Made by a program: the position numbers and the translations under genes
Notes under the pieces: generated by a model
The model's input: only the letters and a program-made list of their open reading frames with translations
Told to the model about the DNA's origin: nothing
Database searches by the model: none
Part shown: positions 1 through 64,000 of the stretch, one piece after another
Numbering within the stretch: the first letter of the stretch is position 1
How the letters are laid out: the number at the start of each line of letters is the position of its first letter
NCBI GenBank assembly: GCA_038063715.1
Contig: JBBTUO010000017.1
Span: forward strand, 22,518 to 86,517
Origin: Patescibacteria group bacterium
GTDB lineage: Bacteria > Patescibacteriota > Minisyncoccia > Phycocordibacterales > SIBU01
Direction: 5' to 3'
Length of the DNA: 64,000 bases

Positions 1-117
1 GAAAGCGGAATATGCTCTTCTGGCTTGATCATTTAAGTAGATACAATACTACCTCAAAAAATACAAAGGACAAAAAAGCCACCCCGGAGAACCGAGGCGG
101 CGTGACAAAACATGGGA

Positions 118-1284
118 CTAAAACCCGGCATGGCGCCGAATGACCGCAGCCACCCGCTCGGCAGCCTTGCCGTCAACACGGAGCCGGTCACGGATGATTG
201 CACGAGCTTGATCGCGAAACCCGTGTTCACTTAACTCAAGGACACGTTGCACATGCGGAAGCAGCTCCTCCGGAGAAGAAACCTGGTGCGCGGCACCGTA
301 GGTCACCGCCGGAAACACCTTGAGCCCACCCATGGCACCTTCCATGTTTGCAATGACCCGAGGCGACGACCAAGCGATTGCAAGCGGCCCGTGGTTAAGC
401 AACGGGCCTTCCAACAAACCGGTCGAGTAACCGGAAATGACGATGTTGGAAGCGGCCATGTATTGATGCGTCGTTGCGGCGTTGGTAGCCCAGAGAACCG
501 GAACCTTCGCCTTTTTGACCCGATCGAGCCACAGATTGCAGAGCTCCGGCACTTTCAGAAACTTTGGATGCAATCCAACGATCGCAAGGCAAGATCCGCC
601 CAAAGAATCCAAGAGGTCGAGGGTGCCACCCAGAAAGTCCGTGGTGCAATCATCCTGACCGAGAATGAAAACCACGCAACGAGATGACTGGATCAGATTC
701 CTCACTACCGGTGGCACTTCAATCGGCGCCCCATTGGCAAACTTGTCGAAGGCCGGCGAGCCGGTCACTAGGATAAAAGGGGCTTTTGGCCCATTAAAGT
801 GTTCGCGAACCAATCGAGCGTCTTCGGAATCCAGAGCGGTGACAAGCACCTTGTCCAAATTTGGTTCCTCAACAGAAAGATCGGCACGCAGAGCCGACCC
901 GTGGATGTCTGATACGATGACTGTGGAAACACCACGTCTCACCGCCTCACGAACCACACCGCCTTCAAGATTGTTGGGCGCACCCATACTAGCAACCACG
1001 GCGCGAAGCCGAGCCTTGCCGAGTAGAGCCTCGTCGAGCAACCAAACCGGATCGATGTCGTAACGAACCAACGTCTGACTGTTAATGTTGTCTCCCTGCG
1101 GCAGACCGCCGTAGATGGTCTTGCCGGCGTCGGTCAACAATTTCATAGCCAGTCCCTCGGCAACCCAGACGACTTTGACTTGTGGGTCTTGCGCCAAGAT
1201 CTCCATCGGCCTCGTGAGCACCGCCAGCCCGCCGGGATCTTTAGCGACGGCAAGCACAATTTCTGTTTCTTCATCTGCGGCCAT
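118..1284 (-). CDS. GT-B fold glycosyltransferase (MurG/MGDG-synthase-like; C-terminal nucleotide-sugar binding half recognisable)
   Basis: 388 aa ORF with two Rossmann-like halves and a Gly-rich loop (VTGSPAFDKF). It is much more GC-rich than the rest of the window. The family call comes from overall pattern only. Confidence 0.45.
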   Translation of the reverse strand: MAADEETEIVLAVAKDPGGLAVLTRPMEILAQDPQVKVVWVAEGLAMKLLTDAGKTIYGGLPQGDNINSQTLVRYDIDPVWLLDEALLGKARLRAVVASMGAPNNLEGGVVREAVRRGVSTVIVSDIHGSALRADLSVEEPNLDKVLVTALDSEDARLVREHFNGPKAPFILVTGSPAFDKFANGAPIEVPPVVRNLIQSSRCVVFILGQDDCTTDFLGGTLDLLDSLGGSCLAIVGLHPKFLKVPELCNLWLDRVKKAKVPVLWATNAATTHQYMAASNIVISGYSTGLLEGPLLNHGPLAIAWSSPRVIANMEGAMGGLKVFPAVTYGAAHQVSSPEELLPHVQRVLELSEHGFRDQARAIIRDRLRVDGKAAERVAAVIRRHAGF

Positions 1285-1393
1285 AATGGCCTCCTTTCTT
1301 TAGTTTGAGGTTAACTGCAACAAATCGAGTTCACCGTTGGCAAAGACCAGAGCGAACTCACCTGAACCTACCACAAAACAGAAAAATGTCAAG

Positions 1394-1437
1394 AACGGCT
1401 CAACGGCGTCCGCCGTTGAGCCGTTTTATGGTTTTTG
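1394..1437 (-). terminator. Intrinsic terminator-like hairpin downstream of the Wzy-like gene (13-15 bp perfect stem, T-rich on both strands)
   Basis: aacggctcaacggcg-tc-cgccgttgagccgtt is followed by ttttatggttttt on the + strand and by ttgacatttttctgtttt on the - strand. It lies 20-60 nt after the stop codon at 1459. Confidence 0.55.
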
Positions 1438-1458
1438 CTATCTGGGAATGACTTTGTC

Positions 1459-3747
1459 TTAAATCGTTTTCCCCGCTCGAACTTGCTGTATCATAGGCTC
1501 AATCTGCCCTTTCGCTTCTGGATTAATCTCAATCACCTTTCGCAGGTCGGCAATCGCCGCGCTTGTCCTACCCAAATTTGCCTCGATGCTAGCGCGGGTG
1601 AAATAGAATTGAGGATTGTTTGGTTCCTGTTTAATTAAGAAATTCATACTAATAAGAGCTCGCTCGTAAAATCCAGATGAGTAGTACGCCAAAATCAATC
1701 TCTGATCAGACAAGACCAAACCTGACTCAAGTGGCTTCAGAATTTCATCAGCAAGCGCGATCTGTTTATCGTAAATAAGAGCGAGCGCGTAAATTTTACG
1801 AGCCTCGTTAAAACCAGGCTCAAGATCAAACGCTGTCTTCATGGTCGACACAGCCATCTTGAAATCTTTTTTGCCGAGATACGCCGAGCCAAGCGAGAAA
1901 AGAATGGTTTGCTTTTTCGGCGAAAGTTCGTGGGCCTTAGTCAAAAGTTTGATAGAAGCATCACTATCGCCAAAACTTGCCAGAAATGATCCAGCGAAAA
2001 GGTAGTATCGGGTATCCTCTGGCGCACGATCAATCTGTATCTTCATCTCTGTATTAGCCAAATCAAAAAAACTGCTTTTTATTTTCTGATCAACATTAGG
2101 ATTGCCAGCAGCCTGGCTAGTAGCCTGAACAAGCTGTTCACGAATTTCTGAATCACCGAGTGATCCTCGAGAAAGAGCTTTTTTGAAATACTCCAGATTA
2201 ACAGATGGTCCGGCAGAGTGAGCCCGTAACGCTTCTATCAACTCTACCGACGCGAGCATGGCGGGCACATTCACTTTATATATGATAAAGACCGTGGCAA
2301 TCGCGACCAAAGGGATCAGGATACGATTTTTAATTCCCTCGTCAACACTTCTCACTGTCTTTTCTAAAGCAGGAGAAACAGAACCCTCTGTACCACCAAT
2401 ATAAGAAAGCACCATTACAAACAAAATGTAACTGGTGATGTTGTCGAAAACGGTAAAATTGTGCATGAAATAGCCCACAAGAAGCCCCGTCAAAATACTG
2501 CTCTCAGTGCGAGAAAAGTGGCTTCCCTTCTTCCAAAGAAGATAAAGAGCGAAACCAAAGAGCGACAAATACGATAGCAAACCCAGAATTCCGCCAGCAA
2601 TCAACCAGTCAAAAAATACGTTGTGAGTACGGTCAAACCACTGTTCCTGACTGTACATACGAGGGTCATAGTATTTGTTGAAAACATAATTAAAACTCTC
2701 CTGCCCCCAACCAAATATCGGCTTCTCTTTTACTCCCTCAAAAGACATCGGCCAAAGCAAACAACGAGATTTTAATTCCCCATTGCAAATTATATTTTTA
2801 TCGAAGGTCAAAACCTGATCGACAAACGATCCGAGGCGATCTAAGGATTCACTTTTGTGAACAAAATCAGATTTCCGGCCCACCACAAACAAGCCTCCAA
2901 GAAGAACAATTGTAATCAATAGACCAGCGCCGATGCGGCGCAGAATTTTATTTTCTTTTTCAAAAACAACGAGCCCAATAGCAAAACATACTAGACCAGC
3001 AACAAGACCGATTTCTGCTCCTCGTGTTGCCGTTTTAAACAAAACAAAAATGTCAGCAATAATTGCCACCCCGTAAAAAATTGGCCAAAAAAGCCCCCAT
3101 GAATGCGTAACGTAATTTTTCTTGAAATAACCGAGTAGCAAATAAAGCGCCAGAAATACGTGGAAAAGCATGTACCCCCCGAGATACGCCGAATTACCGA
3201 TGGTCGCATCAACACGAGTAGCGCCTTGGTGAATTGCAAGAGTGCCTGCAAGTTGAAAACAACTGTATGCAAATAATATAAGACTAACACCGATAGATAC
3301 CTGAAATAATCGCTCCCACAATTTTTTGGTCATGACCGAACTCAACACCACAAAAAGCACAAAAAGATGGGCAATGGTTACCCAACCCTCCATGCGCTCG
3401 TAGTTAGACCAGAAACTTTTATAAGCATTCGGACTGAGCAAGTCGGAAATAAACAAAACGCCTACGAAAACAGCGAAGGCTTGGAAAATTCGGGAAAATT
3501 TTGGAAGGACTGTGTGATCCCGCAGTGCCAAAATAATCCACAGACATCCAATTGTTTCAACGATAATTCGAAATGCAAAATTCTTACCAGTAATAAAAGG
3601 GAAAAAGAAATGATCAGCGACAATCAAACAGATAAAAGGCAAAAGAAAAATCCCACTGATAATTGTATTGCGGAGAATTTTGTTTGTATCCATAATGCAA
3701 AAACTATAGCACAAAACAAAAACCGAGGCGACAGACGAACTAATCAT
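1459..3747 (-). CDS. O-antigen ligase/polymerase (Wzy_C-like) multi-pass membrane protein fused to a C-terminal TPR-repeat domain
   Basis: 762 aa. The N-terminal ~430 aa are very hydrophobic with many predicted TM helices, typical of the WaaL/Wzy family. The C-terminal ~300 aa carry repeated A/Y/L-rich 34-residue-type helical (TPR-like) repeats. Confidence 0.65.
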   Translation of the reverse strand: MISSSVASVFVLCYSFCIMDTNKILRNTIISGIFLLPFICLIVADHFFFPFITGKNFAFRIIVETIGCLWIILALRDHTVLPKFSRIFQAFAVFVGVLFISDLLSPNAYKSFWSNYERMEGWVTIAHLFVLFVVLSSVMTKKLWERLFQVSIGVSLILFAYSCFQLAGTLAIHQGATRVDATIGNSAYLGGYMLFHVFLALYLLLGYFKKNYVTHSWGLFWPIFYGVAIIADIFVLFKTATRGAEIGLVAGLVCFAIGLVVFEKENKILRRIGAGLLITIVLLGGLFVVGRKSDFVHKSESLDRLGSFVDQVLTFDKNIICNGELKSRCLLWPMSFEGVKEKPIFGWGQESFNYVFNKYYDPRMYSQEQWFDRTHNVFFDWLIAGGILGLLSYLSLFGFALYLLWKKGSHFSRTESSILTGLLVGYFMHNFTVFDNITSYILFVMVLSYIGGTEGSVSPALEKTVRSVDEGIKNRILIPLVAIATVFIIYKVNVPAMLASVELIEALRAHSAGPSVNLEYFKKALSRGSLGDSEIREQLVQATSQAAGNPNVDQKIKSSFFDLANTEMKIQIDRAPEDTRYYLFAGSFLASFGDSDASIKLLTKAHELSPKKQTILFSLGSAYLGKKDFKMAVSTMKTAFDLEPGFNEARKIYALALIYDKQIALADEILKPLESGLVLSDQRLILAYYSSGFYERALISMNFLIKQEPNNPQFYFTRASIEANLGRTSAAIADLRKVIEINPEAKGQIEPMIQQVRAGKTI

Positions 3748-3915
3748 TACAATGATTTGAAATCCCTAACCCTCTTGAGGTGATTCCATACAATTGCACG
3801 GTTGCGGGGTGATTGACTAATTAGTAAAAAAATGCTATCAATTAAAATAGAGTGACCTAGCATTCTGACAATTTATAAACGTCTCAACTCACCACCAGAA
3901 ACTTGAAAGTAACCT

Positions 3916-4632
3916 ATGAATCAGACTGCCTTGATGGCCAGCCTAAGAACAGGCCTTGGAAAAGTTTATCGGCCCCCAACTGCAATTGGCGGCCATGACA
4001 TTCAACACATAGAACGGCTACTCCTCATGTATCGGGAAATCAGCGAACTCATACCGGGTGTAAGTGAGTTTGAATACGAGATTGCAGTATGGCTTCACAA
4101 CCTTGACCGTTACCCGGCACTTCTTGCAAGTAGCGGCGCTTTAAACCTGACCTGTCTCATACACCTCTATCTCGCTCCAGGAAAGCTTGAGCCAGAGACC
4201 ACAGAGCGGATAATCACCGCTGTGATGGAACACTCCAAAAAGGATGACGGGACAAACGACTCGCCACTTTTGCAAGCATTACGACTTGCCGATAAGTGGG
4301 ATAGAATAGGTATACTTGGAATCACGGACAGTTTTTCCTGGAAAGGGCCACAACTGCCTGCATACGAAAAAACCGGTTTTGGTTATGGTAGCACAGCCGA
4401 AGGTTCCATGACATGTCACTACCAAAACTTCTACCGGGTGCTTGAGTGGTACACAATGTATCCACTCATACGTGAACTGGTGCGACGCAAACCACACCGA
4501 TTTGAACATCTGCTAGCCTGCATCAGAATGTTCGCACGAGAAGTATCGGAAGCACAAGATGTGCCGAACACTGTTGAAGATGACATTGCACGTTGTCTCG
4601 GTAATTTTTACCCTCAGTGGCATCCCAAATGA
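3916..4632 (+). CDS. Hypothetical protein (possible HD-domain-like metal-dependent hydrolase)
   Basis: 238 aa ORF of moderate GC. It has His/Asp-containing motifs (GGHDIQH, LHNLDR) that only weakly resemble an HD domain. A clear hairpin terminator follows it. Confidence 0.35.
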   Translation: MNQTALMASLRTGLGKVYRPPTAIGGHDIQHIERLLLMYREISELIPGVSEFEYEIAVWLHNLDRYPALLASSGALNLTCLIHLYLAPGKLEPETTERIITAVMEHSKKDDGTNDSPLLQALRLADKWDRIGILGITDSFSWKGPQLPAYEKTGFGYGSTAEGSMTCHYQNFYRVLEWYTMYPLIRELVRRKPHRFEHLLACIRMFAREVSEAQDVPNTVEDDIARCLGNFYPQWHPK

Positions 4633-4645
4633 TAAAACTCACTCT

Positions 4646-4683
4646 ACCCTCTTGTTACCAAATAACGAGAGGGTTTTTCTTTT
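4646..4683 (+). terminator. Rho-independent terminator
   Basis: accctct-(15 nt loop)-agagggt is followed by tttttctttt immediately after the stop at 4632. Confidence 0.6.
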
Positions 4684-4716
4684 AAAAGCTTTCTAAATAT
4701 TGCCAAATGAACCTAT

Positions 4717-4745
4717 TTGACACCTTTTGACACTTTTAGTATTAT
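4717..4745 (+). promoter_or_regulatory. Sigma70-type promoter TTGACA-N17-TATTAT with the ATG only 6 nt after the -10, implying a leaderless mRNA
   Basis: TTGACA at 4717-4722, a 17-nt spacer, then TATTAT at 4740-4745. The ATG of the HTH gene is at 4752. Confidence 0.5.
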
Positions 4746-4751
4746 ATAAAC

Positions 4752-5000
4752 ATGATTAAGGAAATCAAACCAGGTGGTGTATATACGACCACGGAAACGC
4801 GCGAACTGCTTAGGATAAGCGATAGCACAATTAAACGCCTGCTAAAAGGTGGACTAATTCGAGCCAATAAAATCGGCGGTCAATACCGTATACTCGGACA
4901 CGAAATTCTACGCCTGCTCTCCCCCGACATCGATCGAAGGGCAACCAACTCATATCAAAAGTTAAAACGAAATGTGGCAAGAACAGTAAAATATTGGTAG
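4752..5000 (+). CDS. Small helix-turn-helix DNA-binding protein (excisionase/MerR-like HTH family)
   Basis: 82 aa with an ..TTETRELLRISDSTIKRLLKGGLIRANKIGGQYRI.. pattern typical of excisionase-family HTH_17 domains. Confidence 0.55.
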   Translation: MIKEIKPGGVYTTTETRELLRISDSTIKRLLKGGLIRANKIGGQYRILGHEILRLLSPDIDRRATNSYQKLKRNVARTVKYW

Positions 5001-5046
5001 AACATTGCGGAAACAGAAAGTGTTATACTGTTAGAACAATTAAAAT

Positions 5047-6162
5047 ATGAAAAAAGAAAAAAATACAACAGCCAAATCGGGAAATGGAATTAAAAAAGCG
5101 TTCATCACCGGCATCACGGGTCAGGACGGTTCTTACCTAACCGAACTGCTTTTGGAAAAGGGGTACGAGGTTCACGGCCTTATCCGACGCGTTTCAACTT
5201 TTAACACTGGCCGTATCGAACATCTATACCAGGATCCTCATATAAAAGGTACACGCTTATTCCTACATTACGGCGACCTATCGGACGCGAGCAACATCAA
5301 AAAACTGATCTTTACCCTCTCTCCCGATGAGGTCTACAACCTTGGAGCTCAATCCCATGTTAAGGTGTCTTTCGACATGGCTGAATACACCGGAGACATC
5401 ACTGGTCTCGGTGCATTACGCGTACTCGAAGCGGTGAAAGACTTTCAGTTACAGACCGGTAAAAAAGTAAAATTTTATCAGGCATCATCCTCCGAGATGT
5501 TCGGCTCTGCCCTACCCCCTCAAAATGAAAAAACCTCCTTCGCTCCTCGCAGTCCCTACGGTGTCGCCAAAACATTTGCCTACTATGGCACGGTGAACTG
5601 CAGAGAGTCGTACGGAATTTATGCCGTAAACGGTATTCTATTCAATCATGAAAGCCCTCGCCGAGGAGAAACATTCGTCACCCGAAAAATCACTCAAGCG
5701 GTGGCGCGCATCAAGCTCGGCCTTCAAGACACTCTCTATTTGGGAAACTTAGACGCACTACGTGACTGGGGCCATGCTCGTGACTATGTATCCGCAATGT
5801 ATCTTATGATGCAACAGTCAAAACCAGAAGATTATGTTATTGCGACAGGAACACAACATTCGGTACGAGAATTTTGTGAATTAGCCTTTAAGGAAATCAA
5901 CATCAACCTGGAGTGGCGAGGAAAAGGCGATGCGGAACAAGGTGTTGATCCGAAAACCGGCAAGGCGCTTGTACAAATAGACAAACGCTATTTCCGACCC
6001 GCTGAAGTCAACTCACTTATGGGCGATGCTAAAAAGGCATTAAAGGATTTGGGTTGGAAGCCGAAAATCAGTTTCCAGGAATTGGTCAAGGAAATGGTAG
6101 CATCGGACCTAACGGAAGAATCAAAAAAACATATCCTAGCGGCCAGCGGTAAGAAAAAGTAA
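5047..6162 (+). CDS. gmd: GDP-mannose 4,6-dehydratase
   Basis: [33 protein letters not shown]-terminus, a [10 protein letters not shown] catalytic motif, 371 aa. Confidence 0.93.
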
Positions 6163-6168
6163 AGACTG

Positions 6169-7101
6169 ATGGAAAAGAATTCCAAAATCTACATTGCCGG
6201 ACATCTTGGCCTAGTAGGAAGCGCTATTACTCGGGCGCTTGTTTCCCGCAATTTTACCAATCTTGTATTAAAAACAAGAGCTGAGCTTGATTTGCTTGAC
6301 CAGACGGCAGTTGAAAAATTTTTTCAAAAGGAAAAACCTGAATATGTATTTTTGGCTGCCGCAAAGGTTGGCGGTATCATGGCCAACAAAACTCATCCAG
6401 CTGAGTTTATTTATGAAAATCTTCTAGTCCAAGCACATGTTTTGGAGCAAGCTAGAATTAACGGCGTTAAAAAACTTTTATTCCTCGGGAGCTCCTGCAT
6501 TTATCCTCGTCTTTCCGAACAACCCATCAAAGAAGAATATTTTTTATCTGGAGATCTTGAACCAACTAATCGCGCCTATGCCATTGCCAAAATCGCTGGT
6601 ATTGTGACCTGTCAATCTTACAATGCAGAGTACGGCACAAATTTTATTTCTGCGATGCCGACAAATATGTACGGCCCAAATGATAATTTTGATCTTGAAA
6701 ATTCACACGTTCTTCCGGCACTGATTCGCAAATTTCATGAGGCGAAAATAAACGGTAAAAAAGAAGTGGTTTTGTGGGGAACTGGTGTAGCGCGGCGTGA
6801 GTTTCTTCATGTTGATGATTTTGCCGATGCCGCTCTTTTTTTGATGGATAAGTACGAAAGAACCGAAATTATCAATGTCGGAAGTGGAGAAGATGTTTCG
6901 ATAAAAGAATTGGCCGAGATAATAAGAAAAATTGTTGGGTTCTCCGGAACAATTTCATGGAATTCCGACAAGCCAGATGGGATCCTCCGAAAACTTCTGG
7001 ACGTCTCCAAAATTCATACTCTGGGCTGGAAACACACAATTCAACTGGAAGGAGGTATAGCGTCAACATACGCATGGTACGAGAAAAACAGTAACAAATA
7101 A
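6169..7101 (+). CDS. fcl: GDP-L-fucose synthase (GDP-4-keto-6-deoxy-D-mannose 3,5-epimerase/4-reductase)
   Basis: KIYIAGHLGLVGSAI N-terminus, GSSCIYP, YAIAK and MPTNMYGPNDNF motifs. It lies directly downstream of gmd. Confidence 0.9.
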   Translation: MEKNSKIYIAGHLGLVGSAITRALVSRNFTNLVLKTRAELDLLDQTAVEKFFQKEKPEYVFLAAAKVGGIMANKTHPAEFIYENLLVQAHVLEQARINGVKKLLFLGSSCIYPRLSEQPIKEEYFLSGDLEPTNRAYAIAKIAGIVTCQSYNAEYGTNFISAMPTNMYGPNDNFDLENSHVLPALIRKFHEAKINGKKEVVLWGTGVARREFLHVDDFADAALFLMDKYERTEIINVGSGEDVSIKELAEIIRKIVGFSGTISWNSDKPDGILRKLLDVSKIHTLGWKHTIQLEGGIASTYAWYEKNSNK

Positions 7102-7104
7102 AAA

Positions 7105-7923
7105 ATGACCGTCACAATTATAAAACCTAAAAAAACTTTCAGCCTCGAGGATATAAAAGAGGTCTGGCGCTACAAAGGGCTCCTGTATTTTTTTGTCTGG
7201 CGTGATCTAAAGGTACGTTACAAGCAAACGATTGTGGGTATTGGATGGGCGGTTTTCCAGCCTTTTATGACCATGGTGGTCTTCAGTGTGTTCTTCGGAA
7301 AGCTTATACAAGTTCCTTCGGATGGCATTCCCTACCCGATTTTTGTGTACACCGGACTGTTGTTCTGGCAGCTATTTTCAAGCGCACTAAACGACACCAG
7401 CAACTCTCTTATATCGAACTCATCAATCATAACAAAAGTTTATTTTCCAAGAATTATACTGCCCCTCGCCGATACCGCGAATAAGTTCGTAGACCTTTTT
7501 TTTGCAAGTCTGGCTCTCATCTATCTTATGTTTCATTATGGATATACTCCGCAACCAATTGGAATCATCTTAATACCTATTCTGCTCGTCATAACCTCAG
7601 CAACAGCAGTCGGGGTGGGGTTGATTCTAGCCTCAATCAACGTCAAATACCGCGACGTGCGCTATGTTATGCCATTTTTCATGCAGTTACTTCTTTTCTT
7701 GACCCCAGTCATCTACCCTTCGAGTATCGCGGGCAAATATGCATGGCTCTTATCATTTAACCCCATGACTGGGGTTATCAAGGCTGCGCGGGCGGGACTA
7801 CTTGGAACGGGACCGATCGGCTGGCATTCTCTTCTGATATCGGGAATAGCGGCATTAGTATTCCTTATTCTTGGAATTTTCTTCTTTAAAAAAACCGAAA
7901 GATACTTCGCAGATATCGTTTAA
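7105..7923 (+). CDS. wzm: ABC-2 type polysaccharide export permease
   Basis: 272 aa with 6 predicted TM segments and the ABC-2 family pattern. It is followed by the cognate ATPase. Confidence 0.85.
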   Translation: MTVTIIKPKKTFSLEDIKEVWRYKGLLYFFVWRDLKVRYKQTIVGIGWAVFQPFMTMVVFSVFFGKLIQVPSDGIPYPIFVYTGLLFWQLFSSALNDTSNSLISNSSIITKVYFPRIILPLADTANKFVDLFFASLALIYLMFHYGYTPQPIGIILIPILLVITSATAVGVGLILASINVKYRDVRYVMPFFMQLLLFLTPVIYPSSIAGKYAWLLSFNPMTGVIKAARAGLLGTGPIGWHSLLISGIAALVFLILGIFFFKKTERYFADIV

Positions 7924-7927
7924 TTAT

Positions 7928-9202
7928 ATGGCACCAATCATCGAAATAAAAAACCTAAGCAAACGCTACAATATCACCGGACGAAAACGGGGATACGTCG
8001 CATTGCGTGATGTTATTACGGAAAAATTACGGCATCCACTCACGGCGCTTTTAAATCTCGGTAGAAGTATGCTGGGTAAAAACGGAATGGAGATATTCTG
8101 GGCATTAAAAGATATAAACCTCAGTGTTGAAAGGGGTGAGGCAGTAGGTATCATTGGCGCGAACGGCGCTGGAAAATCAACTCTTCTCAAAATTCTCTCT
8201 CGCATCACGCCTCCCACGGAGGGTGAAATTCGGTTGAATGGCAAGCTTGCCTCACTCCTTGAAGTGGGAACAGGCTTTCATCCCGAACTTTCTGGACGAG
8301 AAAATATATATTTAAACGGGGCAATTCTTGGTATGACCCGAAAAGAAATTGCTGATAAATTCGATGACATTGTATCTTTTTCGGGCATCGGAGATTTTAT
8401 TGATACACCTGTCAAACGGTACTCATCTGGTATGTATGTCAGGTTAGCGTTTTCAATTGCGGCTCATATTGAACCGGATATTCTTCTCGTAGACGAAGTA
8501 CTTGCTGTAGGCGACGCTGAGTTCCAAAAAAAATGTCTTGGAAAAATGGAAGAGGTTACCGGTAAGGCTGGAAGAACAATTCTGTTTGTCAGCCACAATA
8601 TGGCTGCAGTGACGAAACTCTGCCCCACTTCAGTCTTGCTATCGCACGGCCGAATCGTGATGACCGGCAAAACAGAGGATGTCATAAATTATTATCTGGC
8701 CGAGGAGTATAAAAAAAGTTCTGACAGCGAGAAACTGCTTCCATTCAAAAATCAAGACCTTGTTATCGAAAAATTTGATGTAACCCAAAACGGCACGCGA
8801 ACCGAGACTCTCGATGGCGACCGTCCATTTGAAATCACAATTAAATTTGAAACTCTGGTCGACCTAACCCAATTCCGCCTTGGAATTTATGTTAAAAACA
8901 GCTTGGGAAGTGTCTTATTCCGATCAACCACCTCTGACTGGAAACCTGAACTAGAAAAAATAAAACGCGGACGGCACAGTGCCACCTTGGTATTCCCCGG
9001 AAAACTTCTAATGCCGGGCAGTTATTTTTTGAACATTCACGCAGGACGCTTTAGCATCATAAATTACATGGCCAAACAGAGTTTGGATCGTACGATAGTC
9101 GTCGGTGCTTCGGCCTACTTCAATCAAGCTCACCCCGCCGAGCGAACCGAAGGCGAGCTTCTGCTTCCGTCCGAATGGAAACTAGAGTCAGTACATAATT
9201 GA
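7928..9202 (+). CDS. wzt: Polysaccharide ABC transporter ATP-binding protein with an extended C-terminal (putative glycan-terminus-binding) domain
   Basis: Walker A GANGAGKST, signature YSSGMYVRLAF, Walker B ILLVDE. About 200 extra C-terminal residues sit beyond the NBD. I chose the ATG at 7928 to avoid overlapping wzm. Confidence 0.85.
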   Translation: MAPIIEIKNLSKRYNITGRKRGYVALRDVITEKLRHPLTALLNLGRSMLGKNGMEIFWALKDINLSVERGEAVGIIGANGAGKSTLLKILSRITPPTEGEIRLNGKLASLLEVGTGFHPELSGRENIYLNGAILGMTRKEIADKFDDIVSFSGIGDFIDTPVKRYSSGMYVRLAFSIAAHIEPDILLVDEVLAVGDAEFQKKCLGKMEEVTGKAGRTILFVSHNMAAVTKLCPTSVLLSHGRIVMTGKTEDVINYYLAEEYKKSSDSEKLLPFKNQDLVIEKFDVTQNGTRTETLDGDRPFEITIKFETLVDLTQFRLGIYVKNSLGSVLFRSTTSDWKPELEKIKRGRHSATLVFPGKLLMPGSYFLNIHAGRFSIINYMAKQSLDRTIVVGASAYFNQAHPAERTEGELLLPSEWKLESVHN

Positions 9203-9212
9203 GACCTTATCT

Positions 9213-9986
9213 ATGCCGAAAATACTTAACAAACTTAAATGCTCAATTCTGCAAACCTCCTTCAAAGCTGGCGAAGGCCACATAGCCAGCGCTTTTTCAA
9301 TTTTGGATATTTTATGGGTTCTCTATGATCAAATTCTAAAAATTGATCCTCTCAAACCGCGCGATGAAAAAAGGGACAGGTTCTTTCTATCAAAGGGCCA
9401 TGCATCACTAGGATTATACGCGGTCCTGGCGGAAAAAGGTTTTTTTGACAAAGAAGAATTTGAAAGATTCGGAACTTTTGACAGTATTTTAGGCGGACAT
9501 CCGGACAGAAATAAAGTTCCAGGAGTTGAAGCCTCCACCGGATCATTAGGACACGGCTTTCCTATGGCGGTAGGTACGGCGCTAGGGCTTAAAATTACAG
9601 GGTCACAAGCAAAAGTTTTTGTCCTAATCGGCGACGGCGAAGCCAATGAAGGTGCGGTTTGGGAATCGGCACTCCTCGCCTCTCATCACAACTTAACAAA
9701 TCTGATCTGTATAATTGATTACAATCATTCAACTGACAGAGCGCTCCACATTGGCGATTTGGCAAAAAAATTTGAAGCTTTCGGCTGGCGCACGATTTCT
9801 ATTGACGGTCATAACCATAAAGAAATACTCGAATCCCTAAAATTAAAGCTTTCGGAAAAACCGACTGCAATTATTGCCACGACCATTAAAGGTTATGGAT
9901 CAAAAATGATGGAGAATAATCCTGCGTGGCATCGAAAGGCACCGACAAAAAATGAACTTGAAATAATTTTGAAGGAATTAACATGA
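9213..9986 (+). CDS. Transketolase, N-terminal (ThDP pyrophosphate-binding) subunit
   Basis: GHIASAFSILDIL, GHASLGLYAVL and GSLGHGFPMAVGTA..GDGEANEG motifs. This is the split two-gene transketolase form. Confidence 0.88.
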   Translation: MPKILNKLKCSILQTSFKAGEGHIASAFSILDILWVLYDQILKIDPLKPRDEKRDRFFLSKGHASLGLYAVLAEKGFFDKEEFERFGTFDSILGGHPDRNKVPGVEASTGSLGHGFPMAVGTALGLKITGSQAKVFVLIGDGEANEGAVWESALLASHHNLTNLICIIDYNHSTDRALHIGDLAKKFEAFGWRTISIDGHNHKEILESLKLKLSEKPTAIIATTIKGYGSKMMENNPAWHRKAPTKNELEIILKELT

Positions 9987-10867
9987 ATATGCGACAGCAA
10001 TTAATTCAAAGCGGAGAGGCGCTTCTAGCTAAGGACCAGAAGCTGGTTATTCTGCTTGGCGATATGAGTGTGTTCGGCTTCCGAGAAGCTTTCAAAAATT
10101 TCCCGACGAGAATATACAATATAGGAATACTTGAACAATCTACGATAGGATTGGCAGCTGGCCTCGCAATGACAGGAATGGTTCCGATTGTCCATACAAT
10201 TGCTCCTTTTCTAGTTGAACGCTCTTTGGAACAACTGAAAGACGATTTCGGTTATCAAAAGTTGGGAGGAAATTTTGTCAGCATTGGAGCCTCATACGAC
10301 TACTCTGCTTTAGGCTGTACTCACCACTGCCCCGGGGATGTCGGCATCTTGAAAAATATTCCCGGAATGGAAATCGTGGTTCCAGGGACAGCCGCGGAAT
10401 TTGACTCTCTGCTTCGCCAAGCCTACGACAACGGACGGCCAACTTATTATCGACTAAGCGAACAAGAAAACACCGAAAGCTACCCAGTTAAATTTGGCAA
10501 AGCACAAGTAATTAAAAAAGGTAAAAAAGCGACGATCATCGCAGTCGGTCCAGCGCTTAGGCCGTCGCTTGAAGCGTGTGCAAATGATGATGTCACTATA
10601 CTTTATTACACAACCGTCGCTCCTTTTGATAGTGACACCTTGCGAAACAATTGCTCCTCAGGAAGAGTTTTACTATGTGAGCCATACTACACTGGAACCC
10701 TCACAAATGACATCATGTCTGCCCTAAATCCTCTGCCAATTGTAATTGAAAACGTCGGGGTACCACGAGAATTCTTAACCCATTACGGCAAAGCTTCCGA
10801 GCAAGACGCTTACATTGGGATGACCGGTTCAGCCATCCATTCAAAACTAAAAAAACTACTGTTATGA
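9983..10867 (+). CDS. Transketolase, C-terminal (pyrimidine-binding/C-terminal) subunit
   Basis: 294 aa with the pattern of the transketolase central and C-terminal domains. Its start overlaps the stop of the N-terminal subunit gene by 4 nt. Confidence 0.85.
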   Translation: MNMRQQLIQSGEALLAKDQKLVILLGDMSVFGFREAFKNFPTRIYNIGILEQSTIGLAAGLAMTGMVPIVHTIAPFLVERSLEQLKDDFGYQKLGGNFVSIGASYDYSALGCTHHCPGDVGILKNIPGMEIVVPGTAAEFDSLLRQAYDNGRPTYYRLSEQENTESYPVKFGKAQVIKKGKKATIIAVGPALRPSLEACANDDVTILYYTTVAPFDSDTLRNNCSSGRVLLCEPYYTGTLTNDIMSALNPLPIVIENVGVPREFLTHYGKASEQDAYIGMTGSAIHSKLKKLLL

Positions 10868-11823
10868 ACAAGCCCAATTCAAAAACATCTTCGATGGTAA
10901 AATTCCCCAAGTTGCTAATAACTGGTGGAAACGGACTGGTTGGCACAGCTATTAAAAAGCTTGGAATACCAGACGCGGTTTTTGTCGCAAGAGCAGACGC
11001 TGATTTGCGAGATTTTAAGCTAACGAAGGCCCTGTTTGAAAAAATTAAACCGACACACGTCATCCATTTAGCCGCACATGTCGGAGGTGTCGGCGGAAAC
11101 AGCCTTCATCCTGGTGAATACTTCCGTGACAATATTCTAATAAATACCAATGTCTTGGAGGCCGCACGGTTAACGGGCGTAAAAAAACTCGTATCAATGC
11201 TCTCAACCTGCATTTTTCCTGATCCAGCAATATTCCCACTGAAAGCTGAAGACTTGCATAAAGGTCAACCGCATCCATCAAATTTCGGCTATGCCTATGC
11301 TAAAAGAATGCTTGAGGTTCAAACTAACGCCTACAGAAAAGAGTGGGGTTGCGATTATATTACTCTAGTAGGCACTAACATTTATGGTCCGAATGATAAT
11401 TTCAGTTTGGAAAACGGACATGTCGTCTCCTCGCTCGTACATAAGTGTTTTTTAGCAAAGAAAAATAAAACCGATCTTGAGGTTTGGGGAAGTGGAAAAC
11501 CGCTCCGTGAATTTGTTTTGTCTGACGACATCGCGAAACTGACCGTTTGGGCTATTGAAAGCTACGACGAAGCGGAGCCTCTGATGCTATCCTCCGGCAT
11601 TGAGACTAGCATAAAGGAACTGGTGCTTCTAGTAGCGGAAAAAATGAAATTCACAGGACGGGTTATTTTTGACACTAAAAAAACCGACGGACAACTCCGA
11701 AAACCGTCTGACACTACAAAATTTTTAAAATACCTCCCAGAATTTAAATTTACCCCTGTTGAGGATGGTGTAGAAAAAACCGTTAATTGGTTCGTGGAGA
11801 ATTATCCCAATGTCAGAAAATAA
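10864..11823 (+). CDS. NAD(P)-dependent epimerase/reductase, second GDP-L-fucose-synthase-like paralog (GDP-4-keto-6-deoxyhexose epimerase/reductase family)
   Basis: LLITGGNGLVGTAI, LSTCIFPD, YAYAKRMLEV and GTNIYGPNDNF motifs parallel Fcl. Confidence 0.7.
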   Translation: MNKPNSKTSSMVKFPKLLITGGNGLVGTAIKKLGIPDAVFVARADADLRDFKLTKALFEKIKPTHVIHLAAHVGGVGGNSLHPGEYFRDNILINTNVLEAARLTGVKKLVSMLSTCIFPDPAIFPLKAEDLHKGQPHPSNFGYAYAKRMLEVQTNAYRKEWGCDYITLVGTNIYGPNDNFSLENGHVVSSLVHKCFLAKKNKTDLEVWGSGKPLREFVLSDDIAKLTVWAIESYDEAEPLMLSSGIETSIKELVLLVAEKMKFTGRVIFDTKKTDGQLRKPSDTTKFLKYLPEFKFTPVEDGVEKTVNWFVENYPNVRK

Positions 11824-12916
11824 AATGGGAAAAAAAATTCTAATCCAAGTGCCCAGTCCGTTTGCCGCAAATAACGCGATCTTTGAACAAGACGCAAATA
11901 ATATGACAGAGCCATGGCGTGTTTTAAAGGCGCGCCTAAATTCTCTCGGCTACGAAGTGCTAACAGCCGATAATAACTCGCTTGAAGACTGTGAATGGCT
12001 TTTGTTTATTGACTCGCTTTCGCTCTACGGCACCGCTCAGCGTGGAGGTTTTAAAAATTTTGCACGCAGAATTTCAAATAAAATTTTCAAAGTGAAAGAT
12101 AAAAATCCATGGCCAAATCGGCCTTTGTATGAAGAAGCTATGGCGCGAGGAATGGAAAACCGGATGGCGTTGTTTCTTTGGGAAGGCGCCGTAGTGAGTC
12201 CATACAACTATATGCCGAAAACCTGGAAAAAGTTTAACCGAATCTTTACTTGGAAAGATGATTTAGTTGATAACAAAAAATTCTTCAAATTTTATCTGCC
12301 GACACCGACTCAAAATGGAATAGTAAAACCTCTGCCATTCGCACAAAAAAAACTGCTAGTAAACATTTCAGCGAATAAGTGGTACCCAGGCGAAAATGAG
12401 CTTTTCAGTGCCAGGGTGAGAACCAGTCTGTATTTTGATCGACACTATCCCAATGATTTTGATCACTTTGGAGCGCGATGGCATACGGCGGTTACACGCT
12501 GGCAGAAATACTTTCCAGCTCTTATACCAAAATTTACTACTTACCGCGGTAAATCAGGAAACAAGATGGAAACACTTTCTAAATATAAATTCTCACTATG
12601 TTATGAAAACGTTTCTGACAATAAAGGTTATATTACCGAAAAAATCTTTGACATCCTTCAGGCAAAATCCGTGCCAGTTTATTGGGGGGCACCAAACATT
12701 GAGGAGTACGTCCCCTCTACTGCTTTCGTAGATCGAAGAAAATTCATAAATGATGAGGCGTTAGCAAAATACTTAAAAAATGTTTCCGAGGAAAACTATG
12801 AAAAAATGGTTGAGGCAGGACAAAAATATCTTGAAACCGAAAACTGTAAAAAATTCTTTTCGGAATATTTTGCTAAACGAGTAATTGAGGTTTTAAATAT
12901 CACGAGAAAAAACTAG
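11810..12916 (+). CDS. GT10 family alpha-1,3-fucosyltransferase-like glycosyltransferase
   Basis: The C-terminal motif KFSLCYENVSDNKGYITEKIFDILQAKSVPVYWGAPNIEEY matches the conserved GT10 alpha-1,3-FucT motif known from Helicobacter FutA. Confidence 0.8.
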   Translation: MSENKMGKKILIQVPSPFAANNAIFEQDANNMTEPWRVLKARLNSLGYEVLTADNNSLEDCEWLLFIDSLSLYGTAQRGGFKNFARRISNKIFKVKDKNPWPNRPLYEEAMARGMENRMALFLWEGAVVSPYNYMPKTWKKFNRIFTWKDDLVDNKKFFKFYLPTPTQNGIVKPLPFAQKKLLVNISANKWYPGENELFSARVRTSLYFDRHYPNDFDHFGARWHTAVTRWQKYFPALIPKFTTYRGKSGNKMETLSKYKFSLCYENVSDNKGYITEKIFDILQAKSVPVYWGAPNIEEYVPSTAFVDRRKFINDEALAKYLKNVSEENYEKMVEAGQKYLETENCKKFFSEYFAKRVIEVLNITRKN

Positions 12917-12917
12917 T

Positions 12918-13931
12918 ATGAAAGAGCCTTTGACTAAAAACCAAAAACTTGCTCGCAATTCTCTTCTTTCAAAAATTGAAACTGGTGAATACGCGCTTAG
13001 AGCTAACCCTTGCATTTGTGGAAAGATGATGGATATTCTGATTGCAAATCGAGACCGTTATAATATTTCCATACGCACCGTGCTTTGTCAGGCCTGTGGT
13101 CTGGTTCGCTCCGATCCTTATTATAACACCGTCACTCTCTCACACTTTTATAATGATGAATATCGAAAGCTCTACGCCATCAAAGCTGGGTCGGTCGAAG
13201 ATTTTTTTATTGAACAAACTGGTTTTGGAAAGCATATTTATGATTTCTTAGCCGAAAAGATTTTCAAGCGCGAAATCAAGGGAAAAAATGTCCTTGAAAT
13301 CGGTTGTGGTGCAGGAGGAATTCTAGAAACCTTTAAAAAAATGGGGAATGAAGTTGCCGGTTGTGATTATGGTGAAAGTTACATCCAGTTTGGGAAAAGT
13401 AAAGGATTAAATCTTTTTGCTGGTGGTTCGGATACTCTTTTAAACACGGGTTTAGCAGACATTATAATTCTCAACCACACATTTGAGCATATGACTCAAC
13501 CAACTAAAGAGTTGGAGCAAATTAAAAAATTACTAGCACCAAACGGCATACTATATATATCGTTGCCGGGAATTTATTCAATTCATGATACTTATGCGGG
13601 TAAACTTATTAATGGGTACTTGCAAAATGCCCACGTTTGGTATTTCACTCTGAAAACCTTAACTTCCCTGCTCTCTAAATGTGGCTTTCAGCTTATAGCT
13701 GGAAATGAAATAATTATGGCGGTTTATAAAATTGGCCTGACAAGCCAAAAAATGGAAGTCGAAAGCCCTGAAAAAATCCTATACTACCTTAAAAAAACCA
13801 AAAAATTACGCTGGTACTACGGCTTAAAAAAGTTCTCCCTCCGTCATTCAGCCTTTGAAACATTGAGACGATTTGGACCGTTATATAAGATGACCCGAAC
13901 TATTTATAGAAAAGCTAAAAAAATACAATGA
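12918..13931 (+). CDS. Class I SAM-dependent methyltransferase with an N-terminal Cys-rich (zinc-ribbon-like) region
   Basis: VLEIGCGAGGILE motif I. A CxC...CQACG cysteine cluster lies upstream. Confidence 0.7.
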   Translation: MKEPLTKNQKLARNSLLSKIETGEYALRANPCICGKMMDILIANRDRYNISIRTVLCQACGLVRSDPYYNTVTLSHFYNDEYRKLYAIKAGSVEDFFIEQTGFGKHIYDFLAEKIFKREIKGKNVLEIGCGAGGILETFKKMGNEVAGCDYGESYIQFGKSKGLNLFAGGSDTLLNTGLADIIILNHTFEHMTQPTKELEQIKKLLAPNGILYISLPGIYSIHDTYAGKLINGYLQNAHVWYFTLKTLTSLLSKCGFQLIAGNEIIMAVYKIGLTSQKMEVESPEKILYYLKKTKKLRWYYGLKKFSLRHSAFETLRRFGPLYKMTRTIYRKAKKIQ

Positions 13932-14608
13932 TAAAGGGACAAAAAATCGTGGCACTCGTGCCTCTTAGGGGCGGATCAAAATCTATCCCTTACAAAAATA
14001 TAAAAAAAATCTCTGGCAAGCCTTTAGCTTACTGGTGCCTTTTTGCTGCTACCAATTCAAAATATATTGATGAAGTGTGGGTTTCGACAGATGATTCGAA
14101 AATAAAAAAAGTGGTTTCAGGACTCGGACTTGACGTGAAAGTGCTAGACCGACCAGAAGCATTGGCCACGGACAAAGCATCGACTGAATCGGTGATGCTC
14201 CATTTTGCCGAGAAGGTCACCTTTGATATTCTGATTACCGTTCAAGCAACTTCCCCACTAACGACCAGTGACAATTTAGACAAAGCAATCGAAATTCTTT
14301 TAGAGGGTGGACATGATAGCTTGGTCACGGTGGTTAAAGAAAAAAGTTTCTTGTGGTCACCAGAAGGCAAAGCTCTAAATTACGACCCTAGAAATCGACC
14401 GATGAGGCAGGACTGGCCAGGGACATTTTCCGAAAATGGAGCTTTCTACATTACCAAAAAAAATATTCTAGAAACTGAAAAATGTCGACTCGGAGGGCGC
14501 GTCAAAGTCTTTGAGATGCCAGCCGAAACGACATTGCAAATTGACGAAGCGGAAGACTGGCGAAAAGTTGCAAAATTACTAAAAATGAGAAAGAATTATC
14601 TTTCCTAA
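13928..14608 (+). CDS. Acylneuraminate (CMP-ulosonic acid) cytidylyltransferase family protein
   Basis: IVALVPLRGGSKSIPYKNIKKISGKPL is the hallmark N-terminus of NeuA/PseF/LegF-type cytidylyltransferases. Confidence 0.8.
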   Translation: MIKGQKIVALVPLRGGSKSIPYKNIKKISGKPLAYWCLFAATNSKYIDEVWVSTDDSKIKKVVSGLGLDVKVLDRPEALATDKASTESVMLHFAEKVTFDILITVQATSPLTTSDNLDKAIEILLEGGHDSLVTVVKEKSFLWSPEGKALNYDPRNRPMRQDWPGTFSENGAFYITKKNILETEKCRLGGRVKVFEMPAETTLQIDEAEDWRKVAKLLKMRKNYLS

Positions 14609-14615
14609 AGAATCT

Positions 14616-15497
14616 ATGAAATACAAACAGCCAAAAATAGTCGCGGAAATCGGTTGCAATCATATGGGTGATTTTGAATTGGCGAAAGAATTGATTTTCT
14701 TAGCCAAAGAAACTGGAGCGCATGTGGCAAAATTTCAAAAAAGAAATCCGCGTCAACTGCTGACAAAAGAACAGTATAACTCTCCTCACCCAGTGCCCTA
14801 TCACTCCTTCGGAAAAACTTACGGGGAGCACCGCGAGTTTCTAGAGCTCACGAAGGAACAGCATCGCAAACTTAAAAATTACTGCGACCGTCTTCATATT
14901 GAGTACGCAACTTCTGTTTGGGATGTGCAGTCCGCGCGAGAAATTATTTCTTTAAAACCTAAATATATTAAAGTTCCCTCGGCTTGCAACAACAACTACG
15001 AACTTTTGAAGGTCCTGCGGGATAACTACAAAGGTGACGTCCATATATCTTTCGGTATGACAACGCACGATGAAGAAGAGTCGATTGTGAAATTTTTTGA
15101 GGAAAAGAATCAGGCCAAAAAACGCTTGGTTATCTACTCCTGCACCTCTGGCTACCCAGTTGATTTTAATGACGTCTGTCTTTTGGAAATTTCTAGAGTT
15201 GAAAAAACCTATGGTGATAGAGTAAAGGAAATTGGCTTTTCTGGGCACCACGCTGGCATCGCCATCGATATCGCAGCTTATGCACTGGGTGCCACTTGGA
15301 TTGAAAGACACTTCACAAAGGACAGAATGCTCAAGGGCACCGATCATGCAGCTTCGCTCGAGCCACAGGGCTTGAAAACTCTTGCCAGAAATCTTGGCGC
15401 TACCTTTACGTCCCTGACATATAAAAAATCAGAAATTTTGGAAGTGGAAAAGGTTCAGCGAGAAAAATTAAAGTATCGTTCAAAATCAGAAAAATAA
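14616..15497 (+). CDS. N-acetylneuraminate synthase (NeuB/PseI/LegI) family PEP-condensing enzyme, short form lacking a recognisable C-terminal SAF domain
   Basis: KIVAEIGCNHMGDFELAKELIFLAKETGAHVAKFQKR is the NeuB-family TIM-barrel N-terminus. At 293 aa it is shorter than canonical NeuB (about 345 aa). Confidence 0.78.
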   Translation: MKYKQPKIVAEIGCNHMGDFELAKELIFLAKETGAHVAKFQKRNPRQLLTKEQYNSPHPVPYHSFGKTYGEHREFLELTKEQHRKLKNYCDRLHIEYATSVWDVQSAREIISLKPKYIKVPSACNNNYELLKVLRDNYKGDVHISFGMTTHDEEESIVKFFEEKNQAKKRLVIYSCTSGYPVDFNDVCLLEISRVEKTYGDRVKEIGFSGHHAGIAIDIAAYALGATWIERHFTKDRMLKGTDHAASLEPQGLKTLARNLGATFTSLTYKKSEILEVEKVQREKLKYRSKSEK

Positions 15498-15498
15498 A

Positions 15499-16164
15499 AT
15501 GAAAATTTTAAACAAATTTAATAGTGAAAACAGTTTTGACTACGAGAACGGCTTTTACCTTACAGCTAAACCTGACAGACTCGGCAAGCTTTTGGCGCAT
15601 TATGAACTTTATAAAAAAGTTTGCGACCTACCGGGCGCGATTGTTGAATGTGGTGTTTTCAAGGGCGCATCTCTTATAAGATTCGCTACATTCCGAAATC
15701 TTTTTGAAGCGGAACATTCCCGAAAAGTTATCGGTTTTGACATGTATGGAAAATTCCCGCAAACTAAATTCGAAAATGATAAAAAATACCTGAAGAAATT
15801 CATTGAAGCCGCTGGTGAAGAAAGTATTTCAGAGACAGAACTGACGCAGATTTTTGAATTGAAGGATATTAAAAATTTTGAATTAGTTAAGGGTGATATC
15901 AACAAGACTGTTCCAGACTACGTAAAAAACAATCCTCATCTTAAAATTTCCCTACTACATATTGATACTGACGTATATGAACCGGCGGTCACAATCCTGC
16001 GTGAAATGTATGACCACGTTGTAAAAGGTGGAATCATCGCCTTTGATGACTACGGCACTTTCCCTGGCGAGACACAGGCGGTAGACGAATTCTTTAAAGA
16101 TAAAAAGGTAAAAATCCAGAAATTCCCCTTCTCACACATTCCTTCTTTTGTCGTAAAACCATAA
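15499..16164 (+). CDS. TylF/MycF (macrocin O-methyltransferase) family SAM-dependent O-methyltransferase
   Basis: IVECGVFKGASLIRFA and DTDVYEPAVTILREMYDHVVKGGIIAFDDY are characteristic of the TylF family. Confidence 0.78.
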   Translation: MKILNKFNSENSFDYENGFYLTAKPDRLGKLLAHYELYKKVCDLPGAIVECGVFKGASLIRFATFRNLFEAEHSRKVIGFDMYGKFPQTKFENDKKYLKKFIEAAGEESISETELTQIFELKDIKNFELVKGDINKTVPDYVKNNPHLKISLLHIDTDVYEPAVTILREMYDHVVKGGIIAFDDYGTFPGETQAVDEFFKDKKVKIQKFPFSHIPSFVVKP

Positions 16165-16170
16165 ACTCTC

Positions 16171-17031
16171 ATGAAGTCCACAATAAAAGAAATGCCGATT
16201 GCCGGTCAATTATTAAAAAACCTGGGAGCATTGAACCGAAATATCAAGCATGTTGTCCAATCCTCCCTGTTCTATCTAAAAAATAAAAAGCTTCTTTCGT
16301 TGAACAAAGTCTTAGCAGGAAGTGCTGCGGGTCGACGGGCTTTCATTCTTGCAACTGGCCCATCGATTAAAACTCAAGATCTTTCGCGCCTACAAGGAGA
16401 ATTATGCGTGAGCGTCAGCAATTTTTTCGTTCATCCTGACTTTAAAAAAATCAGTCCGGAATATCACATCTTTCCCGCCTCTCACAAACCTATAACAGTT
16501 GAACAAATGTTAGACTTGCTCCGCGACGCTGAAAAACATTTTCCTGATGGACAAAAAATCTTTATGTCTGCAACAGATAAATATCTCGTTGAAAAATTCG
16601 GCGTGTTTAAAAAACAAAAAGTCTACTATTATTTGATCTCCAGCAGTCCCTTGACTGCACAAGGTATGATTAATTTCTCAAAAAGGCTCCCGATAATACA
16701 GACCAGCCCGCACATAGCCGTATATCTCTCCCTGTATCTGGATGTAAAAGAAATTTATCTTTTGGGTGTGGACCATGACTGGATTTTACATATAGGCGAA
16801 ACGAGACATTTTTATGATGAGAAAAAAAGCGCACTTGCCCAAACCGGCTATAACGAGTGGTTAGAAAGCGATTTAGGTACCGAGTGTGAAGCGTATGGGC
16901 GCCTGTGGAAAATATATCGGCAAATAAGAACCTACGCGACCAAACATAAAGTTGTCATAATTAATGCAACAACCGGTAGTTTGCTTGACGTGTTCCCTAG
17001 AGCCAATCTGGAAGAAATTTTAAAAAAATAA
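16171..17031 (+). CDS. DUF115 (Maf/MptE-like) family protein, putative glycosyl/ulosonic-acid transferase
   Basis: AFILATGPSIKTQDLSRLQGELCVSVSN matches the GPSL....N Rossmann-like core of DUF115 (motility-accessory-factor family). I have no direct family confirmation. Confidence 0.4.
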   Translation: MKSTIKEMPIAGQLLKNLGALNRNIKHVVQSSLFYLKNKKLLSLNKVLAGSAAGRRAFILATGPSIKTQDLSRLQGELCVSVSNFFVHPDFKKISPEYHIFPASHKPITVEQMLDLLRDAEKHFPDGQKIFMSATDKYLVEKFGVFKKQKVYYYLISSSPLTAQGMINFSKRLPIIQTSPHIAVYLSLYLDVKEIYLLGVDHDWILHIGETRHFYDEKKSALAQTGYNEWLESDLGTECEAYGRLWKIYRQIRTYATKHKVVIINATTGSLLDVFPRANLEEILKK

Positions 17032-17868
17032 ATGAGTAAAGCAAGAAAAATTTTAAAATCAATCACGCCGCCATTCATCTGGAATGGGGCAAGAGCTTTG
17101 GTGTGGCCTAAAACCAAACAATACAGTGGAGATTTCAAAACTTGGGCCGAAGCCAAAGCACTTACTTCAGGCTACGACACTCCGTTAATTTTGGAAAAAG
17201 TACAAAGCGCAGCACTAAAAGTAAAACGCGGTGAAGCGGCTTATGAACGTGACTCGGTTAATTTCAGTACCATAGAGTACTCGTGGCCTCTCCTAGCGGG
17301 ACTTTTGTGGATTGCGAGCCAAAATGAAAACAAACTAAGCGTACTTGATTTTGGCGGTTCACTCGGTTCAAGCTACTACCAAAATAGGAAATTTTTGGCG
17401 CATCTCAAAAGCTTAAGTTGGTCTATTGTCGAACAAAAACACTTTGTAGAGTTTGGTCATAAAAATCTCACAGATGAGCATTTGAAATTCTACACCGACC
17501 TAAAAGAGTGTGCTGTGGCAGAAAAACCTGATGTTTTTCTGCTTTCGAGTGTTCTACCCTATATTGAAAAGCCCTACGAAATTTTGGAACTAGTTCGACA
17601 ATTAAACCTGAAATATATTATCATAGATCGCACCCCATTCTTCACACAGCCAAGCATCCTCCCCGATCGAATTACTGTCCAACAATCTTCAAAAAAAATC
17701 TATGACGCGAGTTATCCGGCATGGTTTTTAAATGAACATAAACTCCTAAGATTTTTAAGTACCGATTATGAATTGATAGCCGATTGGCAAGCGCTGGCGG
17801 GCAAAATTCCACTTGGGAATGTCATAGCGGAAGATAAAGGATATATATATGTTCGAAAAAATATTTAA
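17032..17868 (+). CDS. Putative SAM-dependent methyltransferase (TIGR04325-like family often found in glycan loci)
   Basis: The N-terminal ITPPFIWNG motif and VLDFGGSLGSSYY Gly-rich loop are followed by a Rossmann-like segment. Confidence 0.4.
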   Translation: MSKARKILKSITPPFIWNGARALVWPKTKQYSGDFKTWAEAKALTSGYDTPLILEKVQSAALKVKRGEAAYERDSVNFSTIEYSWPLLAGLLWIASQNENKLSVLDFGGSLGSSYYQNRKFLAHLKSLSWSIVEQKHFVEFGHKNLTDEHLKFYTDLKECAVAEKPDVFLLSSVLPYIEKPYEILELVRQLNLKYIIIDRTPFFTQPSILPDRITVQQSSKKIYDASYPAWFLNEHKLLRFLSTDYELIADWQALAGKIPLGNVIAEDKGYIYVRKNI

Positions 17869-18799
17869 TCGTCCTGAGCTTCAAAGTAACCCTCCGGTGC
17901 TGGTTGACATCGGAGCCTCCGGCGCGCTGTACCCTCATTGGGAGCAGATTGCCAAATATTGCATTTGCATTGCCTTTGACCCGGACTTACGGGAAATGAA
18001 GCACCTGGACAGCGGCACATCGCCCTATCGAGAACTTTTCGTTCATAACTCAATCGTATCAGCAGAGAAAAAATTGGAGAGTAATTTTTACTTGACCAAA
18101 TCCCCATACTGTTCGAGCACGCTCGTACCTGCTGTTGAACCATCCATTTCTGTAGCTCCTCTTTTTGAAATTGAGAAAAAAGTGGTCTTAAAAACTGAAA
18201 ATCTTGTTGACGTCCTAAGGGCAAAAAACATTTCTCACGTCGACTGGTTTAAAACCGATTCCCAAGGCACCGACCTTCGTATTTTCAAAAGTCTTGGGGA
18301 AGAAACTTTACGTCGTGTTCTGATAGCTGACCTTGAACCTGGAATTATAGACGCCTACAAAGGCGAGGACAAGGCATGGCACGTACTTCAATTCATGGAC
18401 GAAAAAAATTTTTGGATGAGCGACATGAGAGTAATGTCTGTGAAAAAGATCCCGAGAAATTGGAAAAAACTTTCGAACGAGCGAGATCGAACGTTTAGAA
18501 GCGGCTCAGCAGATTCGCCTGGCTGGACAGAAATGTCTTTTATAAGCGACGGCACACAAGAAGATTTCGACATTCGGGAATTTCTATTGCTCTGGGTCTT
18601 CGCTACCATCAAAAACCAGCACGGCTTCGCCTTTGATATCGCCACCCGTGGCACGGAAAAATTCTCCGATGTGATCTTCCTAGAGCTAGCGACCGAATCC
18701 GAAAAAAGCGCCACCCGCAAACAAAGATATAATAACCGAACCACTAAAATTATGCGCTTCACTAACCGTCTCAAAAAAATTGTGAAAAAAATTTTATGA
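17849..18799 (+). CDS. FkbM-family methyltransferase-like protein
   Basis: LVDIGASGALYPHW resembles the FkbM DIGAN.G motif. Confidence 0.45.
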   Translation: MFEKIFNRPELQSNPPVLVDIGASGALYPHWEQIAKYCICIAFDPDLREMKHLDSGTSPYRELFVHNSIVSAEKKLESNFYLTKSPYCSSTLVPAVEPSISVAPLFEIEKKVVLKTENLVDVLRAKNISHVDWFKTDSQGTDLRIFKSLGEETLRRVLIADLEPGIIDAYKGEDKAWHVLQFMDEKNFWMSDMRVMSVKKIPRNWKKLSNERDRTFRSGSADSPGWTEMSFISDGTQEDFDIREFLLLWVFATIKNQHGFAFDIATRGTEKFSDVIFLELATESEKSATRKQRYNNRTTKIMRFTNRLKKIVKKIL

Positions 18800-19815
18800 C
18801 ATCCGCAACAGTCTCGTTACAACGTCATTTCTGCACCCTTTTCGATAGAGGGTTTTTGTTTAAAGGGTTAGCCCTTTATAAATCCTTAATGAAACATGCT
18901 GTAAATTTTACCTTATGGATTTTGTGCATGGATACCGAAACCTATAATGTACTAAAACAGCTTAATCTTCCGAACGTACGCCTCCTGACACTCTCTGACG
19001 TGGAGGATGAACAACTCCAAACCGCCAAACAAAACCGTAGTTCACGAAAATACTGCTTTACGCTATCCCCATCGCTCCCCCTCTACATTCTTAAAAATCA
19101 CGATATAGAAAGTATTAGCTACCTAGATGCGGACTTGTACTTTTTTAGCTCTCCGGAGGTTATATATAAAGAGATGGAAAGTAAATCAATTATGATAATT
19201 CCTCACCACCTCGGGCCAACACGGAAAGAAAAAGAAAAGGAGGTCGGCAAGTACAACGTCGGGATGCTAATATTTAAAAAAGATGAGAACGGACTTGCTT
19301 GTCTACGATGGTGGCGTGAACAATGCATTCTGTACTGCGATGACCAGATCCGGCCGGGACACTACGACGACCAAAAGTTCCTTGATTATTTTGAAGAAAA
19401 ATTCAAAGGCGTACACGTGCTAAAAAATCGCGGAGCAAATCTCGCACCATGGAATATTGAGCGTGACAAAATACACATACAGAAAAATATTGTTTTTGTT
19501 GGCAACGACCCGCTAGTATTCTTCCACTTTTCAGGCTTCCAATTGTACGAAAAATCCTTTATGCTACCCTACGGGCCCTACACTTTCCACGAATATACGC
19601 GCTCTTCGCTCTTTAAAGATTTCATCTACAAACCGTACTCTAATTGCTTGTATCAAACATTAAACGATATCCGCCGGATAAGACCTCTATGGAATTACGG
19701 GCTGACGCCCCGACCGAAATTGTTAAAAAGTCTTGAGCAACTTTTTTACAACAGCCTATACTTCCCCACTTGGCGGCTCGCAAAAAAAATAACATCACTA
19801 CTCAAGAACAAATAA
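18796..19815 (+). CDS. Putative GT-A fold glycosyltransferase (nucleotide-diphospho-sugar transferase, DxD motif)
   Basis: An LDADLYFF DxD-containing segment follows a Rossmann-like N-terminal half. Placement in a glycan operon supports the call, but the assignment is tentative. Confidence 0.4.
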   Translation: MTSATVSLQRHFCTLFDRGFLFKGLALYKSLMKHAVNFTLWILCMDTETYNVLKQLNLPNVRLLTLSDVEDEQLQTAKQNRSSRKYCFTLSPSLPLYILKNHDIESISYLDADLYFFSSPEVIYKEMESKSIMIIPHHLGPTRKEKEKEVGKYNVGMLIFKKDENGLACLRWWREQCILYCDDQIRPGHYDDQKFLDYFEEKFKGVHVLKNRGANLAPWNIERDKIHIQKNIVFVGNDPLVFFHFSGFQLYEKSFMLPYGPYTFHEYTRSSLFKDFIYKPYSNCLYQTLNDIRRIRPLWNYGLTPRPKLLKSLEQLFYNSLYFPTWRLAKKITSLLKNK

Positions 19816-19821
19816 AATCAT

Positions 19822-20256
19822 ATGGAAAAAACAAACAACGAACTTCCCGAAGGCTCCGCCATAATCAAATTACCATCCTTTAGTGGTAAAGGTGGAATTT
19901 TGACAATGATACAGCGCGGAGAAAAATTAAATGAAGTGCCGTTTGAAATTGAAAGAGTGCTAGTTACCACTTGCGGGCAAAGTAGCGAGGAAAGAGGGGC
20001 TCACACTCATCACGAGTCTCGGCAAATCTTTTTTGTCCTATCAGGTGGGTGCACCATTTTACTTGATAATGGCAAGGACAAGTCATCGGTAACCCTGACA
20101 AACGCCTCGGAAGGCCTTCTCATGGAACCATACGTCTGGCACGTGATGAAAGATTTTAAGGAAAACACGGTCACGCTCGCCCTCTTTAATACAGTTTATG
20201 ACGAAAAAGATTACATTAGAAATTATGAAGAATTCCTAAAATGCCTAAAAAAATAA
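19822..20256 (+). CDS. WxcM/FdtA-like cupin sugar 3,4-ketoisomerase (NDP-4-keto-6-deoxyhexose 3,4-isomerase)
   Basis: 144 aa cupin with a ..PFEIERVLVTT....RGAHTHHESRQIFFVLSGGCTILLDNG.. pattern typical of FdtA/QdtA. It is immediately followed by a DegT aminotransferase, the classic FdtA-FdtB pairing. Confidence 0.62.
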   Translation: MEKTNNELPEGSAIIKLPSFSGKGGILTMIQRGEKLNEVPFEIERVLVTTCGQSSEERGAHTHHESRQIFFVLSGGCTILLDNGKDKSSVTLTNASEGLLMEPYVWHVMKDFKENTVTLALFNTVYDEKDYIRNYEEFLKCLKK

Positions 20257-21347
20257 CAGTGCCGTCATTCGACACCACTCGACAAGTAAAAGAAATCCGA
20301 CGGGAGATAAATGCGGCCTTAAAAAAAGTGTTGGACTCTGGAAAATTTGTCATGGGCAATGAAGTGAATATGTTCGAGACCGAATTCAGCACCTACATAG
20401 GTACACGCTACGGCATAGGGGTAAATTCAGGCACTGACGCCCTTAAAATCGCTCTAAAGGCCTTCGGAGTGGGCATTGGAGATGAGGTCATTACAGCCAC
20501 AAATACAGCCACTCCGACAGTAAGTGCTATCCGAGAAACCGGAGCTACCCCCGTCTTGGTAGACAGTGATGAATACCACCTAATTGATGTCAAAAAGATT
20601 GAATCGGCCATCACTTCCAAAACAAAAGCACTTATCCCCGTCCATCTATACGGCCAATCTGCCGACATGGTCACCATCATGAGGATAGCCAATAAACACA
20701 ATCTCAAAGTGATCGAAGACTGCGCCCAGTCAACAGGTGCGACAATAGGAAAGAAAAAGTCAGGAACCTTCGGACATGCATCCTGTTTCAGCTTCTTCCC
20801 CACCAAAAATCTAGGCGCTCTAGGCGATGGTGGCATTATCCTAACTAACGACAAAGACATTGCAGACATCTGCAAACGGCTTCGCCGATACGGCATGGAC
20901 GCCACATATTACGCCCACATCGAAGGTTACAACAGCCGACTTCAGGAATTTCAGGCGGCCATTCTCCGTATAAAGTTGTCCCGTCTTAATTCTTACAACA
21001 AACGAAGACAGGAGATCGCGGCGCGTTATATGTCAGAAGTAAAAAATCCTACCGTGAAAATACCGAGGTCAAAAAAGGGCTTCTCGCATATCTTCCATCA
21101 GTTCGTGATCGAAGCGGCAAACCGTGAGAAGTTTTTGGAACATCTTAAAGTTAATGATGTGGGCTATGGCATTCATTATCCGTTCCCTATTCATCTCCAA
21201 AAGGCCTATGAATTCTTGGGTTATAAAAGCGGTTCTTTTCCAATAGCCGAAGCGGCGGCCCAAAGAATTGTTTCTCTGCCGATCTTTCCTGAACTTACAG
21301 AAAAAGAAATAGGTCACGTCATAGCGACCATCAATAGCTTCAAATAG
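20241..21347 (+). CDS. DegT/DnrJ/EryC1/StrS family PLP-dependent sugar aminotransferase
   Basis: 368 aa with the family-typical organisation, a conserved lysine region (SFFPTKNLGALGDGG) and GNEVNMFETEF. Confidence 0.88.
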   Translation: MPKKITVPSFDTTRQVKEIRREINAALKKVLDSGKFVMGNEVNMFETEFSTYIGTRYGIGVNSGTDALKIALKAFGVGIGDEVITATNTATPTVSAIRETGATPVLVDSDEYHLIDVKKIESAITSKTKALIPVHLYGQSADMVTIMRIANKHNLKVIEDCAQSTGATIGKKKSGTFGHASCFSFFPTKNLGALGDGGIILTNDKDIADICKRLRRYGMDATYYAHIEGYNSRLQEFQAAILRIKLSRLNSYNKRRQEIAARYMSEVKNPTVKIPRSKKGFSHIFHQFVIEAANREKFLEHLKVNDVGYGIHYPFPIHLQKAYEFLGYKSGSFPIAEAAAQRIVSLPIFPELTEKEIGHVIATINSFK

Positions 21348-21359
21348 CTTTATACTGCT

Positions 21360-22325
21360 TTACTTCTTGCCGACAGTTTTCTTGAAAATCTGGATGTTGT
21401 AGTATTTTTCTTCGGAAAAATCAAAGCCCTTACCTATGTTTGCATCCAACTCGGCTAAAATCGATTCAATGGTCTCTTTCGGTTTGAACCCCAAAATCTT
21501 CTCGGCTTTGCCGGTCAAGATCTTATAGTTACGGTTATCAGTGATATTTTTCACATCAACAACAAGAGATGCGCCGTATTTTTTGTTAAAATGCTCCGCC
21601 ACTTTTTTGCCAACATCTCCAACGGTAAAATTACCAGATGAAATGTTGAAAATTCCACTCACTGTATGAGGCGCCGAGATTGCGAGCCGGTACGCATGTA
21701 TCACATCATTCATACCAAGAATCGGACGCCAAATTGAGGGATTATTGATCGTGATCTTTTTTTCCGTCATGGCTTTCATGTACATTGTATTGACGATCAG
21801 ATCAAACCTCATGCGCGGAGCCCATCCTGAAATGGTGCCTTTACGAAGACTGATAACCGAAAAATTCTCATCGGCAAGATACATGGATCCGCACTCTCCC
21901 TGAAACTTGGATATACCGTACGGAAACGAGCTCCGAGGCGTAGAATCCTCGCTCCGAGGCTTACTATCAGTAAACCCGTATACAGAAGCGGAAGAAGCGT
22001 AAATAAAACGTCTTACTCCTGCGCATTTACTGATATAGGCAAGATACGAGGGCGCGGCACTATTATAAATAAAATTTTGCGATGGAGAATGATCGGCCAT
22101 CGGGTCATTTGAAAGACCGGCAAGAAAGATTGTTTGATCAAAACCCGCGAGCGCGGACTCATCAATATCAAAAATGTCCTTTTTAAGGATTTTTACTTTT
22201 TTAGGAAGCGTGTTTCCAAACCATAATATATCTAGAACCGTGATATCGTGATTATCCTTTAGAAGCTCCGGGATAAGCCTTGATCCAACATACCCGGCAC
22301 CGCCAGCGATAAATATTTTTGCCAT
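21360..22325 (-). CDS. NAD-dependent epimerase/dehydratase family protein (extended SDR)
   Basis: IFIAGGAGYVGSRL Rossmann motif and YGISK catalytic Tyr/Lys. The likely true start is MAKIF at 22325, inside the longer ORF call that extends to 22370. Confidence 0.72.
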   Translation of the reverse strand: MAKIFIAGGAGYVGSRLIPELLKDNHDITVLDILWFGNTLPKKVKILKKDIFDIDESALAGFDQTIFLAGLSNDPMADHSPSQNFIYNSAAPSYLAYISKCAGVRRFIYASSASVYGFTDSKPRSEDSTPRSSFPYGISKFQGECGSMYLADENFSVISLRKGTISGWAPRMRFDLIVNTMYMKAMTEKKITINNPSIWRPILGMNDVIHAYRLAISAPHTVSGIFNISSGNFTVGDVGKKVAEHFNKKYGASLVVDVKNITDNRNYKILTGKAEKILGFKPKETIESILAELDANIGKGFDFSEEKYYNIQIFKKTVGKK

Positions 22326-22379
22326 AAGAACGTAATCATAGCAAAGGATTTGAAGATTTTCAATTAGCAAATACTGGGC

Positions 22380-22385
22380 TATAAT
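22380..22385 (+). promoter_or_regulatory. -10 hexamer TATAAT 7 nt upstream of the GTG start of the carbamoyltransferase (leaderless-type arrangement)
   Basis: ggcTATAATcagatgcGTG. No convincing -35 was found. Confidence 0.35.
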
Positions 22386-22392
22386 CAGATGC

Positions 22393-24258
22393 GTGAAAAC
22401 ATATATTCTTGGAATTTCAGCATACTACCACGATTCCTCGGCAGCACTGCTGTGCAATGGAGAAATTATCGCCGCTGCTCAAGAGGAAAGATTTTCTAGA
22501 AAAAAAGCGGACCCAAGATTCCCCAAATCATCTATTGAATACTGCCTCGCTGAAGCCAGAATTGGAATTGAAGACATTGACCATGTAGTATTTTATGAAA
22601 ATTCTTTAAGAAAATTCGAGAGGCTCTGTGAGTCGTATTTCGCGTTTGTACCCCGTGGTTTTGATTTCTTCAAACATTCATTTCGAACATGGTCAAGCTC
22701 AAAATTACAGACAAAAAACAACATTCTGAAAGAGCTGGGTGGTAAATTTTGTGGAGAATTCCACTTCACGGAACATCACGCTTCTCATGCGGCGAGCGCC
22801 TTCTTCCCATCTCCTTATGACGAAGCGGCGATTCTCACAATTGACGCTGTCGGAGAATGGTCAACAAGCTCTCTAGCTTACGGAAACGACCATAACATCA
22901 AAATGCTGAAAGAAATGCGTTTCCCGCATTCTCTGGGGATGCTCTACTCGGCATTTACCTATTACACTGGATTTAAGGTCAACTCGGGCGAGTATAAACT
23001 TATGGGACTTGCCCCTTACGGACGACCTTTATATGCTGACCTTATTAAAAAAAATCTCATTGAGATATATCCTGACGGATCGTTATGGATGGATATGAGC
23101 TATTTCAATTACTGTTATGGTTCTACCATGACCTCGCCTAAATTTCATCAATTGTTTGGCGGATCGCCTCGAGCGCCGGAAACCGATATCCAGCAAAAAG
23201 ACATGGACATAGCAGCCTCCATTCAAGCAGTAACCGAAGAAATAATCATAAAGATGGCCCAATATGCACAAAAAGAGACAGGATCAAAAAATCTTGTTTT
23301 AGCCGGAGGGGTGGCCTTAAATTGCGTCGCGAATGGGAAATTGTTACGAGAAGGACCTTTCGAAAACATCTGGGTACAGCCAGCCGCAGGGGACGCCGGA
23401 GGCTCTTTAGGCGCCGCCTTACTTTTCTGGCACCAAAAATTAAGCAACACGAGAATACCACAAAAAACTGACTCCCAGAAAGGTACCATTTTGGGACCCA
23501 CATTTTCAAATAGTGATATAAAAAGTATATTGGATAGTCGTACACTACACTATGAATATTTCGCGGATGAATCGAAGTTGTTGGAAGCGGTAACGGAAGC
23601 ACTGACTGAAGAAAAAATAATCGGCTGGTTTCAAGGCCGAATGGAATACGGGCCACGATCGCTAGGATGTCGAAGCATTATCGGCGATGCACGATCTCAA
23701 AAAATGCAACAGATCATGAATCTTAAAATAAAATTCCGAGAGTCCTTCCGGCCATTCGCTCCAAGCGTGCTGAAAGAATTTGCTCACGAAATTTTTGAAG
23801 TTACGCCCGAAGTCGACGATCCGTATATGCTCTTCGTAGCTCCGATAAAAGAAAATTGCAAACGACAGTTGACCGCGGAAGAGAAAACCAAAATGCAAGA
23901 TCCCGACTTAAGAATCAGGGTAACTGTTCCCCGCTCAAAATATCCCGCGATTACCCACGTTGACTATTCTGCAAGAATTCAAACGGTAGATGAAAAGAGG
24001 CATGGGCGCTATTACCGTTTGATAAAAAAATTCCATGAAAAAACCGGCTCTCCCCTTATAGTCAATACCAGCTTTAATATCCGTGGCGAGCCAATAGTGT
24101 GCGATCCCGAAGACGCTATACTCTGTTTTTTAGCAACAGATATGGACTGTTTAGTAATGGAAAATTTTATCATTAAGAAAGAAGAGCAAGACAAAAATTT
24201 GCTTGCATACGCGAATCTTTCCAGGGAGCGCCATAAAAAAATGTACGCTCTAGATTAA
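22393..24258 (+). CDS. NodU/CmcH-family O-carbamoyltransferase
   Basis: ILGISAYYHDSSAALLCNGEIIAAAQEERFSRKK is the hallmark N-terminus. The C-terminal YrdC-like half is present, 621 aa. The start codon is GTG. Confidence 0.9.
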   Translation: MKTYILGISAYYHDSSAALLCNGEIIAAAQEERFSRKKADPRFPKSSIEYCLAEARIGIEDIDHVVFYENSLRKFERLCESYFAFVPRGFDFFKHSFRTWSSSKLQTKNNILKELGGKFCGEFHFTEHHASHAASAFFPSPYDEAAILTIDAVGEWSTSSLAYGNDHNIKMLKEMRFPHSLGMLYSAFTYYTGFKVNSGEYKLMGLAPYGRPLYADLIKKNLIEIYPDGSLWMDMSYFNYCYGSTMTSPKFHQLFGGSPRAPETDIQQKDMDIAASIQAVTEEIIIKMAQYAQKETGSKNLVLAGGVALNCVANGKLLREGPFENIWVQPAAGDAGGSLGAALLFWHQKLSNTRIPQKTDSQKGTILGPTFSNSDIKSILDSRTLHYEYFADESKLLEAVTEALTEEKIIGWFQGRMEYGPRSLGCRSIIGDARSQKMQQIMNLKIKFRESFRPFAPSVLKEFAHEIFEVTPEVDDPYMLFVAPIKENCKRQLTAEEKTKMQDPDLRIRVTVPRSKYPAITHVDYSARIQTVDEKRHGRYYRLIKKFHEKTGSPLIVNTSFNIRGEPIVCDPEDAILCFLATDMDCLVMENFIIKKEEQDKNLLAYANLSRERHKKMYALD

Positions 24259-24265
24259 AATAGTT

Positions 24266-24628
24266 ATGAATTTTATCCAAAAAATCTGGTCAAAAATATC
24301 ACGCCGAATACTGAAACTCGGGCGTAATTACGTTTTGATAATTTTGTATTATGTTATGTTACCCATCATAGCTTTAGCGGGTTCCAAATTAGTTCTTAAA
24401 AAGTCTACGGAAAAAAGTCTTTGGCTAAAGTGGGGTGACAAAATAAATCCAGATATGGCCCCTGCGCAGATTAAAAAGGGTTGGATTGTGAACTTTTTCT
24501 CTTGGACTTTTAAATCTGGCAATCTCTGGGCCATATTTTTATTGCCCTTTATTCTGATCGTGAAAGCAACCGAAGACCCTTCCAGCACAACTTCACCGGA
24601 ACTAGCAATGATTTATACACTTTTCTGA
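24266..24628 (+). CDS. Small membrane protein of unknown function (possibly the SxtJ-like partner of carbamoyltransferases)
   Basis: 120 aa with 2-3 hydrophobic helices, translationally coupled to the carbamoyltransferase. Confidence 0.35.
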   Translation: MNFIQKIWSKISRRILKLGRNYVLIILYYVMLPIIALAGSKLVLKKSTEKSLWLKWGDKINPDMAPAQIKKGWIVNFFSWTFKSGNLWAIFLLPFILIVKATEDPSSTTSPELAMIYTLF

Positions 24629-24630
24629 TT

Positions 24631-25659
24631 ATGCTTTACATCCGTCTCATTTTGTCACTAATAGCCTCCATCATTGGAATTATACTAATAATTCCAGGTT
24701 TAATGCTCATGTTTCCGTTCTGGTTTGTTTCTCTTGTTGCCAAAATGGTCGCAAAATTCAAACCCACATTGTCAACATGGGAAGATATAATCGAATTCGA
24801 CCCAGAGCTTGGCTGGCGCTCTAAACCAAATATTGATGCGCACATGGATGTAGACGGAATATATCATATTACCGTAGGTCCCGATGGGTGGAGAGGCAAC
24901 CAAAGCCTGAAAAAAAGTGACACTATTGTCATCGGCGACTCATTTGTGTTTGGGCAAGGTACAGATGACAAAAATCATTTTGCTAACCTAACAAAACATA
25001 CTCAAGTCAAACCTATAGGAGCTCCAGGATATGGCGTTGTACATTATTTGCTTCTGTTAAAAAATCTGTCCTCGGAATTGAAAGGAAAATTGGTGCTGTG
25101 GTTTGTCTATACAGGCAACGACTACCGAGAAAGCGTCCGACCCAGTTCCTATGGCTATCATTTCCCTTTTGTTTTTCGCGATAATGCAACAGAAGCTTGG
25201 GAAATTCAAACATCTCACATACGAGATACGAAGTTACCTTTTCACTTCGAAAAGGGTTATAAAGTATCGATACCGGAACTTGCTGATCTTTTTTCCAAAA
25301 ATTACTTTTCCGATTATGCCTATGGGGCATTTGAGTATCTGGTCGTCGAAGCCAAAAAACACTGCGAAACTCATGGAGCAAAGTTTGCAGTTGTTACCCT
25401 GCCCATTAAGTGGTGTTTGGACGACAGTTACCTGCACAAATTGAAACGCCATTCAGGCAATCCAGAAAACTTTTCTCTGAAATACCCTGACGAGCAAGCA
25501 GGGATTATTTGCAAACGGCACGGAATAACTTTTAAAGCTGGCTCGAGCGAATTTACCACCGAAGACTTTCTGCCAAACGATCTGCACTGGTCTCAAGGTG
25601 GCAACAAAAAAGCCGCTAAAATTATTGATGTATTGCATAAAGATTTCACTTCGAAATAA
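24631..25659 (+). CDS. Membrane-anchored SGNH/GDSL-type hydrolase-like protein
   Basis: An N-terminal TM helix, then a VIGDSFVFGQG (GDS-x) block and a distal DxxH-like region. Confidence 0.45.
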   Translation: MLYIRLILSLIASIIGIILIIPGLMLMFPFWFVSLVAKMVAKFKPTLSTWEDIIEFDPELGWRSKPNIDAHMDVDGIYHITVGPDGWRGNQSLKKSDTIVIGDSFVFGQGTDDKNHFANLTKHTQVKPIGAPGYGVVHYLLLLKNLSSELKGKLVLWFVYTGNDYRESVRPSSYGYHFPFVFRDNATEAWEIQTSHIRDTKLPFHFEKGYKVSIPELADLFSKNYFSDYAYGAFEYLVVEAKKHCETHGAKFAVVTLPIKWCLDDSYLHKLKRHSGNPENFSLKYPDEQAGIICKRHGITFKAGSSEFTTEDFLPNDLHWSQGGNKKAAKIIDVLHKDFTSK

Positions 25660-25660
25660 A

Positions 25661-26530
25661 ATGATTATAGTCAAACTTCAAGGGGGCCTCGGTAATCAAA
25701 TGTTCCAGTACGCGCTGGGACGCAATCTTTCGCTTATCCATAATGTGCCTTTTAAAATTGACTATTCGTATTTAAAAACTTCCAACCAAAGTAACCGCTC
25801 ATTTAAACTTGACGGCTTTCAAATTCGTACCGAGGAGGCAACACAAAAAGAAGTGACCTCCTACACTGGGTTAAATCAAAAAATCTTGGACAGATTCCGC
25901 ACAAGCTCGAATAAAAAGCACATAAAGGAATCATTTCATGGATTTAACGAATATGTTTTGAGGCGCGGCGATGGTTATTTTGATGGCCATTGGAATATGC
26001 AAAGTGAAAAATATTTTCACCCCAATGAAACCGCAATTAGAAAGGATTTTCAACTTACAAAGCCTTTCGGGGCAGACGCGCAAAAAATTGCCGAGACAAT
26101 TGCGAAAGAACCGGCGTCAGTCAGTCTACACATCCGCCGTGGCGACTATGTGTCAATCTCTAAGGTTTCCGAAGTCCACGGTGTCCTACCACTCTCTTAC
26201 TATGAAACGGCCTGCGAGAAAATACTTGATAAATTTCCCAATGCGCATTTTTTTATATTTTCAGACGACATCGCGTGGGCTAAGGAGAATTTCCCTAATA
26301 AGTACAGAGTTAGCTTTGTATCGGATCCAGAAATTACCGACCACGAGGAACTGATACTGATGAGTATGTGCCTGCACAACATCATTGCTAATTCTACTTT
26401 CAGCTGGTGGGGCGCTTGGCTCAATCAAAATCCGGAAAAAATTGTTGTTGCACCAACTCCTTGGTTTCAGTCCTCAACCCACAATACTGACAACATTGTC
26501 CCCGATAATTGGTGGAAAATTAAAATATAA
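25661..26530 (+). CDS. GT11 family alpha-1,2-fucosyltransferase
   Basis: MIIVKLQGGLGNQMFQYA, HIRRGDYV and IIANSTFSWWGAWLNQNPEKIVVAP closely match the conserved blocks of Helicobacter FutC-type alpha-1,2-FucTs. I chose the start at MIIVK. Confidence 0.85.
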   Translation: MIIVKLQGGLGNQMFQYALGRNLSLIHNVPFKIDYSYLKTSNQSNRSFKLDGFQIRTEEATQKEVTSYTGLNQKILDRFRTSSNKKHIKESFHGFNEYVLRRGDGYFDGHWNMQSEKYFHPNETAIRKDFQLTKPFGADAQKIAETIAKEPASVSLHIRRGDYVSISKVSEVHGVLPLSYYETACEKILDKFPNAHFFIFSDDIAWAKENFPNKYRVSFVSDPEITDHEELILMSMCLHNIIANSTFSWWGAWLNQNPEKIVVAPTPWFQSSTHNTDNIVPDNWWKIKI

Positions 26531-26541
26531 TTTATACTGGC

Positions 26542-27456
26542 GTGATGAAAGAAAAATACAAACTTCCAGAAAATTTGACGCATGATATGGGAGGCGAAGG
26601 CGACAATTTGGATGGCCGAATGAGGAATGTCCTGGAACTTCTAGAGGAGGCCCCGCTTGCCTCGCTTACAACAGTTTTAGATATCGGCGCGGGCAAAGGC
26701 CAAGTTCTAAAATGGTTTTCTCAAAGGGGTAAAAAATGCACGGGTATCGGGCTCGAAATAGAATCCTACGGCGCCAATCTCAAAGAATTTAAAGAAAAAC
26801 ATGATATTGATGTCGTAGAAGGCGCAATTGAAAAAATGCCTTTCCCTAAAAAATCTTTTGACGGGGTAGTAATGAGCCACATTCTTGAGCACTGTCCGAA
26901 TATCGGTCTCGCGCTAGCTGAAACAAAAAGAGTTCTGGCCGATAACGGCTGGCTTTTTATTTTCGTACCGCCACACGAGGATCGAATCGCGGGAGGACAT
27001 ATTGCCACAGGTTGGAATATCGGACAACTTATGTATGTACTGCTCGTAAATGGTTTTGACGTAAAAAATGGTAGGTTTATCAAATACGGCTACAACATCT
27101 GTGGTTTCGTTCAAAAAAATAAGCGGCCATTGCCGCCCCTGCGTCATGACCAGGGCGATGTGTACATTTTGCAAAAGGAAGGGTTTTTCCCTGCACCGAT
27201 TAAAACCGCCGATGGCCAAAATGACGGATACTTCGGGGATATAAAATCAATTAACTGGAATCCTGAATCGAAAATCATTCAAAAAATTAAAGGGGTTCCG
27301 AAAAATAACAATAAAATTCTATATGCGATAAAAATCAGCCTATTCAATATATCCAAGCACATCCCCGAAAGAGTAAAAGATGTTTTGAGTCTTCTATTGA
27401 GCAACCGGAAAAATGACGGAAACAATACAATAAACCCTGAAATACTCAGAGGTTAA
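26542..27456 (+). CDS. Class I SAM-dependent methyltransferase
   Basis: VLDIGAGKGQVLKWF motif I. The Methyltransf_11-like core ends at HILEHCP. Confidence 0.7.
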   Translation: MMKEKYKLPENLTHDMGGEGDNLDGRMRNVLELLEEAPLASLTTVLDIGAGKGQVLKWFSQRGKKCTGIGLEIESYGANLKEFKEKHDIDVVEGAIEKMPFPKKSFDGVVMSHILEHCPNIGLALAETKRVLADNGWLFIFVPPHEDRIAGGHIATGWNIGQLMYVLLVNGFDVKNGRFIKYGYNICGFVQKNKRPLPPLRHDQGDVYILQKEGFFPAPIKTADGQNDGYFGDIKSINWNPESKIIQKIKGVPKNNNKILYAIKISLFNISKHIPERVKDVLSLLLSNRKNDGNNTINPEILRG

Positions 27457-27955
27457 GGGTGGAAAGTATTTTTTCAATCTGGAGCGTATCCGTTGTTATT
27501 TTTATGCTCCTACATCCGGCCGCGACAGCAGCTATTGTGTCGCTGTCGTTATCCCCGATAGCAAAACTATTTTCAAGATCTATTCCCAGTTCTTTTGCAG
27601 CATACAGAAACATTCCCGAAGCGGGTTTACGGCACATGCATTTATCCGCTAAATCGTGCGGACAATAATAAAAAGCGTCTATATGAGCAGAGGTCTTTGC
27701 TAAATCATAATTCATCCGGATGTGTAATTTTTCAACAAAGTCGGCTGTCATTTTGCCCCTCGCAACCCCACGCTGATTACTTACGACAATGACCTTAAAC
27801 CCGAGATCGTTAATTTTTTTTATCAGTTCCTGCGCGCCCTGGTTCCAAAAAAATTCATCAAAATTTTTAACATAGTCATGTTCCGAAGGTTTCTTATTCA
27901 AAACCCCGTCTCGATCAAAAAACACTGCTCGATTTAATTTAGGCAAGATTTTCAT
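27446..27955 (-). CDS. gmhB: HAD-IIIA D,D-heptose 1,7-bisphosphate phosphatase-like (GmhB family)
   Basis: VFFDRDGVLN motif I, and DxxD.CxCRKP typical of GmhB/histidinol-phosphatase-like HAD. I set the start at MKILPK, shortening the ORF call. Confidence 0.72.
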   Translation of the reverse strand: MKILPKLNRAVFFDRDGVLNKKPSEHDYVKNFDEFFWNQGAQELIKKINDLGFKVIVVSNQRGVARGKMTADFVEKLHIRMNYDLAKTSAHIDAFYYCPHDLADKCMCRKPASGMFLYAAKELGIDLENSFAIGDNDSDTIAAVAAGCRSIKITTDTLQIEKILSTLNL

Positions 27956-28658
27956 AAAGAGTGCAGTCCCTGCGAGCTTGCTCAAGCATTTCCAAAGTGC
28001 CAATGTCTTGATGATAACCCTTGAGCAGATAGCCGTAAAGAGCACGACTTTCGGCAAGCAACTTTGGAAAAATATCTTTTCCAAAATCGTAATCCCTATC
28101 TTTTGGAATGTACTTAAAAATCTCCGGCTCGACAATGTAAATACCCGCATTACCGACGTTTGTTGTCACATCTTCGGGTTTAGGTTTTTCCTTAAAACGC
28201 AAAATTCGTAAAGCATTATCCATTTCCACAATTCCCTTTGTGCTCGGATTGTCCCACTCTCGAAGGGCGATTGTGGCTACGCCTCCTTTTTTTTCATGAA
28301 ACGAAATCATGTCTTTAAGGTCAAGCTGAAAAATATTATCGCCGTATATAACAATACATCGATCGTCACCTATAAATTTTTCAAAGCGTTTAAAACCACT
28401 GGCGGTTTCCGATAGGGTTGGCTGATGTGAATCATATAGACGGACGCCGAACCGAGAGCCGTCACCAAAATATTCAGTAATTTTCAATGGAAAATAAAAT
28501 GGGTTGAACCCGATATCAATAATACCCTCTTTAGCGAGCCATTCAATGTGGTACTGAAGCAGGGGTTTGCCACCTATATCCACCATCACCTTGGGAATTG
28601 TTTTGGTCAACGGAAGTAGCCGAGTACCCAATCCAGCGCATAAAATAACGGCTTTCAT
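27939..28658 (-). CDS. hddC: Sugar-1-phosphate nucleotidyltransferase (D-glycero-D-manno-heptose 1-phosphate guanylyltransferase-like, HddC/mannose-1-P guanylyltransferase family)
   Basis: MKAVILCAGLGTRLLPLTKTIPKVMV N-terminal nucleotide-binding signature. I chose the start at MKAVIL. Confidence 0.72.
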   Translation of the reverse strand: MKAVILCAGLGTRLLPLTKTIPKVMVDIGGKPLLQYHIEWLAKEGIIDIGFNPFYFPLKITEYFGDGSRFGVRLYDSHQPTLSETASGFKRFEKFIGDDRCIVIYGDNIFQLDLKDMISFHEKKGGVATIALREWDNPSTKGIVEMDNALRILRFKEKPKPEDVTTNVGNAGIYIVEPEIFKYIPKDRDYDFGKDIFPKLLAESRALYGYLLKGYHQDIGTLEMLEQARRDCTLYENLA

Positions 28659-28726
28659 AAGGAATACACTAGCACAGATCTGTTCATAAATCATGTAATT
28701 TTCTAAGCTGGTTTTTGGTTATCAGG

Positions 28727-28735
28727 TGGTATACT
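28727..28735 (+). promoter_or_regulatory. Extended -10 promoter element TGGTATACT located 9 nt upstream of the ATG at 28745 (leaderless-type)
   Basis: tggTATACTattacgctcATG has the same geometry as TGGTATAAT-9nt-ATG upstream of the ATPase gene at 59076. Confidence 0.45.
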
Positions 28736-28744
28736 ATTACGCTC

Positions 28745-29725
28745 ATGATTATCACCAGAACACCCTTACGAATCAGCTTTGCCGGCGGCGGTTCGGACAT
28801 GGCAGACTTCTATCGAAAACATGAGGCGGCCGTTTTGAGCGTGACCATTAACAAATACGTCTATCTGGCAAGCCACCCCAACTTTACACCGGACAAAATC
28901 CTTCTCAAATACCGAAAAACCGAAGAGGTTTCGAATCCGCATGATTTGGAAAACGCCATCGCCGGCAGTGTTCTCTCTCAGCACAAAATAAACGGTCTGG
29001 AAATCCAAGTTCTAGCCGATGTACCCGCGAGCACTGGCATGGGGTCTTCTAGTGCTTTCGCTGTAGGACTCCACCACCTGATGCTCACCTATAAAAACAA
29101 AAAAACAACCTCAGAGGAGCTGGCAAAACTCGCGTGTCGCACCGAAATCGAAAAGCTCAAATCCCCCATAGGTAAACAAGACCAGTACGCCGCGGCGTAC
29201 GGCGGCATGAACCTCATTAAGTTCCTTAAATCGGGCAAGGTAGTGCTAGAGCCGATAAAAATAAAACTAAAAACTCTGAAAGAATTGGAAAGTAATCTGC
29301 TTCTTTTTTATACCGGCGCCACGCGACCAGCAAACACTGTTCTTGCAAAACAAAGGGAAAATATAAAAAAAAGTTCGGAAGCAACAGCAGCCCTCACACG
29401 TATGGTGGAAATTACACATCACATGAAAACGGAACTTGAACTGGGCAATCTGGAAACATTCGGCAAACTCCTTCACAACAGCTGGATGTTGAAGCAAACA
29501 CTCGCCGATACCATTTCGAATCCCGAACTGAATGCTCACTACGAAACGGCGCTAAAAAATGGCGCTACGGGTGGAAAACTCTTGGGCGCGGGTGGCGGAG
29601 GCTTTTTTCTTTTTTACAGCGAAAAAGAAAACCACGCCCGCCTTCGCCGCGCCATGCATATCCTGCGAGAAATTCCTTTCAAATTTTCAAGTGCAGGTTC
29701 TGCGATAGTCTTTGACGATCGTTAA
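28745..29725 (+). CDS. hddA: GHMP kinase, D-glycero-alpha-D-manno-heptose 7-phosphate kinase-like (HddA family)
   Basis: TPLRISFAGGGSD and PASTGMGSSSA GHMP motifs. The ORF call begins at 28715; I prefer 28745 because of the upstream extended -10 element. Confidence 0.75.
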   Translation: MIITRTPLRISFAGGGSDMADFYRKHEAAVLSVTINKYVYLASHPNFTPDKILLKYRKTEEVSNPHDLENAIAGSVLSQHKINGLEIQVLADVPASTGMGSSSAFAVGLHHLMLTYKNKKTTSEELAKLACRTEIEKLKSPIGKQDQYAAAYGGMNLIKFLKSGKVVLEPIKIKLKTLKELESNLLLFYTGATRPANTVLAKQRENIKKSSEATAALTRMVEITHHMKTELELGNLETFGKLLHNSWMLKQTLADTISNPELNAHYETALKNGATGGKLLGAGGGGFFLFYSEKENHARLRRAMHILREIPFKFSSAGSAIVFDDR

Positions 29726-30770
29726 TCCATTTTTTATTATGAAAACCAAACCTCTTGTCAGCGTCATAATGCCCGTCTACAATAATGAGGCGTTTTTGCA
29801 CGAATCAATCGAAAGTATCTTGCGTCAAACATACGATAATTTTGAGCTATTAATTTTAAGTTCGGAAAAAACCAGCCAAGAAAGTTTAGCAATTATAGAG
29901 AGTTTTACCGACCCGCGGATCTTACATGTTAGACGAGACACAACAAGCGCTATGATCTCCGACGCCAGAAACCTAGGACTTGATCGCTCCAAAGGGGTCT
30001 ACATCGCATACATGGACAGTGACGACATAAGTCTGCCCTATCGCCTGGAAACACAAGTGGCATTCATGGAAAATCATCCCGATATCGCGATAGCCGGAGG
30101 CTACGCTAAAACATTCGGCCTAAAAGCAGGCATCCTAATGAAAAACCCGATTCGACCCGAAGAAATGAAGGCCAATATGCTATTTTACGCCTCCGTGGTA
30201 AACCCAACCGCCATCGTGAGGAAGGACACCCTTAAACATGAAAAAATTCGTTACACTGCAAATTTAAAATATTGCGAGGATCTTGATTTTTGGATACACG
30301 CGTCACGAAAAGTAAAAATCGCCACAATACCTAAAATTTTGCTTTTGTACCGAACCCACGACAACAACGCCACACATCAGGAAAAAGATTTTCAGGAAAC
30401 ACTAAGGGAATCCATTTTTCAAAAGAATATGGATGAACTGGAAATACCTACGGACGACCAAAAAAGAATTCTCTATAAGACTATTAGAACTTTTTCTGCA
30501 GACTCCGCAAGCCCGAACTTTTTATCTTTAGCGGAAAATTGGTTTACAGACATTGCTCGAATTAATATTTCCAAAAATATTTATGAACAAAAATCCTTGG
30601 GTAACGTCCTTGCGAATAAGTGGTTAGAGATGTGCCGGCTCGGATCGAAAGAACTAGGACGAGATGCTTGGAAAATCTTCTGGCAATCGACAACCCGCAG
30701 TTGGCTTAAAAAAGATATCCGAACTGCAGGAAGAGTACTCAAATTTTTTATCGCTACTCATTTGAAATGA
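29712..30770 (+). CDS. GT2 family glycosyltransferase
   Basis: VSVIMPVYNNEAFLHESIESILRQTYDNFELLIL, DDxS and YMDSDD motifs. Confidence 0.8.
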   Translation: MTIVNPFFIMKTKPLVSVIMPVYNNEAFLHESIESILRQTYDNFELLILSSEKTSQESLAIIESFTDPRILHVRRDTTSAMISDARNLGLDRSKGVYIAYMDSDDISLPYRLETQVAFMENHPDIAIAGGYAKTFGLKAGILMKNPIRPEEMKANMLFYASVVNPTAIVRKDTLKHEKIRYTANLKYCEDLDFWIHASRKVKIATIPKILLLYRTHDNNATHQEKDFQETLRESIFQKNMDELEIPTDDQKRILYKTIRTFSADSASPNFLSLAENWFTDIARINISKNIYEQKSLGNVLANKWLEMCRLGSKELGRDAWKIFWQSTTRSWLKKDIRTAGRVLKFFIATHLK

Positions 30771-31920
30771 ATTCGATAATCCGACCCGCCCGCTTTTGCC
30801 AGGTAAATGTCGTAACACGCTCATAGGCTTTACTCGCAAGCCGCAGACAAAGATTCTCATCATTCAAGAGTCTAAGAATCACCTCCTCCAGACTGGCTTC
30901 GTCATCCGGCCGAACAAAAAGCGCCGTCGTGTCGTCCAAAATCTCCCGAATAGATGGCAGGTCGCTCGTCACAATCGGTTGACGTGCCGCCATATATTCA
31001 AACATTTTCATTGGCGACATAAAATTGGCGTAGTAATCTGTATTTGGATAGTTCATTACAAGAACATCTGACGCCCTCATAAATTGAGCTACATCTGACT
31101 GCGAAACGTGTCCAATAAGTGTATATGCTTCACTAGGAGCGCCAATACTTGACAACACTTGAACTAGTTCCAGTTTCTCCCCCTCTGCCAAACCAACGAT
31201 AAGTAAATGCGTGTTCTTATTATTTTTATGCAGCGAGGCAAACGCCGTAACAAGCCCGTCTACACCTTTATCCATCCCCATCGTCTTATATTTACCGACA
31301 TAGGAAATTATTTTCGCGGTTGTCGGTAATTTCAAATCGCCACGTAATTGTTCCCGTGACTCTGCACCAGAAAAAACCTTCAGATCAACCCCGTTGGGGG
31401 CAACTAAGATAGTTTCATCTCTAAAACCGGCTCTCACAAACTCCTCCTTAATAATAGAATTTACCGCGATCACACGTTCCGCCCTCATCAGAAGTGGCAA
31501 CAAATATTTTCTATATGAACCGATGCCGACATGAGTCTCAAACACAACCCTATATCCTAGGAATGTCAGTAAACACCCAAGATTGTCCATAGTATAGATA
31601 ATTCGTTTTCTAGAACGGAATAAAAAGTAAAGCATCACGTACAGATAAAAGAGTACGTATTGAGCCACAAACGCCAACCGACCAAGAACTGAACCGAAAA
31701 TCAAAAAATCAAAACTCCAAAGTTTTTTTATTTTAAAAGGTGACTTAACCGAATAGTACTTTAAAGGATTATCATGCACCTCCCTAAATCGTTTCGGCAC
31801 AACAAGTTCCACCTCAATTCCCTGTCCCGAAAAAGATTCGCACAATCGCGCAAGATAAGCACCGTGGGCGGCGGTACTTGGAAACCTTGTATTGCACAAA
31901 ACGGTAATACTTGTGCTCAT
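30754..31920 (-). CDS. GT4 (GT-B, group 1) glycosyltransferase
   Basis: The C-terminal E..(7)..E-type glycos_transf_1 block (FEYMAARQPIV) and an N-terminal GT4 donor-independent domain. Confidence 0.78.
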   Translation of the reverse strand: MSTSITVLCNTRFPSTAAHGAYLARLCESFSGQGIEVELVVPKRFREVHDNPLKYYSVKSPFKIKKLWSFDFLIFGSVLGRLAFVAQYVLFYLYVMLYFLFRSRKRIIYTMDNLGCLLTFLGYRVVFETHVGIGSYRKYLLPLLMRAERVIAVNSIIKEEFVRAGFRDETILVAPNGVDLKVFSGAESREQLRGDLKLPTTAKIISYVGKYKTMGMDKGVDGLVTAFASLHKNNKNTHLLIVGLAEGEKLELVQVLSSIGAPSEAYTLIGHVSQSDVAQFMRASDVLVMNYPNTDYYANFMSPMKMFEYMAARQPIVTSDLPSIREILDDTTALFVRPDDEASLEEVILRLLNDENLCLRLASKAYERVTTFTWQKRAGRIIEFISNE

Positions 31921-31921
31921 A

Positions 31922-33016
31922 TTATTTTGCCAAAACTTTTTTAAAAATATCTACCAAATTTTCAGCTAGACACTTAGTAGTAAAATGCGCCTCCGCCCTC
32001 TTACCAGCACGATCTCCCATCAAACGAGCACGTTCGGGATCATTAATTAATCCTACAATGGCCTCCCTTAGAGCAATTGAATTTTCTGGCTCGACGATAA
32101 CACCATCGACCCCATTAGAAAGATAGTCTGCAAGAGTTTCTCGTCTACTTGCCAAAACGGTCTTACCTAATGACATTGCATCTAGCAATACATACTGTCC
32201 GGAACAATCCGATGCATCCGTGTGCTTTTCACTCTTTGTCGGGATAACTACAAACTCCGCCTGGTTATATAACTTAATAAGATCGCCAAAAGGTACAAAA
32301 CCTAAGATATGCAGGTTACTGGGAATCTCTTTAACATCACTAAAATTTCTTGGCAATGCGGCAACTTTCACCTGTATAGATAGTCCCCGTACCGCCTCAG
32401 CAAGGGTAACGTAATCTCTACCCATGTCTTTACCTACGCTCAAAATGAAAGGTTCAACATTTCTTGGGATATCCTTTTGCTCCTCCTTTTTTCTCTGCAT
32501 AAATTCAACATCGATACCGTTCGGTATGAAAAAAATTTTATTCGCATCAAACCCCTGCTCAATTAAAAACTGTCTTTGGGCACTGGAAGGACAGAAAATG
32601 GCATCAAGTGAGGCTATAGTTTTTCTCACCGCCCACAAGCGAATTGGCTTATTCTGATTCCGTTTGATGATATTTGTGAAAAAAGTGTTATACCAGATAA
32701 ATTTAGGCTTTTTAAAACGCAGAATACATTTTGCTAGAAACGGCAACGACAAAGAAGCCCCTGAAAAAACAATGTCGTAGCGACCTAAAAATGGAATCAA
32801 AAATAAATTTGTAAGATTATAATTTTTCTTCCTAATATAATTCAGAAATTTATTTTCAATATATGTTGCGTCAATACCAAAATTCTTAAAATGATTAAAT
32901 CCAATAAGAAAACTATCTGGCATTAAACCTCTATTGAAATCCTCTTCCACTTTTTTTCTTTGCCCTGCAAAAAGATAGAGAACTCTGAGCGGATTTTTAG
33001 AATCATTCTTCTTCAT
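31922..33016 (-). CDS. GT-B group 1 glycosyltransferase
   Basis: The C-terminal half has the glycos_transf_1 pattern (VVIPTKSEKHTDASDCSGQYVLLDAMSLGKTV). Confidence 0.68.
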   Translation of the reverse strand: MKKNDSKNPLRVLYLFAGQRKKVEEDFNRGLMPDSFLIGFNHFKNFGIDATYIENKFLNYIRKKNYNLTNLFLIPFLGRYDIVFSGASLSLPFLAKCILRFKKPKFIWYNTFFTNIIKRNQNKPIRLWAVRKTIASLDAIFCPSSAQRQFLIEQGFDANKIFFIPNGIDVEFMQRKKEEQKDIPRNVEPFILSVGKDMGRDYVTLAEAVRGLSIQVKVAALPRNFSDVKEIPSNLHILGFVPFGDLIKLYNQAEFVVIPTKSEKHTDASDCSGQYVLLDAMSLGKTVLASRRETLADYLSNGVDGVIVEPENSIALREAIVGLINDPERARLMGDRAGKRAEAHFTTKCLAENLVDIFKKVLAK

Positions 33017-33024
33017 CCTATAAA

Positions 33025-34770
33025 TTATAACGCAGCGGACTTTTCAAGAATAAAGTCGCCCAAAACCAAAACATCCATTCCTGAATCAAAAAAACAGCGG
33101 ATAGCTTCGCGCGGGGAACACGCAATCGGTTCGCCCATAATGTTCATGGAGGTATTCAAAACAACAGGCGTACCGGTTATCTTGCCGAACTCTGATATAA
33201 GCCTCCAATAACGGGGGTTGTCTTCCTTAGCCACTGTTTGCGGACGGAGAGTGCCATCGACATGAACAACCGCAGGCAATTCCGCCTTCCTCTCCTTAGT
33301 ACAATCAAAAGAGGTTACCATAAATCTCTCGCTTCTCGGCTTCACAAGATATTTTTCTTTTGCTTCATCTATAAGTGACGGACAAAATGGCCGGAAAGCC
33401 TCCCTAAACTTAACTCGGGCATTTATAATGTCTTTATTCTCAGCCTTCTTTGGACTCATCAAAATAGAACGATTGCCCAGGGCGCGCGGACCAGACTCCA
33501 TTCGTCCTTGAAACCAGCCGACAATCTTATCCTCGGATAACAGACGCGCAGCTTTGAGGGGCGCGTCATCGGACTTTAGATAATGAAGACCTCTCCCCGC
33601 CAGAATTTTTTCAATTTCCTCATTTGTATATTCCGGCCCCCAATACAAATGATTCGCTACGGGACTCTTAAGAGTCCCTTTTTCTTTGGCGGCGTAGAGA
33701 GCGGCGCCGAGTGGCAGACCCGCATCTCCCGGATTTGGGTACGGATGATGCAACTCCACTTTCCCCGACTCCCAAATTCTTTGATTAAGTTTTACATTGA
33801 GGAAAATTCCTCCAGAAGTCGCCAAAACTTTTGTGTTTTCTTTCTCAAGCCACGGCAACACAAACTCCATCGTTTGCTCCTCAAGAATCCGTTGCGCTTC
33901 GGCGGCCACATTTTCCTTGCCATACTTTTTCACAATTTTCTCAATCCGTTGCGCATCATCAGAATGCCAATGAATTGAACCGAGCAATTTAAATTCTTTG
34001 GTTTCGGGAAAGTTATAGGCCTTAACCAGTTCTCCATTTTTAAATTCTGGATAAAACCCATCGAGAACACCCTGAACTTTCGTGAGGTCGCCATAGGGTG
34101 CGAGACCCATGGTTTTTCCCTCCCCATCTCCATGCCACCAACCGATCGCCTCTGTTACATTGCTGTAAAACCAGCCAAGAGAACTTTTGTAATCGTACTT
34201 CGCAAGAGGAGAAATTTTTCCATCCTCCCCTTTCCAGATACATGATGATTTACCGTCTCCAGAACCATCCATTGTGGCGATAATCATTTTTCTATCATCG
34301 TTTGAAGTGAAATACGCCGCGGCGGCATGGGCGAGATGGTGCTCGACAAAGGTCACCTTCGGCAGTTTGTCCAGGAAAAATTCCCGACAGTACAAAGGTG
34401 TTTTTATTCCTGTACTCGGACGATTACCAAAAAATAAACCTCGAACTATTTTTTTTCCCGCAGAATAAATCTTTTCCTTAAAATTCTCGGCTGGTTTTTC
34501 AGGAATAGCAATCTTTTGTCCGAAAATTGTCTCAATCTGATCCCCCACGGCTAGACCGGCGATGGCTATCTCATCAATTTCATGTACAGAAATACCTACT
34601 TGTTTTAAGCAAAATTTAATGGAGGCAAACGGCAAATCGCTTGAATGCTTGACGTGATTAAAACGCTCCTCAGAAACATCCGCTATTATTCGGCCATTAG
34701 AAATAATCGCGGCACCGGCGCCGTGTCCAAAATGAAGGCCTAAAATGATATATTTTTTCTGTGTTGTCAT
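33025..34770 (-). CDS. NodU/CmcH-family O-carbamoyltransferase (second copy)
   Basis: YIILGLHFGHGAGAAIISNGRIIADVSEERFNHVKH N-terminus, 581 aa. Confidence 0.88.
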   Translation of the reverse strand: MTTQKKYIILGLHFGHGAGAAIISNGRIIADVSEERFNHVKHSSDLPFASIKFCLKQVGISVHEIDEIAIAGLAVGDQIETIFGQKIAIPEKPAENFKEKIYSAGKKIVRGLFFGNRPSTGIKTPLYCREFFLDKLPKVTFVEHHLAHAAAAYFTSNDDRKMIIATMDGSGDGKSSCIWKGEDGKISPLAKYDYKSSLGWFYSNVTEAIGWWHGDGEGKTMGLAPYGDLTKVQGVLDGFYPEFKNGELVKAYNFPETKEFKLLGSIHWHSDDAQRIEKIVKKYGKENVAAEAQRILEEQTMEFVLPWLEKENTKVLATSGGIFLNVKLNQRIWESGKVELHHPYPNPGDAGLPLGAALYAAKEKGTLKSPVANHLYWGPEYTNEEIEKILAGRGLHYLKSDDAPLKAARLLSEDKIVGWFQGRMESGPRALGNRSILMSPKKAENKDIINARVKFREAFRPFCPSLIDEAKEKYLVKPRSERFMVTSFDCTKERKAELPAVVHVDGTLRPQTVAKEDNPRYWRLISEFGKITGTPVVLNTSMNIMGEPIACSPREAIRCFFDSGMDVLVLGDFILEKSAAL

Positions 34771-34893
34771 ATGCGACTAGAAGGTCTAAAACCATAATAC
34801 GGCTAAAACGAATTCAAAAGAATATTATCACAGTATGTGCAGGTGGTAAAATGACCCTAAGGTTTTAAGTGGCTTTTTCTATACCAGAACCTG

Positions 34894-34902
34894 TGCTACA
34901 TT
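34894..34902 (+). promoter_or_regulatory. Extended -10-like element TGCTACATT 7 nt upstream of the ATG at 34910
   Basis: tgcTACATTacatcgtATG lies in a 139-bp divergent intergenic region. Confidence 0.35.
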
Positions 34903-34909
34903 ACATCGT

Positions 34910-36184
34910 ATGAAAATCGGTTTCTATTTTGAGAGTTTCAAGGGAGAAGGCGGAGTATATCAGGTTGCCTTGAATTATCTTGAAGCACTCCGTGAAATAC
35001 CAAATCACGAATGTATCATATTCAACATATCACCGGACTTTCCCTATGAAAAATTTTCCAGTGTCAAAAATTGGAAAATTATTGATCTTGTAAAACACCC
35101 TCCGCAAAGCACTTTGCCCGAGGATGCAATCGTAAAAAGCATCCGACGTAAACAGTTGGTAAAGAGAAAATTAATTCTAATTTTTCTGGATGTACTCCGC
35201 TTTTTCCGTCTCTACAAACTAGAAAATTTCTTGGCACGATTTAAGGCAAAAAAAAGAGCTCGGGTGTTCAACAATTATGACCTAGACCTACTACTTTTTC
35301 ATGGCACCTCAGAACTCTCGTTGTATACCAAAATTCCAACCATAGTGATGATCCATGATATCAATCACAGATTGCACCCAGAATTCCCGGAGATGTCACA
35401 AAAGGGACAGTGGTCAAAAAGAGAATACGTCTTTAGTCGCATAGGTAAAAATACCTACAGAATATCTGTGCCTTCCGAAACCGGAAAAGCAGATACTCTT
35501 CGTCTGTACAACATTGCCCCCAACAAAATAGTTATTCTAAGGCCCTTGCCACCACCCTATTTAAGAACCGATCTTTCAACATCGGAACTGCAAAAAGTTA
35601 CTCGAAAATACAACCTACCGGAAAAATTTCTCTTCTACCCTGCACAATTTTGGCCACACAAAAACCACTACAACCTGGTGAGCGCGGTAAAAATATTAAA
35701 AGACAAGGGAACAATTGTCCCGCTAGTATTTGTTGGGTCAAGAAAAGAACTCTGGGGAGAATATGACAGAGTGGTTGATTTGGTAAAGAAAAGTGGCCTC
35801 GATAAACAGATTTTTTTCCTTGGGTATGTGCCAATTGAGGACATGTCTCCTCTCTATCGACTTGCAACAGGTCTCGTGATGCCCGCGCATGCGGGGTGGA
35901 CGTTTTTGCCAATCGTAGAAGCCTGGGCAATGGGATGTCCTATAATTTATTCCAGGACCCCCTGCTCTATAGAGCAGGGGGGAGACAGCGCTATTTATGT
36001 TGACCCGTACCGACCAGACGACATTGCTCTTAAAATCGAGCAACTCTGGGAAAATCCTGAATTAAGGAACCGACTAGTGCAGAATGGCAAAAAAAGACTT
36101 GCAGCATGGACTCAACTTGATTTTAACAAAACAGTTAAAAAGTTTGTTGATGATTTCGAAAAAGAAAAGTATCGTCGAAACTAA
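34910..36184 (+). CDS. GT-B group 1 glycosyltransferase
   Basis: The C-terminal block EKFLFYPAQFWPHKNHYNLVSAV...VFVGS....GYV matches glycos_transf_1. Confidence 0.68.
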   Translation: MKIGFYFESFKGEGGVYQVALNYLEALREIPNHECIIFNISPDFPYEKFSSVKNWKIIDLVKHPPQSTLPEDAIVKSIRRKQLVKRKLILIFLDVLRFFRLYKLENFLARFKAKKRARVFNNYDLDLLLFHGTSELSLYTKIPTIVMIHDINHRLHPEFPEMSQKGQWSKREYVFSRIGKNTYRISVPSETGKADTLRLYNIAPNKIVILRPLPPPYLRTDLSTSELQKVTRKYNLPEKFLFYPAQFWPHKNHYNLVSAVKILKDKGTIVPLVFVGSRKELWGEYDRVVDLVKKSGLDKQIFFLGYVPIEDMSPLYRLATGLVMPAHAGWTFLPIVEAWAMGCPIIYSRTPCSIEQGGDSAIYVDPYRPDDIALKIEQLWENPELRNRLVQNGKKRLAAWTQLDFNKTVKKFVDDFEKEKYRRN

Positions 36185-36238
36185 AATGTTTCTCAATTAG
36201 ACAAAAATTGTTATACTCCATATACACAATAAAGATAC

Positions 36239-36916
36239 ATGTCCACATCTCCCGATAATTATTATAGTGAACCGGACCACGCCTTGCGAGACAGGAGGTT
36301 TGACGAAAACAAGTCATTTTTTATCGACAAATTTTTTCCAACCAATAAGTCTATCCGAATATTAGACATCGGTTGCGGTTTTGGTCTGTTCCTGGAGGCG
36401 TGTGCCCGCTGTGGCTATAAAAATTACGAAGGGGTAGATGAGGGGAAAATGTATGTCGATTATGCCACAAAAAAACTCGGGCTACAGAACATCACCTGCT
36501 CAAATGCCATTTCATATCTTCAATCGTCCAAGGATAGACACTACGACATAATTACTATATTTAATGTGCTTGAGCACATCCCACGAAACGAGGTGTTGGC
36601 GTTACTTGAACTGATACACAAAAAACTTTCACCGAACGGAACAATCATGATCGAGGTACCAAATGCAGAGAGCCCGCTCGGATTGGCGACCCTATACTCG
36701 GACCTGACGCATGAATTCGCATACACCAATAAATTACTAAGCCATGTATTATCACTTTCCGGCTTTTCAGAAATAATGGTTATTCCTAAATACATCAATT
36801 CCAACAAAATACTTCGTTTGGCACAAAAAATACTAGCTCGAGTCATCGGTCTGAACAATAAACTATACTTCAGCGGAGACATTGTGGCTATCGCAAAAAA
36901 ACACGACTCAATCTAA
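36239..36916 (+). CDS. Class I SAM-dependent methyltransferase
   Basis: ILDIGCGFGLFLE motif I and the NVLEHIP motif. Confidence 0.75.
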   Translation: MSTSPDNYYSEPDHALRDRRFDENKSFFIDKFFPTNKSIRILDIGCGFGLFLEACARCGYKNYEGVDEGKMYVDYATKKLGLQNITCSNAISYLQSSKDRHYDIITIFNVLEHIPRNEVLALLELIHKKLSPNGTIMIEVPNAESPLGLATLYSDLTHEFAYTNKLLSHVLSLSGFSEIMVIPKYINSNKILRLAQKILARVIGLNNKLYFSGDIVAIAKKHDSI

Positions 36917-37099
36917 ATGTTGATTAAATAAAGGGTATTAACCTCAGGGCAAGCCTACACCCGTGACGAACTCGAAGACTCGATCTCTCCCGCCCCATAG
37001 GGGCGGGGTATTAAACCCTTTGTTCCGACTTCGACTCCGACGCTGTGTACGAGAGTACTCGTCCACGCGCTCCTTGCTTGTCGGAATAAACGTCGTTTT

Positions 37100-38170
37100 T
37101 TAAAGTAAAGAAAAAACTTTGTCGCCCAAAATAACCTGGGAACAGGAGAGAAGGTGGTGGTGCACAGCGCCGGTCGCAAGACAATCTCTCAACAGTGAAT
37201 CGTCCCTTAAAACTCTAATTGTCGAAGCAATCGTGGAGGGGCTTACAGACAGTACAAAAATGCAGTTCTTACCAGAAGTCAGTAACTCACGATTACTCGC
37301 CGAGTCACATGTGATAAATGGCATGCCTAGAGCAAGCGCCTCAATGTTTTTATTCTGAATAGTACGATTAAGTCGGTCGTGGTCCCCGAACTGACCAAGC
37401 ATTACATGCGCAGATAAAATAGTTGTTCGTAGCTCGTCCGGAGAAAGAAAAACCGTAGTTAAATTAACATTGGTAAGCCCATAATCAGAAATCATTTTTT
37501 TAAGCTTACTCTGAATTGGCTCGCCCCAACCAATAATCCTAAATTGAATATCTTCATCTTTCAATAAACGTGCAGCTTCGATAATATATTCCACCCCTGT
37601 TGCCGGCAAAAACATACCTCGAAAGACAACGGTAAATTTATCTGCTTTTTTAACTGATGGATCTGGGTGGAAAACGGTCTCATCAACTCCAGTAAAAATT
37701 ACCACTATTTTTTTCGGATTCACAAAAAACTTTTTAGCTATAAAAAGCTTTTGCTGCTCGCTTTCCAACAAAACAACATCCGACAAGTGAAAAGCCAAAA
37801 AATCGGATACCCAAATGGCCCCGGCTTTTGGAGAAAATTTCGAATACATTCCTCTATCAAGAATAGCCCGGTCGTACCAGCTGTCCAACGCATTAAAAAC
37901 AATTTTCTTTCTAGAAATAAGCCATGCCAACGGCACAACCATCGTACTCAAATAACCGACCCAAAGAATATCATACTTACCTTTGAGCGCTCGGTGCTTT
38001 TTTTCTAATCGGAAAAATTTTAGAATCCCAGCTGAGCTATCAACACACTCTGCAACGGTTACCCCCTTTTTTTTGAGACCATCCAAATACACCTTATCCC
38101 GTGGTGCCACAGGATGATAAATACCAAAGTAGCAAATTGTTTTCCGTGAATCCATTTTATTCGTAGCCAT
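37100..38170 (-). CDS. GT4 (group 1) glycosyltransferase
   Basis: A GT-B pattern with a C-terminal glycos_transf_1 block. I chose the start at MATNK (38170) because a strong hairpin lies inside the longer ORF call. Confidence 0.68.
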   Translation of the reverse strand: MATNKMDSRKTICYFGIYHPVAPRDKVYLDGLKKKGVTVAECVDSSAGILKFFRLEKKHRALKGKYDILWVGYLSTMVVPLAWLISRKKIVFNALDSWYDRAILDRGMYSKFSPKAGAIWVSDFLAFHLSDVVLLESEQQKLFIAKKFFVNPKKIVVIFTGVDETVFHPDPSVKKADKFTVVFRGMFLPATGVEYIIEAARLLKDEDIQFRIIGWGEPIQSKLKKMISDYGLTNVNLTTVFLSPDELRTTILSAHVMLGQFGDHDRLNRTIQNKNIEALALGMPFITCDSASNRELLTSGKNCIFVLSVSPSTIASTIRVLRDDSLLRDCLATGAVHHHLLSCSQVILGDKVFSLL

Positions 38171-38181
38171 TAATTTTATTC

Positions 38182-38215
38182 GCCCGCCCGAACGTAACGT
38201 TTCGGTACGGGCGGG
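38182..38215 (-). terminator. GC-rich hairpin (8-bp CCCGCCCG/CGGGCGGG stem plus inner stem), possible terminator or attenuator between the GT-C and GT4 genes
   Basis: gcccgcccgaacgtaacgtttcggtacgggcggg. The flanks are A/T-rich but carry no clean U-run on the - strand. Confidence 0.4.
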
Positions 38216-38223
38216 TATCATTA

Positions 38224-39672
38224 TTATATTGGTATGTTCAACTTATATATAGTATAACCGCCGGCAACCCCATAAATAACATACCTTGAATCAACCACCT
38301 CTTTCTCTTCTAAGAAAAAACGTTGGCTTGGATATCCCACTAAAATCTCTGGTAAATCCTTCTGTAAGAGTGGATTCTGCCCGATCTGAGGCAATCCGGT
38401 TAGGTCCATCGATAAATACCGTTCTGAAGTATTAAGCCACAAAGCAACCTCAACAGCATTTAACACACCTACCGACTTCCCAGGAAAATTTTCATTTATA
38501 CTTGTCGCCGCACGCATTGCTCCTTCTGAATAAAAAAGTTCACTCACTGTAAACATCTGTACACACTGAATTACCACCAGAATAGTAAGTAAAAAAGCTG
38601 GCACGGGTTTACCGTGTAAAACCTGGGGCAACCCTCCCTGAAAACGCCCAAATAGCAACGATAAGGCATGCGGCAACAAAAACAGAATAAGTAGCTCCGC
38701 AATCAGAATATACCGAAGCCACCCAGGACTACGCAGATAGTATGCGAAAGCAAAAACAGCATAAACAATTACAAAATTATACAAAGTCTTCCTCGAGGAG
38801 TCGGCCAAAAAGCGTCCGGCAATAATACAAAGAAAAAGAATTCCAAAATATATGATAGTTGTAGAGTGAGGGATGTCAGTAATATTTTTAAAGATATTTT
38901 CACTGATTGATGAGCTATACGGGTTTTGGTAAAAACTTAAAAGATTGGCCCAGGTTGAGGCCAAAAATGGTTGGCTCAAGTTTAAAAAAATCCAACCAAC
39001 GGCAGCGGGAATCATTCCAGTGGCAACAGGCACAAGTGTTCGTAAAAAACTACGCCATTCAAATAAATACGTCACAACAAGCGCAGGCACGATTAGACCG
39101 AACACCGACAACTTGCTCACAACCGCTAGTCCCAGAAAAATACCTGCCCAATAAAATTGCCGGCGAGAGAGTAAAAAATATAGTCCTGCAAGAAGAAAGA
39201 AAAAGCCGGGAATCTCCCCTACCACCGTACGTCCACTACCGTAGAACGAGGCAAACGTAATAAATAATAAAAATGCGCCTGTACCAGTCAAAGAGCCGAG
39301 CCATTTTCCCCCCAGCCAAAAAACGAGAGAAAGTGTTGCTAACATCCATAAAATCATGTACACGCGTGCCTGAACTAGGCCGTATCCAAATAATTTAAAA
39401 AAGAAGGACAACGGGACGGTCACTGGAAAACCTGTGGATTGAAGACGTTCACTAAACCCGGAAAAAATTCCCGGAGCTGTCTTGATATCTAGGACACCGT
39501 CGGTCTGAAAATTTCTCGCAATCTCAATCGAAACAGCTTCATCAGTCCAAAGCCTTGGTTTCGTTGTAAGGGTCGAGAAGGAAATGGCCAAAACAAAAAT
39601 TATTCCTAAGCAAAAAAACAAAACTGGTGCGTTTTTACTGAAAAAACCTAATAATAATTCTTTGCTATTCAT
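38224..39672 (-). CDS. GT-C fold membrane glycosyltransferase (ArnT/PMT_2-like, polyprenyl-phosphate-sugar dependent)
   Basis: 482 aa with 11 or more predicted TM helices, an N-terminal D/E-containing first periplasmic loop, and a glycosyltransferase neighbourhood. Confidence 0.58.
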   Translation of the reverse strand: MNSKELLLGFFSKNAPVLFFCLGIIFVLAISFSTLTTKPRLWTDEAVSIEIARNFQTDGVLDIKTAPGIFSGFSERLQSTGFPVTVPLSFFFKLFGYGLVQARVYMILWMLATLSLVFWLGGKWLGSLTGTGAFLLFITFASFYGSGRTVVGEIPGFFFLLAGLYFLLSRRQFYWAGIFLGLAVVSKLSVFGLIVPALVVTYLFEWRSFLRTLVPVATGMIPAAVGWIFLNLSQPFLASTWANLLSFYQNPYSSSISENIFKNITDIPHSTTIIYFGILFLCIIAGRFLADSSRKTLYNFVIVYAVFAFAYYLRSPGWLRYILIAELLILFLLPHALSLLFGRFQGGLPQVLHGKPVPAFLLTILVVIQCVQMFTVSELFYSEGAMRAATSINENFPGKSVGVLNAVEVALWLNTSERYLSMDLTGLPQIGQNPLLQKDLPEILVGYPSQRFFLEEKEVVDSRYVIYGVAGGYTIYKLNIPI

Positions 39673-39859
39673 GCGAAATCAAAAAGTGTATACTGGTTTG
39701 GTAAAATAAACTTTATTAGAACTTGTGTGTTTGGATGCAGTTCGAGGCGCAAGCAAGGCTTGCAACTAAAATGTATGCCTATACATTGCAGGAGCAAACG
39801 AGCGAAGCAACGAAGAAATGCGCCAAAGACGAAAGTTCTAATTATGGTAGTGGAAAAAT

Positions 39860-40618
39860 ATGGAAAAAGCAATCTCAAACAAACCCAAAATCACCGCTAT
39901 CTTTATTGCCTACAAAGCAGTAAAAACACTTGAAAGTTTTTATGCCTCGTTCCCGAAGGAATTGGTGGATGAAATTATTCTAGTAGATGACGCATCGGGA
40001 GACGGCACATACGAACTAGCACAAAAACTAGGCATCACATCTTTTGAAAATCCGGTCAACCTCGGATACGGTGGCAACATGAAGAGGGCAATTGAAATTG
40101 CTCTTGAGCGTGGCGCCGACATCATTATTGATATACACCCAGACGGAGAGTACAAACCTTCTGCAATTGCACCCGCCATTCAAAAAGTAAGGGGGGGTGC
40201 GGGACTTGTACTAGGAAACAGATTTACAACCCTAACGGCGCCGCTCAAATCTGGAATGTATTCTTGGAAAATAATTCCAATTGTTGTTCTAAATATTTTT
40301 GACCGATTAGCCTTAGGCATAAAAATTCACGATCTTCATCAGGGCTTTCGTGTCTACACCAAAACACTTCTTGAACAGGTCAACTACACCCAGAACACCA
40401 ACGGTTATCTATTTAGTTTTGAACTCATCGCTCAGGCCGCTTTCAAAAAAATTCCGATAGCAGAAGTACCAGTAGAAACAAATTACCAGGGAGAAAAGCG
40501 CGGAGCTAGTTTAAGGAGTAGCTTAAAATACTCTTTTGCCACATTCAAAGTGTTAGCTCTCTTTTATGGAGCAAAGTTGGGATTAGTATCAGAAATTTTT
40601 AAAAGTCCTAAAAAGTAA
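39860..40618 (+). CDS. GT2 polyprenyl-phosphate hexosyltransferase-like (DPM1/ArnC/GtrB family)
   Basis: ITAIFIAYKAVKTLESF...EIILVDDASGDGTYELA and a DxD/ED region. Its 252 aa size is typical of Dpm1-like enzymes. Confidence 0.78.
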   Translation: MEKAISNKPKITAIFIAYKAVKTLESFYASFPKELVDEIILVDDASGDGTYELAQKLGITSFENPVNLGYGGNMKRAIEIALERGADIIIDIHPDGEYKPSAIAPAIQKVRGGAGLVLGNRFTTLTAPLKSGMYSWKIIPIVVLNIFDRLALGIKIHDLHQGFRVYTKTLLEQVNYTQNTNGYLFSFELIAQAAFKKIPIAEVPVETNYQGEKRGASLRSSLKYSFATFKVLALFYGAKLGLVSEIFKSPKK

Positions 40619-40678
40619 AAGAAATACCCGTCAGCTTGTGGCCGACGGGCGTAGAACATTTAACTTGTGCAAACCGAG

Positions 40679-41341
40679 TCAGTGGACCTCGGGGAGATCT
40701 GCGAGCAATTGGGCGATTGCCGAGCGGGCCAAAGCGTCCGCAGTCTCGCGAACAGCCATCCGCCAAGTAAAGAACCGCAAGGCATCGGGGTTTTTGGCCC
40801 CTGGCAACATCCAGTGAGCCGTCGGCTTCAGTTTCCATGAAAAGTTCGCAACACTATCAAGAACCCCGTGGTCAATCTCGACAGCAAAAACATGAAGACC
40901 TTCATCAGCCTTCGCGTCCGCAACGCAATACGCCCGGTTAAAATTTGCGGGGAAACCTTGCAATTCCTTCGCAGATCCCGTATTCATTCCGCCCTCCTCA
41001 ACACCAAACCGGGTTTGAGCTTGCGCGTGGGTCTCGCCAAGTTTGACGAATCCGCCCATGAGACAGGGTGTTGGCTCATCGCCCATATTGGGCCGATTCT
41101 CCATAACCAGTCCGACCAGAAGTCGACCGTCAGGAGCATAGGAATACGGCAATGTCGCCGCCCCTCCACCAGCCGCTTCTCCAATCACAATGGAATCGTA
41201 GCCCTCAGGCCGGACACCATAGGTCCACACGCCGAACCTTGACTCAAGGGTGAGTTTCCTGGGCCTGATTATGACCCCGTCAGCCGTGATCGTCCAGCCA
41301 CGCTTTGCGTCTGCCGGGACAGGTTTCATTTCAAATTCCAT
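40679..41341 (-). CDS. NUDIX hydrolase family protein
   Basis: A GGFVKLGETHAQAQTRFGVEEGG segment fits the Nudix box Gx5Ex7R..EExG with one deviation. The gene is GC-rich. Confidence 0.5.
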   Translation of the reverse strand: MEFEMKPVPADAKRGWTITADGVIIRPRKLTLESRFGVWTYGVRPEGYDSIVIGEAAGGGAATLPYSYAPDGRLLVGLVMENRPNMGDEPTPCLMGGFVKLGETHAQAQTRFGVEEGGMNTGSAKELQGFPANFNRAYCVADAKADEGLHVFAVEIDHGVLDSVANFSWKLKPTAHWMLPGAKNPDALRFFTWRMAVRETADALARSAIAQLLADLPEVH

Positions 41342-41450
41342 AACCGATTACCTTTCTGTTTGATCAGAGCTTCATGCTTCTGATCCTTCCTTAATTATAC
41401 GCCAATCACAAGAAAAGTCAATAGGTTGATTTAAAGCAGAAAAATGAGAA

Positions 41451-41456
41451 GATACT
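41451..41456 (+). promoter_or_regulatory. -10-like hexamer GATACT 6 nt upstream of the GTG start of rfbB
   Basis: GATACTacaatcGTG. A possible -35 TTGATT lies 19 nt upstream. Confidence 0.3.
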
Positions 41457-41462
41457 ACAATC

Positions 41463-42542
41463 GTGCCTAATTTCAACGACAAAACCATTGTGGTATTTGG
41501 CGGTTCCGGCTTTATCGGATCTAATTTTATTCGTTTCATTTTTTCCAAGTACCCAAAAGTTCGCATATTAAATTTTGACAAGCTCACCTATTCTGGGAAC
41601 CTGGATAACAATAAGGACATCGCGAAAAATAAAAAACTGGATTATCACTTCATCAAAGGCGACATTGTCGATAAGAAAAAAATTGACACAGCATTTAAAA
41701 AATTTAAACCTGATTACGTTATAAATTTCGCAGCCGAAACGCACGTGGATCGAAGCATTCACGGAGCATCGCTTGAATTTATTAAAACAAACGTTGAGGG
41801 GGTATTTAACATCGCTGAAGCGGTCAAAGCAAATCCAAAAGTTATAAAATACGTTCAGGTCTCAACTGATGAAGTCCATGGAAGCTTACCTCTAGATTCG
41901 ACTGAGCGATTCCACGAACACACTCTGTTCGCTCCAAATGTCCCCTACGCCGCCACCAAGGCCGGCGGAGATCTACTTTGCCGTGCGTATCATTCAACAT
42001 GGAAAGTGCCTATCGTAGTCACCCACTGTTCAAATAATTATGGCCCGTATCAGTATCCAGAAAAGGTTATTCCCTTTTTCATTACTCGAATGCTAGAAAA
42101 TAAAAAACTTCCGCTATACGGCGATGGCAAACATGTGCGCGACTGGATTTATGTGTTAGATCACTGCCACGCTCTTGAACTCTGCCTCCTACACGGCACA
42201 CCAGGTGGCGTATACCACATCGGCGCAGACAACGAACTTGATAATACGGACATTGCAGGACGAATTTTAAAACATTTCAACCGTGATGAGAGTTGGATAG
42301 AGTATGTAAGCGACAGGCCTGGGCACGACAGACGTTACGCTATTGATTCAAGAAAAATATCAACAGAACTCGGTTGGAAACAAATGTATTCGTTTGAAAA
42401 TGCTTTCCGGGAAACGGTAGAATGGTATATTAATAACCCAGGGTGGATTGATAGGGTAAGGAAACGAACAGGTGTGTTTAATCCACACATAGACCTCTGG
42501 AAAAGTCACGATATTAAAAAATTAAAAACAAAGAAAAAATGA
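41463..42542 (+). CDS. rfbB: dTDP-glucose 4,6-dehydratase
   Basis: IVVFGGSGFIGSNFIRF, YAATKAGGDLL and VSTDEVHG motifs, 359 aa. The start codon is GTG. Confidence 0.9.
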   Translation: MPNFNDKTIVVFGGSGFIGSNFIRFIFSKYPKVRILNFDKLTYSGNLDNNKDIAKNKKLDYHFIKGDIVDKKKIDTAFKKFKPDYVINFAAETHVDRSIHGASLEFIKTNVEGVFNIAEAVKANPKVIKYVQVSTDEVHGSLPLDSTERFHEHTLFAPNVPYAATKAGGDLLCRAYHSTWKVPIVVTHCSNNYGPYQYPEKVIPFFITRMLENKKLPLYGDGKHVRDWIYVLDHCHALELCLLHGTPGGVYHIGADNELDNTDIAGRILKHFNRDESWIEYVSDRPGHDRRYAIDSRKISTELGWKQMYSFENAFRETVEWYINNPGWIDRVRKRTGVFNPHIDLWKSHDIKKLKTKKK

Positions 42543-43261
42543 AAGGAGTAATACTAGCAGGAGGTTTGGGCACTCGCCTTCACCCACTCACCAAAGTTAC
42601 CAACAAACATCTTTTACCGGTCTATGACAAACCTATGATTTTGTACGGTATTGAAACTTTAAAAAAATCAGGTATCACTGAGATCATGATTGTCTGTGGC
42701 CGTGAACATGCTGGGCACTTCATGAATTTCCTAGGCTCTGGTAAGGAATACGGTATCAAATTGTCATACGCACTGCAGGACAAGAATAATGGCGGGATTT
42801 CAGATGCACTTCTTTACGCTGAAGACTTTGCAGACCGAAATAGTATCGCGGTAATTCTAGGAGACAACATATTTGAAAATGATTTTTCAAAGGAGGTGTC
42901 CTCATTCGAAAGTGGCGCAATGATTTTTATAAAAAAAGTAAACGATCCAGAGCGTTTCGGCGTACCAGTATTCGATAAAACCGGTAAAAAACTTATAGAT
43001 ATAGAAGAAAAGCCGAAGAAACCAAAATCAGACTACGCTCAAACAGGTTTTTATATATACGACTTCAATGTTTTTTCTTATATAAAAAAACTAAAACCTT
43101 CTGCGCGCGGTGAGCTTGAAATCACTGATGCCAACAATATGTATCTCAAGCATGGCGAACTAAATTTCTCTTTTGTTTCTGGTTATTGGTTTGACGTTGG
43201 AACAATCGATTCGCTCCTTGAAACGGGGGTTATTCTTTCAAAACAAAAAACAGGGGTGTAA
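42539..43261 (+). CDS. rfbA: Glucose-1-phosphate thymidylyltransferase-like sugar nucleotidyltransferase (short form)
   Basis: MKGVILAGGLGTRLHPLTKVTNKHLLPVYDKPMI. It is coupled to rfbB and rfbD. Confidence 0.78.
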   Translation: MKGVILAGGLGTRLHPLTKVTNKHLLPVYDKPMILYGIETLKKSGITEIMIVCGREHAGHFMNFLGSGKEYGIKLSYALQDKNNGGISDALLYAEDFADRNSIAVILGDNIFENDFSKEVSSFESGAMIFIKKVNDPERFGVPVFDKTGKKLIDIEEKPKKPKSDYAQTGFYIYDFNVFSYIKKLKPSARGELEITDANNMYLKHGELNFSFVSGYWFDVGTIDSLLETGVILSKQKTGV

Positions 43262-43271
43262 CGAATTATAA

Positions 43272-44123
43272 ATGAAAAAAAAATTTCCAAAAACCCTCAT
43301 CACCGGAGCAAATGGAATGGTCGGATCCTACGTTGATTTTGGTATCAAAACTGATAGGCAAACTCTCGACGTGACAAATCTTGAGAGTGTCATGAGTGTC
43401 GTTAAAAAACACAATCCAAAAGTGATTCTTCACCTAGCCGCCATGACCGATTTGGATCTCCTAGAAAAGAATCCCTCGCTCGCCTATTTCGTAAATTCAG
43501 TTGGTACATACAATATCGCACTAGCAGCGCGAAGCATTGGCGCAAAAGTAGTGTTTCCCTCTTCAACCGGAGTTTTTGATGGAACTAAAAAAAGTCCCTA
43601 CACGGAAAATGACGTACCTAACCCTCAAAACCATTACGGCCATTCAAAATATATTGGCGAACAAATTATCAGAAGCATGCTCGATAACTATATTATCGCC
43701 CGATCATGCTGGATGTTTGGAGGTGGGCCTAAAAATGATAAAAAGTTTGTGGCAAAAATAATTGCCCAATTAACACGAAATGAGGTCACAGAAATAAAGG
43801 CTTTGGACGACGTAAAAGGTTCCCCCACTTTTGGTAAAGATTTGGTCGCCGCCTATAAGGCCCTAATAGAAAAAGATGCTCGAGGAATTTTCCATCTTAC
43901 AAACAAGGGTGTATGCACACGTTTTGATGTAGCTAAGGTTATTGTAGAAACACTAAAACCATCTCTAAAAATTCGGGCGGTTGACTCGACATATTTTAAT
44001 TTGCCAGCGGTACGCGTCAAGAACGAAGCATCATCTTCGCAGGTACAGCTATTACGTCCATGGAAGGATGCTCTTAAAGAATACCTTGAGGTAGAATGGA
44101 GTCACCTAAAACTGAAAAAATAA
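43272..44123 (+). CDS. rfbD: dTDP-4-dehydrorhamnose reductase-like (RmlD family)
   Basis: LITGANGMVGSYV N-terminus, YGHSKYIGE catalytic motif, 283 aa. Confidence 0.72.
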   Translation: MKKKFPKTLITGANGMVGSYVDFGIKTDRQTLDVTNLESVMSVVKKHNPKVILHLAAMTDLDLLEKNPSLAYFVNSVGTYNIALAARSIGAKVVFPSSTGVFDGTKKSPYTENDVPNPQNHYGHSKYIGEQIIRSMLDNYIIARSCWMFGGGPKNDKKFVAKIIAQLTRNEVTEIKALDDVKGSPTFGKDLVAAYKALIEKDARGIFHLTNKGVCTRFDVAKVIVETLKPSLKIRAVDSTYFNLPAVRVKNEASSSQVQLLRPWKDALKEYLEVEWSHLKLKK

Positions 44124-44148
44124 TAGATATAATCGATAAAATTCACGA

Positions 44149-45381
44149 ATGAGTCGCGATTATAAAATAAAAAAAAGTTGTCGAATCTGTGGAAATACTA
44201 AATTTCTGAAGGTCTTAGACTTGGGCAAAAGCCCCCTAGCCAACGCCTTTTTATCGGCCAATGAACTGGAAAAGTCAGAGGCATATTTCCCCTTAGCTGT
44301 TTACTTCTGTCAAAAATGCACCCTTGTCAGTCTTAGACATATCGTCGAGCCAAGTCTACTTTTCAAAAACTACCACTATCTCACTAGTGCAAGCACACCC
44401 CTTTCATTACATTTTAAAAAACTGGCGTGGGAAGTTGGTACAAGATACATAAAATCAAAAAATGACCTGGTCGTTGAAATCGGAAGCAACGATGGTAGCC
44501 TACTCTCAAACTTAAAAAACCGTTGTCGCGTGCTTGGTATTGACCCCGCTGACAATGTAACAGAGATAGCTAAAAAAAATGGAGTGGAAACAGTTACGGC
44601 CTTCTTTAGTGAAAAAACCGCTGAGGCAGTGGTGCAGAAATATGGCAGAGCGAAGGTCGTACTGGCAAACAATGTAATTGCCCATATTGATGATCTCCAT
44701 AGCGTATTTGGTGGAATAAAAAAACTTCTATCTCCTGACGGTGTTTTTATATTTGAAGCTCACTGGGTTGGAAACTTAATCACCGATGGTGGGTTTGATC
44801 AGGTTTATCATGAGCATTTATCCTACTTTTCACTCCATGCAATAGAATACATAGTACAAGAATTTGGTATGACAATATTTGACGCGACACTTGTACCGAT
44901 TCATGGAGAATCTCTTAGAATTTCGGTCGGAAACTCTGGTAAGGCTTCAAAAAATGTCCGGTCCTTACGCCAAAAGGAAAAAATAATGAAGCTTGATAAA
45001 TACAGCACATTCAAAGATTTTGCTAAAAAAGTTGAGCGAAACAAAAATAAACTTAATACACTTTTACGTAAATTAAAAAAACAAGGTAACAAAATCATAG
45101 GCTACGGCGCACCCGCAAAGGGAAATACCCTTTTAAACTATTATAAAATAACACCGAAAATTTTAAATTTTATTACAGACACCACCCCACTTAAACAGGG
45201 ACTTTTTACTCCTGGCACGCACATTCTAATACTATCGCCTGATGTTCTTAAAACGGAGAAGCCTGATTATATTTTGCTTCTGTCCTGGAATTACAGTATA
45301 GAGATACTAAAAAAAGAAAGTACTCTAAGAAAGGAAGGGGTAAAATTTATTATTCCCGTACCAGATGTAAAGATCGTCTAA
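44149..45381 (+). CDS. NDP-hexose C-methyltransferase family protein (N-terminal Zn-binding Methyltransf_13 plus C-methyltransferase C-terminal domain architecture)
   Basis: CRICGNTKF...CQKCTLVSL cysteine pairs, then a class I MTase core (VVEIGSNDGSLL) and a long C-terminal domain. This resembles TylCIII/NovU-type sugar C-methyltransferases. Confidence 0.65.
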   Translation: MSRDYKIKKSCRICGNTKFLKVLDLGKSPLANAFLSANELEKSEAYFPLAVYFCQKCTLVSLRHIVEPSLLFKNYHYLTSASTPLSLHFKKLAWEVGTRYIKSKNDLVVEIGSNDGSLLSNLKNRCRVLGIDPADNVTEIAKKNGVETVTAFFSEKTAEAVVQKYGRAKVVLANNVIAHIDDLHSVFGGIKKLLSPDGVFIFEAHWVGNLITDGGFDQVYHEHLSYFSLHAIEYIVQEFGMTIFDATLVPIHGESLRISVGNSGKASKNVRSLRQKEKIMKLDKYSTFKDFAKKVERNKNKLNTLLRKLKKQGNKIIGYGAPAKGNTLLNYYKITPKILNFITDTTPLKQGLFTPGTHILILSPDVLKTEKPDYILLLSWNYSIEILKKESTLRKEGVKFIIPVPDVKIV

Positions 45382-46181
45382 GACCTCCATACTAATTTCC
45401 AAAATTTTCGGCAAATGTTTAAGTGATATACATGTCGTTCCCATTCAAGTGCCCACGGCATTTTTTTGCCCCTGCAAAAAAATAAATTACGTACATATCG
45501 AAAAATATACAAAGCGGAAATTTTGAAGTTTTCTGCGCAGACCGCCAACCAACCGAAAAATGAAATCGTCCCGCGACGTTCTACCTCAAGCTCTATATAA
45601 TGCGCCCATTTTCTTCGATGGAATGAAGGGTCAGGGTTTGTAGGAACCAACATAAAATTTATGATATTGAAAATTGGATAACCCTGCTTTACGTCAATCC
45701 GCTCGTGAATGGTTTTAATAAAACCATTCACAGCATCACGATGAAAAAATCTCATTTGCTTTGTGGGATAGGTCGCAGCACAATCAACAACTTCTCCAGA
45801 TAGAACATACCTTCTTGGCACCCAAAAAACGGCCGCCGGATGACCAGTGGAAATAATAGATTTAATCTCTCGCTCCAAAACTGGTGTCACAAGCTCATCG
45901 GAATCTAAGGAAAAAAACCATTGGTAACTAGCGAGAGACAGCATTTGATTTCTCACGCCAGAAAAATCAATGATTCGATTGCCTTCCCCTTTAAACTCTG
46001 GCGCCTGGACAATCACCTTCGCGCCAAAAGCGCGCGCTAAAGATAGCGTGTCATCCGTCGATCCTCCATCGCACACGATGATTTCAGCAAAATTTTTTAC
46101 AGAATCAAGGGCGGATTTGAGAGTAGCACCGTTATTAAAAGTAAGTATCCCGACACTGCACTGAATTTTATGATCATTCAT
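45378..46181 (-). CDS. GT2 family glycosyltransferase
   Basis: CSVGILTFNNGATLKSALDSVKNFAEIIVCDGGSTDDT. I chose the start at MNDHK. Confidence 0.75.
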   Translation of the reverse strand: MNDHKIQCSVGILTFNNGATLKSALDSVKNFAEIIVCDGGSTDDTLSLARAFGAKVIVQAPEFKGEGNRIIDFSGVRNQMLSLASYQWFFSLDSDELVTPVLEREIKSIISTGHPAAVFWVPRRYVLSGEVVDCAATYPTKQMRFFHRDAVNGFIKTIHERIDVKQGYPIFNIINFMLVPTNPDPSFHRRKWAHYIELEVERRGTISFFGWLAVCAENFKISALYIFRYVRNLFFCRGKKMPWALEWERHVYHLNICRKFWKLVWRS

Positions 46182-47250
46182 GTTTTTCAAACGCTTCAAT
46201 TGTGACAATAATCTTACCAACAAAATTTTTTAAGCTATGATCATTCACGACAATATCCCTAAGTGACTGACCTAACTCGATACGCTTATTTTCCGGCATT
46301 TGGATCATATCCTTAATTTTAACTGAAAGTGCCTGAAAATCCCCCTTAGGGTACATTAAATCGGCCTTAAAAGGGCCTAAAACCTCTTTAAACGCCTCGT
46401 TACAGGTCAAAACCGGTAAACCCGAGGCCATAGCCTCTGGAACCGCCTTATCGAGGCTTCCAGTTTGACCCATATTCACAAAAAGATCGTAGTCCGAAAG
46501 AACATCAGGAAGCTCCGTATTAGGCACCGGACCCAGAAAATTGATGACGGAAACCAGGTCTTTTTTAGCAACACTGTCTTTCAAACTCTCTAGATATTTT
46601 CTATCCGAATCGACAGATGTTGGACCGATAATGTCTACTTTAATTTTTAATTTAGAATCTTTGCAAACAACATCCATCGCTTCGATTAATGTCTCATAAT
46701 CCTTAGACGGCGAAATCCTACCCACGGACACAATTCGAAATTCTTCTCCATTACTTCTGAATCTTGAATCTTGAATCTTGAATCTACTTGTATCGATCCC
46801 CTGCCCAACCACCTTAACCTTTGAGCTCGGAAGTCGAAACCCGCTAGTTGTAGAAGTAAAGACAATATCCGTTAAAAAATGTGCGGCACGAAGATGCCAC
46901 GGAGTGCTTTTGTGCGCGTACCACAAGGTCACTGTTTTTCCCCACAATTTCCAAAACAAACCCCCGAGGACGATATACTCCGGATTCATATGTACAAAGA
47001 CGGCATCGTATTCACGGCGTGTTCGCCAAATGATTTTATAGAAATTGAAAATCCGAGCAACTCTTGATGCCCCGTGTTCTTTACCTAATGAAAAAACGCC
47101 AACATTGTCCGGGAGATGTGCCTCCCCTTTACCGAGACACACTGCGACCACCGATTGTGCCTGTCGAGAGAACTCAACAATCCAGCCATGCATAAAACCG
47201 AGAACTGCATCATTATCGTCAATCTTCTGGGTTATAATTAAAAGTCGCAT
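46174..47250 (-). CDS. GT4 (group 1) glycosyltransferase containing an internal heptanucleotide tandem repeat
   Basis: GT-B pattern with an E-x7-E-like C-terminal block (DKAVPEAMASGLPVL). Confidence 0.75.
   Translation of the reverse strand: MRLLIITQKIDDNDAVLGFMHGWIVEFSRQAQSVVAVCLGKGEAHLPDNVGVFSLGKEHGASRVARIFNFYKIIWRTRREYDAVFVHMNPEYIVLGGLFWKLWGKTVTLWYAHKSTPWHLRAAHFLTDIVFTSTTSGFRLPSSKVKVVGQGIDTSRFKIQDSRFRSNGEEFRIVSVGRISPSKDYETLIEAMDVVCKDSKLKIKVDIIGPTSVDSDRKYLESLKDSVAKKDLVSVINFLGPVPNTELPDVLSDYDLFVNMGQTGSLDKAVPEAMASGLPVLTCNEAFKEVLGPFKADLMYPKGDFQALSVKIKDMIQMPENKRIELGQSLRDIVVNDHSLKNFVGKIIVTIEAFEKHE
46758..46785. repeat. Perfect tandem repeat (TGAATCT)x4, 28 bp, inside the GT4 coding sequence
   Basis: Read directly: ctgaatcttgaatcttgaatcttgaatctac. 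The 7-nt unit is not a multiple of 3. Confidence 0.9.
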
Positions 47251-47303
47251 ATCTATATAACTTTTTCTTTAGTAAAAACATTGCGCGCCACACGAGCGAC
47301 TAC

Positions 47304-48668
47304 CTAGGTGCCGTAAGCAGCAAACAGAAAGAGAAACGGCGCAGAAGGAAGCCTGAAACGCGAATACGCCAATGGGCCAGTCAAAACAGCGAAGTAGAAA
47401 ATTAGCACAACAAAGAGTATGGCGTAGACGTGATACTTTCTGCCAGAAAATACAGCACCAACAAATGCGAGCGAGGATATCAAAAGCCAAAATAACTGCT
47501 CAAGCGTGACCACAGGTTGAATCTGAAGTTCTGACCAAAACTCTTTAAAACGAGCGCCTGCCAGTAAATTGGTCATATTACCTCCGTTAATTTTATAGGC
47601 TTCATAGCCCAAGGCGTTATTATAAAAAATCAGAGAATTTTTAATCTGGCTCGACAGAAAAAACGGCACCATCTTAATCAAATGGAACTTTGCGTACCCC
47701 CAAAAATCCTCCCGGATGTAACGAAAAGCGATTTTTTCCTCAGCGGGCGCGTACTCCAAGGAACCTATATCAATAGTTTCAGATGATGAGACACCGACAT
47801 CTCGTCTTAATTCCTCCATCAAAATATTTCTTCCTTCGTCGGCAGAAATTCCTCGAGTATATGACAAAAACTCTGGTACATAATACTGGAAGACATTCAA
47901 AGATTTCTCGTTGGCAATTCCCCAAACACCTGACACAGCATTGTTCCGAGCAACCCAAGGTACAACAACCGCGCTATAAGCAATAGTTAGTATAAAGAGG
48001 TTTATAATTATTTTCTTGGTTGAAATACGATTATTTTTAATTAAAAAATACAAGGGAATAATTACAATAGGCAAAAACATGGAAATAACCCGGGTGAGCA
48101 TAGCTACTCCGAAAAATATGCCGGCGAAAAAAGTTCGAACCGGTGCGCCTTCCTCAGTACCTTCAGCATCAAAAAAAAGCAGATAGACAGATAAAACAAG
48201 CAGAAAAACATATGGTATATCCGTCATAATGATAAGAGAGTGAAAAATTGTTGTCGGATCAAGAATAAATAAAAGCGCCGCGATTACTCCCGCTGAATAA
48301 GAAAAAACTCGCTCCCCTATTTTAAAAATTAAAAAACTAGTAGCACCAGCGAGTACCAGCTGCACCAAAGGAAACAGAGTATATGAACCGAACGTACCAA
48401 TAAAAATTGCCAAAAAAAGAGGGTACGCAGGCATAATAAAAGTCGCCGGCACAAACGGCGCCTGGACACTACCGGAAAAAACTCCGTGATGGAGAATGTT
48501 CCCCGCCAAGGTTACATAATATAAGCCATCTCCGTAGACCGGAAAAACTGACGGGAAATTTAGTAGGTATAACATCATAGGCACATAAACCAAAAAAATA
48601 ATGGCCGCAACAAACCAGCCAATATTTGCTTTCCAAGTTGTTATTCTGCGAAAAAATGTTTGAATCAT
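47304..48668 (-). CDS. GT-C fold membrane glycosyltransferase (ArnT/PMT_2-like)
   Basis: 454 aa, highly hydrophobic with about 11 TM segments. It is adjacent to a polyprenyl-P-sugar synthase, a GtrA-like protein and UDP-sugar enzymes. Confidence 0.55.
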   Translation of the reverse strand: MIQTFFRRITTWKANIGWFVAAIIFLVYVPMMLYLLNFPSVFPVYGDGLYYVTLAGNILHHGVFSGSVQAPFVPATFIMPAYPLFLAIFIGTFGSYTLFPLVQLVLAGATSFLIFKIGERVFSYSAGVIAALLFILDPTTIFHSLIIMTDIPYVFLLVLSVYLLFFDAEGTEEGAPVRTFFAGIFFGVAMLTRVISMFLPIVIIPLYFLIKNNRISTKKIIINLFILTIAYSAVVVPWVARNNAVSGVWGIANEKSLNVFQYYVPEFLSYTRGISADEGRNILMEELRRDVGVSSSETIDIGSLEYAPAEEKIAFRYIREDFWGYAKFHLIKMVPFFLSSQIKNSLIFYNNALGYEAYKINGGNMTNLLAGARFKEFWSELQIQPVVTLEQLFWLLISSLAFVGAVFSGRKYHVYAILFVVLIFYFAVLTGPLAYSRFRLPSAPFLFLFAAYGT

Positions 48669-48740
48669 CTGCTTTGTTTTATGGAGTCGACTGTGTTATA
48701 TTTCCTGAATTGCCATTATACCATTCTACGTTCATTATTT

Positions 48741-49697
48741 ATGCATTCCAAAAGAATTCTAATAACAGGCGGCGCGGGTTTTATCGGTTCACATCTGATA
48801 CCAAAACTGCTTAAAAACAAAAATACAGTTTTTGTACTGGATGATCTTTCGACTGGCAGTCTCGCCAACCTAGAACCGTTTAGGAAAAACCCAAAATTCA
48901 TCTTCAAAAAGGGCTCTGTTCTCAATCGAAAAGATTTGCGACCTCTCGTAGCGAAGGTTGATTACATTTACCACCTCGCAGCCTCGGTCGGCGTCAAATA
49001 CGTCGTAGAAAAACCGCTCTATTCGATGGTTAACAATACTGAGGGCACGGCAATGGTCCTAAAACTGGCATGCGAGAAAAAAGTCCCCGTACTTATCACT
49101 TCCACTTCAGAAGTTTATGGCAAACTCGACGCTACCCCGTTCAAGGAAACCTCTGACAGAATGTACGGCTCGGCCTACAACGAACGCTGGGGCTACGCCC
49201 TCTCAAAAGCGGTGGATGAATTTGTTGCTCTGGCATATTGGAGAGAGAAAAAATTACCGGTTGTGATCGTGCGACTGTTCAACACCGTAGGCCCAGGGCA
49301 AAGCGAAAAATTTGGTATGGTCATACCCCGACTGATTAAACAGGCGATGAGTGGTGAGCCCATGACGGTCTATGGTGACGGCAAACAAGTACGTTGTTTT
49401 GGCCACGTCGACGATGTAACCGATGCACTGATCAAACTTCTATCATTAAAAAAAGTATACGGTGAAATAGTCAATCTTGGTTCCAACCGACCCACAACAA
49501 TTAACATGCTGGCAAAAACGATCAAAAAAATTACAGGATCCTCATCCAAAATTGTACACATACCATACGAAAAAGTGTATTCTAAAACCTTCGAGGATAT
49601 GCGTAAGCGAATACCGGATCTTACCAAGGCATGGAACCTTATCGGCTATAAGCCACGCTACACGCTCGAACAAATCATGAGATCAATTTTAGAATAG
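48741..49697 (+). CDS. UDP-glucuronate decarboxylase-like NAD-dependent epimerase/dehydratase (UXS/ArnA C-terminal-like)
   Basis: ILITGGAGFIGSHL, TSTSEVYG and YALSKAVDE motifs. I chose the start at MHSKR (48741). Confidence 0.72.
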   Translation: MHSKRILITGGAGFIGSHLIPKLLKNKNTVFVLDDLSTGSLANLEPFRKNPKFIFKKGSVLNRKDLRPLVAKVDYIYHLAASVGVKYVVEKPLYSMVNNTEGTAMVLKLACEKKVPVLITSTSEVYGKLDATPFKETSDRMYGSAYNERWGYALSKAVDEFVALAYWREKKLPVVIVRLFNTVGPGQSEKFGMVIPRLIKQAMSGEPMTVYGDGKQVRCFGHVDDVTDALIKLLSLKKVYGEIVNLGSNRPTTINMLAKTIKKITGSSSKIVHIPYEKVYSKTFEDMRKRIPDLTKAWNLIGYKPRYTLEQIMRSILE

Positions 49698-49698
49698 A

Positions 49699-50409
49699 AT
49701 GATTTTATCAATACTCATTCCGGTATATAACGAGGAAAAATTCTTGGAATTACTCCTCCATGAAGTTTTTGACACGCCATTTCAAAAAGAAGTTATTATT
49801 ATCAATGACGGCTCGCGAGATGGAACAAAAAACGTTTTAGAAAAAATCGAAAGAGATTTTCAAAAAAACCCCGTACCACATGTAGAACGGCTTCGTGTCA
49901 TACACAAAGAAAAAAATGCCGGCAAGGGCGCAGCCATCATTACGGGTGTTAAAGAAGCGACGGGTGATATAATTGTCATCCAAGATGCCGACCTGGAACT
50001 CTCACCAAAGGAGTACGCCAAATTGCTGGAACCGTTCGAAAAATATGAGGCGGATATCGTGTTTGGCTCCCGATTTCAAATGGCGGGCACTCGACGAGTT
50101 TTCACTACAACCAAATATCTGGCAAACCGCCTCTTGACTATTGCATCCAATATATTTAGTGGCATTTATTTGACCGACATGGAAACTTGCTACAAACTTT
50201 TCAAACGTGAGGTTATTCAATCGTTTGATCTCCGCTCCAATCGATTCGGTATAGAACCAGAACTTACTGCTAAGGCGGCAAAGGGTAAATATAAAATTTA
50301 TGAGGTGCCTATAACTTACAATCCACGCTCACACAGCGAGGGTAAAAAAATCGGATGGAAAGATGGCTTGGAGGCATTAGCTGCGATTGTAAAATATAAT
50401 TTATGGTAA
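49699..50409 (+). CDS. GT2 polyprenyl-phosphate glycosyltransferase (ArnC/DPM1/GtrB-like)
   Basis: LSILIPVYNEEKFLELLL...IIINDGSRDGT...IQDADLE, 236 aa. Confidence 0.8.
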   Translation: MILSILIPVYNEEKFLELLLHEVFDTPFQKEVIIINDGSRDGTKNVLEKIERDFQKNPVPHVERLRVIHKEKNAGKGAAIITGVKEATGDIIVIQDADLELSPKEYAKLLEPFEKYEADIVFGSRFQMAGTRRVFTTTKYLANRLLTIASNIFSGIYLTDMETCYKLFKREVIQSFDLRSNRFGIEPELTAKAAKGKYKIYEVPITYNPRSHSEGKKIGWKDGLEALAAIVKYNLW

Positions 50410-50802
50410 CTTTTTGAAAATAAGATACTTGTAAACAAAAAAACTTTCACACGCGATGATAACACCGGCGACGATTTGGGCCAAAAGATAGTGAAAACCA
50501 GCGTATGTTACAAACAGATATATAGACAGGGTGTTTAAACCCAAATTTACAATACCCGCTACAAGATATGCACTCGCCTGAATATGGATATTCTCCGTTG
50601 ATTTATCAGTGAACGTCCAAAATTTTTGAAATACGAAGCTGACAATAAATCCGGCTGCAAAAGCGACGATACCCGAGGTAATATACCAAACGCCGAATAT
50701 ATCCGTAAAAAGATACAATAACCCTAAATTAACGATTGCGGCAGTCCCGCCTGATATAAGATATTTTATAACCTTCCAAGATTTGCCGAAAAGTACTTCC
50801 AT
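50401..50802 (-). CDS. GtrA-family small membrane protein (putative lipid-linked sugar translocase component)
   Basis: 133 aa with 4 TM helices and the YLISGGTAAIVNLGLLYLF pattern typical of GtrA. Confidence 0.72.
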   Translation of the reverse strand: MEVLFGKSWKVIKYLISGGTAAIVNLGLLYLFTDIFGVWYITSGIVAFAAGFIVSFVFQKFWTFTDKSTENIHIQASAYLVAGIVNLGLNTLSIYLFVTYAGFHYLLAQIVAGVIIACESFFVYKYLIFKKLP

Positions 50803-51707
50803 TATTTTTTGCGACGTTTTAATAGAGATGCCCCGTAGACGCCCTTAAGCAAATCCGCATCTTTCCCCGTTTCAAGCAACAAATCAATATTTTTATCGCG
50901 AATGCTTTCAAGTACCGTAATACCCTGAACATCGCCGACAGTACTACGATACATCTCATCGAATGCTGCGAAATCTTTAATGAAGCAGTGTCCGCCAGCT
51001 CCTCGTCCGCTTTTATGCACCGGGTCAAGATGCGACCGGCCAATTCTAGGGTCAGCGGCCATAGCATCCCTAACGATATTCCAATCAATTGCTTTTGCCT
51101 TAGCCATGTCATACAACATGTTTATAAAAATCACCTTGAAATAGAACCAACAGTTTCCACCGTACTTGATAAGCTCTGCCTCCTCTGCTCCTGTTACAAG
51201 CTCAAAAGGAGCCTTGGGCAGTACTGCCAACACTTTTTTTGCCCTATCTGTATATTTTTTAGTAGACTCCGGTATTCCAAGAATATTTCTAGTGGGATTA
51301 GCGGCGTCCCAAAATGCGCTTACTTCAGTCAAAAACTCCGGCGAGTGAAAAACAAAAATATCCGGATTTTCTTTCTGAATTGAAGCGGTGGTTCCGGGCA
51401 AAATGGTTGACTTTATAACCGCGGTCTTACCATTGCCCACCAATTTGATTGCTCCACGAATGATACTGTCATCAAAACCTTTTTCGGTGGTTGGAGTCGG
51501 CACTGCAATAAACACAATGTCACACTCTTTGATTTTATCCTTATTCTGACGATATGGCTCTTCGAGAGAATACCGAACAGTATTGAAACCACGGCGCTCA
51601 AATTCATCTGCATAGGCCTTGCCCACGAACCCTTGACCGATAAACCCCACCAGGGGCTTGGCTTTCTTTGTTGTTGTAGCTTGGCGTGCAGGTTTTTTCA
51701 TTTTCAT
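50802..51707 (-). CDS. Nucleotide-sugar dehydrogenase (UDP-glucose 6-dehydrogenase-like), short form lacking the C-terminal UDP-binding domain
   Basis: VGFIGQGFVGKAYA NAD-binding Rossmann segment, IKSTILPGTT, SPEFLTEVSAF and GGHCFIKD (catalytic Cys) motifs. The protein ends after about 300 aa. Confidence 0.65.
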   Translation of the reverse strand: MKMKKPARQATTTKKAKPLVGFIGQGFVGKAYADEFERRGFNTVRYSLEEPYRQNKDKIKECDIVFIAVPTPTTEKGFDDSIIRGAIKLVGNGKTAVIKSTILPGTTASIQKENPDIFVFHSPEFLTEVSAFWDAANPTRNILGIPESTKKYTDRAKKVLAVLPKAPFELVTGAEEAELIKYGGNCWFYFKVIFINMLYDMAKAKAIDWNIVRDAMAADPRIGRSHLDPVHKSGRGAGGHCFIKDFAAFDEMYRSTVGDVQGITVLESIRDKNIDLLLETGKDADLLKGVYGASLLKRRKK

Positions 51708-51714
51708 AATTTGG

Positions 51715-52881
51715 CTATTCTACAGGAAAAATCTGCCCAAGGAAAGCTTGTTGAGCACCCTCGATAGAGGCCTTGTACAGAGCAAGATAAGTCAATTTTT
51801 CCTGAACAAAAGGCGCAACCGCCCCTGGAGCAATTTGAGTACTAAAAAAAAGACGCAGCTGATTGTTCTCAATCAGTCCTGAAATTGTTTTGGTAAAACA
51901 ATCCAGATCATTTACTGGACACACAAAAGAATGTCCTTTGTGATTCAACAGTTCTGGCGCAATACCAACATCTGAGGAAACCGCTGGCAAACCAGCAGCC
52001 ACTGCCTCGAGAAGCGCGATTCCAAAACCCTCATACAAAGATGTTTGCAAAAAAATATTAGCGGTTTTGTAATACGACACAACATCACCCTGCCAATTTT
52101 CAAACACAACATGTTTTGACAAGCCGGATAGCCAAACCCTCCACATGAGATTTCTCTTCAGTGGTCCATCCCCCACCACCACAAGACCAATTTTTGGATA
52201 CACCACAACAAGTTTTTTGAAAACACTGAGAGCGAAAACAATATTTTTTTCGTCAGACAGCCTTCCCACCATGAGTAGGATAAAATTCCACTGAGGGTAT
52301 TTTTGTTTCAAATCAAAAGACGGCGTCATAGCAGAAATATTCGAGATATCAGAAAAAATAGGCAAAACGGTGACGGCAGCTTTTAGCTTTAAGCTGCTAG
52401 CTGTTAGTGAGGACCTAACACGCTCAGATACCACACGGATACCATTGACCCTAGGCAATACAATTCGAGCAACAATGACCCGGATTCGATTAAGAATAGA
52501 ACTCGAAGCAAAATAAGAACTTAGAAAATCGGTGTGAATTTGAATATGCAGTGGAATTTTAAACCGATTCGAAATTTTTGACGCAACAAAACCGCATTCA
52601 AAAGGATCCTGAGCGTCAACGACCCAGTCCCCACCCCCGCGAAGAATTGACTTACCGATACGCAAAGCTCCCAAAACATACGACCAACGACTGATTGAGT
52701 TAGTCGCGTATGCAAAACAGTTAGGCGCCAACTGCAATTTGGCACCTACCGAGTGACTCCTTTTTGAAAACACAATGATGTGCAATTCCTCAAAAAGACC
52801 AGCATACTCAATCATTCTGAGTTGAACAGAACTCCCCTCTTTAAAAATATTTCTGTCTGTACTTATAGATATTACTTTCAT
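51715..52881 (-). CDS. GT4 (group 1) glycosyltransferase
   Basis: GT-B pattern with a C-terminal EGFGIALLEAVAAGLPAV E-x7-E block. Confidence 0.75.
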   Translation of the reverse strand: MKVISISTDRNIFKEGSSVQLRMIEYAGLFEELHIIVFSKRSHSVGAKLQLAPNCFAYATNSISRWSYVLGALRIGKSILRGGGDWVVDAQDPFECGFVASKISNRFKIPLHIQIHTDFLSSYFASSSILNRIRVIVARIVLPRVNGIRVVSERVRSSLTASSLKLKAAVTVLPIFSDISNISAMTPSFDLKQKYPQWNFILLMVGRLSDEKNIVFALSVFKKLVVVYPKIGLVVVGDGPLKRNLMWRVWLSGLSKHVVFENWQGDVVSYYKTANIFLQTSLYEGFGIALLEAVAAGLPAVSSDVGIAPELLNHKGHSFVCPVNDLDCFTKTISGLIENNQLRLFFSTQIAPGAVAPFVQEKLTYLALYKASIEGAQQAFLGQIFPVE

Positions 52882-53882
52882 ACTTTTTGTGCTATTGCCA
52901 AAAACTCCTCAGCAATATCTTCCCATGTATGCGTAAAATTGAAAATTTCAACATTTTTTTTCTGTTCAGCATAATTAAGTGGATCCGAAAGCCATTGTAT
53001 TTTCTCCGCAATCTCCTGCACATTTTCTGGATCGACAAAAATCGCACATGGCTTAATTCTTTCGTATAGACCGGTCTCTTTGGTCACAATAAACGGCTTG
53101 TTATGACGAATAGCGTCGAGGATCAGATTCGGACTAATATCACCTAATGAAACAAGTATAACGGCGTACGCAGATGCAACCCTTTCCATAAAAACATCAA
53201 ATGGTTTCGTAGCATTGTCATAGACCAAAGATTCGTCTTTCTCAGCCACCAATGAAAACGCCTCTCCGAGCCGAGCGTCATTTTTCCATTTCAGTGGACG
53301 AGTACCAGCAATAAAATTCTTCTTTTCAGGTGTCGACGACGCTTCTTTTAAACCGTAATAATTCTCAACGATGAAAAGCTTTGACAAATTCAGTCCGTAC
53401 GCTGGTACAAAAATATCTCTCTGCCATGACGTGCTAAAAATAACCGCTGAAGAATGCCTAAGCACAAAGCCTGTTAGACAAAAAATAATCCTTTCCTTCA
53501 AGGACAATTTTCCAGGTGCGGCAGTATAAAAATTTTTAAACAAAACCAAATCCCCTGTCCGCTCAACATACGACTCCCATAAAAAATCTCCTCCGGTTCT
53601 TACAATAAATTTCTTTCTAAAAATTTTTGCAGCCAATAGCGCCGGCAAAGCACAACTGAAGGTGTCGAAGGCGAACACAACCTCTGATCGCCACACCGCC
53701 TGAATAATCCGAAAAAAATACCATAAATGACGTAAACCGCTCGGCAATCTTCTCTCAAATCGGAAAAATTTTACTGAAACCTTGTGCTCCAGTTTTCTAA
53801 AAACTTCTTCTAAGTTTTTCGCATACTGAGCTGGACCACCAATATCTGGCGGGTATATTCCTGTGGCAATTAAAATTCGCAT
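52878..53882 (-). CDS. GT-B group 1-like glycosyltransferase
   Basis: MRILIATGIYPPDIGGPAQYA N-terminus typical of GT4. Its stop overlaps the start of the neighbouring gene. Confidence 0.65.
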   Translation of the reverse strand: MRILIATGIYPPDIGGPAQYAKNLEEVFRKLEHKVSVKFFRFERRLPSGLRHLWYFFRIIQAVWRSEVVFAFDTFSCALPALLAAKIFRKKFIVRTGGDFLWESYVERTGDLVLFKNFYTAAPGKLSLKERIIFCLTGFVLRHSSAVIFSTSWQRDIFVPAYGLNLSKLFIVENYYGLKEASSTPEKKNFIAGTRPLKWKNDARLGEAFSLVAEKDESLVYDNATKPFDVFMERVASAYAVILVSLGDISPNLILDAIRHNKPFIVTKETGLYERIKPCAIFVDPENVQEIAEKIQWLSDPLNYAEQKKNVEIFNFTHTWEDIAEEFLAIAQKV

Positions 53883-53913
53883 GGATGTGTAGTAATGCGA
53901 AATTATAAATAAA

Positions 53914-54522
53914 TTAACGCAGATTAAGTTTCGTCTGATCTATACCCTTAGCATCAAGAATGAAGTTACAGAGGTCACGAACAGCTCCATTTCCACCGGG
54001 ACGCGGAGCAACAAACAAAGCTAGTTTCTTAATCACTGTTTCAGCGTCGCTTGGCGCTGATGACAAACCAACCTTTTGCATAATTTCAGCATCACCAACA
54101 TCGTCCCCCATATAGGCACAATTATCCCATGAAATATTATGCTCCGTAAGCCACTTACCGATTGTTCCCACTTTATCCTTACCAATTGAACCGGTAAATA
54201 CATCTACAGGTGCCCAACCATTTTGATTGGTAGCTGATTTAACTGAGGGAAGTCTATTCAACTTACCTGCAAGTGCTCCTGCAAAACCATTAGTTTCAGC
54301 AGTAATAAAAGCAAATCTCACACCATCCACGGCGCGAAGAAGAGATATACCTTGGCCATCTTTGTGATCTCGCCTCTGATACACGGGTTTATATTCACCT
54401 TTTTCATCCAATGCGATAAAAACCTGGCTTGGAAAGATTACGCCGTCGCCGTCTAACACAACTGCTTTTATGGCTTTTGCCGCCCTTTTTGCATCTGATA
54501 TAGTTTTTTTCATTTGAGGCAA
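53914..54522 (-). CDS. HAD-IIIA hydrolase, KdsC/YrbI-like (ulosonate-phosphate phosphatase family)
   Basis: VVLDGDGVIF motif I and an AFITAETNGFAGALAGKLN body. At 202 aa the size is compatible with KdsC-type phosphatases. Confidence 0.55.
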   Translation of the reverse strand: MPQMKKTISDAKRAAKAIKAVVLDGDGVIFPSQVFIALDEKGEYKPVYQRRDHKDGQGISLLRAVDGVRFAFITAETNGFAGALAGKLNRLPSVKSATNQNGWAPVDVFTGSIGKDKVGTIGKWLTEHNISWDNCAYMGDDVGDAEIMQKVGLSSAPSDAETVIKKLALFVAPRPGGNGAVRDLCNFILDAKGIDQTKLNLR

Positions 54523-54576
54523 TAATACAACGCAAATGGCATTGACACAATGGAAACACGGCGCAGAGAAACTTTG

Positions 54577-55770
54577 TTACTTTGAATCGCCGACAACCGG
54601 CCCAAACACCTCCTCCTTCATTCGGTGTGCAATAAGACTCCAATCATACCGTTCAGCAACCATAATATAGGAAGTGCGAATAATATAATCCCGCGACTCT
54701 TCGTCCTTTATGAGCTTCTGCACTTTTTGGGCGATGCTCTTCGGATTACCCACTTCACAAAACAAACCCGTCTCCCCATCTTTCAAAAAATCAACAATGC
54801 CTCCCACGGGCGTCGCAATCACAGGAAGACCGGCCGCCATCGCTTCAATGAAAGAATTACCCATTCCCTCTGAAAGAGAGGGACGGATAAATATGTCAGA
54901 CGCCCACAAAAAAGGTGGCAGTTTTCCGTGAGAAACAAATCCCAAAAACAACACCCGTGCTTCCATCTGTAAATTTTTAGTTTTTTGCTTCAAAGCAGAT
55001 TCAAGAGAACCAACCCCAACAATCAACAATTTCACATTCTCCGGTAAATACTGAAGCGCTTCGATAATATCGCTGACGCCATTTTTCTCCACCAATCGGG
55101 ATGTCGTAACCAACAAAACATCTTCCGCACCAACACCCCATGTGTCGCGAATCCGATTCCTTTCAGCCGGGCTAAATTTTGCATTTTCAGCAGTAAATCT
55201 ATCAGTGTCGACACCGTTAGGAACAACAGTAATAGGCGCCTGCGTCGCCATATCTTTTGCCCAATCAGCCAAATAACGAGATATAGTCTGAATCCGGTCA
55301 GCCTTGGTAAAAATCATCTTAAAAATCGGATAAAAAATTCCAACCCGGCGCTTTATATAATCAATTGGGTCACCCTCTTGAAGGGTGAGTACAAAGGGTA
55401 CTTTGGGGTACAGTAACTTAAAAAAGAGCGCACCAAAGCCGGCATAATTAGCCATGATGGACCACACAAGATCATAATTATGTTTCCGATGAAGAGAAAT
55501 CCCTTTACATAGAGCGAAAAACGGGAAAAAATATTTGTATATTTTAAACCGGCTCAGGGATGAGTGAGCATCTGCACGCCAACCAAAACCAACGCGATAA
55601 ACATTCACATTCCCCATTCGCTCAAATTTCAAAGCGCTTTGTCGAAGCGTAACCATATCAAATTCAAAATTTCCGCTAAGCTTGTCGGTGATTTCTTTCA
55701 CAGCAATTTCTGCTCCGCCGATAAATCGCGGATAATAAACTAAGGAAAAAATCAAAATTCTTTTTTTCAT
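54577..55770 (-). CDS. GT4 (group 1) glycosyltransferase
   Basis: MKKRILIFSLVYYPRFIGGAEI N-terminus. C-terminal EGMGNSFIEAMAAGLPVIAT block. Confidence 0.8.
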   Translation of the reverse strand: MKKRILIFSLVYYPRFIGGAEIAVKEITDKLSGNFEFDMVTLRQSALKFERMGNVNVYRVGFGWRADAHSSLSRFKIYKYFFPFFALCKGISLHRKHNYDLVWSIMANYAGFGALFFKLLYPKVPFVLTLQEGDPIDYIKRRVGIFYPIFKMIFTKADRIQTISRYLADWAKDMATQAPITVVPNGVDTDRFTAENAKFSPAERNRIRDTWGVGAEDVLLVTTSRLVEKNGVSDIIEALQYLPENVKLLIVGVGSLESALKQKTKNLQMEARVLFLGFVSHGKLPPFLWASDIFIRPSLSEGMGNSFIEAMAAGLPVIATPVGGIVDFLKDGETGLFCEVGNPKSIAQKVQKLIKDEESRDYIIRTSYIMVAERYDWSLIAHRMKEEVFGPVVGDSK

Positions 55771-55817
55771 AATTTTCGTATATGTTCGTATTTTCGTACT
55801 GACTCCATTTTCGTATT

Positions 55818-57263
55818 CTAATCTTCAATAATCTTAAAATCGTCTGCTGAGTTTTTGGGTATAGCTGGAGCGGCTGGTTTAGGTAAAAAAGTAAAACCAA
55901 GTCCGAGAATAATAATACCCACAACACCGTACAACCATGGCGATAAAAAAGAAGATTGGTTTTCCTGATCAGCCAGCCCACCATCTTCACCGTTGACGGC
56001 GGCTTCTGCAACAGAAGCCGTCTGCAAAAAAGACCTAGAATCGCTTACACCTGGATAAATTACCGCAGGTGAAGCTTCCATCGGCTCTACCGAAACTTCA
56101 GAAATTTTAGGCGCCTCAACAACCTTAACATGATCCGCTACAGCATATGCCACTGATCCGTTAGGGTACAAAAGAGCGACATCCTGGTTATTGTTAATGC
56201 TTAAACCGGTTACTAATGCAGAAAGTGGCAATCGACTATTAGCCAAAATTTTCGTATTTTTGGGTAACGTAAAAAACTGATTACCGCTCCGAATCCTCCA
56301 CCAAGATAAATCTAGCTCTTGGTTCGAATTATTCACCAGATCCATCTTTCCCTCAGAACCATGCACAATAGCGTCAATTGAAAGATCGGCCGGAATAATC
56401 TTAATGCTTAAACGGCTTGTAGCACTGTACCTTCCCCCAGACGCGTCTAGTATAACCACGTACTCTCCTGGAAAATTATAACCGTGCAAAACTGACTCCC
56501 CTTCCTTGGTTGAGCCATCTCCAAAATTCCAAAGATAACGAGCATTTGCAAGTGGCTCTTTTTCAATGCCAATAGCTTCTCCACGCAATAAAATATCGGC
56601 GCCGCTGATAGCCGTCATTGGACCAATAATCCTCGAAAAAATTTGCGGCTCAACGGGCCAGCTTGAATTATTGCTCGTTGATGAGTCCTCATCCGCGTCA
56701 CCGCTACTGGTTGTCGTAGCCGATGATGAACTCGAACTTGAGGCTACCGCAGTATTTGCGTTGGCGGCTCCAGGTGTCGGCATAAGCGCTTTCCAAACAC
56801 CTGAAACAAGCTGAAGTGAATTACCATCACCTGTTGCTCCGACCGATGAGGCATACGTCACCGAATCTGCTGTTGTTGTAGTACTGGTTTTAATAGAAAT
56901 GACTTCTCCGGTATTGCTCAAGGAAAATGCGCTCTCGAAAATTGTCCCTGAAAATCCGGGCCAATCAACAATAAATTTGGTGGAATCATCTACAATCACC
57001 GCAAAACCACCAGCAGGAATAATTACATCTCCCTGAAAGAGTGTTAAAGAGTGATTTGTGTTAGCTTCAAAAAATTTCCAGGTAGATGTAGAAACCGTCA
57101 CCGCCGCCCCACTGGCATTAGTAATCTCAATCCATTCGCGTCCAGTATCAGTACCGGGCACATCGTACATAATCTCATTAATAACCACCTGCGCTGAAAC
57201 ACCATGGCAGAAGAAAAAACTGGCAAGAATAAGTAACCAAGTATTATTTTTGAGAATGCGCAT
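55818..57263 (-). CDS. Secreted lamin-tail-domain (LTD) protein with a Ser/Thr-rich linker and a C-terminal TM anchor
   Basis: A signal-peptide-like MRILKNNTWLLILASFFFCHGVSA is followed by the VVINEIMYDVPGTDTGREWIEITN LTD hallmark. The region ...SSSSSSSATTTSSGDADEDSS... is low complexity. A C-terminal hydrophobic helix is present. I chose the start at 57263. Confidence 0.62.
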   Translation of the reverse strand: MRILKNNTWLLILASFFFCHGVSAQVVINEIMYDVPGTDTGREWIEITNASGAAVTVSTSTWKFFEANTNHSLTLFQGDVIIPAGGFAVIVDDSTKFIVDWPGFSGTIFESAFSLSNTGEVISIKTSTTTTADSVTYASSVGATGDGNSLQLVSGVWKALMPTPGAANANTAVASSSSSSSATTTSSGDADEDSSTSNNSSWPVEPQIFSRIIGPMTAISGADILLRGEAIGIEKEPLANARYLWNFGDGSTKEGESVLHGYNFPGEYVVILDASGGRYSATSRLSIKIIPADLSIDAIVHGSEGKMDLVNNSNQELDLSWWRIRSGNQFFTLPKNTKILANSRLPLSALVTGLSINNNQDVALLYPNGSVAYAVADHVKVVEAPKISEVSVEPMEASPAVIYPGVSDSRSFLQTASVAEAAVNGEDGGLADQENQSSFLSPWLYGVVGIIILGLGFTFLPKPAAPAIPKNSADDFKIIED

Positions 57264-59076
57264 CGTGATCAACCTTAAGCAAGTTCCGTAATACATCTTC
57301 CGGTACCTCATTTCTTTTTGGGCCTGAATCAACAGGGTCGGCGCGTTTGACCTTTGGCTCTGCCGGCTTTGCAGATTGAGTTTGTTGCCTTGCCGCCTCC
57401 GAAATAGTCGACTTTTCTGACTCCTTGTCTTTCAAAAGATTCGAAAGTGCTTTGCGGAGCTCGGCCAAATTTTCTGGACCGATATTCTTGTTCTTCTTCA
57501 GAGGGTCTGGAGCTTTTAAATTGTTGAGTGAGATTGGCTGAGAAACAGGCGCTTGCGCTGTAACTTGTTTAGCTGACACAATAACCGGAGCTGGGCGAGG
57601 ACTTGCATGAACGGGTGATAACACCGGAGCAGAATGAGCTACTGGCTTCGATACATGTTTTACAGCATCCAACGGTCGTGGTGGCTGGGCAACCACGACA
57701 GGCTGACTTACAACCGGCTGCTCTTTTTTTACTGTCACCTTTTCAATAGGCTTCGCAAGCACCGGCGTAAGTGGCTGGTGCCATGCTCTTATATTTTCTT
57801 CAACGGTCGCGCGTGGTGCACCGAAATTTTTTCTAGAAGAATCGATAATCTGCTCTTTAAAAGACACTGTTTGAGCTTCAATCGGCGCCATAGTTGTAGC
57901 CGAGAAAGGCGTAGAGCCAACGCCGTCAATCATCAGTTTTAAGTAAATCTGGTGAATACCAAGATTAACGATATCTTCAAGTGTAAACTGTGGCGCAAAT
58001 TCTTTTTCCAACACTTCAGCATCATAAGCTCCCACACGAAAAGCCACCATCGTACCCACGTTGCCGAACACCGCGTCACGAACCTCCTCCTCCATTTGCT
58101 CTATATATTGATGCGCAATGGTGAGATTAAGCTTGTATTTACGAGCTTCAGAAAGAATATCGGCAAAACTTTTATTGGCGAACGACTGAAACTCGTCCAC
58201 ATACAAATAAAAATTTGGTAATTTATGAAGCTCCCCCGCCGAGGCATCTGCACGCGACATAGCAGCCAAATAAATTTTGGTAATAAGCATTGAACCCAGA
58301 AGATTTGCGTTCCCCTCACCCACTCGCCCTTTTGACAGGTTGATAATAAAAATCTTCTTCTCATCCATTATTTTACGAATATCAAAGCTCGATGCCGATT
58401 GACCGATGATATTCCTGATAAGCGGGTTCGATGTAAATTGCCCGACTTTATTTTGAATAGCAGGAGTTGCCTCTGCCGCATATTTGTCAGTATATTTTCC
58501 AAATTCGTCCACCCAAAAAGATTTCACCGACGGGTCTTTCACATTCTCGACGATTTTTTTACGATACTCCTTGTCTGAAAGCACTCGGTTGATGCCCAAA
58601 AGTGTCGAACCAGGATATTCGAGAAGCGCCAAAAGGGTGTTATTTAAAATATAAGCCATACGAGCCGACCACATGTCTTCCCAAATTTTTTCAAATGTCG
58701 ACATCAAGCCGTTGACCACCAAGTGGCGTCGGTCGATTCCCACATCTTCCATCACATTAAATGAAATCGGATGCTCCATGTCGAAAGGTGCGAAATACAA
58801 AACATCCTTTATTCTATTTTCTGGAACATACTCTAAAAGTTTCTCGGCAGTGCCACCGTGCGGATCAATAAACGCAACGCCTTCACCATTCTGAATATCC
58901 TGAATGGCCATATTTTCAAGCAAGGTAGACTTACCCATACCGGTTTTACCGATCACATACATGTGACGAGATCGATCCCTCCGTTTGATACCAAAGGGAG
59001 TTCTTCGGTTACGCGAATCGGTTTGAGCAAAATAGGTTACTTTATTGTCCTCGCTGTGGTCATTGTGATGAGACAT
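57244..59076 (-). CDS. TraD/TrwB/VirD4-like (HerA/FtsK superfamily) P-loop ATPase, putative type IV secretion/DNA-transfer coupling protein
   Basis: Walker A VIGKTGMGKSTLLENM, Walker B YLYVDEFQSF, and ARKYKLNLTIAHQ. The C-terminus is Pro/Val/Gln-rich and low complexity. Confidence 0.55.
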   Translation of the reverse strand: MSHHNDHSEDNKVTYFAQTDSRNRRTPFGIKRRDRSRHMYVIGKTGMGKSTLLENMAIQDIQNGEGVAFIDPHGGTAEKLLEYVPENRIKDVLYFAPFDMEHPISFNVMEDVGIDRRHLVVNGLMSTFEKIWEDMWSARMAYILNNTLLALLEYPGSTLLGINRVLSDKEYRKKIVENVKDPSVKSFWVDEFGKYTDKYAAEATPAIQNKVGQFTSNPLIRNIIGQSASSFDIRKIMDEKKIFIINLSKGRVGEGNANLLGSMLITKIYLAAMSRADASAGELHKLPNFYLYVDEFQSFANKSFADILSEARKYKLNLTIAHQYIEQMEEEVRDAVFGNVGTMVAFRVGAYDAEVLEKEFAPQFTLEDIVNLGIHQIYLKLMIDGVGSTPFSATTMAPIEAQTVSFKEQIIDSSRKNFGAPRATVEENIRAWHQPLTPVLAKPIEKVTVKKEQPVVSQPVVVAQPPRPLDAVKHVSKPVAHSAPVLSPVHASPRPAPVIVSAKQVTAQAPVSQPISLNNLKAPDPLKKNKNIGPENLAELRKALSNLLKDKESEKSTISEAARQQTQSAKPAEPKVKRADPVDSGPKRNEVPEDVLRNLLKVDHDAHSQK

Positions 59077-59085
59077 GTACCAAAA

Positions 59086-59094
59086 ATTATACCA
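59086..59094 (-). promoter_or_regulatory. Extended -10 promoter TGGTATAAT, 9 nt upstream of the ATPase ATG (leaderless-type)
   Basis: The minus strand reads ttctaaTGGTATAATttttggtacATG. Confidence 0.45.
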
Positions 59095-59096
59095 TT

Positions 59097-59148
59097 AGAA
59101 AGAAAAAATGAGAAAAAGGGAACCCCACCGAGCGAAAGCAGGGTGGGG
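59097..59148 (-). terminator. Intrinsic terminator for the GC-rich 66-aa gene
   Basis: The minus strand reads caccccacc-ctgctttcgctc-ggtggggtt followed by cccTTTTTCTCATTTTTTCT. Confidence 0.5.
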
Positions 59149-59174
59149 TGAACCAAGATCCCAAAACCGAATGA

Positions 59175-59375
59175 TCAACTTGTCTGGGTCGCCATGGCGG
59201 CGACAGCCGGCGAGGAAGAAGGAGAGCTGGGCCAGTGGCCATTCTCAATGTTCCGCAATTGCTCGCGATTGGCAACCGTGATGCGCCGCCGAACAATTTC
59301 CATTGCGACTTCTTCAGCGACTCCGACACGTTGATTGTTGTCGGCCATTCTGATAAACAAACGCCTTGCTGCCAT
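59175..59375 (-). CDS. Hypothetical small protein (66 aa), GC-rich, with a canonical Shine-Dalgarno site
   Basis: AGGAGtaaaattATG ribosome-binding site, its own terminator, and a GC content far above neighbouring genes. Confidence 0.4.
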   Translation of the reverse strand: MAARRLFIRMADNNQRVGVAEEVAMEIVRRRITVANREQLRNIENGHWPSSPSSSPAVAAMATQTS

Positions 59376-59507
59376 AATTTTACTCCTGGTTTCGGTTTAC
59401 CGCAGTTAGAGACCTACACTGAAACATGCGCACGAGCGCCGTCAGTGTCTCTGGATATTTATTCTATACGAAAAAATTTCTGTTGTCCACCACATTAATT
59501 AGAAACA

Positions 59508-59545
59508 AGGAGAAAAAAGAAAATCCCGACACCTGCGTGCCGGGA
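59508..59545 (-). terminator. Intrinsic terminator for the 159-aa GC-rich gene
   Basis: The minus strand reads tcccggcac-gcag-gtgtcggga followed by TTTTCTTTTTTCTCC, 20 nt after the stop at 59566. Confidence 0.5.
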
Positions 59546-59565
59546 CTAAAACGAGAACTGAAAGA

Positions 59566-60045
59566 CTAAGCGTGCACCCACTTCGGCTTCCAGTCAGGGA
59601 TAAACTTCGGGACCATTTCCACCTTGCTGGAAACAAGCGACCAGAGTTGCTGAACCTTCATCTGCAACTCATGCTGAGAAAAACGGAGAAGACGGGGCAA
59701 CCTCCGCCCGAAACGCTTGAGGGTTCTGCCGATACCCGCAGTCGCGCGAAACAGGCGAAAAATGAGATCGAATGTGACGCGACCGAGCGTAAGCCATGCC
59801 TTGGTGAGCTTGGTAATGGCGCTGCCAAATTCAGGCATTTGACCAGACCCATAAGCGCGCACGATCTTCCAAGCCGCCGCGACGGTCATGATTGGGCCAC
59901 CGAGAACTTTGATGAACTCCGCACGCTGTGCGTCGGAGAGCGACACTCGCCGTGCAAATGCTGATATCGCCTTTTGTGCGGGCGTCTCCCAAAGAGCGGC
60001 CCGTGCTACTTGTGCCTCTGCCGTGTCTACTGTGTCGGTGTCCAT
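59566..60045 (-). CDS. Hypothetical protein (159 aa), GC-rich, predicted alpha-helical
   Basis: Long ORF with coding-like composition. No family was recognised. Confidence 0.4.
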   Translation of the reverse strand: MDTDTVDTAEAQVARAALWETPAQKAISAFARRVSLSDAQRAEFIKVLGGPIMTVAAAWKIVRAYGSGQMPEFGSAITKLTKAWLTLGRVTFDLIFRLFRATAGIGRTLKRFGRRLPRLLRFSQHELQMKVQQLWSLVSSKVEMVPKFIPDWKPKWVHA

Positions 60046-60230
60046 GATGACTGTCAGTTTTGAGTTAGTTGTGAGAGTTCAATTCCAAGGCAGATAGTTT
60101 GACCTCCTACCCCAGACTCTCTGGAGTAATAGTATATATGAAAAAGCATTCCGTGTCAACGGCGGAAAATAATTGGAGCAACTTGTCAACCGCCCAACTC
60201 TTGTTGGCGAGCTGTCGTCGCATGACGGCA

Positions 60231-60267
60231 ACAGCCACCGAAAATTGTGGCAATTTTCGGTGGCTGT
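60231..60267. repeat. Perfect 17-bp inverted repeat with 3-nt spacer (ACAGCCACCGAAAATTG-tgg-CAATTTTCGGTGGCTGT)
   Basis: Read directly. It lies 23 nt beyond the stop of the DUF4015-like gene and is followed on the + strand by ttcaagaaatttt. Confidence 0.7.
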
Positions 60268-60289
60268 TTCAAGAAATTTTGGACCGTAC

Positions 60290-61585
60290 CTAATTGGGCA
60301 TCTTACTGTCTGCAATCACCTCTTTTGGTAAAAGCGCCCCCCGAGTGTAACGATTCCCCGCATTCCACAGCATCCAACTATCAAGTCCGGAGTCGTAAGT
60401 CGCCTGAATTTGTTTTTGCACCATATCAGCCGTGTAGGTCGCGCCTAAATTAAAATCCTGAAGCCACGGCCGAATTTTGTTTGCATCGTACGCTTTCTTT
60501 TTATACAAAAATGGTTTTGTTGATGTTGAAATAGGCTGTTGTCCAATCATAGCGACAGGGGTCGTGGTCGCGATCGTCCGCTTGACCGCCGCGTCCATTG
60601 AAAATTTAATTATTTCGTAAGGCTTGTCTGCGGGATTTTGAAAGCCCAAAAAATTACGCGGGTAGTGCGATGGGTACACCATCGGCGCGATGTAATCAAA
60701 ATATGGAAGTGCGTACTCAAGTACCTGACCGATATTTAAATCATCAGTATTGGTCGTCGTCATGCCAAACAAATCCGCGGAAAGCACTGCGCCAGTTGGT
60801 TCTAAATTCTTGTGCAGGTACGCAAAAAACTCTCTGAGAACCTCGGCTTTTGGCTTCTTACCGCTCCATGGGAACGCAATATCCTTCATGTTACCGTCGG
60901 AAGGAAATCTGACGTAATCAAAATTTAGTTCATCAAAACCCATTGCATAGGCTTCCTTACTGACTAAAATAGTATGGTCCCAAACATCCTTTGCACCAGG
61001 GTCAGTAAAATTAAGCCCTTTGTAATCTTTCCAAATGCCTCCATCGCTTGCACGCTTCACGGCAAGATCAGGTCGGAGCTTTACTAAATATGGATCTTGA
61101 AATACTGCGATGCGGGCAATAACGTAAATCCCCTTCTGATGAAGAGACTCGACAAATTTTTGCATATCCGGAGCATAACAACGGGGAGATAGTGCCGCCT
61201 TCAACTCTGGATTTTTTGAAACGTAGGAAAGTGTTCCGGTGGAATCCTTCACATCAATAACCACACTGTTGATTTCAGTCTTATCTATTAGATCAACAAG
61301 ATCAGCCCGAAACGATGGTGTGCCCGCCACACAACTAGTCATATAAATCGCCCTGACCGAAGATGGAATCGGTACATGAGTTGCCTCGAACTCCTTCTTC
61401 ATGGGTGTACTCGTCGCCAGAACCTTAACACCTTCATATCGAGTCATAAAAAATCCGGGAATAGCGAAATAGGTAAGTAAAAAAATGAAAAATCCGAGTG
61501 TCAAAAAAATAACTGCCCGCATCGCAAAGCGGTGCGGGTTTCGGGTGAGGTTCCTAAATAATTTAGACTGTTGGCGTATGGTCAT
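60290..61585 (-). CDS. Membrane-anchored TIM-barrel glycoside-hydrolase-like protein (DUF4015/GHL10-like)
   Basis: An N-terminal TM helix (AVIFLTLGFFIFLLTYFAI), then a VVIDVKD...YVIARIAVFQD...FDELNFDYVRFP pattern that I recall from the DUF4015 putative glycosidase family. The start position is uncertain (61585 or 61522). Confidence 0.45.
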   Translation of the reverse strand: MTIRQQSKLFRNLTRNPHRFAMRAVIFLTLGFFIFLLTYFAIPGFFMTRYEGVKVLATSTPMKKEFEATHVPIPSSVRAIYMTSCVAGTPSFRADLVDLIDKTEINSVVIDVKDSTGTLSYVSKNPELKAALSPRCYAPDMQKFVESLHQKGIYVIARIAVFQDPYLVKLRPDLAVKRASDGGIWKDYKGLNFTDPGAKDVWDHTILVSKEAYAMGFDELNFDYVRFPSDGNMKDIAFPWSGKKPKAEVLREFFAYLHKNLEPTGAVLSADLFGMTTTNTDDLNIGQVLEYALPYFDYIAPMVYPSHYPRNFLGFQNPADKPYEIIKFSMDAAVKRTIATTTPVAMIGQQPISTSTKPFLYKKKAYDANKIRPWLQDFNLGATYTADMVQKQIQATYDSGLDSWMLWNAGNRYTRGALLPKEVIADSKMPN

Positions 61586-61808
61586 CGGAATGAGAAGTGG
61601 GAGTGGCCACAGAATCGGATACTTTGGATTGTGATAGCTCGGTGCTGTGAGTAAGCAATCGTGATCCATATTTTACTGAAAGTACAATGCCACAAAGCCA
61701 TACACCTAAAATGGTAACAAAAAACTTGTTCCACACTGGTGGAAATCCAAGTACCGGAATAAGAATAAGCACAATACCAATTACTAAAATAATTTTTGCG
61801 TGCTTCAT
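61563..61808 (-). CDS. Hypothetical small membrane protein
   Basis: MKHAKIILVIGIVLILIPVLGFPPVW... has two hydrophobic helices. Evidence is weak. Confidence 0.3.
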   Translation of the reverse strand: MKHAKIILVIGIVLILIPVLGFPPVWNKFFVTILGVWLCGIVLSVKYGSRLLTHSTELSQSKVSDSVATPTSHSDDHTPTV

Positions 61809-61888
61809 GGGCAAATTATACCCCATTACCCTTAAAATGCTATACTGGTTAAAGACGCAAACTAACAATTAACCCGGAAAGGGTAACT

Positions 61889-62473
61889 ATGAGAATTTGG
61901 CAATTCAAGGCTTCAAAACATCCGGAGCGCCTTGCCGCTCGGTTAGCAAAGTTCAACGGTGGACAACTACTCCTCGAAACGGAGACTGGAACGTTTCGAG
62001 GGCAACTTGAGTCAATAGACCCCCTCACAAGCATCAAATGCTCTGGTGACGGAAAACTGGAATTTTCTCTGATCTGGCGGGCACAAAAAGTGACCCTTTC
62101 AAAATCAGTCTGGCATCCGAAATGGAAGTGGGAACTTGCCCAATGGAATTGGCACCATGCAAGTGGTCCTACTCCAATTAGAGGTTGCAGCATCCATGTC
62201 GAGATGACTGAAGGAAACGAAACTGGCCACCCCAACAAACAGGTGACCGAAGGGCTCACAGCCAAAGTTGCGCTTAAAAGGTTTTATCAGGACAAGAGCG
62301 CGTGGGGACACGGAATCCTGTTCCCAAAATGTCTGTTCTTTACGACTGACCGCGGAGAAAAAGGAACACTCTTCCAACCGCGGGACCCGAGAAACCTGGT
62401 TCTCAAGGAAGACGGCACAATCCTTGACCCCTCTCTCCCCGACGAGACTCCTCCCCCTCCTCCCACAAAATAG
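61889..62473 (+). CDS. Hypothetical protein (194 aa) with a C-terminal proline run
   Basis: ORF of 194 aa. No family recognised. Confidence 0.4.
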   Translation: MRIWQFKASKHPERLAARLAKFNGGQLLLETETGTFRGQLESIDPLTSIKCSGDGKLEFSLIWRAQKVTLSKSVWHPKWKWELAQWNWHHASGPTPIRGCSIHVEMTEGNETGHPNKQVTEGLTAKVALKRFYQDKSAWGHGILFPKCLFFTTDRGEKGTLFQPRDPRNLVLKEDGTILDPSLPDETPPPPPTK

Positions 62474-62511
62474 TGGGCGGGGGGATTTTTAACAAATGAT
62501 ATAATGACACT

Positions 62512-62838
62512 ATGGAAAACCTAGCAAACAAAAAATGTAAGGCATGCGAACTCGGCGAAGGCAAATTAAACGCCGATGATGTGAGCGCGCTCCTCGGACA
62601 CATACCCGGCTGGACTGTAATCAAAAATCACGAAATCATTCGCGAATTTAAATTTAAAAATTTTGCCGACGCCCTCGCGTTTGTAAACAAAGTTGGAGCG
62701 ATTGCCGAAACCGAAGGCCACCACCCCGACATCTCGTTCGGCTGGGGCTATGTAACAATCACCCTCTTCACCCACGCTGTCGACGGCCTTTCCGAAAATG
62801 ATTTTATCTTAGCGGCAAAAATAAACGAAATTAAATAA
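62512..62838 (+). CDS. Pterin-4a-carbinolamine dehydratase (PCD/DCoH)
   Basis: EGHHPDISFGWGYVTITLFTHAV is the conserved PCD core, 108 aa. Confidence 0.85.
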   Translation: MENLANKKCKACELGEGKLNADDVSALLGHIPGWTVIKNHEIIREFKFKNFADALAFVNKVGAIAETEGHHPDISFGWGYVTITLFTHAVDGLSENDFILAAKINEIK

Positions 62839-62963
62839 CTGACCTAAATATCAAAGTTCGTAATCTGGTAAACATAAAACACCGATTGTTTAACATTCTT
62901 ATAATTGATCGAAATAAAAAAACCGCCGAAGCACTTGCTCCGAACGGTGTGAAGAATTTGTGT

Positions 62964-63695
62964 TCACTCGAGAATTGAGAGTAGACCATGAACCTCCTCT
63001 ATTTTTCGGTCAATATGATCCTTGGGGAATTTCTCCTCTGCCCAGGCCGTTGAGAACGCCAACCGGCGCAGGAACCCGGTCTGGGTCTCGAGCATTGCTG
63101 TTGGTGTCATGTTCATCTCGTCGCCCAGACCGAAGAGGATCTGCTGCATCCAAACTCCGCCCAAGGCTTGGCTCAAGTCCGCATCTCGAAGAATCTGGCC
63201 GGACAAATCCAATTCACTCGATGAAACTGCGTAAGGGAATTGGGTGTCTCGGATCAATTTCTCGATGTCGACAAGATGATGCTTGTCTTCAGGCAGGACG
63301 TGCTTGCGCAGACCCCTTATCGCCCGTTCGATCTCGAGATCATCATGTCCGACGACACCGCTATGGTCGAAGTCGTGGAACATTGCTGCGATCAGAAGGT
63401 TTCTGACTCGCCGAGCCGACAGTTTCTCCGGCCTGCTCTGGTAATACTGGCAGGCCTCGAAACAACAACAGAACACATAAAAAATATGTCTGAAGTTGTG
63501 GTAGGGATTCCTCAGGTTTCGGGCCTTTTCAAACAGCACCTTGAAGTAGTGCCGCAAGTCCCCTTCGTAGAGGCCGTCTACATTGGTGATGATTTTCGGA
63601 ATGATTCCGCGATCCGTATGACCGAGATGTGGAGTGTTCATATTATCAAAAACCGCATGTATTTCCTGGGCCATTTGTTGTTTTGACTCTTGCAC
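62964..63695 (-). CDS. HD-domain metal-dependent phosphohydrolase-like protein
   Basis: YHNFRHIFYV ... LLIAAMFHDFDHSG gives an H..H ... HD pattern. The gene is GC-rich. Confidence 0.5.
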   Translation of the reverse strand: MQESKQQMAQEIHAVFDNMNTPHLGHTDRGIIPKIITNVDGLYEGDLRHYFKVLFEKARNLRNPYHNFRHIFYVFCCCFEACQYYQSRPEKLSARRVRNLLIAAMFHDFDHSGVVGHDDLEIERAIRGLRKHVLPEDKHHLVDIEKLIRDTQFPYAVSSSELDLSGQILRDADLSQALGGVWMQQILFGLGDEMNMTPTAMLETQTGFLRRLAFSTAWAEEKFPKDHIDRKIEEVHGLLSILE

Positions 63696-64000
63696 ATAGG
63701 TGCAAAAGCCAGCCCCTCTCTTAACTTCTTTCTTTATTCTAACATACTATAACTAAAAAAGCAAGGGCTCTAGTTTTTACGGCTTTACACCGATAATCCT
63801 GACCTCTTCTTAAATTCCTACGAATACCCTAGTAATTTTTTCGTTTTTTATTTTTGTTCAAGGTCCGACCTTGAATTTTATAGAAACAACAAGCCCCATG
63901 CCTTGTGCATGGGGCTGGGGTTTAACGATAACCTCCAAAACGGTTTAAGGAGTCGCTACTCCTGATCATCGCTATCATCGGGATCCGGCTGACAAGTGGC

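What the first reader, a model, noticed from the sequence alone, without database searches (positions are those of the whole stretch)
13928..17031. CMP-ulosonic (sialic/pseudaminic-like) acid module with a short SAF-less NeuB, a TylF O-methyltransferase and a DUF115/Maf-like putative transferase
Four consecutive genes are present: a NeuA-like cytidylyltransferase (GGSK motif), a NeuB-family synthase of only 293 aa with no recognisable C-terminal antifreeze-like domain, a TylF-type O-methyltransferase and a DUF115 protein. In Campylobacter and Helicobacter, DUF115/Maf proteins are the putative transferases of pseudaminic/legionaminic acid onto flagellin. A KdsC-like phosphatase lies at 53914-54522. 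The window has no PseB/PseC/PseH-type upstream enzymes and no NeuC. The substrate of the NeuB-like enzyme is therefore unclear and could be an unusual O-methylated ulosonic acid.
Basis: partly seen in the sequence, partly recalled or inferred. Interest (0 to 1): 0.65.

Follow-up and report, generated by a model that had tools for sequence, protein, structure and literature searches.

The report
CMP-Kdn sugar pathway in a Patescibacterium
These genes most likely make the activated acidic sugar CMP-Kdn from mannose-6-phosphate by a pathway already characterised in Bacteroides and an alga, here in a tiny candidate-phyla-radiation bacterium, next to an uncharacterised enzyme that probably attaches the sugar to a surface glycan.

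Summary
The four ORFs exist exactly as described. They are tightly packed genes in a >45-kb glycan locus of a Patescibacteria (CPR) MAG.

- **Short NeuB.** It is 63% identical over 286 aa to the characterised, equally short Kdn-9-phosphate synthetase of Prymnesium parvum, which accepts only Man-6-P + PEP. It sits in a tight clade (52-85% identity), clearly apart from all other NeuB types seen (<=37%).
- **Cytidylyltransferase.** It is 44% identical to P. parvum CMP-Kdn synthetase.
- **Phosphatase.** The KdsC-type HAD at 53914-54522 is 51% identical to the phosphatase that sits inside the same cassette in a sister genome.
- **Consequence.** The module makes CMP-Kdn from mannose-6-phosphate, so no NeuC/PseB/PseC is needed.
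- **ORF 16171-17031.** It matches DUF115 only below Pfam's cut-off, but most homologues carry it. Its AF2 model (pLDDT 93.6) hits Cst-II sialyltransferase, and 37 of 46 homologues lie just downstream of a NeuB gene. One relative is fused to a cytidylyltransferase. It is a stand-alone, non-Maf, probable ulosonic-acid transferase.
- **Methyltransferase.** The TylF/CalS11-like gene nested in the cassette suggests O-methyl-Kdn, a sugar known from Sinorhizobium fredii.

Verdict: a known pathway in a new host. The transferase and the methylation target remain unproven.

The parts
13928..14608 (+). CMP-Kdn synthetase (NeuA/CTP_transf_3 family cytidylyltransferase, 226 aa)
   Evidence: PF02348, E 7e-26. 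It is 44% identical over 225 aa (E 8e-55) to the characterised P. parvum CMP-Kdn synthetase. The best PDB match is 9t4z 'PpNeuA', E 2.9e-48. GGSK is at residue 15. It scores below the PseF and KdsB equivalog cut-offs.
14616..15497 (+). Kdn-9-phosphate synthase (short, SAF-less NeuB-family aldolase, 293 aa): Man-6-P + PEP -> Kdn-9-P + Pi
   Evidence: PF03102, E 1.3e-64, with no SAF domain. It is 63% identical over 286 aa (E 2e-138) to the P. parvum Kdn-9-P synthetase, whose specificity for Man-6-P is absolute. Clade members are 52-85% identical, against <=37% for other NeuB types. Catalytic motifs EIGCNH, KFQK, SGHH and ERHFT align with N. meningitidis NeuB.
15499..16164 (+). TylF/CalS11-type SAM- and metal-dependent O-methyltransferase (221 aa); inferred to O-methylate Kdn (free, CMP-activated or transferred)
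   Evidence: PF05711, E 1.6e-20. The best PDB match is CalS11, a TDP-rhamnose 3'-O-methyltransferase, E 2.4e-22. Motifs ECGVFKG, DTD and FDDYG are present. Orthologues are nested between the CKS, NeuB and DUF115 genes in 9 other loci with three different NeuB classes and different gene orders.
16171..17031 (+). Stand-alone DUF115 / GT42-like-fold protein (286 aa); probable CMP-Kdn-dependent glycosyltransferase
   Evidence: PF01973 is sub-threshold here (20.5 bits) but present in most homologues. The AF2 model has pLDDT 93.6. Top Foldseek hits are Cst-II sialyltransferase (E 9e-6, prob 1.0, TM 0.41-0.48), then MptE. A profile search of PDB picks MptE, Cst-II and Maf, all weakly. In 37 of 46 loci a NeuB-family gene lies within 6 kb upstream. 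P0259 is a CTP_transf_3-DUF115 fusion. Invariant residues are G63-P64-S65, H88, G199, H202 and H213-F214-Y215.
53914..54522 (-). KdsC-family HAD phosphatase (202 aa); candidate Kdn-9-P phosphatase
   Evidence: Hydrolase_3 hit. NCBIfam hits to KdsC and the KDN-9-P phosphatase NF058599, all sub-threshold. It is 51% identical (E 2e-62) to the HAD encoded between CKS and NeuB in the sister locus L002. The DGDG (DxD) motif is at residue 24. It is only 29% identical over 82 aa to BT1713.
12918..13931 (+). Class I SAM methyltransferase (Methyltransf_23, 337 aa), a conserved upstream partner of the cassette; target unknown
   Evidence: PF13489, E 3e-20. It overlaps the CKS start by 4 nt. Orthologues lie directly upstream of CKS in Methanoculleus, other Patescibacteria, Planctomycetota, cyanobacteria and Bacteroidota.
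17032..17868 (+). TIGR04325-family methyltransferase (278 aa), part of a conserved block downstream of the DUF115 gene
   Evidence: TIGR04325 scores 222 bits against a cut-off of 80. The gap after the DUF115 gene is 0 nt. It is syntenic in L007, L009, L010, L015, L020, L026 and L035.
17849..18799 (+). FkbM-like methyltransferase (316 aa), in the same conserved block
   Evidence: PF05050 scores 25.4 bits, above its cut-off of 22.7. TIGR01444 is sub-threshold. It is syntenic in L004, L007, L009 and L010. ORF4-like domains are fused to FkbM domains in P0291.
18796..19815 (+). Conserved protein of unknown family (339 aa) in the same block; possibly a GT-A glycosyltransferase (DAD motif). This is inference only.
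   Evidence: No Pfam, NCBIfam or PDB match. It is syntenic with the DUF115 gene in L004, L007, L009, L010, L020, L026, L035 and L036. DAD is at residue 111.
7105..9202 (+). Wzm permease (7105-7923) and Wzt ATPase with a C-terminal carbohydrate-binding domain (7871-9202): the exporter of the glycan that presumably receives Kdn
   Evidence: ABC2_membrane; ABC_tran plus Wzt_C at 41.6 bits, above the 30.4-bit cut-off. In 20 of 41 loci a Wzt of roughly 370-570 aa (mostly 414-451) lies within 10 kb upstream of the ORF4 homologue.

Best explanation

Proposed steps:
1. The 293-aa NeuB-family enzyme condenses mannose-6-phosphate with PEP to give Kdn-9-P. This rests on 63% orthology to a characterised enzyme.
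2. The KdsC-type HAD phosphatase at 53914-54522 removes the 9-phosphate. This is inferred from family membership and from its position inside the cassette in sister genomes.
3. The NeuA-type enzyme activates Kdn with CTP to give CMP-Kdn. This rests on 44% orthology to a characterised enzyme.
4. The stand-alone DUF115 protein, which has a Cst-II-like fold, transfers Kdn from CMP-Kdn to the lipid-linked glycan. This is inferred from fold, synteny and a gene fusion.
5. The TylF/CalS11-like enzyme O-methylates the Kdn, possibly at the nucleotide-sugar stage. This is inferred from its nested position only; neither the target nor the position of methylation is shown.

Because the precursor is a central metabolite, no NeuC/PseB/PseC-type enzymes are required.
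For: **Synthase.**
- 63% identity, E 2e-138, to P. parvum Kdn-9-P synthetase, which is itself only 312 aa and SAF-less (sequence from the supplement of PMC6200933).
- That enzyme converts only Man-6-P. It does not convert ManNAc-6-P, Ara-5-P, Man or ManNAc.
- Identity is bimodal: the Kdn clade is 52-85% identical and all other NeuB partners are <=37%.
- Catalytic motifs are retained.

**Cytidylyltransferase.** 44% identity, E 8e-55, to P. parvum CMP-Kdn synthetase, which does not accept Neu5Ac. The best PDB hit is PpNeuA.

**Phosphatase.**
- 51% identical to the HAD encoded between CKS and NeuB in L002.
- In Bacteroidota, rhizobia and Methanoculleus the CKS is fused to this HAD.
- The Tenacibaculum fusion passes NCBIfam's KDN-9-P phosphatase equivalog, 182 bits against a cut-off of 180.

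**Transferase.** Evidence comes: the fold hit to Cst-II, 37 of 46 loci with an upstream NeuB gene, 32 of 46 with a CKS gene, and a CKS-DUF115 fusion protein. DUF115 Maf proteins have been shown to transfer Neu5Ac and Kdo from CMP donors (bioRxiv 10.1101/2020.06.03.131540).

**Methylation.**
- The TylF-like gene is nested inside the cassette in several phyla and gene orders.
- CalS11, its closest solved relative, is named in its PDB entry as a TDP-rhamnose 3'-O-methyltransferase, i.e. its named substrate is a nucleotide sugar.
- 5-O-methyl-Kdn is a known bacterial sugar in S. fredii (reference cited in PMC9000132).
- S. fredii plasmids carry a 57%-identical synthase next to a methyltransferase.
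Against: - No enzyme was assayed, and 63% identity does not prove identical specificity.
- The sequence of B. thetaiotaomicron BT1714 itself could not be obtained for comparison.
- The phosphatase lies 37 kb from the cassette, is below every curated cut-off, and is only 29% identical to BT1713.
- ORF4 misses Pfam's DUF115 cut-off. Its TM-scores to Cst-II are modest (0.41-0.48), and MptE, a pyrophosphokinase, is an almost equally good fold hit.
- ORF4 homologues pair with several NeuB classes, so donor specificity for Kdn is not established.
- TylF's closest solved relative methylates rhamnose, and the locus contains Rml-type genes. The methyl acceptor could therefore be another sugar.
Confidence: 0.72

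Rival explanations
1. The NeuB-like enzyme makes a different phosphorylated ulosonic acid, such as Neu5Ac-9-P from ManNAc-6-P, an 8-carbon acid from a pentose phosphate, or an acid from an unusual hexose phosphate supplied by neighbouring genes such as the split transketolase. The product would then be a novel acid rather than Kdn.
For: Specificity is inferred from orthology only. The locus has a split transketolase and extra Fcl-like enzymes directly upstream, which could supply unusual sugar phosphates. NCBIfam has no dedicated Kdn-9-P synthase model to pass.
Against: - 63% identity to an enzyme with absolute Man-6-P specificity.
- The enzyme belongs to a tight clade that includes rhizobial and Bacteroidota members, and Kdn has been chemically or enzymatically documented in those two groups.
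- The transketolase/Fcl2/GT10 block also occurs in loci that have a quite different NeuB (L010, L011), so it is not tied to this synthase.
Confidence: 0.1
2. One reading: a sialic-, pseudaminic- or legionaminic-like nonulosonic acid whose upstream enzymes (NeuC, PseB/C/H) are encoded elsewhere in the genome.
For: The NeuB and NeuA family memberships. The best NCBIfam names are NeuB/PseI and PseF.
Against: - All those equivalog scores are far below their cut-offs: 193 against 400, 123 against 340, 114 against 206.
- The SAF domain is absent.
- A KdsC-type phosphatase is part of the cassette, which indicates a phosphorylated-substrate route.
- The closest characterised relatives are Kdn-specific.
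Confidence: 0.03
3. ORF 16171-17031 is not a glycosyltransferase. It would instead be an MptE-like (pyro)phosphokinase or another nucleotide-binding enzyme acting on the sugar or the glycan, and Kdn would be transferred by one of the many other GTs in the locus.
For: The only Pfam hit is to the MptE-like family. M. jannaschii HPPK (8sd5) is among the top fold hits, at E 5e-4 and TM up to 0.50, and is the best PDB profile hit, E 0.18. In rhizobia the same Kdn core is paired with other transferases, namely DUF6716 and a sialyltransferase-annotated protein.
Against: - Cst-II gives the best fold E-values.
- The GxGPS and GxD donor-site motifs align with Cst-II.
- The gene is strongly and specifically adjacent to NeuB + CKS in more than 10 phyla, and one relative is fused to a cytidylyltransferase.
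- There are no pterin or folate genes nearby.
- Characterised DUF115 Maf proteins are CMP-sugar transferases.
Confidence: 0.12
4. The TylF/CalS11-like methyltransferase methylates a different residue of the glycan, such as rhamnose or fucose, and Kdn is not methylated.
For: The closest solved relative, CalS11, methylates TDP-rhamnose. The locus encodes RmlA/B/D-like, Gmd/Fcl and at least six other methyltransferases. Four Kdn-type loci lack the TylF gene: L005, L006, L038 and L045.
Against: Where present, the gene sits inside the CKS/NeuB/DUF115 cassette in different gene orders and with three NeuB classes, in Patescibacteria, Bacteroidota, cyanobacteria and Citrifermentans. O-methyl-Kdn has a chemical precedent.
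Confidence: 0.4

Closest known systems
[quoted passage not shown] 2018, PMC6200933)
   Same: The synthase is a short SAF-less NeuB-family enzyme (312 against 293 aa, 63% identity). The cytidylyltransferase is 44% identical. The route goes through phosphorylation and dephosphorylation starting from Man-6-P.
   Different: That pathway is eukaryotic and its genes are not clustered. No dedicated phosphatase was found there, and its CKS carries a C-terminal transmembrane helix. Here the genes form an operon with methyltransferases and a putative transferase, and a KdsC-type phosphatase lies in the same locus.
Bacteroides thetaiotaomicron Kdn pathway (BT1713 Kdn-9-P phosphatase, BT1714 Kdn-9-P synthase; Wang et al. 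2008, cited in PMC6200933 and PMC7845648)
   Same: The chemistry is the same: synthase, then KdsC-family phosphatase. Bacteroidota orthologues of the window's synthase are about 70% identical and sit beside a CKS-HAD fusion that passes the BT-type KDN-9-P phosphatase model.
   Different: The window's phosphatase is only 29% identical to BT1713 over 82 aa and is unlinked from the core genes.
Cst-II (GT42) sialyltransferase of Campylobacter jejuni and Maf (DUF115) flagellin nonulosonic-acid transferases
   Same: The predicted fold is shared, as are the GxGPS and GxD donor-site motifs. All are associated with CMP-ulosonic-acid biosynthesis genes.
   Different: Sequence identity is only 16-18%. 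No GT42 Pfam match was found, and the DUF115 match is sub-threshold. ORF4 is 286 aa, against 666 aa for the solved Maf chain 5mu5. It has no flagellin-binding domains and no flagellin genes nearby. Its context is a Wzm/Wzt polysaccharide locus.
Ulosonic-acid chain terminators of ABC-transporter-dependent O antigens (Klebsiella O12 WbbB beta-Kdo GT99; O4 ORF7 GT137; PMC11231755)
   Same: Both have a CMP-ulosonic-acid module and transferase next to Wzm and a Wzt that carries a C-terminal carbohydrate-binding module.
   Different: The transferase fold differs. ORF4 has one N-terminal helix of about 40 residues, not shown to be a coiled-coil ruler. The similarity of the Wzt binding module does not follow the Kdn-type synthase. 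A terminator role is speculative.
Sinorhizobium fredii 5-O-methyl-Kdn polysaccharide (Gil-Serrano et al. 1998, cited in PMC9000132)
   Same: It is a chemical precedent for an O-methylated Kdn in a bacterial surface polysaccharide. S. fredii megaplasmids carry a 57%-identical short NeuB, a CKS-HAD fusion and a nearby methyltransferase.
   Different: The rhizobial locus is KpsM/KpsS/C-type, with a DUF6716 transferase and a class I (non-TylF) methyltransferase. The link between that locus and the published structure is not demonstrated here.

Membership tests
Kdn-9-phosphate synthase (short NeuB-family, P. parvum / BT1714 type) | NeuB TIM-barrel aldolase domain with metal- and PEP-binding residues | tested here: met
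   PF03102, E 1.3e-64. Motifs EIGCNH, KFQK, SGHH and ERHFT align with the N. meningitidis NeuB catalytic residues.
Kdn-9-phosphate synthase (short NeuB-family, P. parvum / BT1714 type) | No C-terminal SAF/antifreeze-like domain; length about 290-312 aa | tested here: met
   293 aa. The match ends at position 271 of the 329-position TIGR03569 model. The next gene starts 1 nt after the stop codon. The P. parvum enzyme is 312 aa.
Kdn-9-phosphate synthase (short NeuB-family, P. parvum / BT1714 type) | Close sequence relationship to a biochemically characterised member, separate from other NeuB clades | tested here: met
   63% identity over 286 aa, E 2e-138. There is a bimodal gap between 52-85% and <=37% identity.
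Kdn-9-phosphate synthase (short NeuB-family, P. parvum / BT1714 type) | Partner KdsC-family phosphatase and CMP-Kdn synthetase | tested here: met
   CKS is adjacent and 44% identical to the P. parvum CKS. The HAD at 53914-54522 is 51% identical to the in-cassette HAD of L002. The HAD is below the curated cut-offs.
Kdn-9-phosphate synthase (short NeuB-family, P. parvum / BT1714 type) | Catalysis of Man-6-P + PEP -> Kdn-9-P | not testable with these tools
   This requires an enzyme assay.
N-acetylneuraminate synthase NeuB / pseudaminate synthase PseI (sensu stricto) | Score above the equivalog cut-off, plus a SAF domain | tested here: not met
   TIGR03569 scores 193 bits against a cut-off of 399.65. 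TIGR03586 scores 122.8 against 340.25. There is no SAF domain.
Maf (motility-associated factor) flagellin nonulosonic-acid transferases | Central DUF115 (PF01973) domain | tested here: inconclusive
   20.5 bits against a cut-off of 34.6 for this protein. Most homologues carry PF01973. Maf 5mu5 is only a weak profile hit, E 0.62.
Maf (motility-associated factor) flagellin nonulosonic-acid transferases | Multi-domain architecture with flanking domains for flagellin recognition (the solved Maf chain 5mu5 is 666 aa), and a flagellar gene context | tested here: not met
   286 aa, consisting of one catalytic domain plus an N-terminal helix. No flagellin genes are in the window. The context is a Wzm/Wzt glycan locus.
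GT42 (Cst-II-type) sialyltransferases | Cst-II-like modified GT-A fold with a CMP-binding GxGPS motif | tested here: met
   Foldseek E 9.4e-6, prob 1.0, TM 0.41-0.48. ATGPS and GVDH align with Cst-II GNGPS and GIDF.
GT42 (Cst-II-type) sialyltransferases | Sequence-level family membership and a catalytic His188 equivalent | tested here: inconclusive
   No GT42 Pfam hit and 16-18% identity. The invariant residues H202 and H213 are candidates, but no residue-level superposition was available.
TylF/NovP/CalS11 sugar O-methyltransferases | TylF domain with a SAM-binding motif and an acidic metal-binding triad | tested here: met
   PF05711 scores 73.9 bits against a cut-off of 23. CalS11, E 2.4e-22. 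ECGVFKG, DTD and FDDYG are present. Assigning these motifs to SAM and metal binding rests on knowledge of the family, not on a test here.
MptE (archaeal 6-hydroxymethylpterin diphosphokinase) | MptE fold and a pterin/folate biosynthetic context | tested here: not met
   The fold is similar to 8sd5. However, no folate or pterin genes are nearby, and the context is consistently NeuB/CKS.
Polymerase-terminator, ABC-transporter-dependent glycan assembly with a Wzt carbohydrate-binding module | Wzm, plus a Wzt carrying a C-terminal CBM | tested here: met
   ABC2_membrane; ABC_tran plus Wzt_C at 41.6 bits against a cut-off of 30.4.
Polymerase-terminator, ABC-transporter-dependent glycan assembly with a Wzt carbohydrate-binding module | The ulosonic acid is the terminal cap read by the CBM | tested here: inconclusive
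   The NulO cassette follows Wzm/Wzt in 20 of 41 loci. However, CBM similarity does not track the Kdn-type synthase: 31-34% to Kdn loci against 50% to L015, which has another NeuB.

The most novel reading that the evidence does not exclude
The stand-alone DUF115 family (754 clusters at E<=1e-30 and about 5000 at E<=1e-10) would be a previously unrecognised, cross-domain family of CMP-ulosonic-acid transferases. Its members would install a nonulosonic-acid residue, here O-methyl-Kdn methylated at the CMP-sugar stage, as the non-reducing cap of ABC-transporter-exported glycans. That would make it the first dedicated bacterial Kdn-transferase. It would also mean that ultra-small CPR episymbionts display a sialic-acid-like methylated sugar at the tip of their surface glycans.
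Probability: 0.2. Interest if true: 0.6.

Novelty: new member of a known kind. Interest (0 to 1): 0.35.

Why it matters
- **Annotation.** It corrects a widespread mis-annotation. More than 8000 database relatives were found, the best-scoring of them about 290 aa with only the NeuB domain and labelled 'N-acetylneuraminate synthase family protein'; the close ones (52-85% identity) are best read as Kdn-9-P synthases. This removes the apparent paradox of a NeuB without upstream amino-sugar enzymes.
- **Biology of the host.** It predicts that a Patescibacteria/CPR organism with a very small genome invests in a Kdn-bearing, heavily methylated surface glycan. This may be relevant to attachment to hosts or evasion of them, and it is testable by DMB-LC-MS on enrichments. 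The literature searches run here found no paper linking Patescibacteria with nonulosonic acids.
- **Candidate enzyme.** It singles out a compact, confidently modelled 286-aa protein as a candidate Kdn/nonulosonic-acid transferase. No bacterial Kdn-specific transferase was met in the papers read here, so this would be a useful enzyme for glycoengineering if confirmed.

Tried and rejected
- **Leptospira origin.** I first guessed a Leptospira rfb locus from the TIGR04325 (LIC12133) hit. This was rejected: identical proteins come from a Patescibacteria MAG.
- **Pse/Leg/Neu5Ac synthase reading.** Rejected on equivalog cut-offs, the absent SAF domain and the phosphatase partner.
- **Papers not held.** Wang et al. 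2008 (BT1714) and Mann et al. 2019 (chain-termination bioinformatics) are not in the library. BT1714 was therefore not compared directly.
- **Kdn-9-P synthase model.** NCBIfam has none.
- **Kdn cap read by the Wzt CBM.** I tested whether CBM similarity follows the Kdn-type NeuB. It does not, so the cap idea is kept only as a minority reading.
- **ORF 18796-19815.** No Pfam, NCBIfam or PDB relatives were found, so its function is left open.
- **Literature.** Searches for Patescibacteria + nonulosonic acids returned nothing. CPR + sialic acid returned only passing mentions.

Full report
**Observation.** The four ORFs are at the coordinates given, all on the + strand, with junctions of 7, 1 and 6 nt. 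There is a 4-nt overlap with the preceding methyltransferase gene and a 0-nt gap to the following one. They lie in an uninterrupted + strand run from about 5.0 to 21.3 kb. The wider window is almost entirely glycan biosynthesis:
- Gmd/Fcl, Wzm, and Wzt with a C-terminal carbohydrate-binding domain;
- a split transketolase and more than ten glycosyltransferases;
- at least seven methyltransferases and two carbamoyltransferases;
- GDP-heptose-type and Rml-type genes, and two PMT-like GT-C proteins.

Pfam assigns CTP_transf_3 (E 7e-26), NeuB (E 1.3e-64) and TylF (E 1.6e-20) to the first three ORFs. The fourth gets only a sub-threshold MptE-like/DUF115 hit, 20.5 bits against a cut-off of 34.6. Proteins identical to ORF4 and to the NeuB-like ORF are annotated in a Patescibacteria-group MAG on a 90-kb contig. 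My first guess of Leptospira, based on the neighbouring TIGR04325 'LIC12133' methyltransferase, was wrong.

**The short NeuB.** The protein matches only the barrel part of the NeuB models. It scores far below the NeuB and PseI equivalog cut-offs, 193 against 400 bits and 123 against 340 bits. The next gene starts 1 nt after its stop, so the SAF domain is truly absent rather than frameshifted away.

This is not a peculiarity of this genome. The homologue search saturated at 8000 hits, and the top 120 are mostly about 290 aa with only PF03102. They include cultured Bacteroidota at about 70% identity.

The decisive comparison came from the literature. Wagstaff et al. 2018 (PMC6200933) characterised a Kdn-9-phosphate synthetase from the haptophyte Prymnesium parvum, which they found by similarity to B. 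thetaiotaomicron BT1714. Their supplement gives the expression construct. Translated, it is a 312-aa SAF-less protein that is 63% identical to the window's protein over 286 aa, E 2e-138. That enzyme converted only Man-6-P. It did not convert ManNAc-6-P, Ara-5-P, Man, ManNAc, ManN or Ara.

I then looked at the NeuB genes found next to ORF4 homologues in 57 loci. Identity to the window and to the P. parvum enzyme is bimodal: one clade at 52-85%, and everything else at <=37%. The metal- and PEP-binding motifs align with N. meningitidis NeuB.

**Cytidylyltransferase and phosphatase.** ORF 13928-14608 is 44% identical (E 8e-55) to the P. parvum CMP-Kdn synthetase, which does not accept Neu5Ac. Its best solved relative is 9t4z 'PpNeuA', E 2.9e-48.

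A route through a phosphorylated intermediate needs a phosphatase. In a sister Patescibacteria locus (L002/L003) a 188-aa KdsC-family HAD is encoded between the CKS and NeuB genes. The window's HAD at 53914-54522 is 51% identical to it, E 2e-62. In Methanoculleus, Bacteroidota and rhizobia the HAD is fused to the C-terminus of the CKS. The Tenacibaculum fusion passes NCBIfam's equivalog for the Bacteroides-type KDN-9-P phosphatase, 182 bits against a cut-off of 180. The window's own HAD is below every curated cut-off and only 29% identical to BT1713, so this step is inferred.

The precursor is mannose-6-phosphate, so no NeuC or PseB/C/H is required. None was found among the 52 of the window's 72 ORFs of at least 130 aa that were scanned with Pfam.

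**ORF 16171-17031.**
- Homologues: 277 were found at E<=1e-3, and most of the 120 listed carry PF01973.
- Model: an AlphaFold2 model built on 41 homologues is confident, with pLDDT 93.6 and pTM 0.90.
- Fold: the best PDB hits are C. jejuni Cst-II sialyltransferase (E 9.4e-6, prob 1.0, TM 0.41-0.48), followed by M. jannaschii MptE.
- Profile search: against PDB sequences it picks MptE, Cst-II and Maf 5mu5, each individually weak. The family's ATGPS and GVDH motifs align to Cst-II's GNGPS and GIDF.
- Conservation: invariant residues cluster at G63-P64-S65, H88, G199/H202 and H213-F214-Y215.
- Synteny: 51 loci from species-representative genomes span Patescibacteria, Chloroflexota, Methanomicrobiales, Planctomycetota, Verrucomicrobiota, Thermodesulfobacteriota, Cyanobacteria, Bdellovibrionota, Bacteroidota and Bacillota. 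Of 46 loci with at least 3 kb of upstream sequence, 37 have a NeuB-family gene within 6 kb upstream, three more have one just downstream, and 32 have a CKS.
- Fusion: one relative, P0259, is a CTP_transf_3-DUF115 fusion. Others are fused to FkbM, class I methyltransferase, polysaccharide deacetylase or TPR domains.
- Family size: 754 50%-identity clusters at E<=1e-30 and 5007 at E<=1e-10, mostly 270-300 aa.

DUF115 Maf proteins have been shown to transfer Neu5Ac and Kdo from CMP donors. I therefore read ORF4 as a CMP-ulosonic-acid transferase. It is not a Maf in architecture or context. Its partners include at least four NeuB classes: the Kdn type, another short type, NeuB-SAF-TIM fusions and standard NeuB-SAF. 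The family as a whole is therefore not Kdn-specific.

**Methylation.** The TylF-type gene's closest solved relative is CalS11, named in its PDB entry as a TDP-rhamnose 3'-O-methyltransferase, E 2.4e-22. Orthologues are nested inside the CKS/NeuB/DUF115 cassette in other Patescibacteria, a Bacteroidota MAG, two cyanobacteria and Citrifermentans, in different gene orders and with three NeuB classes. This argues for a nonulosonic-acid-directed role. It is guilt by association only, and four Kdn-type loci lack the gene.

O-methyl-Kdn has a chemical precedent: the 5-O-methyl-Kdn polysaccharide of Sinorhizobium fredii, cited in PMC9000132. S. fredii, S. meliloti and Ensifer megaplasmids carry a 56-58%-identical short NeuB next to a CKS-HAD fusion. 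In S. fredii NXT3 a methyltransferase lies nearby.

**Where the Kdn goes.** The cassette follows Wzm and a Wzt that carries a C-terminal Wzt_C domain above Pfam's cut-off. The same order recurs in 20 of 41 loci. In the Klebsiella paradigms such a domain reads a non-reducing-end cap, which can be a Kdo residue (PMC11231755). A Kdn cap is therefore attractive.

I tested one prediction of that idea. The window's binding domain is only 31-34% identical to those of other Kdn-type Patescibacteria loci, but 50% identical to that of L015, which has a different NeuB. This does not support a Kdn-specific read-out. The position of Kdn in the glycan remains open.

The locus also encodes a Wzy_C+TPR protein. 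In an organism expected to lack an outer membrane, that hints at protein or wall-polymer glycosylation rather than LPS. This is inference.

**Verdict.** The biosynthetic core is a new member, in a new phylum, of the known CMP-Kdn pathway. The 'unusual' short NeuB is the normal form of Kdn-9-P synthase. What is still uncharacterised is the stand-alone DUF115-type putative transferase family and the target of the nested TylF/CalS11-like methyltransferase. Interest is moderate to low for the pathway itself. It is higher only if the transferase or cap reading proves true.

Noticed in passing
window 9213-9986 and 9983-10867 (+), with 10864-11823 and 11810-12916: A split transketolase (N-terminal and pyrimidine/C-terminal subunits) sits inside the glycan operon. 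It is followed by a second Fcl-like epimerase/reductase (228 bits against a cut-off of 500) and a GT10 fucosyltransferase-like protein. The same block recurs in the Taylorbacteria loci L010 and L011, next to a different NeuB. Its role is unknown; it could add a two-carbon branch or supply sugar phosphate.
   Followed up: partly
window 1459-3747 (-): A 762-aa protein with a Wzy_C (O-antigen ligase / O-oligosaccharyltransferase-type) domain plus C-terminal TPR repeats lies at the edge of the locus. The host is a CPR bacterium presumed to lack an outer membrane. This suggests transfer of the exported glycan to protein or a wall polymer.
   Followed up: no
window 22393-24258 (+) and 33025-34770 (-): Two NodU/CmcH-type carbamoyltransferases in one glycan locus imply O-carbamoylated sugars.
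   Followed up: no
window 27446-29725: A GmhB-like HAD phosphatase (151 bits, below the cut-off), an NTP_transferase and a GHMP kinase form a GDP-heptose-type set. No SIS isomerase was seen nearby.
   Followed up: no
window 41463-45381: RmlB-, RmlA- and RmlD-like genes are followed by a C-methyltransferase (Methyltransf_13/14). This points to a dTDP-linked C-methyl branched deoxysugar.
   Followed up: no
L010:8092-9999 (also L008, L014, L018, L020 and others): Related Patescibacteria loci replace the short Kdn-type synthase with a 635-aa NeuB-SAF-xylose-isomerase-like TIM-barrel fusion. [quoted passage not shown]
   Followed up: partly
P0259, P0247, P0249, P0291, P0331 (database proteins): ORF4-like domains occur fused to a cytidylyltransferase (P0259). 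They also occur fused to FkbM or class I methyltransferase and polysaccharide deacetylase domains in proteins of up to 1102 aa.
   Followed up: partly
L058 (S. meliloti pSymB) and L059 (S. fredii pSfreNXT3c): Rhizobial megaplasmids carry a Kdn-type short NeuB (56-57% identity) and a CKS-HAD fusion inside KpsM/KpsS/C-type capsule loci. They use other transferases: DUF6716 and a protein annotated as an alpha-2,3-sialyltransferase.
   Followed up: partly
window 7871-9202 (Wzt residues 286-443): The Wzt carbohydrate-binding domain diverges much faster than the ATPase domain: 31-50% against about 70% identity among Patescibacteria loci. Its similarity does not follow the type of NeuB gene downstream.
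   Followed up: yes
window 55818-59076 (-): A Lamin-tail-domain + PKD surface protein and a VirD4/TraG-like coupling ATPase lie just beyond the glycan genes.
   Followed up: no

Follow-up and report, generated by a model that had tools for sequence, protein, structure and literature searches.

Two carbamoyltransferases in a glycan locus

The window (the whole 64,000-nucleotide stretch of DNA that was analysed) comes from a Patescibacteria MAG (candidate phyla radiation). The two carbamoyltransferase genes which it carries, CT1 and CT2, are surrounded by a glycan locus of roughly 55 kb that includes a Wzm/Wzt ABC transporter for glycan export, two PMT_2-type GT-C enzymes and several GT2 enzymes. 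An earlier note on this DNA had described four ORFs, namely these two and the genes for a 120-aa and a 342-aa protein, and all four exist where it had placed them (Table 1). CT1 opens an operon in which the first three genes are tightly packed, with 7 nt between the CT1 stop and the start of the 120-aa ORF and 2 nt between the latter's stop and the 342-aa ORF.

Table 1. Features of the carbamoyltransferase operon and of CT2 (window coordinates)
Feature	Position	Strand	Remarks
CT1	22393..24258	+	SxtI-type (partnered) NodU/CmcH carbamoyltransferase; GTG start; 621 aa; opens operon
120-aa membrane protein	24266..24628	+	SxtJ C-terminal half fused to SxtK/DUF5989-like helix and tail
C-terminal hexapeptide M-I-Y-T-L-F	24608..24625	+	residues 115-120; invariant Tyr117
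342-aa membrane-anchored SGNH/GDSL-fold enzyme	24631..25659	+	module partner; positional equivalent of sxtL
N-terminal membrane anchor of SGNH protein	24631..24759	+	residues 1-43; uncharged stretch 6-37
Block I, G102-D103-S104	24934..24942	+	predicted nucleophile Ser104; invariant in 21 sequences
Block V, D317-L318-H319	25579..25587	+	Asp-x-His, then Trp-Ser; D317 and H319 invariant
GT11 (alpha-1,2-fucosyltransferase family)	25661..26530	+	Pfam Glyco_transf_11 3.6e-29; operon gene 4
SAM-dependent methyltransferase	26542..27456	+	Pfam Methyltransf_11 1.3e-19; closes operon
CT2	33025..34770	-	stand-alone NodU/CmcH carbamoyltransferase; 581 aa; Pfam domains

The GT11 ORF opens at 25598, its likely ATG being that given in the table, and all related Patescibacteria loci have a GT11 gene immediately 3' of that for the SGNH protein; the position of the methyltransferase is identical in loci L001 and L002. 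The block of carbamoyltransferase, small membrane protein, SGNH protein and GT11 is conserved in at least four distinct Patescibacteria genomes or metagenomes, with gaps of 1-7 nt, and is embedded there among sugar-nucleotide and glycosyltransferase genes. Because in the window the first three of these genes head an operon with GT11 and the methyltransferase inside a surface-glycan locus, their product is likely to be an O-carbamoylated surface glycan.

Both carbamoyltransferases match the two Pfam domains of the NodU/CmcH family (Carbam_trans_N 7.5e-92 and Carbam_trans_C 1.8e-68 for CT1; 1.2e-40 and 2.1e-67 for CT2), which confirms the earlier claim of two full-length enzymes in one glycan locus. 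They have H128-x3-H132, D151 and D334 in common; since their identity is just 32% over the full length they are diverged copies and, as had also been proposed, not recent duplicates. The GenBank record of CT1 is MEK7575014.1 (Patescibacteria group bacterium). An insertion of ~25 residues (about residues 485-512) is present in CT1 and its orthologues and absent from CT2. Downstream of CT2 on its strand are two GT4 glycosyltransferases, and an ORF scan found no SxtJ, DUF5989 or SGNH-like ORF elsewhere in the window; the partnered, SxtI-type class includes CT1 but not CT2. CT2 is a separate, unpartnered enzyme, which probably transfers carbamoyl directly to a sugar in the cytoplasm; the same is thought of WapO (PA5005), the putative carbamoyltransferase for the 7-O-carbamoyl-heptose II of the Pseudomonas LPS core (PMC8005017). 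As described in the literature, WapO is NodU-type, lies among the glycosyltransferases of a glycan locus and is without Sxt-type partners, and heptose-type activation genes (HAD phosphatase, nucleotidyltransferase and GHMP kinase) are also present in the window; by analogy it appears to be the best counterpart of CT2. CT1, unlike WapO, has obligate membrane partners.

The membrane partners of CT1

The 120-aa ORF is a real gene, since it has 8 close, syntenic homologues (44-58% identity) in loci that all have the gene order carbamoyltransferase, small protein, 342-aa protein, GT11, and an exhaustive search (E<=1e-3) gave 335 further, more distant relatives, mostly of about 185 aa. The ORF probably has no GenBank annotation, as the flanking proteins carry consecutive accessions. 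The profile search suggested in that note gave nothing directly: there was no Pfam or NCBIfam match to the 120-aa protein, SxtJ and DUF5989 included, even at E<=10. Relationships were seen by hhalign through the 185-aa family, which matches the window family (probability 99.9%, E 7e-31), SxtJ (98.1%, E 9e-14) and, with its last 52 residues, DUF5989 (89%, E 2e-6). This chain makes the 120-aa protein an N-terminally shortened SxtJ with an SxtK-like tail; judged from these alignments, it lacks the first two SxtJ helices and carries J and K as a single polypeptide. The idea of an SxtJ-type partner therefore holds as to relationship, but the protein is not a plain SxtJ. A full-length fusion of 177 aa sits in the same gene block in Taylorbacteria, and more distant J-K fusions lie directly 3' of a carbamoyltransferase gene and directly 5' of an SGNH gene of the same family (E 1e-69).

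Hydropathy and AlphaFold show two hydrophobic helices in the 120-aa protein, at about residues 22-44 and 87-102, and not the three TM segments originally supposed. There are also an amphipathic helix (73-84) and a short one at the C-terminus; the helices of the model are 2-38, 73-84, 87-102 and 111-119. The charges round the first helix leave its orientation ambiguous. The only invariant columns among 71 members of the family are Y117, T118 and L119. The tail tyrosine is kept in 141/141 fused-family tails and likewise in all 49 of 49 DUF5989 proteins, whose invariant ending is P-F-I-Y-T-L-F.

For the 342-aa protein, the AlphaFold model (pLDDT 87.9, pTM 0.83) has an SGNH fold and an anchor of one helix (residues 2-43), and a Foldseek search against the PDB matched it with probability 1.0 to PatB, OatA and many GDSL/SGNH esterases; the downstream protein is thus the TM-anchored SGNH/GDSL-like protein that had been described. 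The active-site inspection that had been called for found the catalytic set intact. In addition to S104 and D317-x-H319, G130 and N163-D164 are invariant and G162 is found in at least 90% of sequences, so the Ser/Gly/Asn/Asp-x-His set is complete. The anchor has a conserved uncharged stretch of 31-32 residues with P22 and P29; its flanking charges (+1 on the N side, +3 to +4 on the C side) make its orientation ambiguous. The protein has 24 homologues, those named being Parcubacteria/Taylorbacteria. The family profile also picks up the SGNH-like genes that neighbour CT1 orthologues in other phyla (best E 1e-13), whose products are only about 20-26% identical to the window protein. In these partners, some of which carry TPR repeats, the N-terminus is basic and precedes a single TM helix, an arrangement that implies an outward-facing domain. 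Weak matches of the D-x-H-W region to the SGNH-like O-acetyltransferases AlgX/AlgJ (Pfam ALGX E 0.018; PDB E 0.5-1.1) are below significance. Those enzymes share the Asp-x-His-Trp-(Ser/Thr) spacing of the catalytic-His block and are also membrane- or periplasm-associated, but the order in the window protein is that of classical SGNH enzymes, with the Ser ahead of the Asp/His block.

A compact form of the sxtI-J-K-L-type module

Orthologues of CT1 are found in 80 genomes from many phyla at 53-61% identity. SxtJ is a neighbour in 76 of the 80 loci and DUF5989/SxtK in 71, the identity of these flanking ORFs being confirmed by Pfam; a membrane-anchored SGNH-like gene is nearby in 50/80 after profile iteration, and all three are present in 48/80. 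Where the flanks are full the SGNH-like gene is seen in 32/46 loci, usually within 1.2 kb, and it is absent nearby in about 30% of complete loci; in some, such as L025 and L070, it is interleaved between J and K. PGAP names the triad carbamoyltransferase, SxtJ family membrane protein and DUF5989 family protein on Planctomycete plasmids, and an SGNH/GDSL hydrolase beside the carbamoyltransferase in Leisingera; in both, the plasmid-borne module adjoins exopolysaccharide genes. The genes closest to the module differ widely between loci (the 122 nearest neighbours have 185 Pfam families, no family occurring in more than 5), so that it behaves as an autonomous unit. Its SGNH gene is a regular member, as is sxtL in the cluster order sxtI-J-K-L, where SxtL is a GDSL lipase (PMC2679770, PMC2684587).

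It is well supported by sequence comparison that the CT1, 120-aa and 342-aa genes represent a compact, Patescibacterial form of this module. They share its order of carbamoyltransferase, small membrane partner(s) and GDSL/SGNH enzyme, and the intermediate profile establishes homology of the small protein, which has a DUF5989-like tail, to SxtJ; the likeness to SxtK and SxtL was judged from gene order, descriptions and the DUF5989 profile. The window form differs in that J and K are fused, without the first two SxtJ helices and undetected by either Pfam model, in that its SGNH protein has 342 aa against about 370-450 in the partners and 426 in SxtL, and in lying in a surface-glycan operon where saxitoxin has a toxin cluster. 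The carbamoyltransferase/SxtJ/SxtK/GDSL-hydrolase module, known from saxitoxin synthesis, is widespread, and the window carries a variant of it with J and K fused, in a Patescibacterial surface-glycan setting.

Possible routes of the carbamoyl group

The reading that we favour, tentatively, is a relay of the carbamoyl group via tyrosine to the glycan. The formation of carbamoyl-AMP from carbamoyl phosphate and ATP is established chemistry for the TobZ/NodU family, and would be carried out here by cytoplasmic CT1, docked on the J-K protein through the latter's basic cytoplasmic helices. The carbamoyl group would next pass to the invariant tyrosine in the ..IYTLF sequence at the C-terminus, from which the SGNH enzyme would take it via Ser104 and place it on a glycan hydroxyl. 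The logic would be that shown for DltX to DltD and PatA to PatB, except that the group handed on would be carbamoyl and not D-alanyl or acetyl; for this organism we infer the sidedness of the tail and SGNH domain, the chemical steps and the acceptor. The relay is favoured because the DUF5989 ending PFIYTLF fits the FXYXXF motif which, at the extreme C-terminus of a ~50-aa microprotein working with an anchored SGNH enzyme, marks the DltX/DltD and PatA/PatB acyl shuttles (PMC12148441). DltX-DltD (with DltA/DltC/DltB) and PatA-PatB are MBOAT-SGNH systems that acylate envelope polymers through an acyl-tyrosine shuttle. They are comparable in their ATP-dependent cytoplasmic activation, in the single-helix microprotein or fused tail ending F-x-Y-x-x-F with an invariant Tyr, and in an adjoining gene whose product is an SGNH-fold enzyme, membrane-anchored and with a Ser/His/Asp triad. 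Furthermore, across the same loci the carbamoyltransferase (61%) and K (54%) are better conserved than J (29%) and the SGNH protein (26%), which fits a constant step from carbamoyltransferase to K and a variable final acceptor, and the outward-facing SGNH domains of other phyla also count for the relay. The invariant tyrosine tail thus suggests a testable route of carbamoyl groups to extracellular sugars.

Several observations count against the relay. No MBOAT, AT3 or other obvious conduit was found in the module or among the scanned window ORFs, and SxtJ has no conserved catalytic-type residue, so that the access of a cytoplasmic enzyme to an outward-facing tyrosine is unexplained. Carbamoyl-serine adducts, as known from carbamate inhibitors, are usually stable, and the proposed cargo is not an acyl group. 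No homology of DUF5989 to DltX was detectable in Pfam or PDB; the window tail reads M-x-Y-x-x-F, position -6 is variable throughout the fused family and the first Phe of the motif is missing. The loci lacking the SGNH gene, and the ambiguous orientation of both the window SGNH anchor and the first helix of the small protein, also weigh against it. Finally, the block II glycine (G130), which is replaced in the transferases PatB and OatA (PMC12148441), is kept in the window SGNH family, as it is in hydrolases.

This glycine and the missing SGNH genes speak instead for a second possibility, to which we give appreciable if lesser credence: on the cytoplasmic side CT1 could act directly on a sugar hydroxyl of a nucleotide- or lipid-linked glycan intermediate, with J-K as its tether or activator at the membrane, as has been assumed for an SxtI/J/K complex, and the SGNH protein as a true hydrolase that frees the site of O-acyl groups or trims carbamoyl (the 'decarbamoylase' guessed for SxtL). 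Direct action on the hydroxyls of small molecules is what the characterised NodU/CmcH/TobZ enzymes show. Export by Wzm/Wzt implies a glycan completed in the cytoplasm, and WapO is thought to carbamoylate core heptose directly (PMC8005017). In the literature SxtI/J/K are also regarded as a single complex for carbamoylation, and SxtL as a decarbamoylase, but these roles of SxtJ, K and L are predictions. Direct action gives no reason why the tail should be the sole invariant part of the partner protein or match a known shuttle motif, and does not account for the cross-phylum conservation (51-61% identity) of an acceptor-binding enzyme despite differing contexts and presumed glycans. It would be futile for one autonomous operon to encode both a transferase and the hydrolase that undoes its work, and the SGNH gene between J and K in some genomes also fits poorly.

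It is very unlikely that a lipid-linked sugar, carbamoylated by CT1 at the inner side of the membrane, is then moved across by J/K, with about four helices in total, in the manner of GtrA or ArnE/ArnF, the SGNH enzyme or a GT-C enzyme acting on it outside afterwards. Small lipid-linked-sugar flippases are akin in size and helix count to J plus K or the fusion, as judged from consensus sequences, and the GT-C and GT2 enzymes of the window and the outward-facing SGNH partners of other phyla would suit such a route. However, none of the searches made showed similarity to GtrA or SMR-type proteins, whether by sequence or by profile, the window version has just two hydrophobic helices, the invariant tyrosine that the relay would use is left unexplained, and GT-C genes are missing from many of the contexts in which the module is found. 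We also consider it unlikely that the module lies in the glycan locus by chance and has another target, either a small metabolite or a different conserved component of the envelope. Its island-like character in other phyla, the small alkaloid acted on by the cyanobacterial module and the strong conservation of the carbamoyltransferase, suggestive of a constant substrate, argue for this; against it stand the retention of the four-gene block amid sugar genes in Patescibacteria and the exopolysaccharide genes beside the Planctomycete and Leisingera plasmid modules.

The CT1 operon and its small membrane protein

The open reading frames described in the earlier note are all present in the window, at the positions listed in the table. 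The gene upstream of CT1 is divergent, so that CT1 heads an operon of five genes. In both CT1 and CT2 the N-terminal Kae1-like domain (PF02543; 308.8 and 140.5 bits, respectively) and the C-terminal YrdC-like domain (PF16861; 229.8 and 226.4 bits) are matched in Pfam far over the curated cut-offs of 24 and 27 bits, and both are therefore carbamoyltransferases of the NodU/CmcH/TobZ type, as had been proposed. Comparison of the two proteins with each other showed that H128-x3-H132, D151 and D334 (GDAG) of the Kae1-like domain are common to both; the spacing of these residues presumably agrees with that of the metal-binding residues of TobZ. Over their whole length the two enzymes are only 32% identical, which bears out the view that they are diverged rather than recent duplicates; they are therefore either old paralogues or separate acquisitions.

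Features of the window, with strand and description
Feature	Positions	Strand	Description
Wzy_C protein	1459-3747		762 aa; Wzy_C (O-antigen ligase-like) domain and C-terminal TPR repeats
Exporter pair	7105-9202		Wzm-like ABC-2 permease; Wzt-like ATPase with Wzt_C carbohydrate-binding domain
Split transketolase	9213-10867		N-terminal half and pyrimidine/C-terminal half as two genes
Nonulosonic-acid set	13928-17031		CMP-sugar cytidylyltransferase, NeuB-type synthase, TylF-type O-methyltransferase, weak MptE-like ORF
ORF	17032-17868		278 aa
ORF	18796-19815		339 aa
CT1	22393-24258	+	621 aa; first gene of operon
Insertion in CT1	23845-23928	+	residues ~485-512
120-aa ORF	24266-24628	+	ATG 7 nt past CT1 stop
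342-aa ORF	24631-25659	+	ATG 2 nt past stop of 120-aa ORF
GT11 glycosyltransferase	likely ATG 25661	+	downstream of 342-aa ORF
Methyltransferase	26542-27456	+	downstream of GT11; next genes convergent
Sugar-activation set	27446-29725		HAD phosphatase, nucleotidyltransferase, GHMP kinase; directly past CT1 operon
CT2	33025-34770	-	581 aa
GT-C glycosyltransferases	38224-39672, 47304-48668		two PMT_2/ArnT-like membrane enzymes
Coupling-protein ATPase	57244-59076		VirD4/TraG-like, type IV; locus edge

In GenBank, CT1 and the 342-aa protein are MEK7575014.1 and MEK7575015.1; as these accessions are consecutive, it appears that the 120-aa gene between them was left out when the record, a MAG of the Patescibacteria group, was annotated. 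A gene call in ENA (P0001) spans just the last 90 codons of this gene. Eight close homologues of the 120-aa protein were found (44-58% identity) and, wherever their context was available, the order was carbamoyltransferase, small protein, ~343-aa protein, GT11. A profile search run exhaustively over 1.84 billion representatives gave 335 relatives at E<=1e-3, most of them ~185 aa long and matching across their last 120 residues. In a Taylorbacteria genome the same block reads FdtA - DegT - epimerase - carbamoyltransferase - 177 aa - 345 aa - GT11 - GT2, the 177-aa protein being a full-length version of the small protein, and distant members of 187-193 aa lie immediately after a carbamoyltransferase and immediately ahead of an SGNH protein belonging to the same family as that of the window (E 1e-69). 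The gene adjoins a carbamoyltransferase in all related loci, with a gap of 7 nt in the window. With its homologues, its retained gene order and its 335 relatives, the small ORF is clearly conserved in homologous loci, the lack of which would have refuted the earlier note, and is a real gene.

The earlier note suggested that the small protein corresponds to SxtJ-type partners. Direct profile searches of Pfam and NCBIfam did not bear this out, giving no match to the 120-aa protein even at E<=10; this includes PF19588 (SxtJ, 99 positions) and, for the last 49 residues of this protein and of a fused relative, PF19451 (DUF5989/SxtK, 49 positions), against which true DUF5989 ORFs score ~92 bits. Direct alignment of the window family to SxtJ ORFs with hhalign gave 27.6% probability (E 6.5e-4, 55 columns). 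The suggested kinship is recovered via the intermediate 185-aa family, to which the window family aligns with 99.9% probability (E 7e-31). The N-terminal part of the 185-aa family matches SxtJ (98.1%, E 9e-14, 131 columns), and the last 52 residues of the fused family match the whole of DUF5989 (89%, E 2.3e-6, 49 co-linear columns). When the 6-residue tail was removed on both sides the same register was retained over 30 columns with P 0.0033, compared to 0.03-0.2 for control comparisons with unrelated membrane segments. One member of the 185-aa family, P0062, reaches 22.4 bits (2e-4) against PF19588, where the cut-off is 24.4. Since the 185-aa family matches SxtJ and then DUF5989 by profile, it is an SxtJ-SxtK (J-K) fusion; the 120-aa protein, in which no more than roughly the final third of SxtJ is retained, is such a fusion minus the first two SxtJ helices. 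A search of the whole window found neither the lost N-terminal half of SxtJ, not even as a remnant, nor a separate DUF5989.

The AlphaFold model of the 120-aa protein (pLDDT 74.8) begins with a long helix, basic then hydrophobic (residues 2-38), followed by a Lys-rich loop, an amphipathic helix (73-84), a short hydrophobic helix (87-102), an acidic linker and a terminal helix bearing M-I-Y-T-L-F. The model thus has two hydrophobic helices and not the three transmembrane segments previously assigned. The charge bias around the first helix leaves its orientation ambiguous.

The carbamoyltransferase module and its anchored SGNH enzyme

The triad of carbamoyltransferase, SxtJ and DUF5989 is an established one in Pfam and PGAP, and sxtIJKL has entered the textbooks; the kind of system is therefore known. 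Ever since the saxitoxin cluster was described, SxtJ and SxtK have had no known function, although they are always found beside the carbamoyltransferase. In that cluster the order is sxtI (carbamoyltransferase) - sxtJ - sxtK - sxtL (GDSL lipase) (PMC2679770), and a phylogenomic study assigned a common origin to the four genes (PMC2684587). The module described here has the same gene set and order. That J and K "complex with SxtI" and that SxtL serves in "decarbamoylation" are assumptions of the literature (including PMC2679770). DUF5989 is still a domain of unknown function, and our search found no paper mentioning it. What is new is the finding, quantified below, that the anchored SGNH enzyme belongs to the module, and a fused and truncated J-K family of 335 representatives that is missed by current models and seems to be left unannotated in the GenBank record of the window.

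The 80 genome loci analysed were those encoding the closest relatives of CT1 (53-61% identical), from Planctomycetota, Acidobacteriota, Verrucomicrobiota, Proteobacteria (including SAR11 and Rickettsiales), Nitrospirota and others. Small ORFs beside these carbamoyltransferases are identified by Pfam as SxtJ (~135 aa) and DUF5989 (~50 aa; ~92 bits), names also given by PGAP on Planctomycete plasmids. With HMMs built from the locus ORFs, SxtJ was found in 76 and DUF5989 in 71 of the 80 loci. Beside the CT1 orthologues of other phyla, the profile of the window SGNH family picks out ORFs of ~350-450 aa (E down to 1e-13); after iteration, an SGNH gene was present in 50/80 loci, and together with both SxtJ and DUF5989 in 48. 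Where at least 4.5 kb was available on both sides the SGNH gene was found in 32 of 46 loci, usually within 1.2 kb, and it was not nearby in ~30% of these complete loci. In loci of Rickettsiales and SAR11 type the order is SxtJ - SGNH - DUF5989 - carbamoyltransferase. Many of the SGNH partners in other phyla pass Lipase_GDSL_2 of Pfam (40-42 bits against a cut-off of 32.9), and that of Leisingera is named "SGNH/GDSL hydrolase family protein" by PGAP. The partners start with a basic segment and a single hydrophobic helix, which is the signature of an outward-facing anchored protein.

Outside Patescibacteria no enrichment of glycan genes was found around the module: its 122 nearest neighbours carry 185 Pfam families, none of them present in more than five neighbours. 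With flanks as heterogeneous as this the module behaves as an autonomous unit, and J, K and the membrane-anchored SGNH enzyme form one such module across many phyla.

The arrangement varies in detail. In L025 and L070, both of the Rickettsiales/SAR11 group, and in L051 the order is SxtJ - SGNH - DUF5989, which places the SGNH gene between its small partners; the carbamoyltransferase comes directly after DUF5989 in the first two of these loci and lies ~3.5 kb upstream in L051. L044, likewise of the Rickettsiales/SAR11 group, has two opposite-strand SGNH-like ORFs between J and K. In eleven loci from Planctomycetota, Phycisphaerae and some Proteobacteria (L012, L013, L019, L020, L024, L029, L031, L032, L040, L061 and L076) the SGNH partner is 580-830 aa long, its GDSL domain being followed by many TPR repeats. 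In L043, L080 and L088 the module is accompanied by a second carbamoyltransferase or by a protein that has the carbamoyltransferase C-terminal domain only; in the last, from Leisingera, this gene is followed by YjbH/YjbF exopolysaccharide genes. On two Planctomycete plasmids (L085 and L086) a 'sugar O-acetyltransferase' comes after carbamoyltransferase - SxtJ - DUF5989, and the triad adjoins exosortase/EpsI and tyrosine-autokinase exopolysaccharide genes.

The 342-aa protein of the window has 24 homologues, the named ones from Parcubacteria/Taylorbacteria. Its AlphaFold model (pLDDT 87.9, pTM 0.83) is matched by Foldseek to 38 PDB entries at E<=1e-3, all of them SGNH/GDSL and including the O-acetyltransferases PatB and OatA. 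G102-D103-S104 (block I), G130 (block II), N163-D164 (block III) and D317 and H319 (block V) are invariant in 21 sequences, and G162 of the block III GxND is present in at least 90% of these; block V has Asp-x-His spacing, not Asp-x-x-His. The predicted flavodoxin-like fold and the conserved blocks I, II, III and V agree with the earlier description of an SGNH/GDSL-like protein. No Pfam GDSL family matched this protein, its only matches being weak ones to ALGX (Pfam, E 0.018) and GDSL_LA_2490 (NCBIfam, E 0.0014). Comparison with AlgX/AlgJ chains was likewise weak (E 0.5-1.1), and these and the ALGX match centre on the D-x-H-W-S block. The second-best Foldseek hit, CgnD of the crocagin pathway, which has a carbamoyltransferase, is a slow leader peptidase, and its likeness is at the level of the fold only; it was therefore discarded as a lead. 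The N-terminus of the 342-aa protein is a single helix (residues 2-43) with an uncharged stretch of 32 residues; the charges of +1 before and +3 to +4 after this anchor make its orientation ambiguous.

The tyrosine tail and a proposed path of the carbamoyl group

By sequence comparison, the most conserved element of the small partners is a C-terminal tyrosine motif, as in the acyl carriers of the Dlt and Pat systems. In 71 members of the fused family the Y-T-L of the tail gives the sole invariant columns, and the tyrosine is present in 141/141 fused-family tails and in all 49 DUF5989 tails. The DUF5989 ending, P-F-I-Y-T-L-F, is all but invariant, and its F-I-Y-T-L-F fits F-x-Y-x-x-F exactly; the window protein and the fused family have x-I-Y-T-L-[F/Y], variable at the first motif position and without the first Phe. 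F-x-Y-x-x-F is the "acyl shuttle" motif at the extreme C-terminus of DltX, a ~50-aa N-in/C-out microprotein, and at the C-terminus of PatA-type MBOATs; its tyrosine hands the acyl group on to a serine in an anchored SGNH protein (DltD, PatB), and this protein in turn modifies a polymer outside the cytoplasm (PMC12148441). The apparent match of the invariant tail to this acyl-tyrosine motif is also new, in that no published mention of it was found in the literature. Both the Dlt/Pat systems and the module have a membrane-anchored SGNH-fold partner. In the former the tyrosine is loaded by an MBOAT (or AT3) protein; the module is without one, none being found within it in the 80 loci, nor in the Pfam scan of the window, which covered most ORFs of at least 90 aa. 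True DUF5989 proteins gave no Pfam match to the DltX family at E<=10, and searches of PDB sequences with the K and J-K profiles returned chance membrane hits only and no DltX chain. As no sequence homology to DltX was found, the link is one of motif and architecture and not of descent.

In the family of CT1, carbamoyl phosphate and ATP give carbamoyl-AMP, from which the carbamoyl group is transferred to a hydroxyl; all steps that follow are ones that we infer. We favour, tentatively and at rather less than even confidence, a carbamoyl-tyrosine relay, in which CT1 would load carbamoyl on Tyr117 of the 120-aa protein, from where it would pass to Ser104 of the SGNH enzyme and then to a hydroxyl of a fucose-, heptose- or aminosugar-containing glycan made by the locus; that the target is something other than this glycan seems improbable. 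Alternatively, and more conventionally, carbamoylation could occur directly in the cytoplasm, with J-K acting as a tether and the SGNH enzyme as an esterase or decarbamoylase. The block II glycine is replaced in PatB and OatA (PMC12148441), and its retention in the window SGNH family counts against a transferase. Over the same loci the median pairwise identity is 61% for the carbamoyltransferase and 54% for K, against 29% for J and 26% for S, the SGNH partner. Conservation of the first two and variability of S would be expected if the carbamoyltransferase always acts on the tail while S adapts to differing final acceptors. This contrast and the invariant Y-T-L tail point beyond a simple tether, and we regard the conventional alternative as plausible but doubtful.

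The carbamoyl-tyrosine relay is nevertheless not secure. In addition to the retained glycine, there is no MBOAT- or AT3-like conduit, DUF5989 and DltX share no sequence homology, the fused family is without the first Phe of the motif, ~30% of complete loci are without a nearby SGNH gene, and the charge bias leaves sidedness in the window organism ambiguous. SxtJ, moreover, is without an obvious catalytic residue. A flippase-like role of J and K would be a different explanation, which we consider very improbable. The wider proposal, that SxtK/DUF5989 and the J-K fusions are carbamoyl carriers loaded by an SxtI-type enzyme, with the SGNH enzyme as terminal carbamoyltransferase, is rather unlikely as it stands. 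If true, it would amount to a trans-membrane group-transfer relay of a third kind, one that needs neither MBOAT nor AT3 protein and operates in hundreds of bacterial lineages; SxtL would then be a transferase, not a decarbamoylase, and SxtJ/SxtK its shuttle. The mechanistic hypothesis would matter if true, and testing it would cost little.

CT2 and the surrounding glycan locus

A search of the whole window gave no J, K or second SGNH partner near CT2, which is followed by two GT4 genes on its strand. CT2 looks like a stand-alone enzyme by analogy to WapO, which putatively adds the 7-O-carbamoyl group to heptose II in the core of Pseudomonas (PMC8005017). With CT1 partnered and CT2 standing alone, the locus combines two differently organised carbamoylation routes; carbamoylated surface glycans are thus predicted for Patescibacteria, which to our knowledge cannot be cultured alone, with two routes in one locus. 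CT1 has an insertion of ~25 residues in its YrdC-like domain that is also seen in J/K-partnered orthologues; CT2 is without it. This insertion may be where the membrane partners dock.

The remainder of the window is an unusually large glycan locus. It includes a GDP-mannose dehydratase and a fucose-synthase-like epimerase, GT10 and GT11 enzymes, many GT2 and GT4 enzymes, FdtA, a DegT aminotransferase, rhamnose-pathway genes and several methyltransferases. The Wzm/Wzt pair with Wzt_C implies that the glycan leaves by an ABC transporter, and in export of this type a cap at the glycan terminus is recognised by the exporter; a methyl or carbamoyl group from the locus is a candidate for this cap. 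Enzymes of the PMT_2/ArnT type use lipid-linked sugars at the outer face. The genes directly past the CT1 operon resemble a pathway for activation of heptose (or another sugar-1-phosphate), and the same HAD, nucleotidyltransferase and GHMP genes lie downstream of the operon in two related loci (L001 and L002). The two ORFs of 278 and 339 aa gave no Pfam match at E<=1e-3. The split transketolase adjoins an epimerase and a GT10 fucosyltransferase-like gene. The GC content is ~0.41 in the glycan locus, 0.45-0.47 around the coupling-protein ATPase and 0.52 at the opposite end of the stretch.

What the first reader, a model, noticed from the sequence alone, without database searches (positions are those of the whole stretch)
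46758..46785. Four perfect copies of a heptanucleotide (TGAATCT) inside a GT4 glycosyltransferase gene: candidate slipped-strand phase-variation switch
The 7-bp unit is not a multiple of three. Gain or loss of one unit by slipped-strand mispairing would frameshift the 358-aa glycosyltransferase (46174-47250) and switch its glycan modification off. Phase-variable LPS/glycan genes in Haemophilus, Neisseria and Campylobacter work this way. Four copies is at the low end for efficient slippage. However, it is the only perfect multi-copy tandem microsatellite I found in the whole 64 kb, and it sits in exactly the gene class where phase variation is typical.
Basis: seen in the sequence. Interest (0 to 1): 0.6.

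Follow-up and report, generated by a model that had tools for sequence, protein, structure and literature searches.

The report
Frameshift-prone 7-base repeat in glycosyltransferase
Four perfect copies of a 7-base repeat sit in the flexible linker of a sugar-transferase gene of a groundwater Patescibacteria bacterium, and similar 7-base repeats recur almost only in this enzyme class across the phylum, which points to a slippage-based on/off switch, although no switched-off copy of this gene was found.

Summary
Window 46758-46785 is (TGAATCT)x4, which reads (AGATTCA)x4 on the coding strand. It lies at codons 156-165 of a 358-aa GT4 glycosyltransferase (46174-47250, minus strand). Gaining or losing one unit truncates the protein at 168 or 185 aa.

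It is not chance: 0 of 300 shuffles gave a 4-copy heptamer. It also belongs to a wider pattern. Across 147 dereplicated Patescibacteria loci, perfect heptanucleotide arrays occur 47 times in GT4 ORFs, once in other ORFs and twice between genes. Almost no other repeat period is seen. The arrays sit at three loop positions, use different units in different lineages, and most often have 4.0-4.5 copies.

An orthologue whose third codon positions are saturated carries the identical 28-nt tract, so the DNA repeat is what is maintained, not the peptide.

This supports a slippage-driven contingency switch. However, every sampled allele of this gene has 4 copies and is intact. No OFF product exists in public collections. 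Only one related gene (L168) looks like a one-unit-loss OFF allele.

Confidence in a working switch is about 0.5. The main rival is a non-adaptive slippage scar.

The parts
46758..46785 (-). Heptanucleotide tract (AGATTCA)x4 on the coding strand. It encodes R156-F164 plus the first base of codon 165.
   Evidence: It is perfect, the only such array in the window, and 0 of 300 shuffles gave a 4-copy heptamer.
46174..47250 (-). GT4 (GT-B fold) glycosyltransferase gene of 358 aa. It is conserved across Patescibacteria.
   Evidence: Pfam PF00534/PF13692. 2380 homologues, and the exact protein is annotated as from a Patescibacteria MAG. The AF2 model has pLDDT 92.7 and matches HepE, BshA and MshA.
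46786..47250 (-). Region encoding the N-terminal Rossmann-like domain (residues 1-155). This is all that remains in frame after a one-unit slip.
   Evidence: Strands and helices up to residue 147, then the GQGID motif.
46174..46757 (-). Region encoding the rest of the linker and the C-terminal Glycos_transf_1 domain (Pfam stretch 163-323). It is lost in the 3-copy and 5-copy alleles.
46741..46770 (-). Codons 161-170. This is the only low-confidence stretch of the structure model (mean pLDDT 60), a flexible inter-domain loop that tolerates arbitrary peptide sequence.
   Evidence: pLDDT by blocks of 10 residues. The linker is the most variable segment in alignment A1.
45378..46181 (-). Downstream GT2 glycosyltransferase. 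Its called start overlaps the GT4 stop by 8 nt, so it is possibly translationally coupled and could be affected by premature termination in the GT4 (inference).
   Evidence: Gene calls on L001 (GT4 3001-4077, GT2 4070-4873). Pfam PF00535.
47304..48668 (-). Upstream PMT_2-family (GT-C) glycosyltransferase in the same conserved PMT_2 - GT4 - GT2 gene order.
   Evidence: The same order is seen in L001 and L086.

Best explanation
The tract is a microsatellite generated by slipped-strand mispairing and then maintained. It probably acts as a low-frequency, reversible frameshift (contingency) switch for a surface-glycan GT4 glycosyltransferase.

Shown:
- The tract is perfect and non-random.
- It lies in a disordered inter-domain loop, where its translation in any frame is tolerated.
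- A change of one unit truncates the enzyme before the nucleotide-sugar-binding C-domain.
- Across Patescibacteria, heptanucleotide arrays are concentrated in GT4 genes at three loop positions. Unit sequences are lineage-specific and the modal length is 4.0-4.5 copies.
- The identical 28-nt tract persists in an orthologue with saturated synonymous divergence.

Inferred:
- A 4-unit homogeneous array in an intact gene can only arise or be re-homogenised through single-unit steps, which are frameshifted intermediates. The lineage has therefore passed through OFF states and returned to ON.
- Selection (second-order, for switchability) or continuing slippage keeps the array perfect.
- In large populations rare 3-copy and 5-copy cells lack this glycan step. 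That could pay off under phage attack or a change in host attachment.

At only 4 copies the rate is expected to be far below that of classical phase variation. ON is the state that dominates in every population sampled.
For: Anatomy and chance:
-.

Permissive loop:
- AF2 pLDDT is 60 only at residues 161-170.

Family-wide 7-nt signal:
- In 71 of 80 GTDB orthologue loci with a recognisable GQGID...VGRI linker, the linker holds 9 perfect heptamer arrays and one 14-mer, and none of any other period.
- Lag autocorrelation over 140 dereplicated linkers peaks at 7, 14 and 21 (0.365, 0.363, 0.345 against about 0.28). Flanking control segments show no such peak.

Gene-class specificity:
- Perfect arrays of at least 18 nt with period 7 number 47 in GT4 ORFs (333 kb), 1 in other ORFs (393 kb) and 2 between genes (69 kb).
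- Periods 2-6 and 10-12 give zero.
- TRF finds 71 imperfect heptamer arrays in GT4 ORFs and 0 in other ORFs.
- Seven array-bearing neighbour ORFs are all PF00534.

Positions and copy number:
- Arrays cluster at relative positions 0.18-0.25, 0.45-0.51 and 0.63-0.68. Copy numbers have a mode at 4.0-4.5.

DNA-level conservation, not peptide-level:
- Units differ by lineage: AGATTCA, AGGTTCA, ATTCAAA, CAAATCA, AATTTTC, GCTGCCG and AATTACG. They encode unrelated peptides.
- The window gene and L086 share 68.5% nt identity and 45.5% third-position identity. Even so, the longest identical run in the whole gene (32 nt) is the array.
- L044 and L045 (81% nt identity) keep their arrays.
- Close orthologues carry variant units in a 21-nt higher-order pattern, as expected from slippage.

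One natural OFF allele:
- The GT4 in L168 is split inside a degenerate 3.3-unit array. Adding one unit restores a 349-aa ORF.

Precedent:
- A heptanucleotide repeat controls phase variation of the glycosyltransferase pglE in N. meningitidis (PMC7157529).
- Heptanucleotide SSRs are accepted phase-variation candidates from 3 units upward (PMC2651432).
Against: No length polymorphism was seen:
- Contigs from at least four Hainich assemblies or runs, three gene haplotypes and the window's own locus variant all carry 4 copies.
- Exact look-ups of six alternative-copy products of this gene, and of eight products from four other arrays, found nothing.
- The N-terminal-only search found no fragment of this species.

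No OFF alleles in the comparative sets:
- None of 80 metagenome loci chosen by the N-domain alone is frameshifted at the linker.
- No split GT4 was found among about 300 GT4 ORFs.
- All 20 arrays of at least 3.5 copies are in frame. Classical contingency genes are OFF in a large share of genomes (my own knowledge).

Tract length:
- Four copies is below the threshold of 5 used by PhasomeIt for longer units.
- It is far below the 6-38 copies of proven heptanucleotide tracts.
- No coding array exceeds 4.9 copies.

Other points:
- The gene is broadly conserved (42-70% identity across classes), unlike typical strain-variable accessory genes.
- Most truncated relatives on long contigs are broken at homopolymers, by a nonsense codon or by an insertion, not at arrays.
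- The strict preference for period 7 is not predicted by the switch model.
Confidence: 0.5

Rival explanations
1. Non-adaptive slippage scar. The loops of GT4 enzymes tolerate any inserted peptide. Rare slippage events, followed by compensating events, have left short heptamer arrays there. These arrays are now effectively stable and have no switching role.
For: - Every allele is in frame and copy number is constant between strains and across deep divergence.
- Arrays never exceed 4.9 copies.
- Some arrays visibly decay in relatives, as in L016, L070 and L012.
- The same loops also collect other insertions: palindromic inserts and a PDDEXK_3 ORF. This shows they are simply very permissive.
Against: - A neutral permissive loop should accumulate in-frame repeats (periods 3, 6, 9) most easily, yet none is seen.
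- Intergenic DNA, where arrays cost nothing, has about 5-fold fewer arrays than GT4 ORFs. Other ORFs have about 50-fold fewer.
- 28 of 28 identical bases in a loop whose peptide is otherwise unconstrained, against 45.5% third-position identity elsewhere, requires selection or ongoing homogenisation.
Confidence: 0.3
2. In-frame linker tuning. The array exists to allow steps of 21 nt (7 aa) that lengthen or shorten the inter-domain linker or loops. This would change domain closure or acceptor specificity rather than switching the enzyme off.
For: - Variant units in L169 and L170 follow a 21-nt higher-order pattern, u1u2u3-u1u2.
- Lag 21 is also elevated in the linker, though a control segment is too.
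- Hot spot 2 varies widely in length between orthologues: median 23 aa, 95th percentile 40 aa.
Against: - Linker length is almost constant (31 aa) in the window's clade, whatever the state of the array.
- No 1-copy or 7-copy alleles of the same array were seen.
- A 21-nt repeat would do this job without needing internal 7-nt periodicity.
Confidence: 0.08
3. The arrays are footprints or landing sites of some other DNA-level process that targets GT4 loops. Candidates are small mobile or palindromic elements, or a protein or RNA binding site. Under this reading the frameshift potential is incidental.
For: - Arrays are often interrupted by short GC-rich palindromic in-frame inserts, with array units on both sides (L086, L017, L059, L024).
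- One relative has a PDDEXK_3 ORF inserted exactly in the linker (L173).
- The same units (AATTACG, AATTTTC) appear at different hot spots and in different genes.
- The strict period of 7 suggests a specific mechanism.
Against: - The window's tract has no insert and no flanking inverted repeats.
- No mobile-element gene lies next to it.
- Unit sequences differ between lineages, so no common binding motif exists.
- Re-use of units can be explained by AT-rich composition together with the need to be stop-free in all three frames.
Confidence: 0.07
4. Chance repeat with no meaning.
For: Only 4 copies. A whole genome contains many 64-kb windows.
Against: - 0 of 300 shuffles gave a 4-copy heptamer.
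- The identical tract is present in a diverged orthologue.
- The pattern is recurrent and specific to GT4 genes.
Confidence: 0.01

Closest known systems
pglE of Neisseria meningitidis / N. gonorrhoeae (protein O-glycosylation galactosyltransferase, phase-variable through an intragenic heptanucleotide repeat; PMC7157529)
   Same: A 7-nt unit lies inside the ORF of a glycosyltransferase that extends a surface glycan. A change of one unit frameshifts the enzyme.
   Different: pglE switching has been seen directly in carriage isolates, with both ON and OFF states. Here no length variant has been seen. The organism is a free-living or episymbiotic groundwater Patescibacteria bacterium, not a host-adapted pathogen. 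Homology between the two enzymes was not tested.
Haemophilus influenzae heptanucleotide SSRs: (TGAAAGA)13-38 in the hmw1A/hmw2A promoters, (AACAACC)1-13 at or within TonB-dependent receptor genes, (AATTTTG)14 inside hmw1A (PMC2651432)
   Same: The unit length is 7 nt. Intragenic examples cause frameshift truncation. That survey used a threshold of 3 or more units, which this tract passes. One unit, AATTTTG, is close to the AATTTTC found here in relatives.
   Different: Those tracts are long and visibly polymorphic between strains (1-38 units). Here tracts are capped at about 4-5 units and are invariant in the samples available.
Poly-G contingency genes of Campylobacter jejuni capsule, LOS and flagellar glycosylation loci (PhasomeIt, PMC6321876)
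   Same: Frameshift-prone SSRs are concentrated in glycan-modification genes. One repeat type dominates the lineage.
   Different: Those are homopolymers of 7 or more units, with measured rates and many OFF alleles in genomes. The PhasomeIt cut-off for longer units (5 or more) is not met here.
Hypervariable 9-mer (PTD tripeptide) repeat gene of a Gracilibacteria (CPR) genome (PMC6851277)
   Same: This is the only CPR report found in which perfect tandem repeats were argued to be prone to slippage and under diversifying pressure.
   Different: That unit is 9 nt and in frame, so it changes protein length or sequence and does not act as an ON/OFF switch. The arrays are long and the protein is not a glycosyltransferase.

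Membership tests
SSR (slipped-strand) phase-variable / contingency locus | A tandem repeat whose unit is not a multiple of 3, placed in an ORF (or promoter) so that a change of one unit alters expression | tested here: met
   (AGATTCA)x4 lies at gene nt 466-493. Three copies give 185 aa and five copies give 168 aa, and both products lack the C-domain.
SSR (slipped-strand) phase-variable / contingency locus | Tract long enough to be hypermutable | tested here: inconclusive
   The tract passes the threshold of 3 or more units used for heptanucleotide SSRs in H. influenzae. It fails the cut-off of 5 or more for longer units in PhasomeIt. Proven heptamer tracts have 6-38 units.
SSR (slipped-strand) phase-variable / contingency locus | Repeat-number polymorphism between strains or genomes, including OFF alleles | tested here: not met
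   All contigs of this species carry 4 copies (three gene haplotypes plus the window's own locus variant). The 70%-identical orthologue also has 4 copies. No alternative-copy product is in public collections. The test has low power, because it used consensus assemblies from a single aquifer.
SSR (slipped-strand) phase-variable / contingency locus | Within-population heterogeneity and measurable reversible switching | not testable with these tools
   This needs read mapping to the Hainich libraries or a reporter assay.
SSR (slipped-strand) phase-variable / contingency locus | Frameshift-prone SSRs over-represented in surface or glycan genes relative to the rest of the genome | tested here: met
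   There are 47 perfect heptamer arrays in GT4 ORFs, 1 in other ORFs and 2 between genes. There are no in-frame-period arrays. The background is limited to about 0.8 Mb of glycan-locus flanks, not whole genomes.
CAZy GT4-type GT-B glycosyltransferase | C-terminal Glycos_transf_1 domain | tested here: met
   PF00534 with E = 6.4e-20 and PF13692 with E = 2e-16.
CAZy GT4-type GT-B glycosyltransferase | Two-Rossmann-domain GT-B fold similar to solved GT4 enzymes | tested here: met
   The AF2 model has pLDDT 92.7. Foldseek against the PDB gives HepE 4xso (E = 6e-17, TM 0.78), then BshA and MshA.
CAZy GT4-type GT-B glycosyltransferase | Donor and acceptor specificity / biochemical activity | not testable with these tools
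   The closest solved structures are only 12-18% identical, so no specific function can be assigned.

The most novel reading that the evidence does not exclude
Patescibacteria (CPR) possess a phylum-wide set of phase-variable genes built almost exclusively from heptanucleotide tracts of about 4 units. These tracts sit in three permissive loops of GT4 glycosyltransferases. The window's tract is one member. Surface-glycan steps would then be stochastically switched in these ultra-small episymbionts. The strict 7-nt period would reflect either a lineage-specific slippage bias or a dedicated, still unknown mechanism, possibly linked to the palindromic inserts that interrupt many arrays.
Probability: 0.35. 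Interest if true: 0.8.

Novelty: new variant of a known kind. Interest (0 to 1): 0.62.

Why it matters
SSR-driven phase variation is textbook biology for host-adapted pathogens. In the literature I could search, no paper links it to CPR/Patescibacteria. These bacteria are a large fraction of bacterial diversity, live attached to other cells, and cannot easily be cultured.

If the tracts do switch, they would give these organisms a cheap way to vary their surface glycans against phages or hosts. They would also give researchers a sequence signature (heptamer tracts in GT4 loops) that can be scored directly in metagenomic reads, turning 'do CPR bacteria bet-hedge?' into a directly testable question.

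Even if the tracts do not switch, the pattern is an unexplained regularity of genome evolution. The arrays are almost exclusively of period 7, almost exclusively in GT4 genes, have a modal 4.0-4.5 copies, and show nucleotide-perfect conservation across saturated divergence.

Tried and rejected
- Peptide-level conservation as the explanation was rejected. Orthologues keep the 7-nt periodicity with different units and unrelated peptides.
- Chance was rejected.
- A general genome-wide tendency to make 7-nt repeats was rejected for the about 0.8 Mb examined. Other ORFs and intergenic DNA are nearly free of such repeats.
- The search for OFF alleles led to very little. Exact look-ups of predicted alternative-copy products of this gene and of four other arrays and frame analysis of 160 related loci found no OFF allele. 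Two protein searches with the N-domain alone returned many truncated fragments. Of the six fragments whose DNA I fetched, only L168 fits a unit loss. L167 and L174 are broken at homopolymers, L174 also carrying an in-frame stop; L172 has an in-frame TGA, and L173 an inserted PDDEXK_3 ORF.
- A TGA-recoding explanation for the in-frame stop in L172 was considered and not pursued, because the neighbouring gene is called as a full-length protein under the standard code used by the gene caller.
- A transposon-footprint origin (7-bp target duplications) was considered. Nothing in the window supports it.
- A sequence search of the PDB and a fold search did not assign a specific enzymatic function.
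- The literature search for SSR phase variation in CPR, Patescibacteria or Saccharibacteria found nothing relevant, apart from an in-frame 9-mer case in Gracilibacteria.
Full report
**1. The observation**

Window 46758-46785 reads TGAATCT four times without a mismatch. Tandem Repeats Finder reports it as period 7, 4.0 copies, 100% matches, score 56, the best-scoring array in the window.

My own scan finds it is the only perfect array of period 4-9 with at least three copies in the 64 kb. Of 300 dinucleotide-preserving shuffles, 4 contained any array of four or more copies, and none contained a four-copy heptamer.

The tract lies in the minus-strand ORF 46174-47250 (358 aa). That ORF matches Pfam Glycos_transf_1 (E = 6e-20) and Glyco_trans_1_4. 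On the coding strand the tract is (AGATTCA)x4 at gene nt 466-493. It encodes R156-F164 within GQGIDTS-RFKIQDSRF-RSNGEEFRIVSVGRI.

- 3 copies terminate at 185 aa
- 5 copies terminate at 168 aa
- 2 copies terminate at 161 aa
- 1 and 7 copies stay in frame

**2. Organism and gene**

The exact protein is annotated as from a Patescibacteria MAG. It occurs on contigs from GCA_964356825.1, a Logan assembly of ERR3858121, and several assemblies from Hainich groundwater well H41.

The gene sits in a conserved order, PMT_2-family GT-C, then GT4, then GT2. It lies within a large glycan-synthesis region containing RmlD-like, epimerase/dehydratase, nucleotidyltransferase, C-methyltransferase and other genes.

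The protein family is widespread in Patescibacteria. There are 2380 hits, and the listed orthologues are 42-70% identical and carry many invariant motifs.

An AlphaFold2 model built on 35 orthologues is confident (mean pLDDT 92.7). It is a typical GT-B fold, closest to the GT4 enzymes HepE, BshA and MshA at 12-18% identity. No specific activity can be assigned.

The only low-confidence block of the model is residues 161-170 (mean pLDDT 60). That is the loop encoded by the second half of the tract and the bases just after it, between the last strand of the N-domain and the first strand of the C-domain. The tract is therefore translated into a flexible inter-domain linker.

**3. The tract is one instance of a family-wide pattern**

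*Recurrence at the same site.* I fetched 80 orthologous loci from GTDB species representatives and 80 from metagenomes. The metagenome loci were chosen with the N-terminal domain alone, so intact and broken genes had equal chances of selection.

In the roughly 90-nt linker between the GQGID and VGRI motifs of the GTDB set (recognised in 71 of the 80 loci), there are nine perfect heptanucleotide arrays of at least 2.5 copies, one 14-mer array, and no array of any other period. The units differ by lineage and encode unrelated peptides:

| Locus | Unit | Copies |
|---|---|---|
| L006 | CAAATCA | 3.6 |
| L016 | AATTACG | 2.7 |
| L028 | AGGTTCA | 4.3 |
| L044 / L045 | ATTCAAA | 4.4 / 4.7 |
| L055 | AATTTTC | 4.3 |
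| L071 | GCTGCCG | 4.4 |

*Periodicity.* Over 140 dereplicated linkers, the self-match fraction peaks at lags 7, 14 and 21 (0.365, 0.363, 0.345, against about 0.28). Equally long control segments on either side show ordinary codon periodicity and no peak at 7 or 14.

*Specificity to GT4 genes.* Over 147 dereplicated loci (795 kb), perfect arrays of at least 18 nt and 2.5 copies are distributed as follows:

| Period | GT4 ORFs (333 kb) | Other ORFs (393 kb) | Intergenic (69 kb) |
|---|---|---|---|
| 7 | 47 | 1 | 2 |
| 8 | 2 | 0 | 0 |
| 2-6, 10-12 | 0 | 0 | 0 |

When mismatches are allowed, TRF finds 71 heptamer arrays of at least three copies in GT4 ORFs and none in other ORFs. The seven array-bearing neighbour ORFs I tested are all Glycos_transf_1 proteins.

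*Positions and copy number.* The arrays cluster at three relative positions in the genes:
- 0.18-0.25, a loop after the conserved SLGKE motif ('hot spot 2')
- 0.45-0.51, the inter-domain linker
- 0.63-0.68, a loop in the C-domain

Copy numbers are bimodal. One class lies at 2.5-3.0 and there is a clear mode at 4.0-4.5. No coding array exceeds 4.9 copies.

**4. Conservation of the DNA repeat, not of the peptide**

The orthologue P0006 (L086/L091) is 70% identical in protein and 68.5% in DNA. Its third-position identity is only 45.5%, which is essentially saturated. It nevertheless carries exactly AGTAGATTCAAGATTCAAGATTCAAGATTCAG. This 32-nt identical run is the longest in the whole gene alignment, and it lies in the otherwise most variable segment.

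L044 and L045 (81% nt identity) likewise keep both of their linker arrays.

Other close orthologues have 4.4-5.3 units with variant bases:
- L171: AGATTCA / GGATTCA
- L170: AGATTCA / TGATTCA
- L169: AAATTCA / ATATTCA

In L169 and L170 these variants are arranged in a 21-nt higher-order pattern, all within the same 31-aa linker length. Elsewhere a 2.7-copy array is seen decaying among relatives (L016, L070, L012).

This is what concerted evolution by slippage looks like. It cannot be explained by selection on the peptide.

**5. What speaks for a switch**

A neutral, permissive loop should collect in-frame repeats (periods 3, 6, 9) most readily, and intergenic DNA should collect all kinds. Instead, the only repeats present are those that shift the frame. 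They are about 5-fold denser in GT4 ORFs than between genes, and about 50-fold denser than in other ORFs.

A homogeneous four-unit array in an intact gene also implies that the lineage went through single-unit, frameshifted intermediates and came back to ON. The mode at 4.x copies is what one expects if 1.x is the ground state and only net changes of three units restore the frame.

Over-representation of frameshift-prone SSRs in surface-glycan genes is the classical signature of contingency loci. An intragenic heptanucleotide repeat controls phase variation of the glycosyltransferase pglE in N. meningitidis (PMC7157529). Heptanucleotide tracts are recognised phase-variation mediators in H. influenzae (PMC2651432).

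I found one natural allele that fits a unit loss. The GT4 relative in L168 is split in the linker, inside a degenerate TGAATCA-AGAATTA-TGAATTA array. Duplicating one unit restores a 349-aa ORF whose linker reads ...IKNYEL..., as in intact relatives. Any +1 or -2 indel in that short window would restore the frame too, so this is suggestive and not proof.

**6. What speaks against a working switch**

Every contig of the window's species carries 4 copies. That covers three SNP-distinguishable gene haplotypes and the window's own locus variant, whose GT4 gene is identical to one of them.

Further negative results:
- The predicted products of 1, 2, 3, 5, 6 and 7 copies are absent from a 15-billion-protein collection.
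- So are the one-unit-up and one-unit-down products of four other arrays.
- A search with the N-domain alone returned only fragments, and none of them is from this species (best hit 66% identity).
- None of the 80 metagenome loci picked by the N-domain is frameshifted in the linker.
- No split GT4 was found among about 300 GT4 ORFs.
- All 20 arrays of at least 3.5 copies are in frame.

Truncated relatives on long contigs do exist, so the gene can be lost. But most are broken elsewhere:
- at homopolymers (L167, L174)
- by a nonsense codon inside a variant unit (L172)
- by insertion of a PDDEXK_3 ORF in the linker (L173)

Four units is at the bottom of what is considered mutable. It passes the threshold of 3 or more used by Power et al., fails the cut-off of 5 or more in PhasomeIt, and is far below the 6-38 units of proven heptamer tracts. 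The gene is also much more conserved than typical strain-variable accessory genes.

**7. Conclusion on mechanism**

Most likely (about 0.5), the tract is a slippage-generated microsatellite, maintained by selection, that works as a low-rate reversible frameshift switch of this glycan step. ON would be the state that dominates in situ.

The main rival (about 0.3) is that it is a stable scar of past slippage in a very permissive loop. Minor rivals are in-frame tuning of linker length, and a still unknown DNA-level process that targets these loops.

Neither the switch model nor the scar model explains why the period is almost always 7.

**8. Comparison with known systems and novelty**

The tract works like the SSR contingency loci of Neisseria, Haemophilus and Campylobacter. 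The closest analogue is pglE. It cannot be filed as a confirmed member of that class, because the defining feature, observed length polymorphism with ON and OFF states, was looked for in the available assemblies and not found. Read-level heterogeneity could not be tested.

It differs in four ways:
- uniformly short tracts of about 4 units
- almost exclusively heptanucleotide units
- placement in three conserved loops of one enzyme fold
- nucleotide-perfect persistence over deep divergence

It also occurs in groundwater CPR bacteria rather than in host-adapted pathogens. In the searchable literature, no paper links SSR phase variation with CPR, Patescibacteria or Saccharibacteria. The nearest report is an in-frame 9-mer hypervariable gene in a Gracilibacterium.

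I therefore rate it a new variant of a known kind, with interest 0.62. The single tract alone would be modest. The family-wide regularity it led to is surprising and directly testable with existing read data.

Noticed in passing
Related loci, e.g. L005:3181-3211, L047:3177-3205, L044:3180-3204, L071:3180-3216; also L016:996-1021, L043:1745-1778, L127:836-865, L137:1249-1281: Besides the linker, there are two further hot spots for heptanucleotide arrays in GT4 genes. One is a loop after the SLGKE motif (relative position about 0.2), which is absent or short in the window's gene. The other is a loop at about 0.65 in upstream paralogous GT4 genes. Some genes carry two or three tracts at once: L044 has AGACAACx3.6, AAAAATTx3 and ATTCAAAx4.4, and L071 has an 8-nt array GGAAATTGx4.6 plus GCTGCCGx4.4.
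   Followed up: partly
L086:1660-1760 (hot spot 2); also hot spot 2 of L017, L059, L024, L077, L067, L125, L065, L055, L106, L131: Short GC-rich palindromic (hairpin-forming) segments of about 16-45 nt are inserted in frame in these loops. They often sit in the middle of a heptamer array, with array units on both sides. In L086 the arrangement is AATTTTCx2, then a 39-nt insert, then AATTTTCx2.3. L125, L065 and L055 share a near-perfect palindrome, CCAGCCCAAGGCTGGCCAGCCTTGGGCTGG. The origin is unknown: template switching, or a tiny mobile element?
   Followed up: partly
L173:1380-1900: In one relative, the GT4 is interrupted in the linker by an ORF with a PDDEXK_3 (PF13366) domain. That ORF is fused in frame to the C-terminal glycosyltransferase domain. 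A 15-nt direct repeat, GCAGAGACACGCGGA, lies just upstream of the insertion.
   Followed up: no
L043:5640-5686: (AAACCCT)x6.7 is the longest heptamer array seen. It cannot be translated, because TAA occurs in every frame. It lies at the 3' end of a 437-aa GT4-like ORF. The unit is the reverse complement of the plant-type telomere repeat TTTAGGG.
   Followed up: no
window 52378-52407 (gene 51715-52881, minus strand): A second GT4 gene in the window (PF00534, E = 5e-32) carries a degenerate heptamer array, CTAACAG-CTAGCAG-CTTAAAG-CTAAAAG (TRF: 4.3 copies, 78% matches). It lies at residues 159-168, roughly the same inter-domain position. It may be a decayed tract.
   Followed up: partly
window 47253-47306: The window differs from the MAG contig L001 by 2 SNPs in 7077 nt. 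One SNP is a nonsense change that ends the upstream PMT_2-family gene 17 codons early (454 aa instead of 471 aa in L001 and L085).
   Followed up: partly
L127 (linker of the focal gene) and L172:1366-1371: Two relatives have an in-frame stop codon inside the linker while the reading frame continues unchanged: ...NSILY*GRIS... in L127, and GIDTDK*RSTNYEL... in L172. The stop in L172 is a TGA inside a variant unit of an ACGAAKT x4 array. It is unclear whether these are pseudogenes, sequencing errors or recoding.
   Followed up: no
window 46174-46181: The called start of the downstream GT2 gene overlaps the end of the GT4 gene by 8 nt (gene calls on L001). This suggests translational coupling. 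Premature termination in the GT4 might therefore also lower GT2 expression.
   Followed up: no
window 46639-46653: The same GT4 gene holds a second, minimal heptamer repeat, AATTAAA x2.1 on the coding strand (gene nt 598-612, encoding KLKIK).
   Followed up: no
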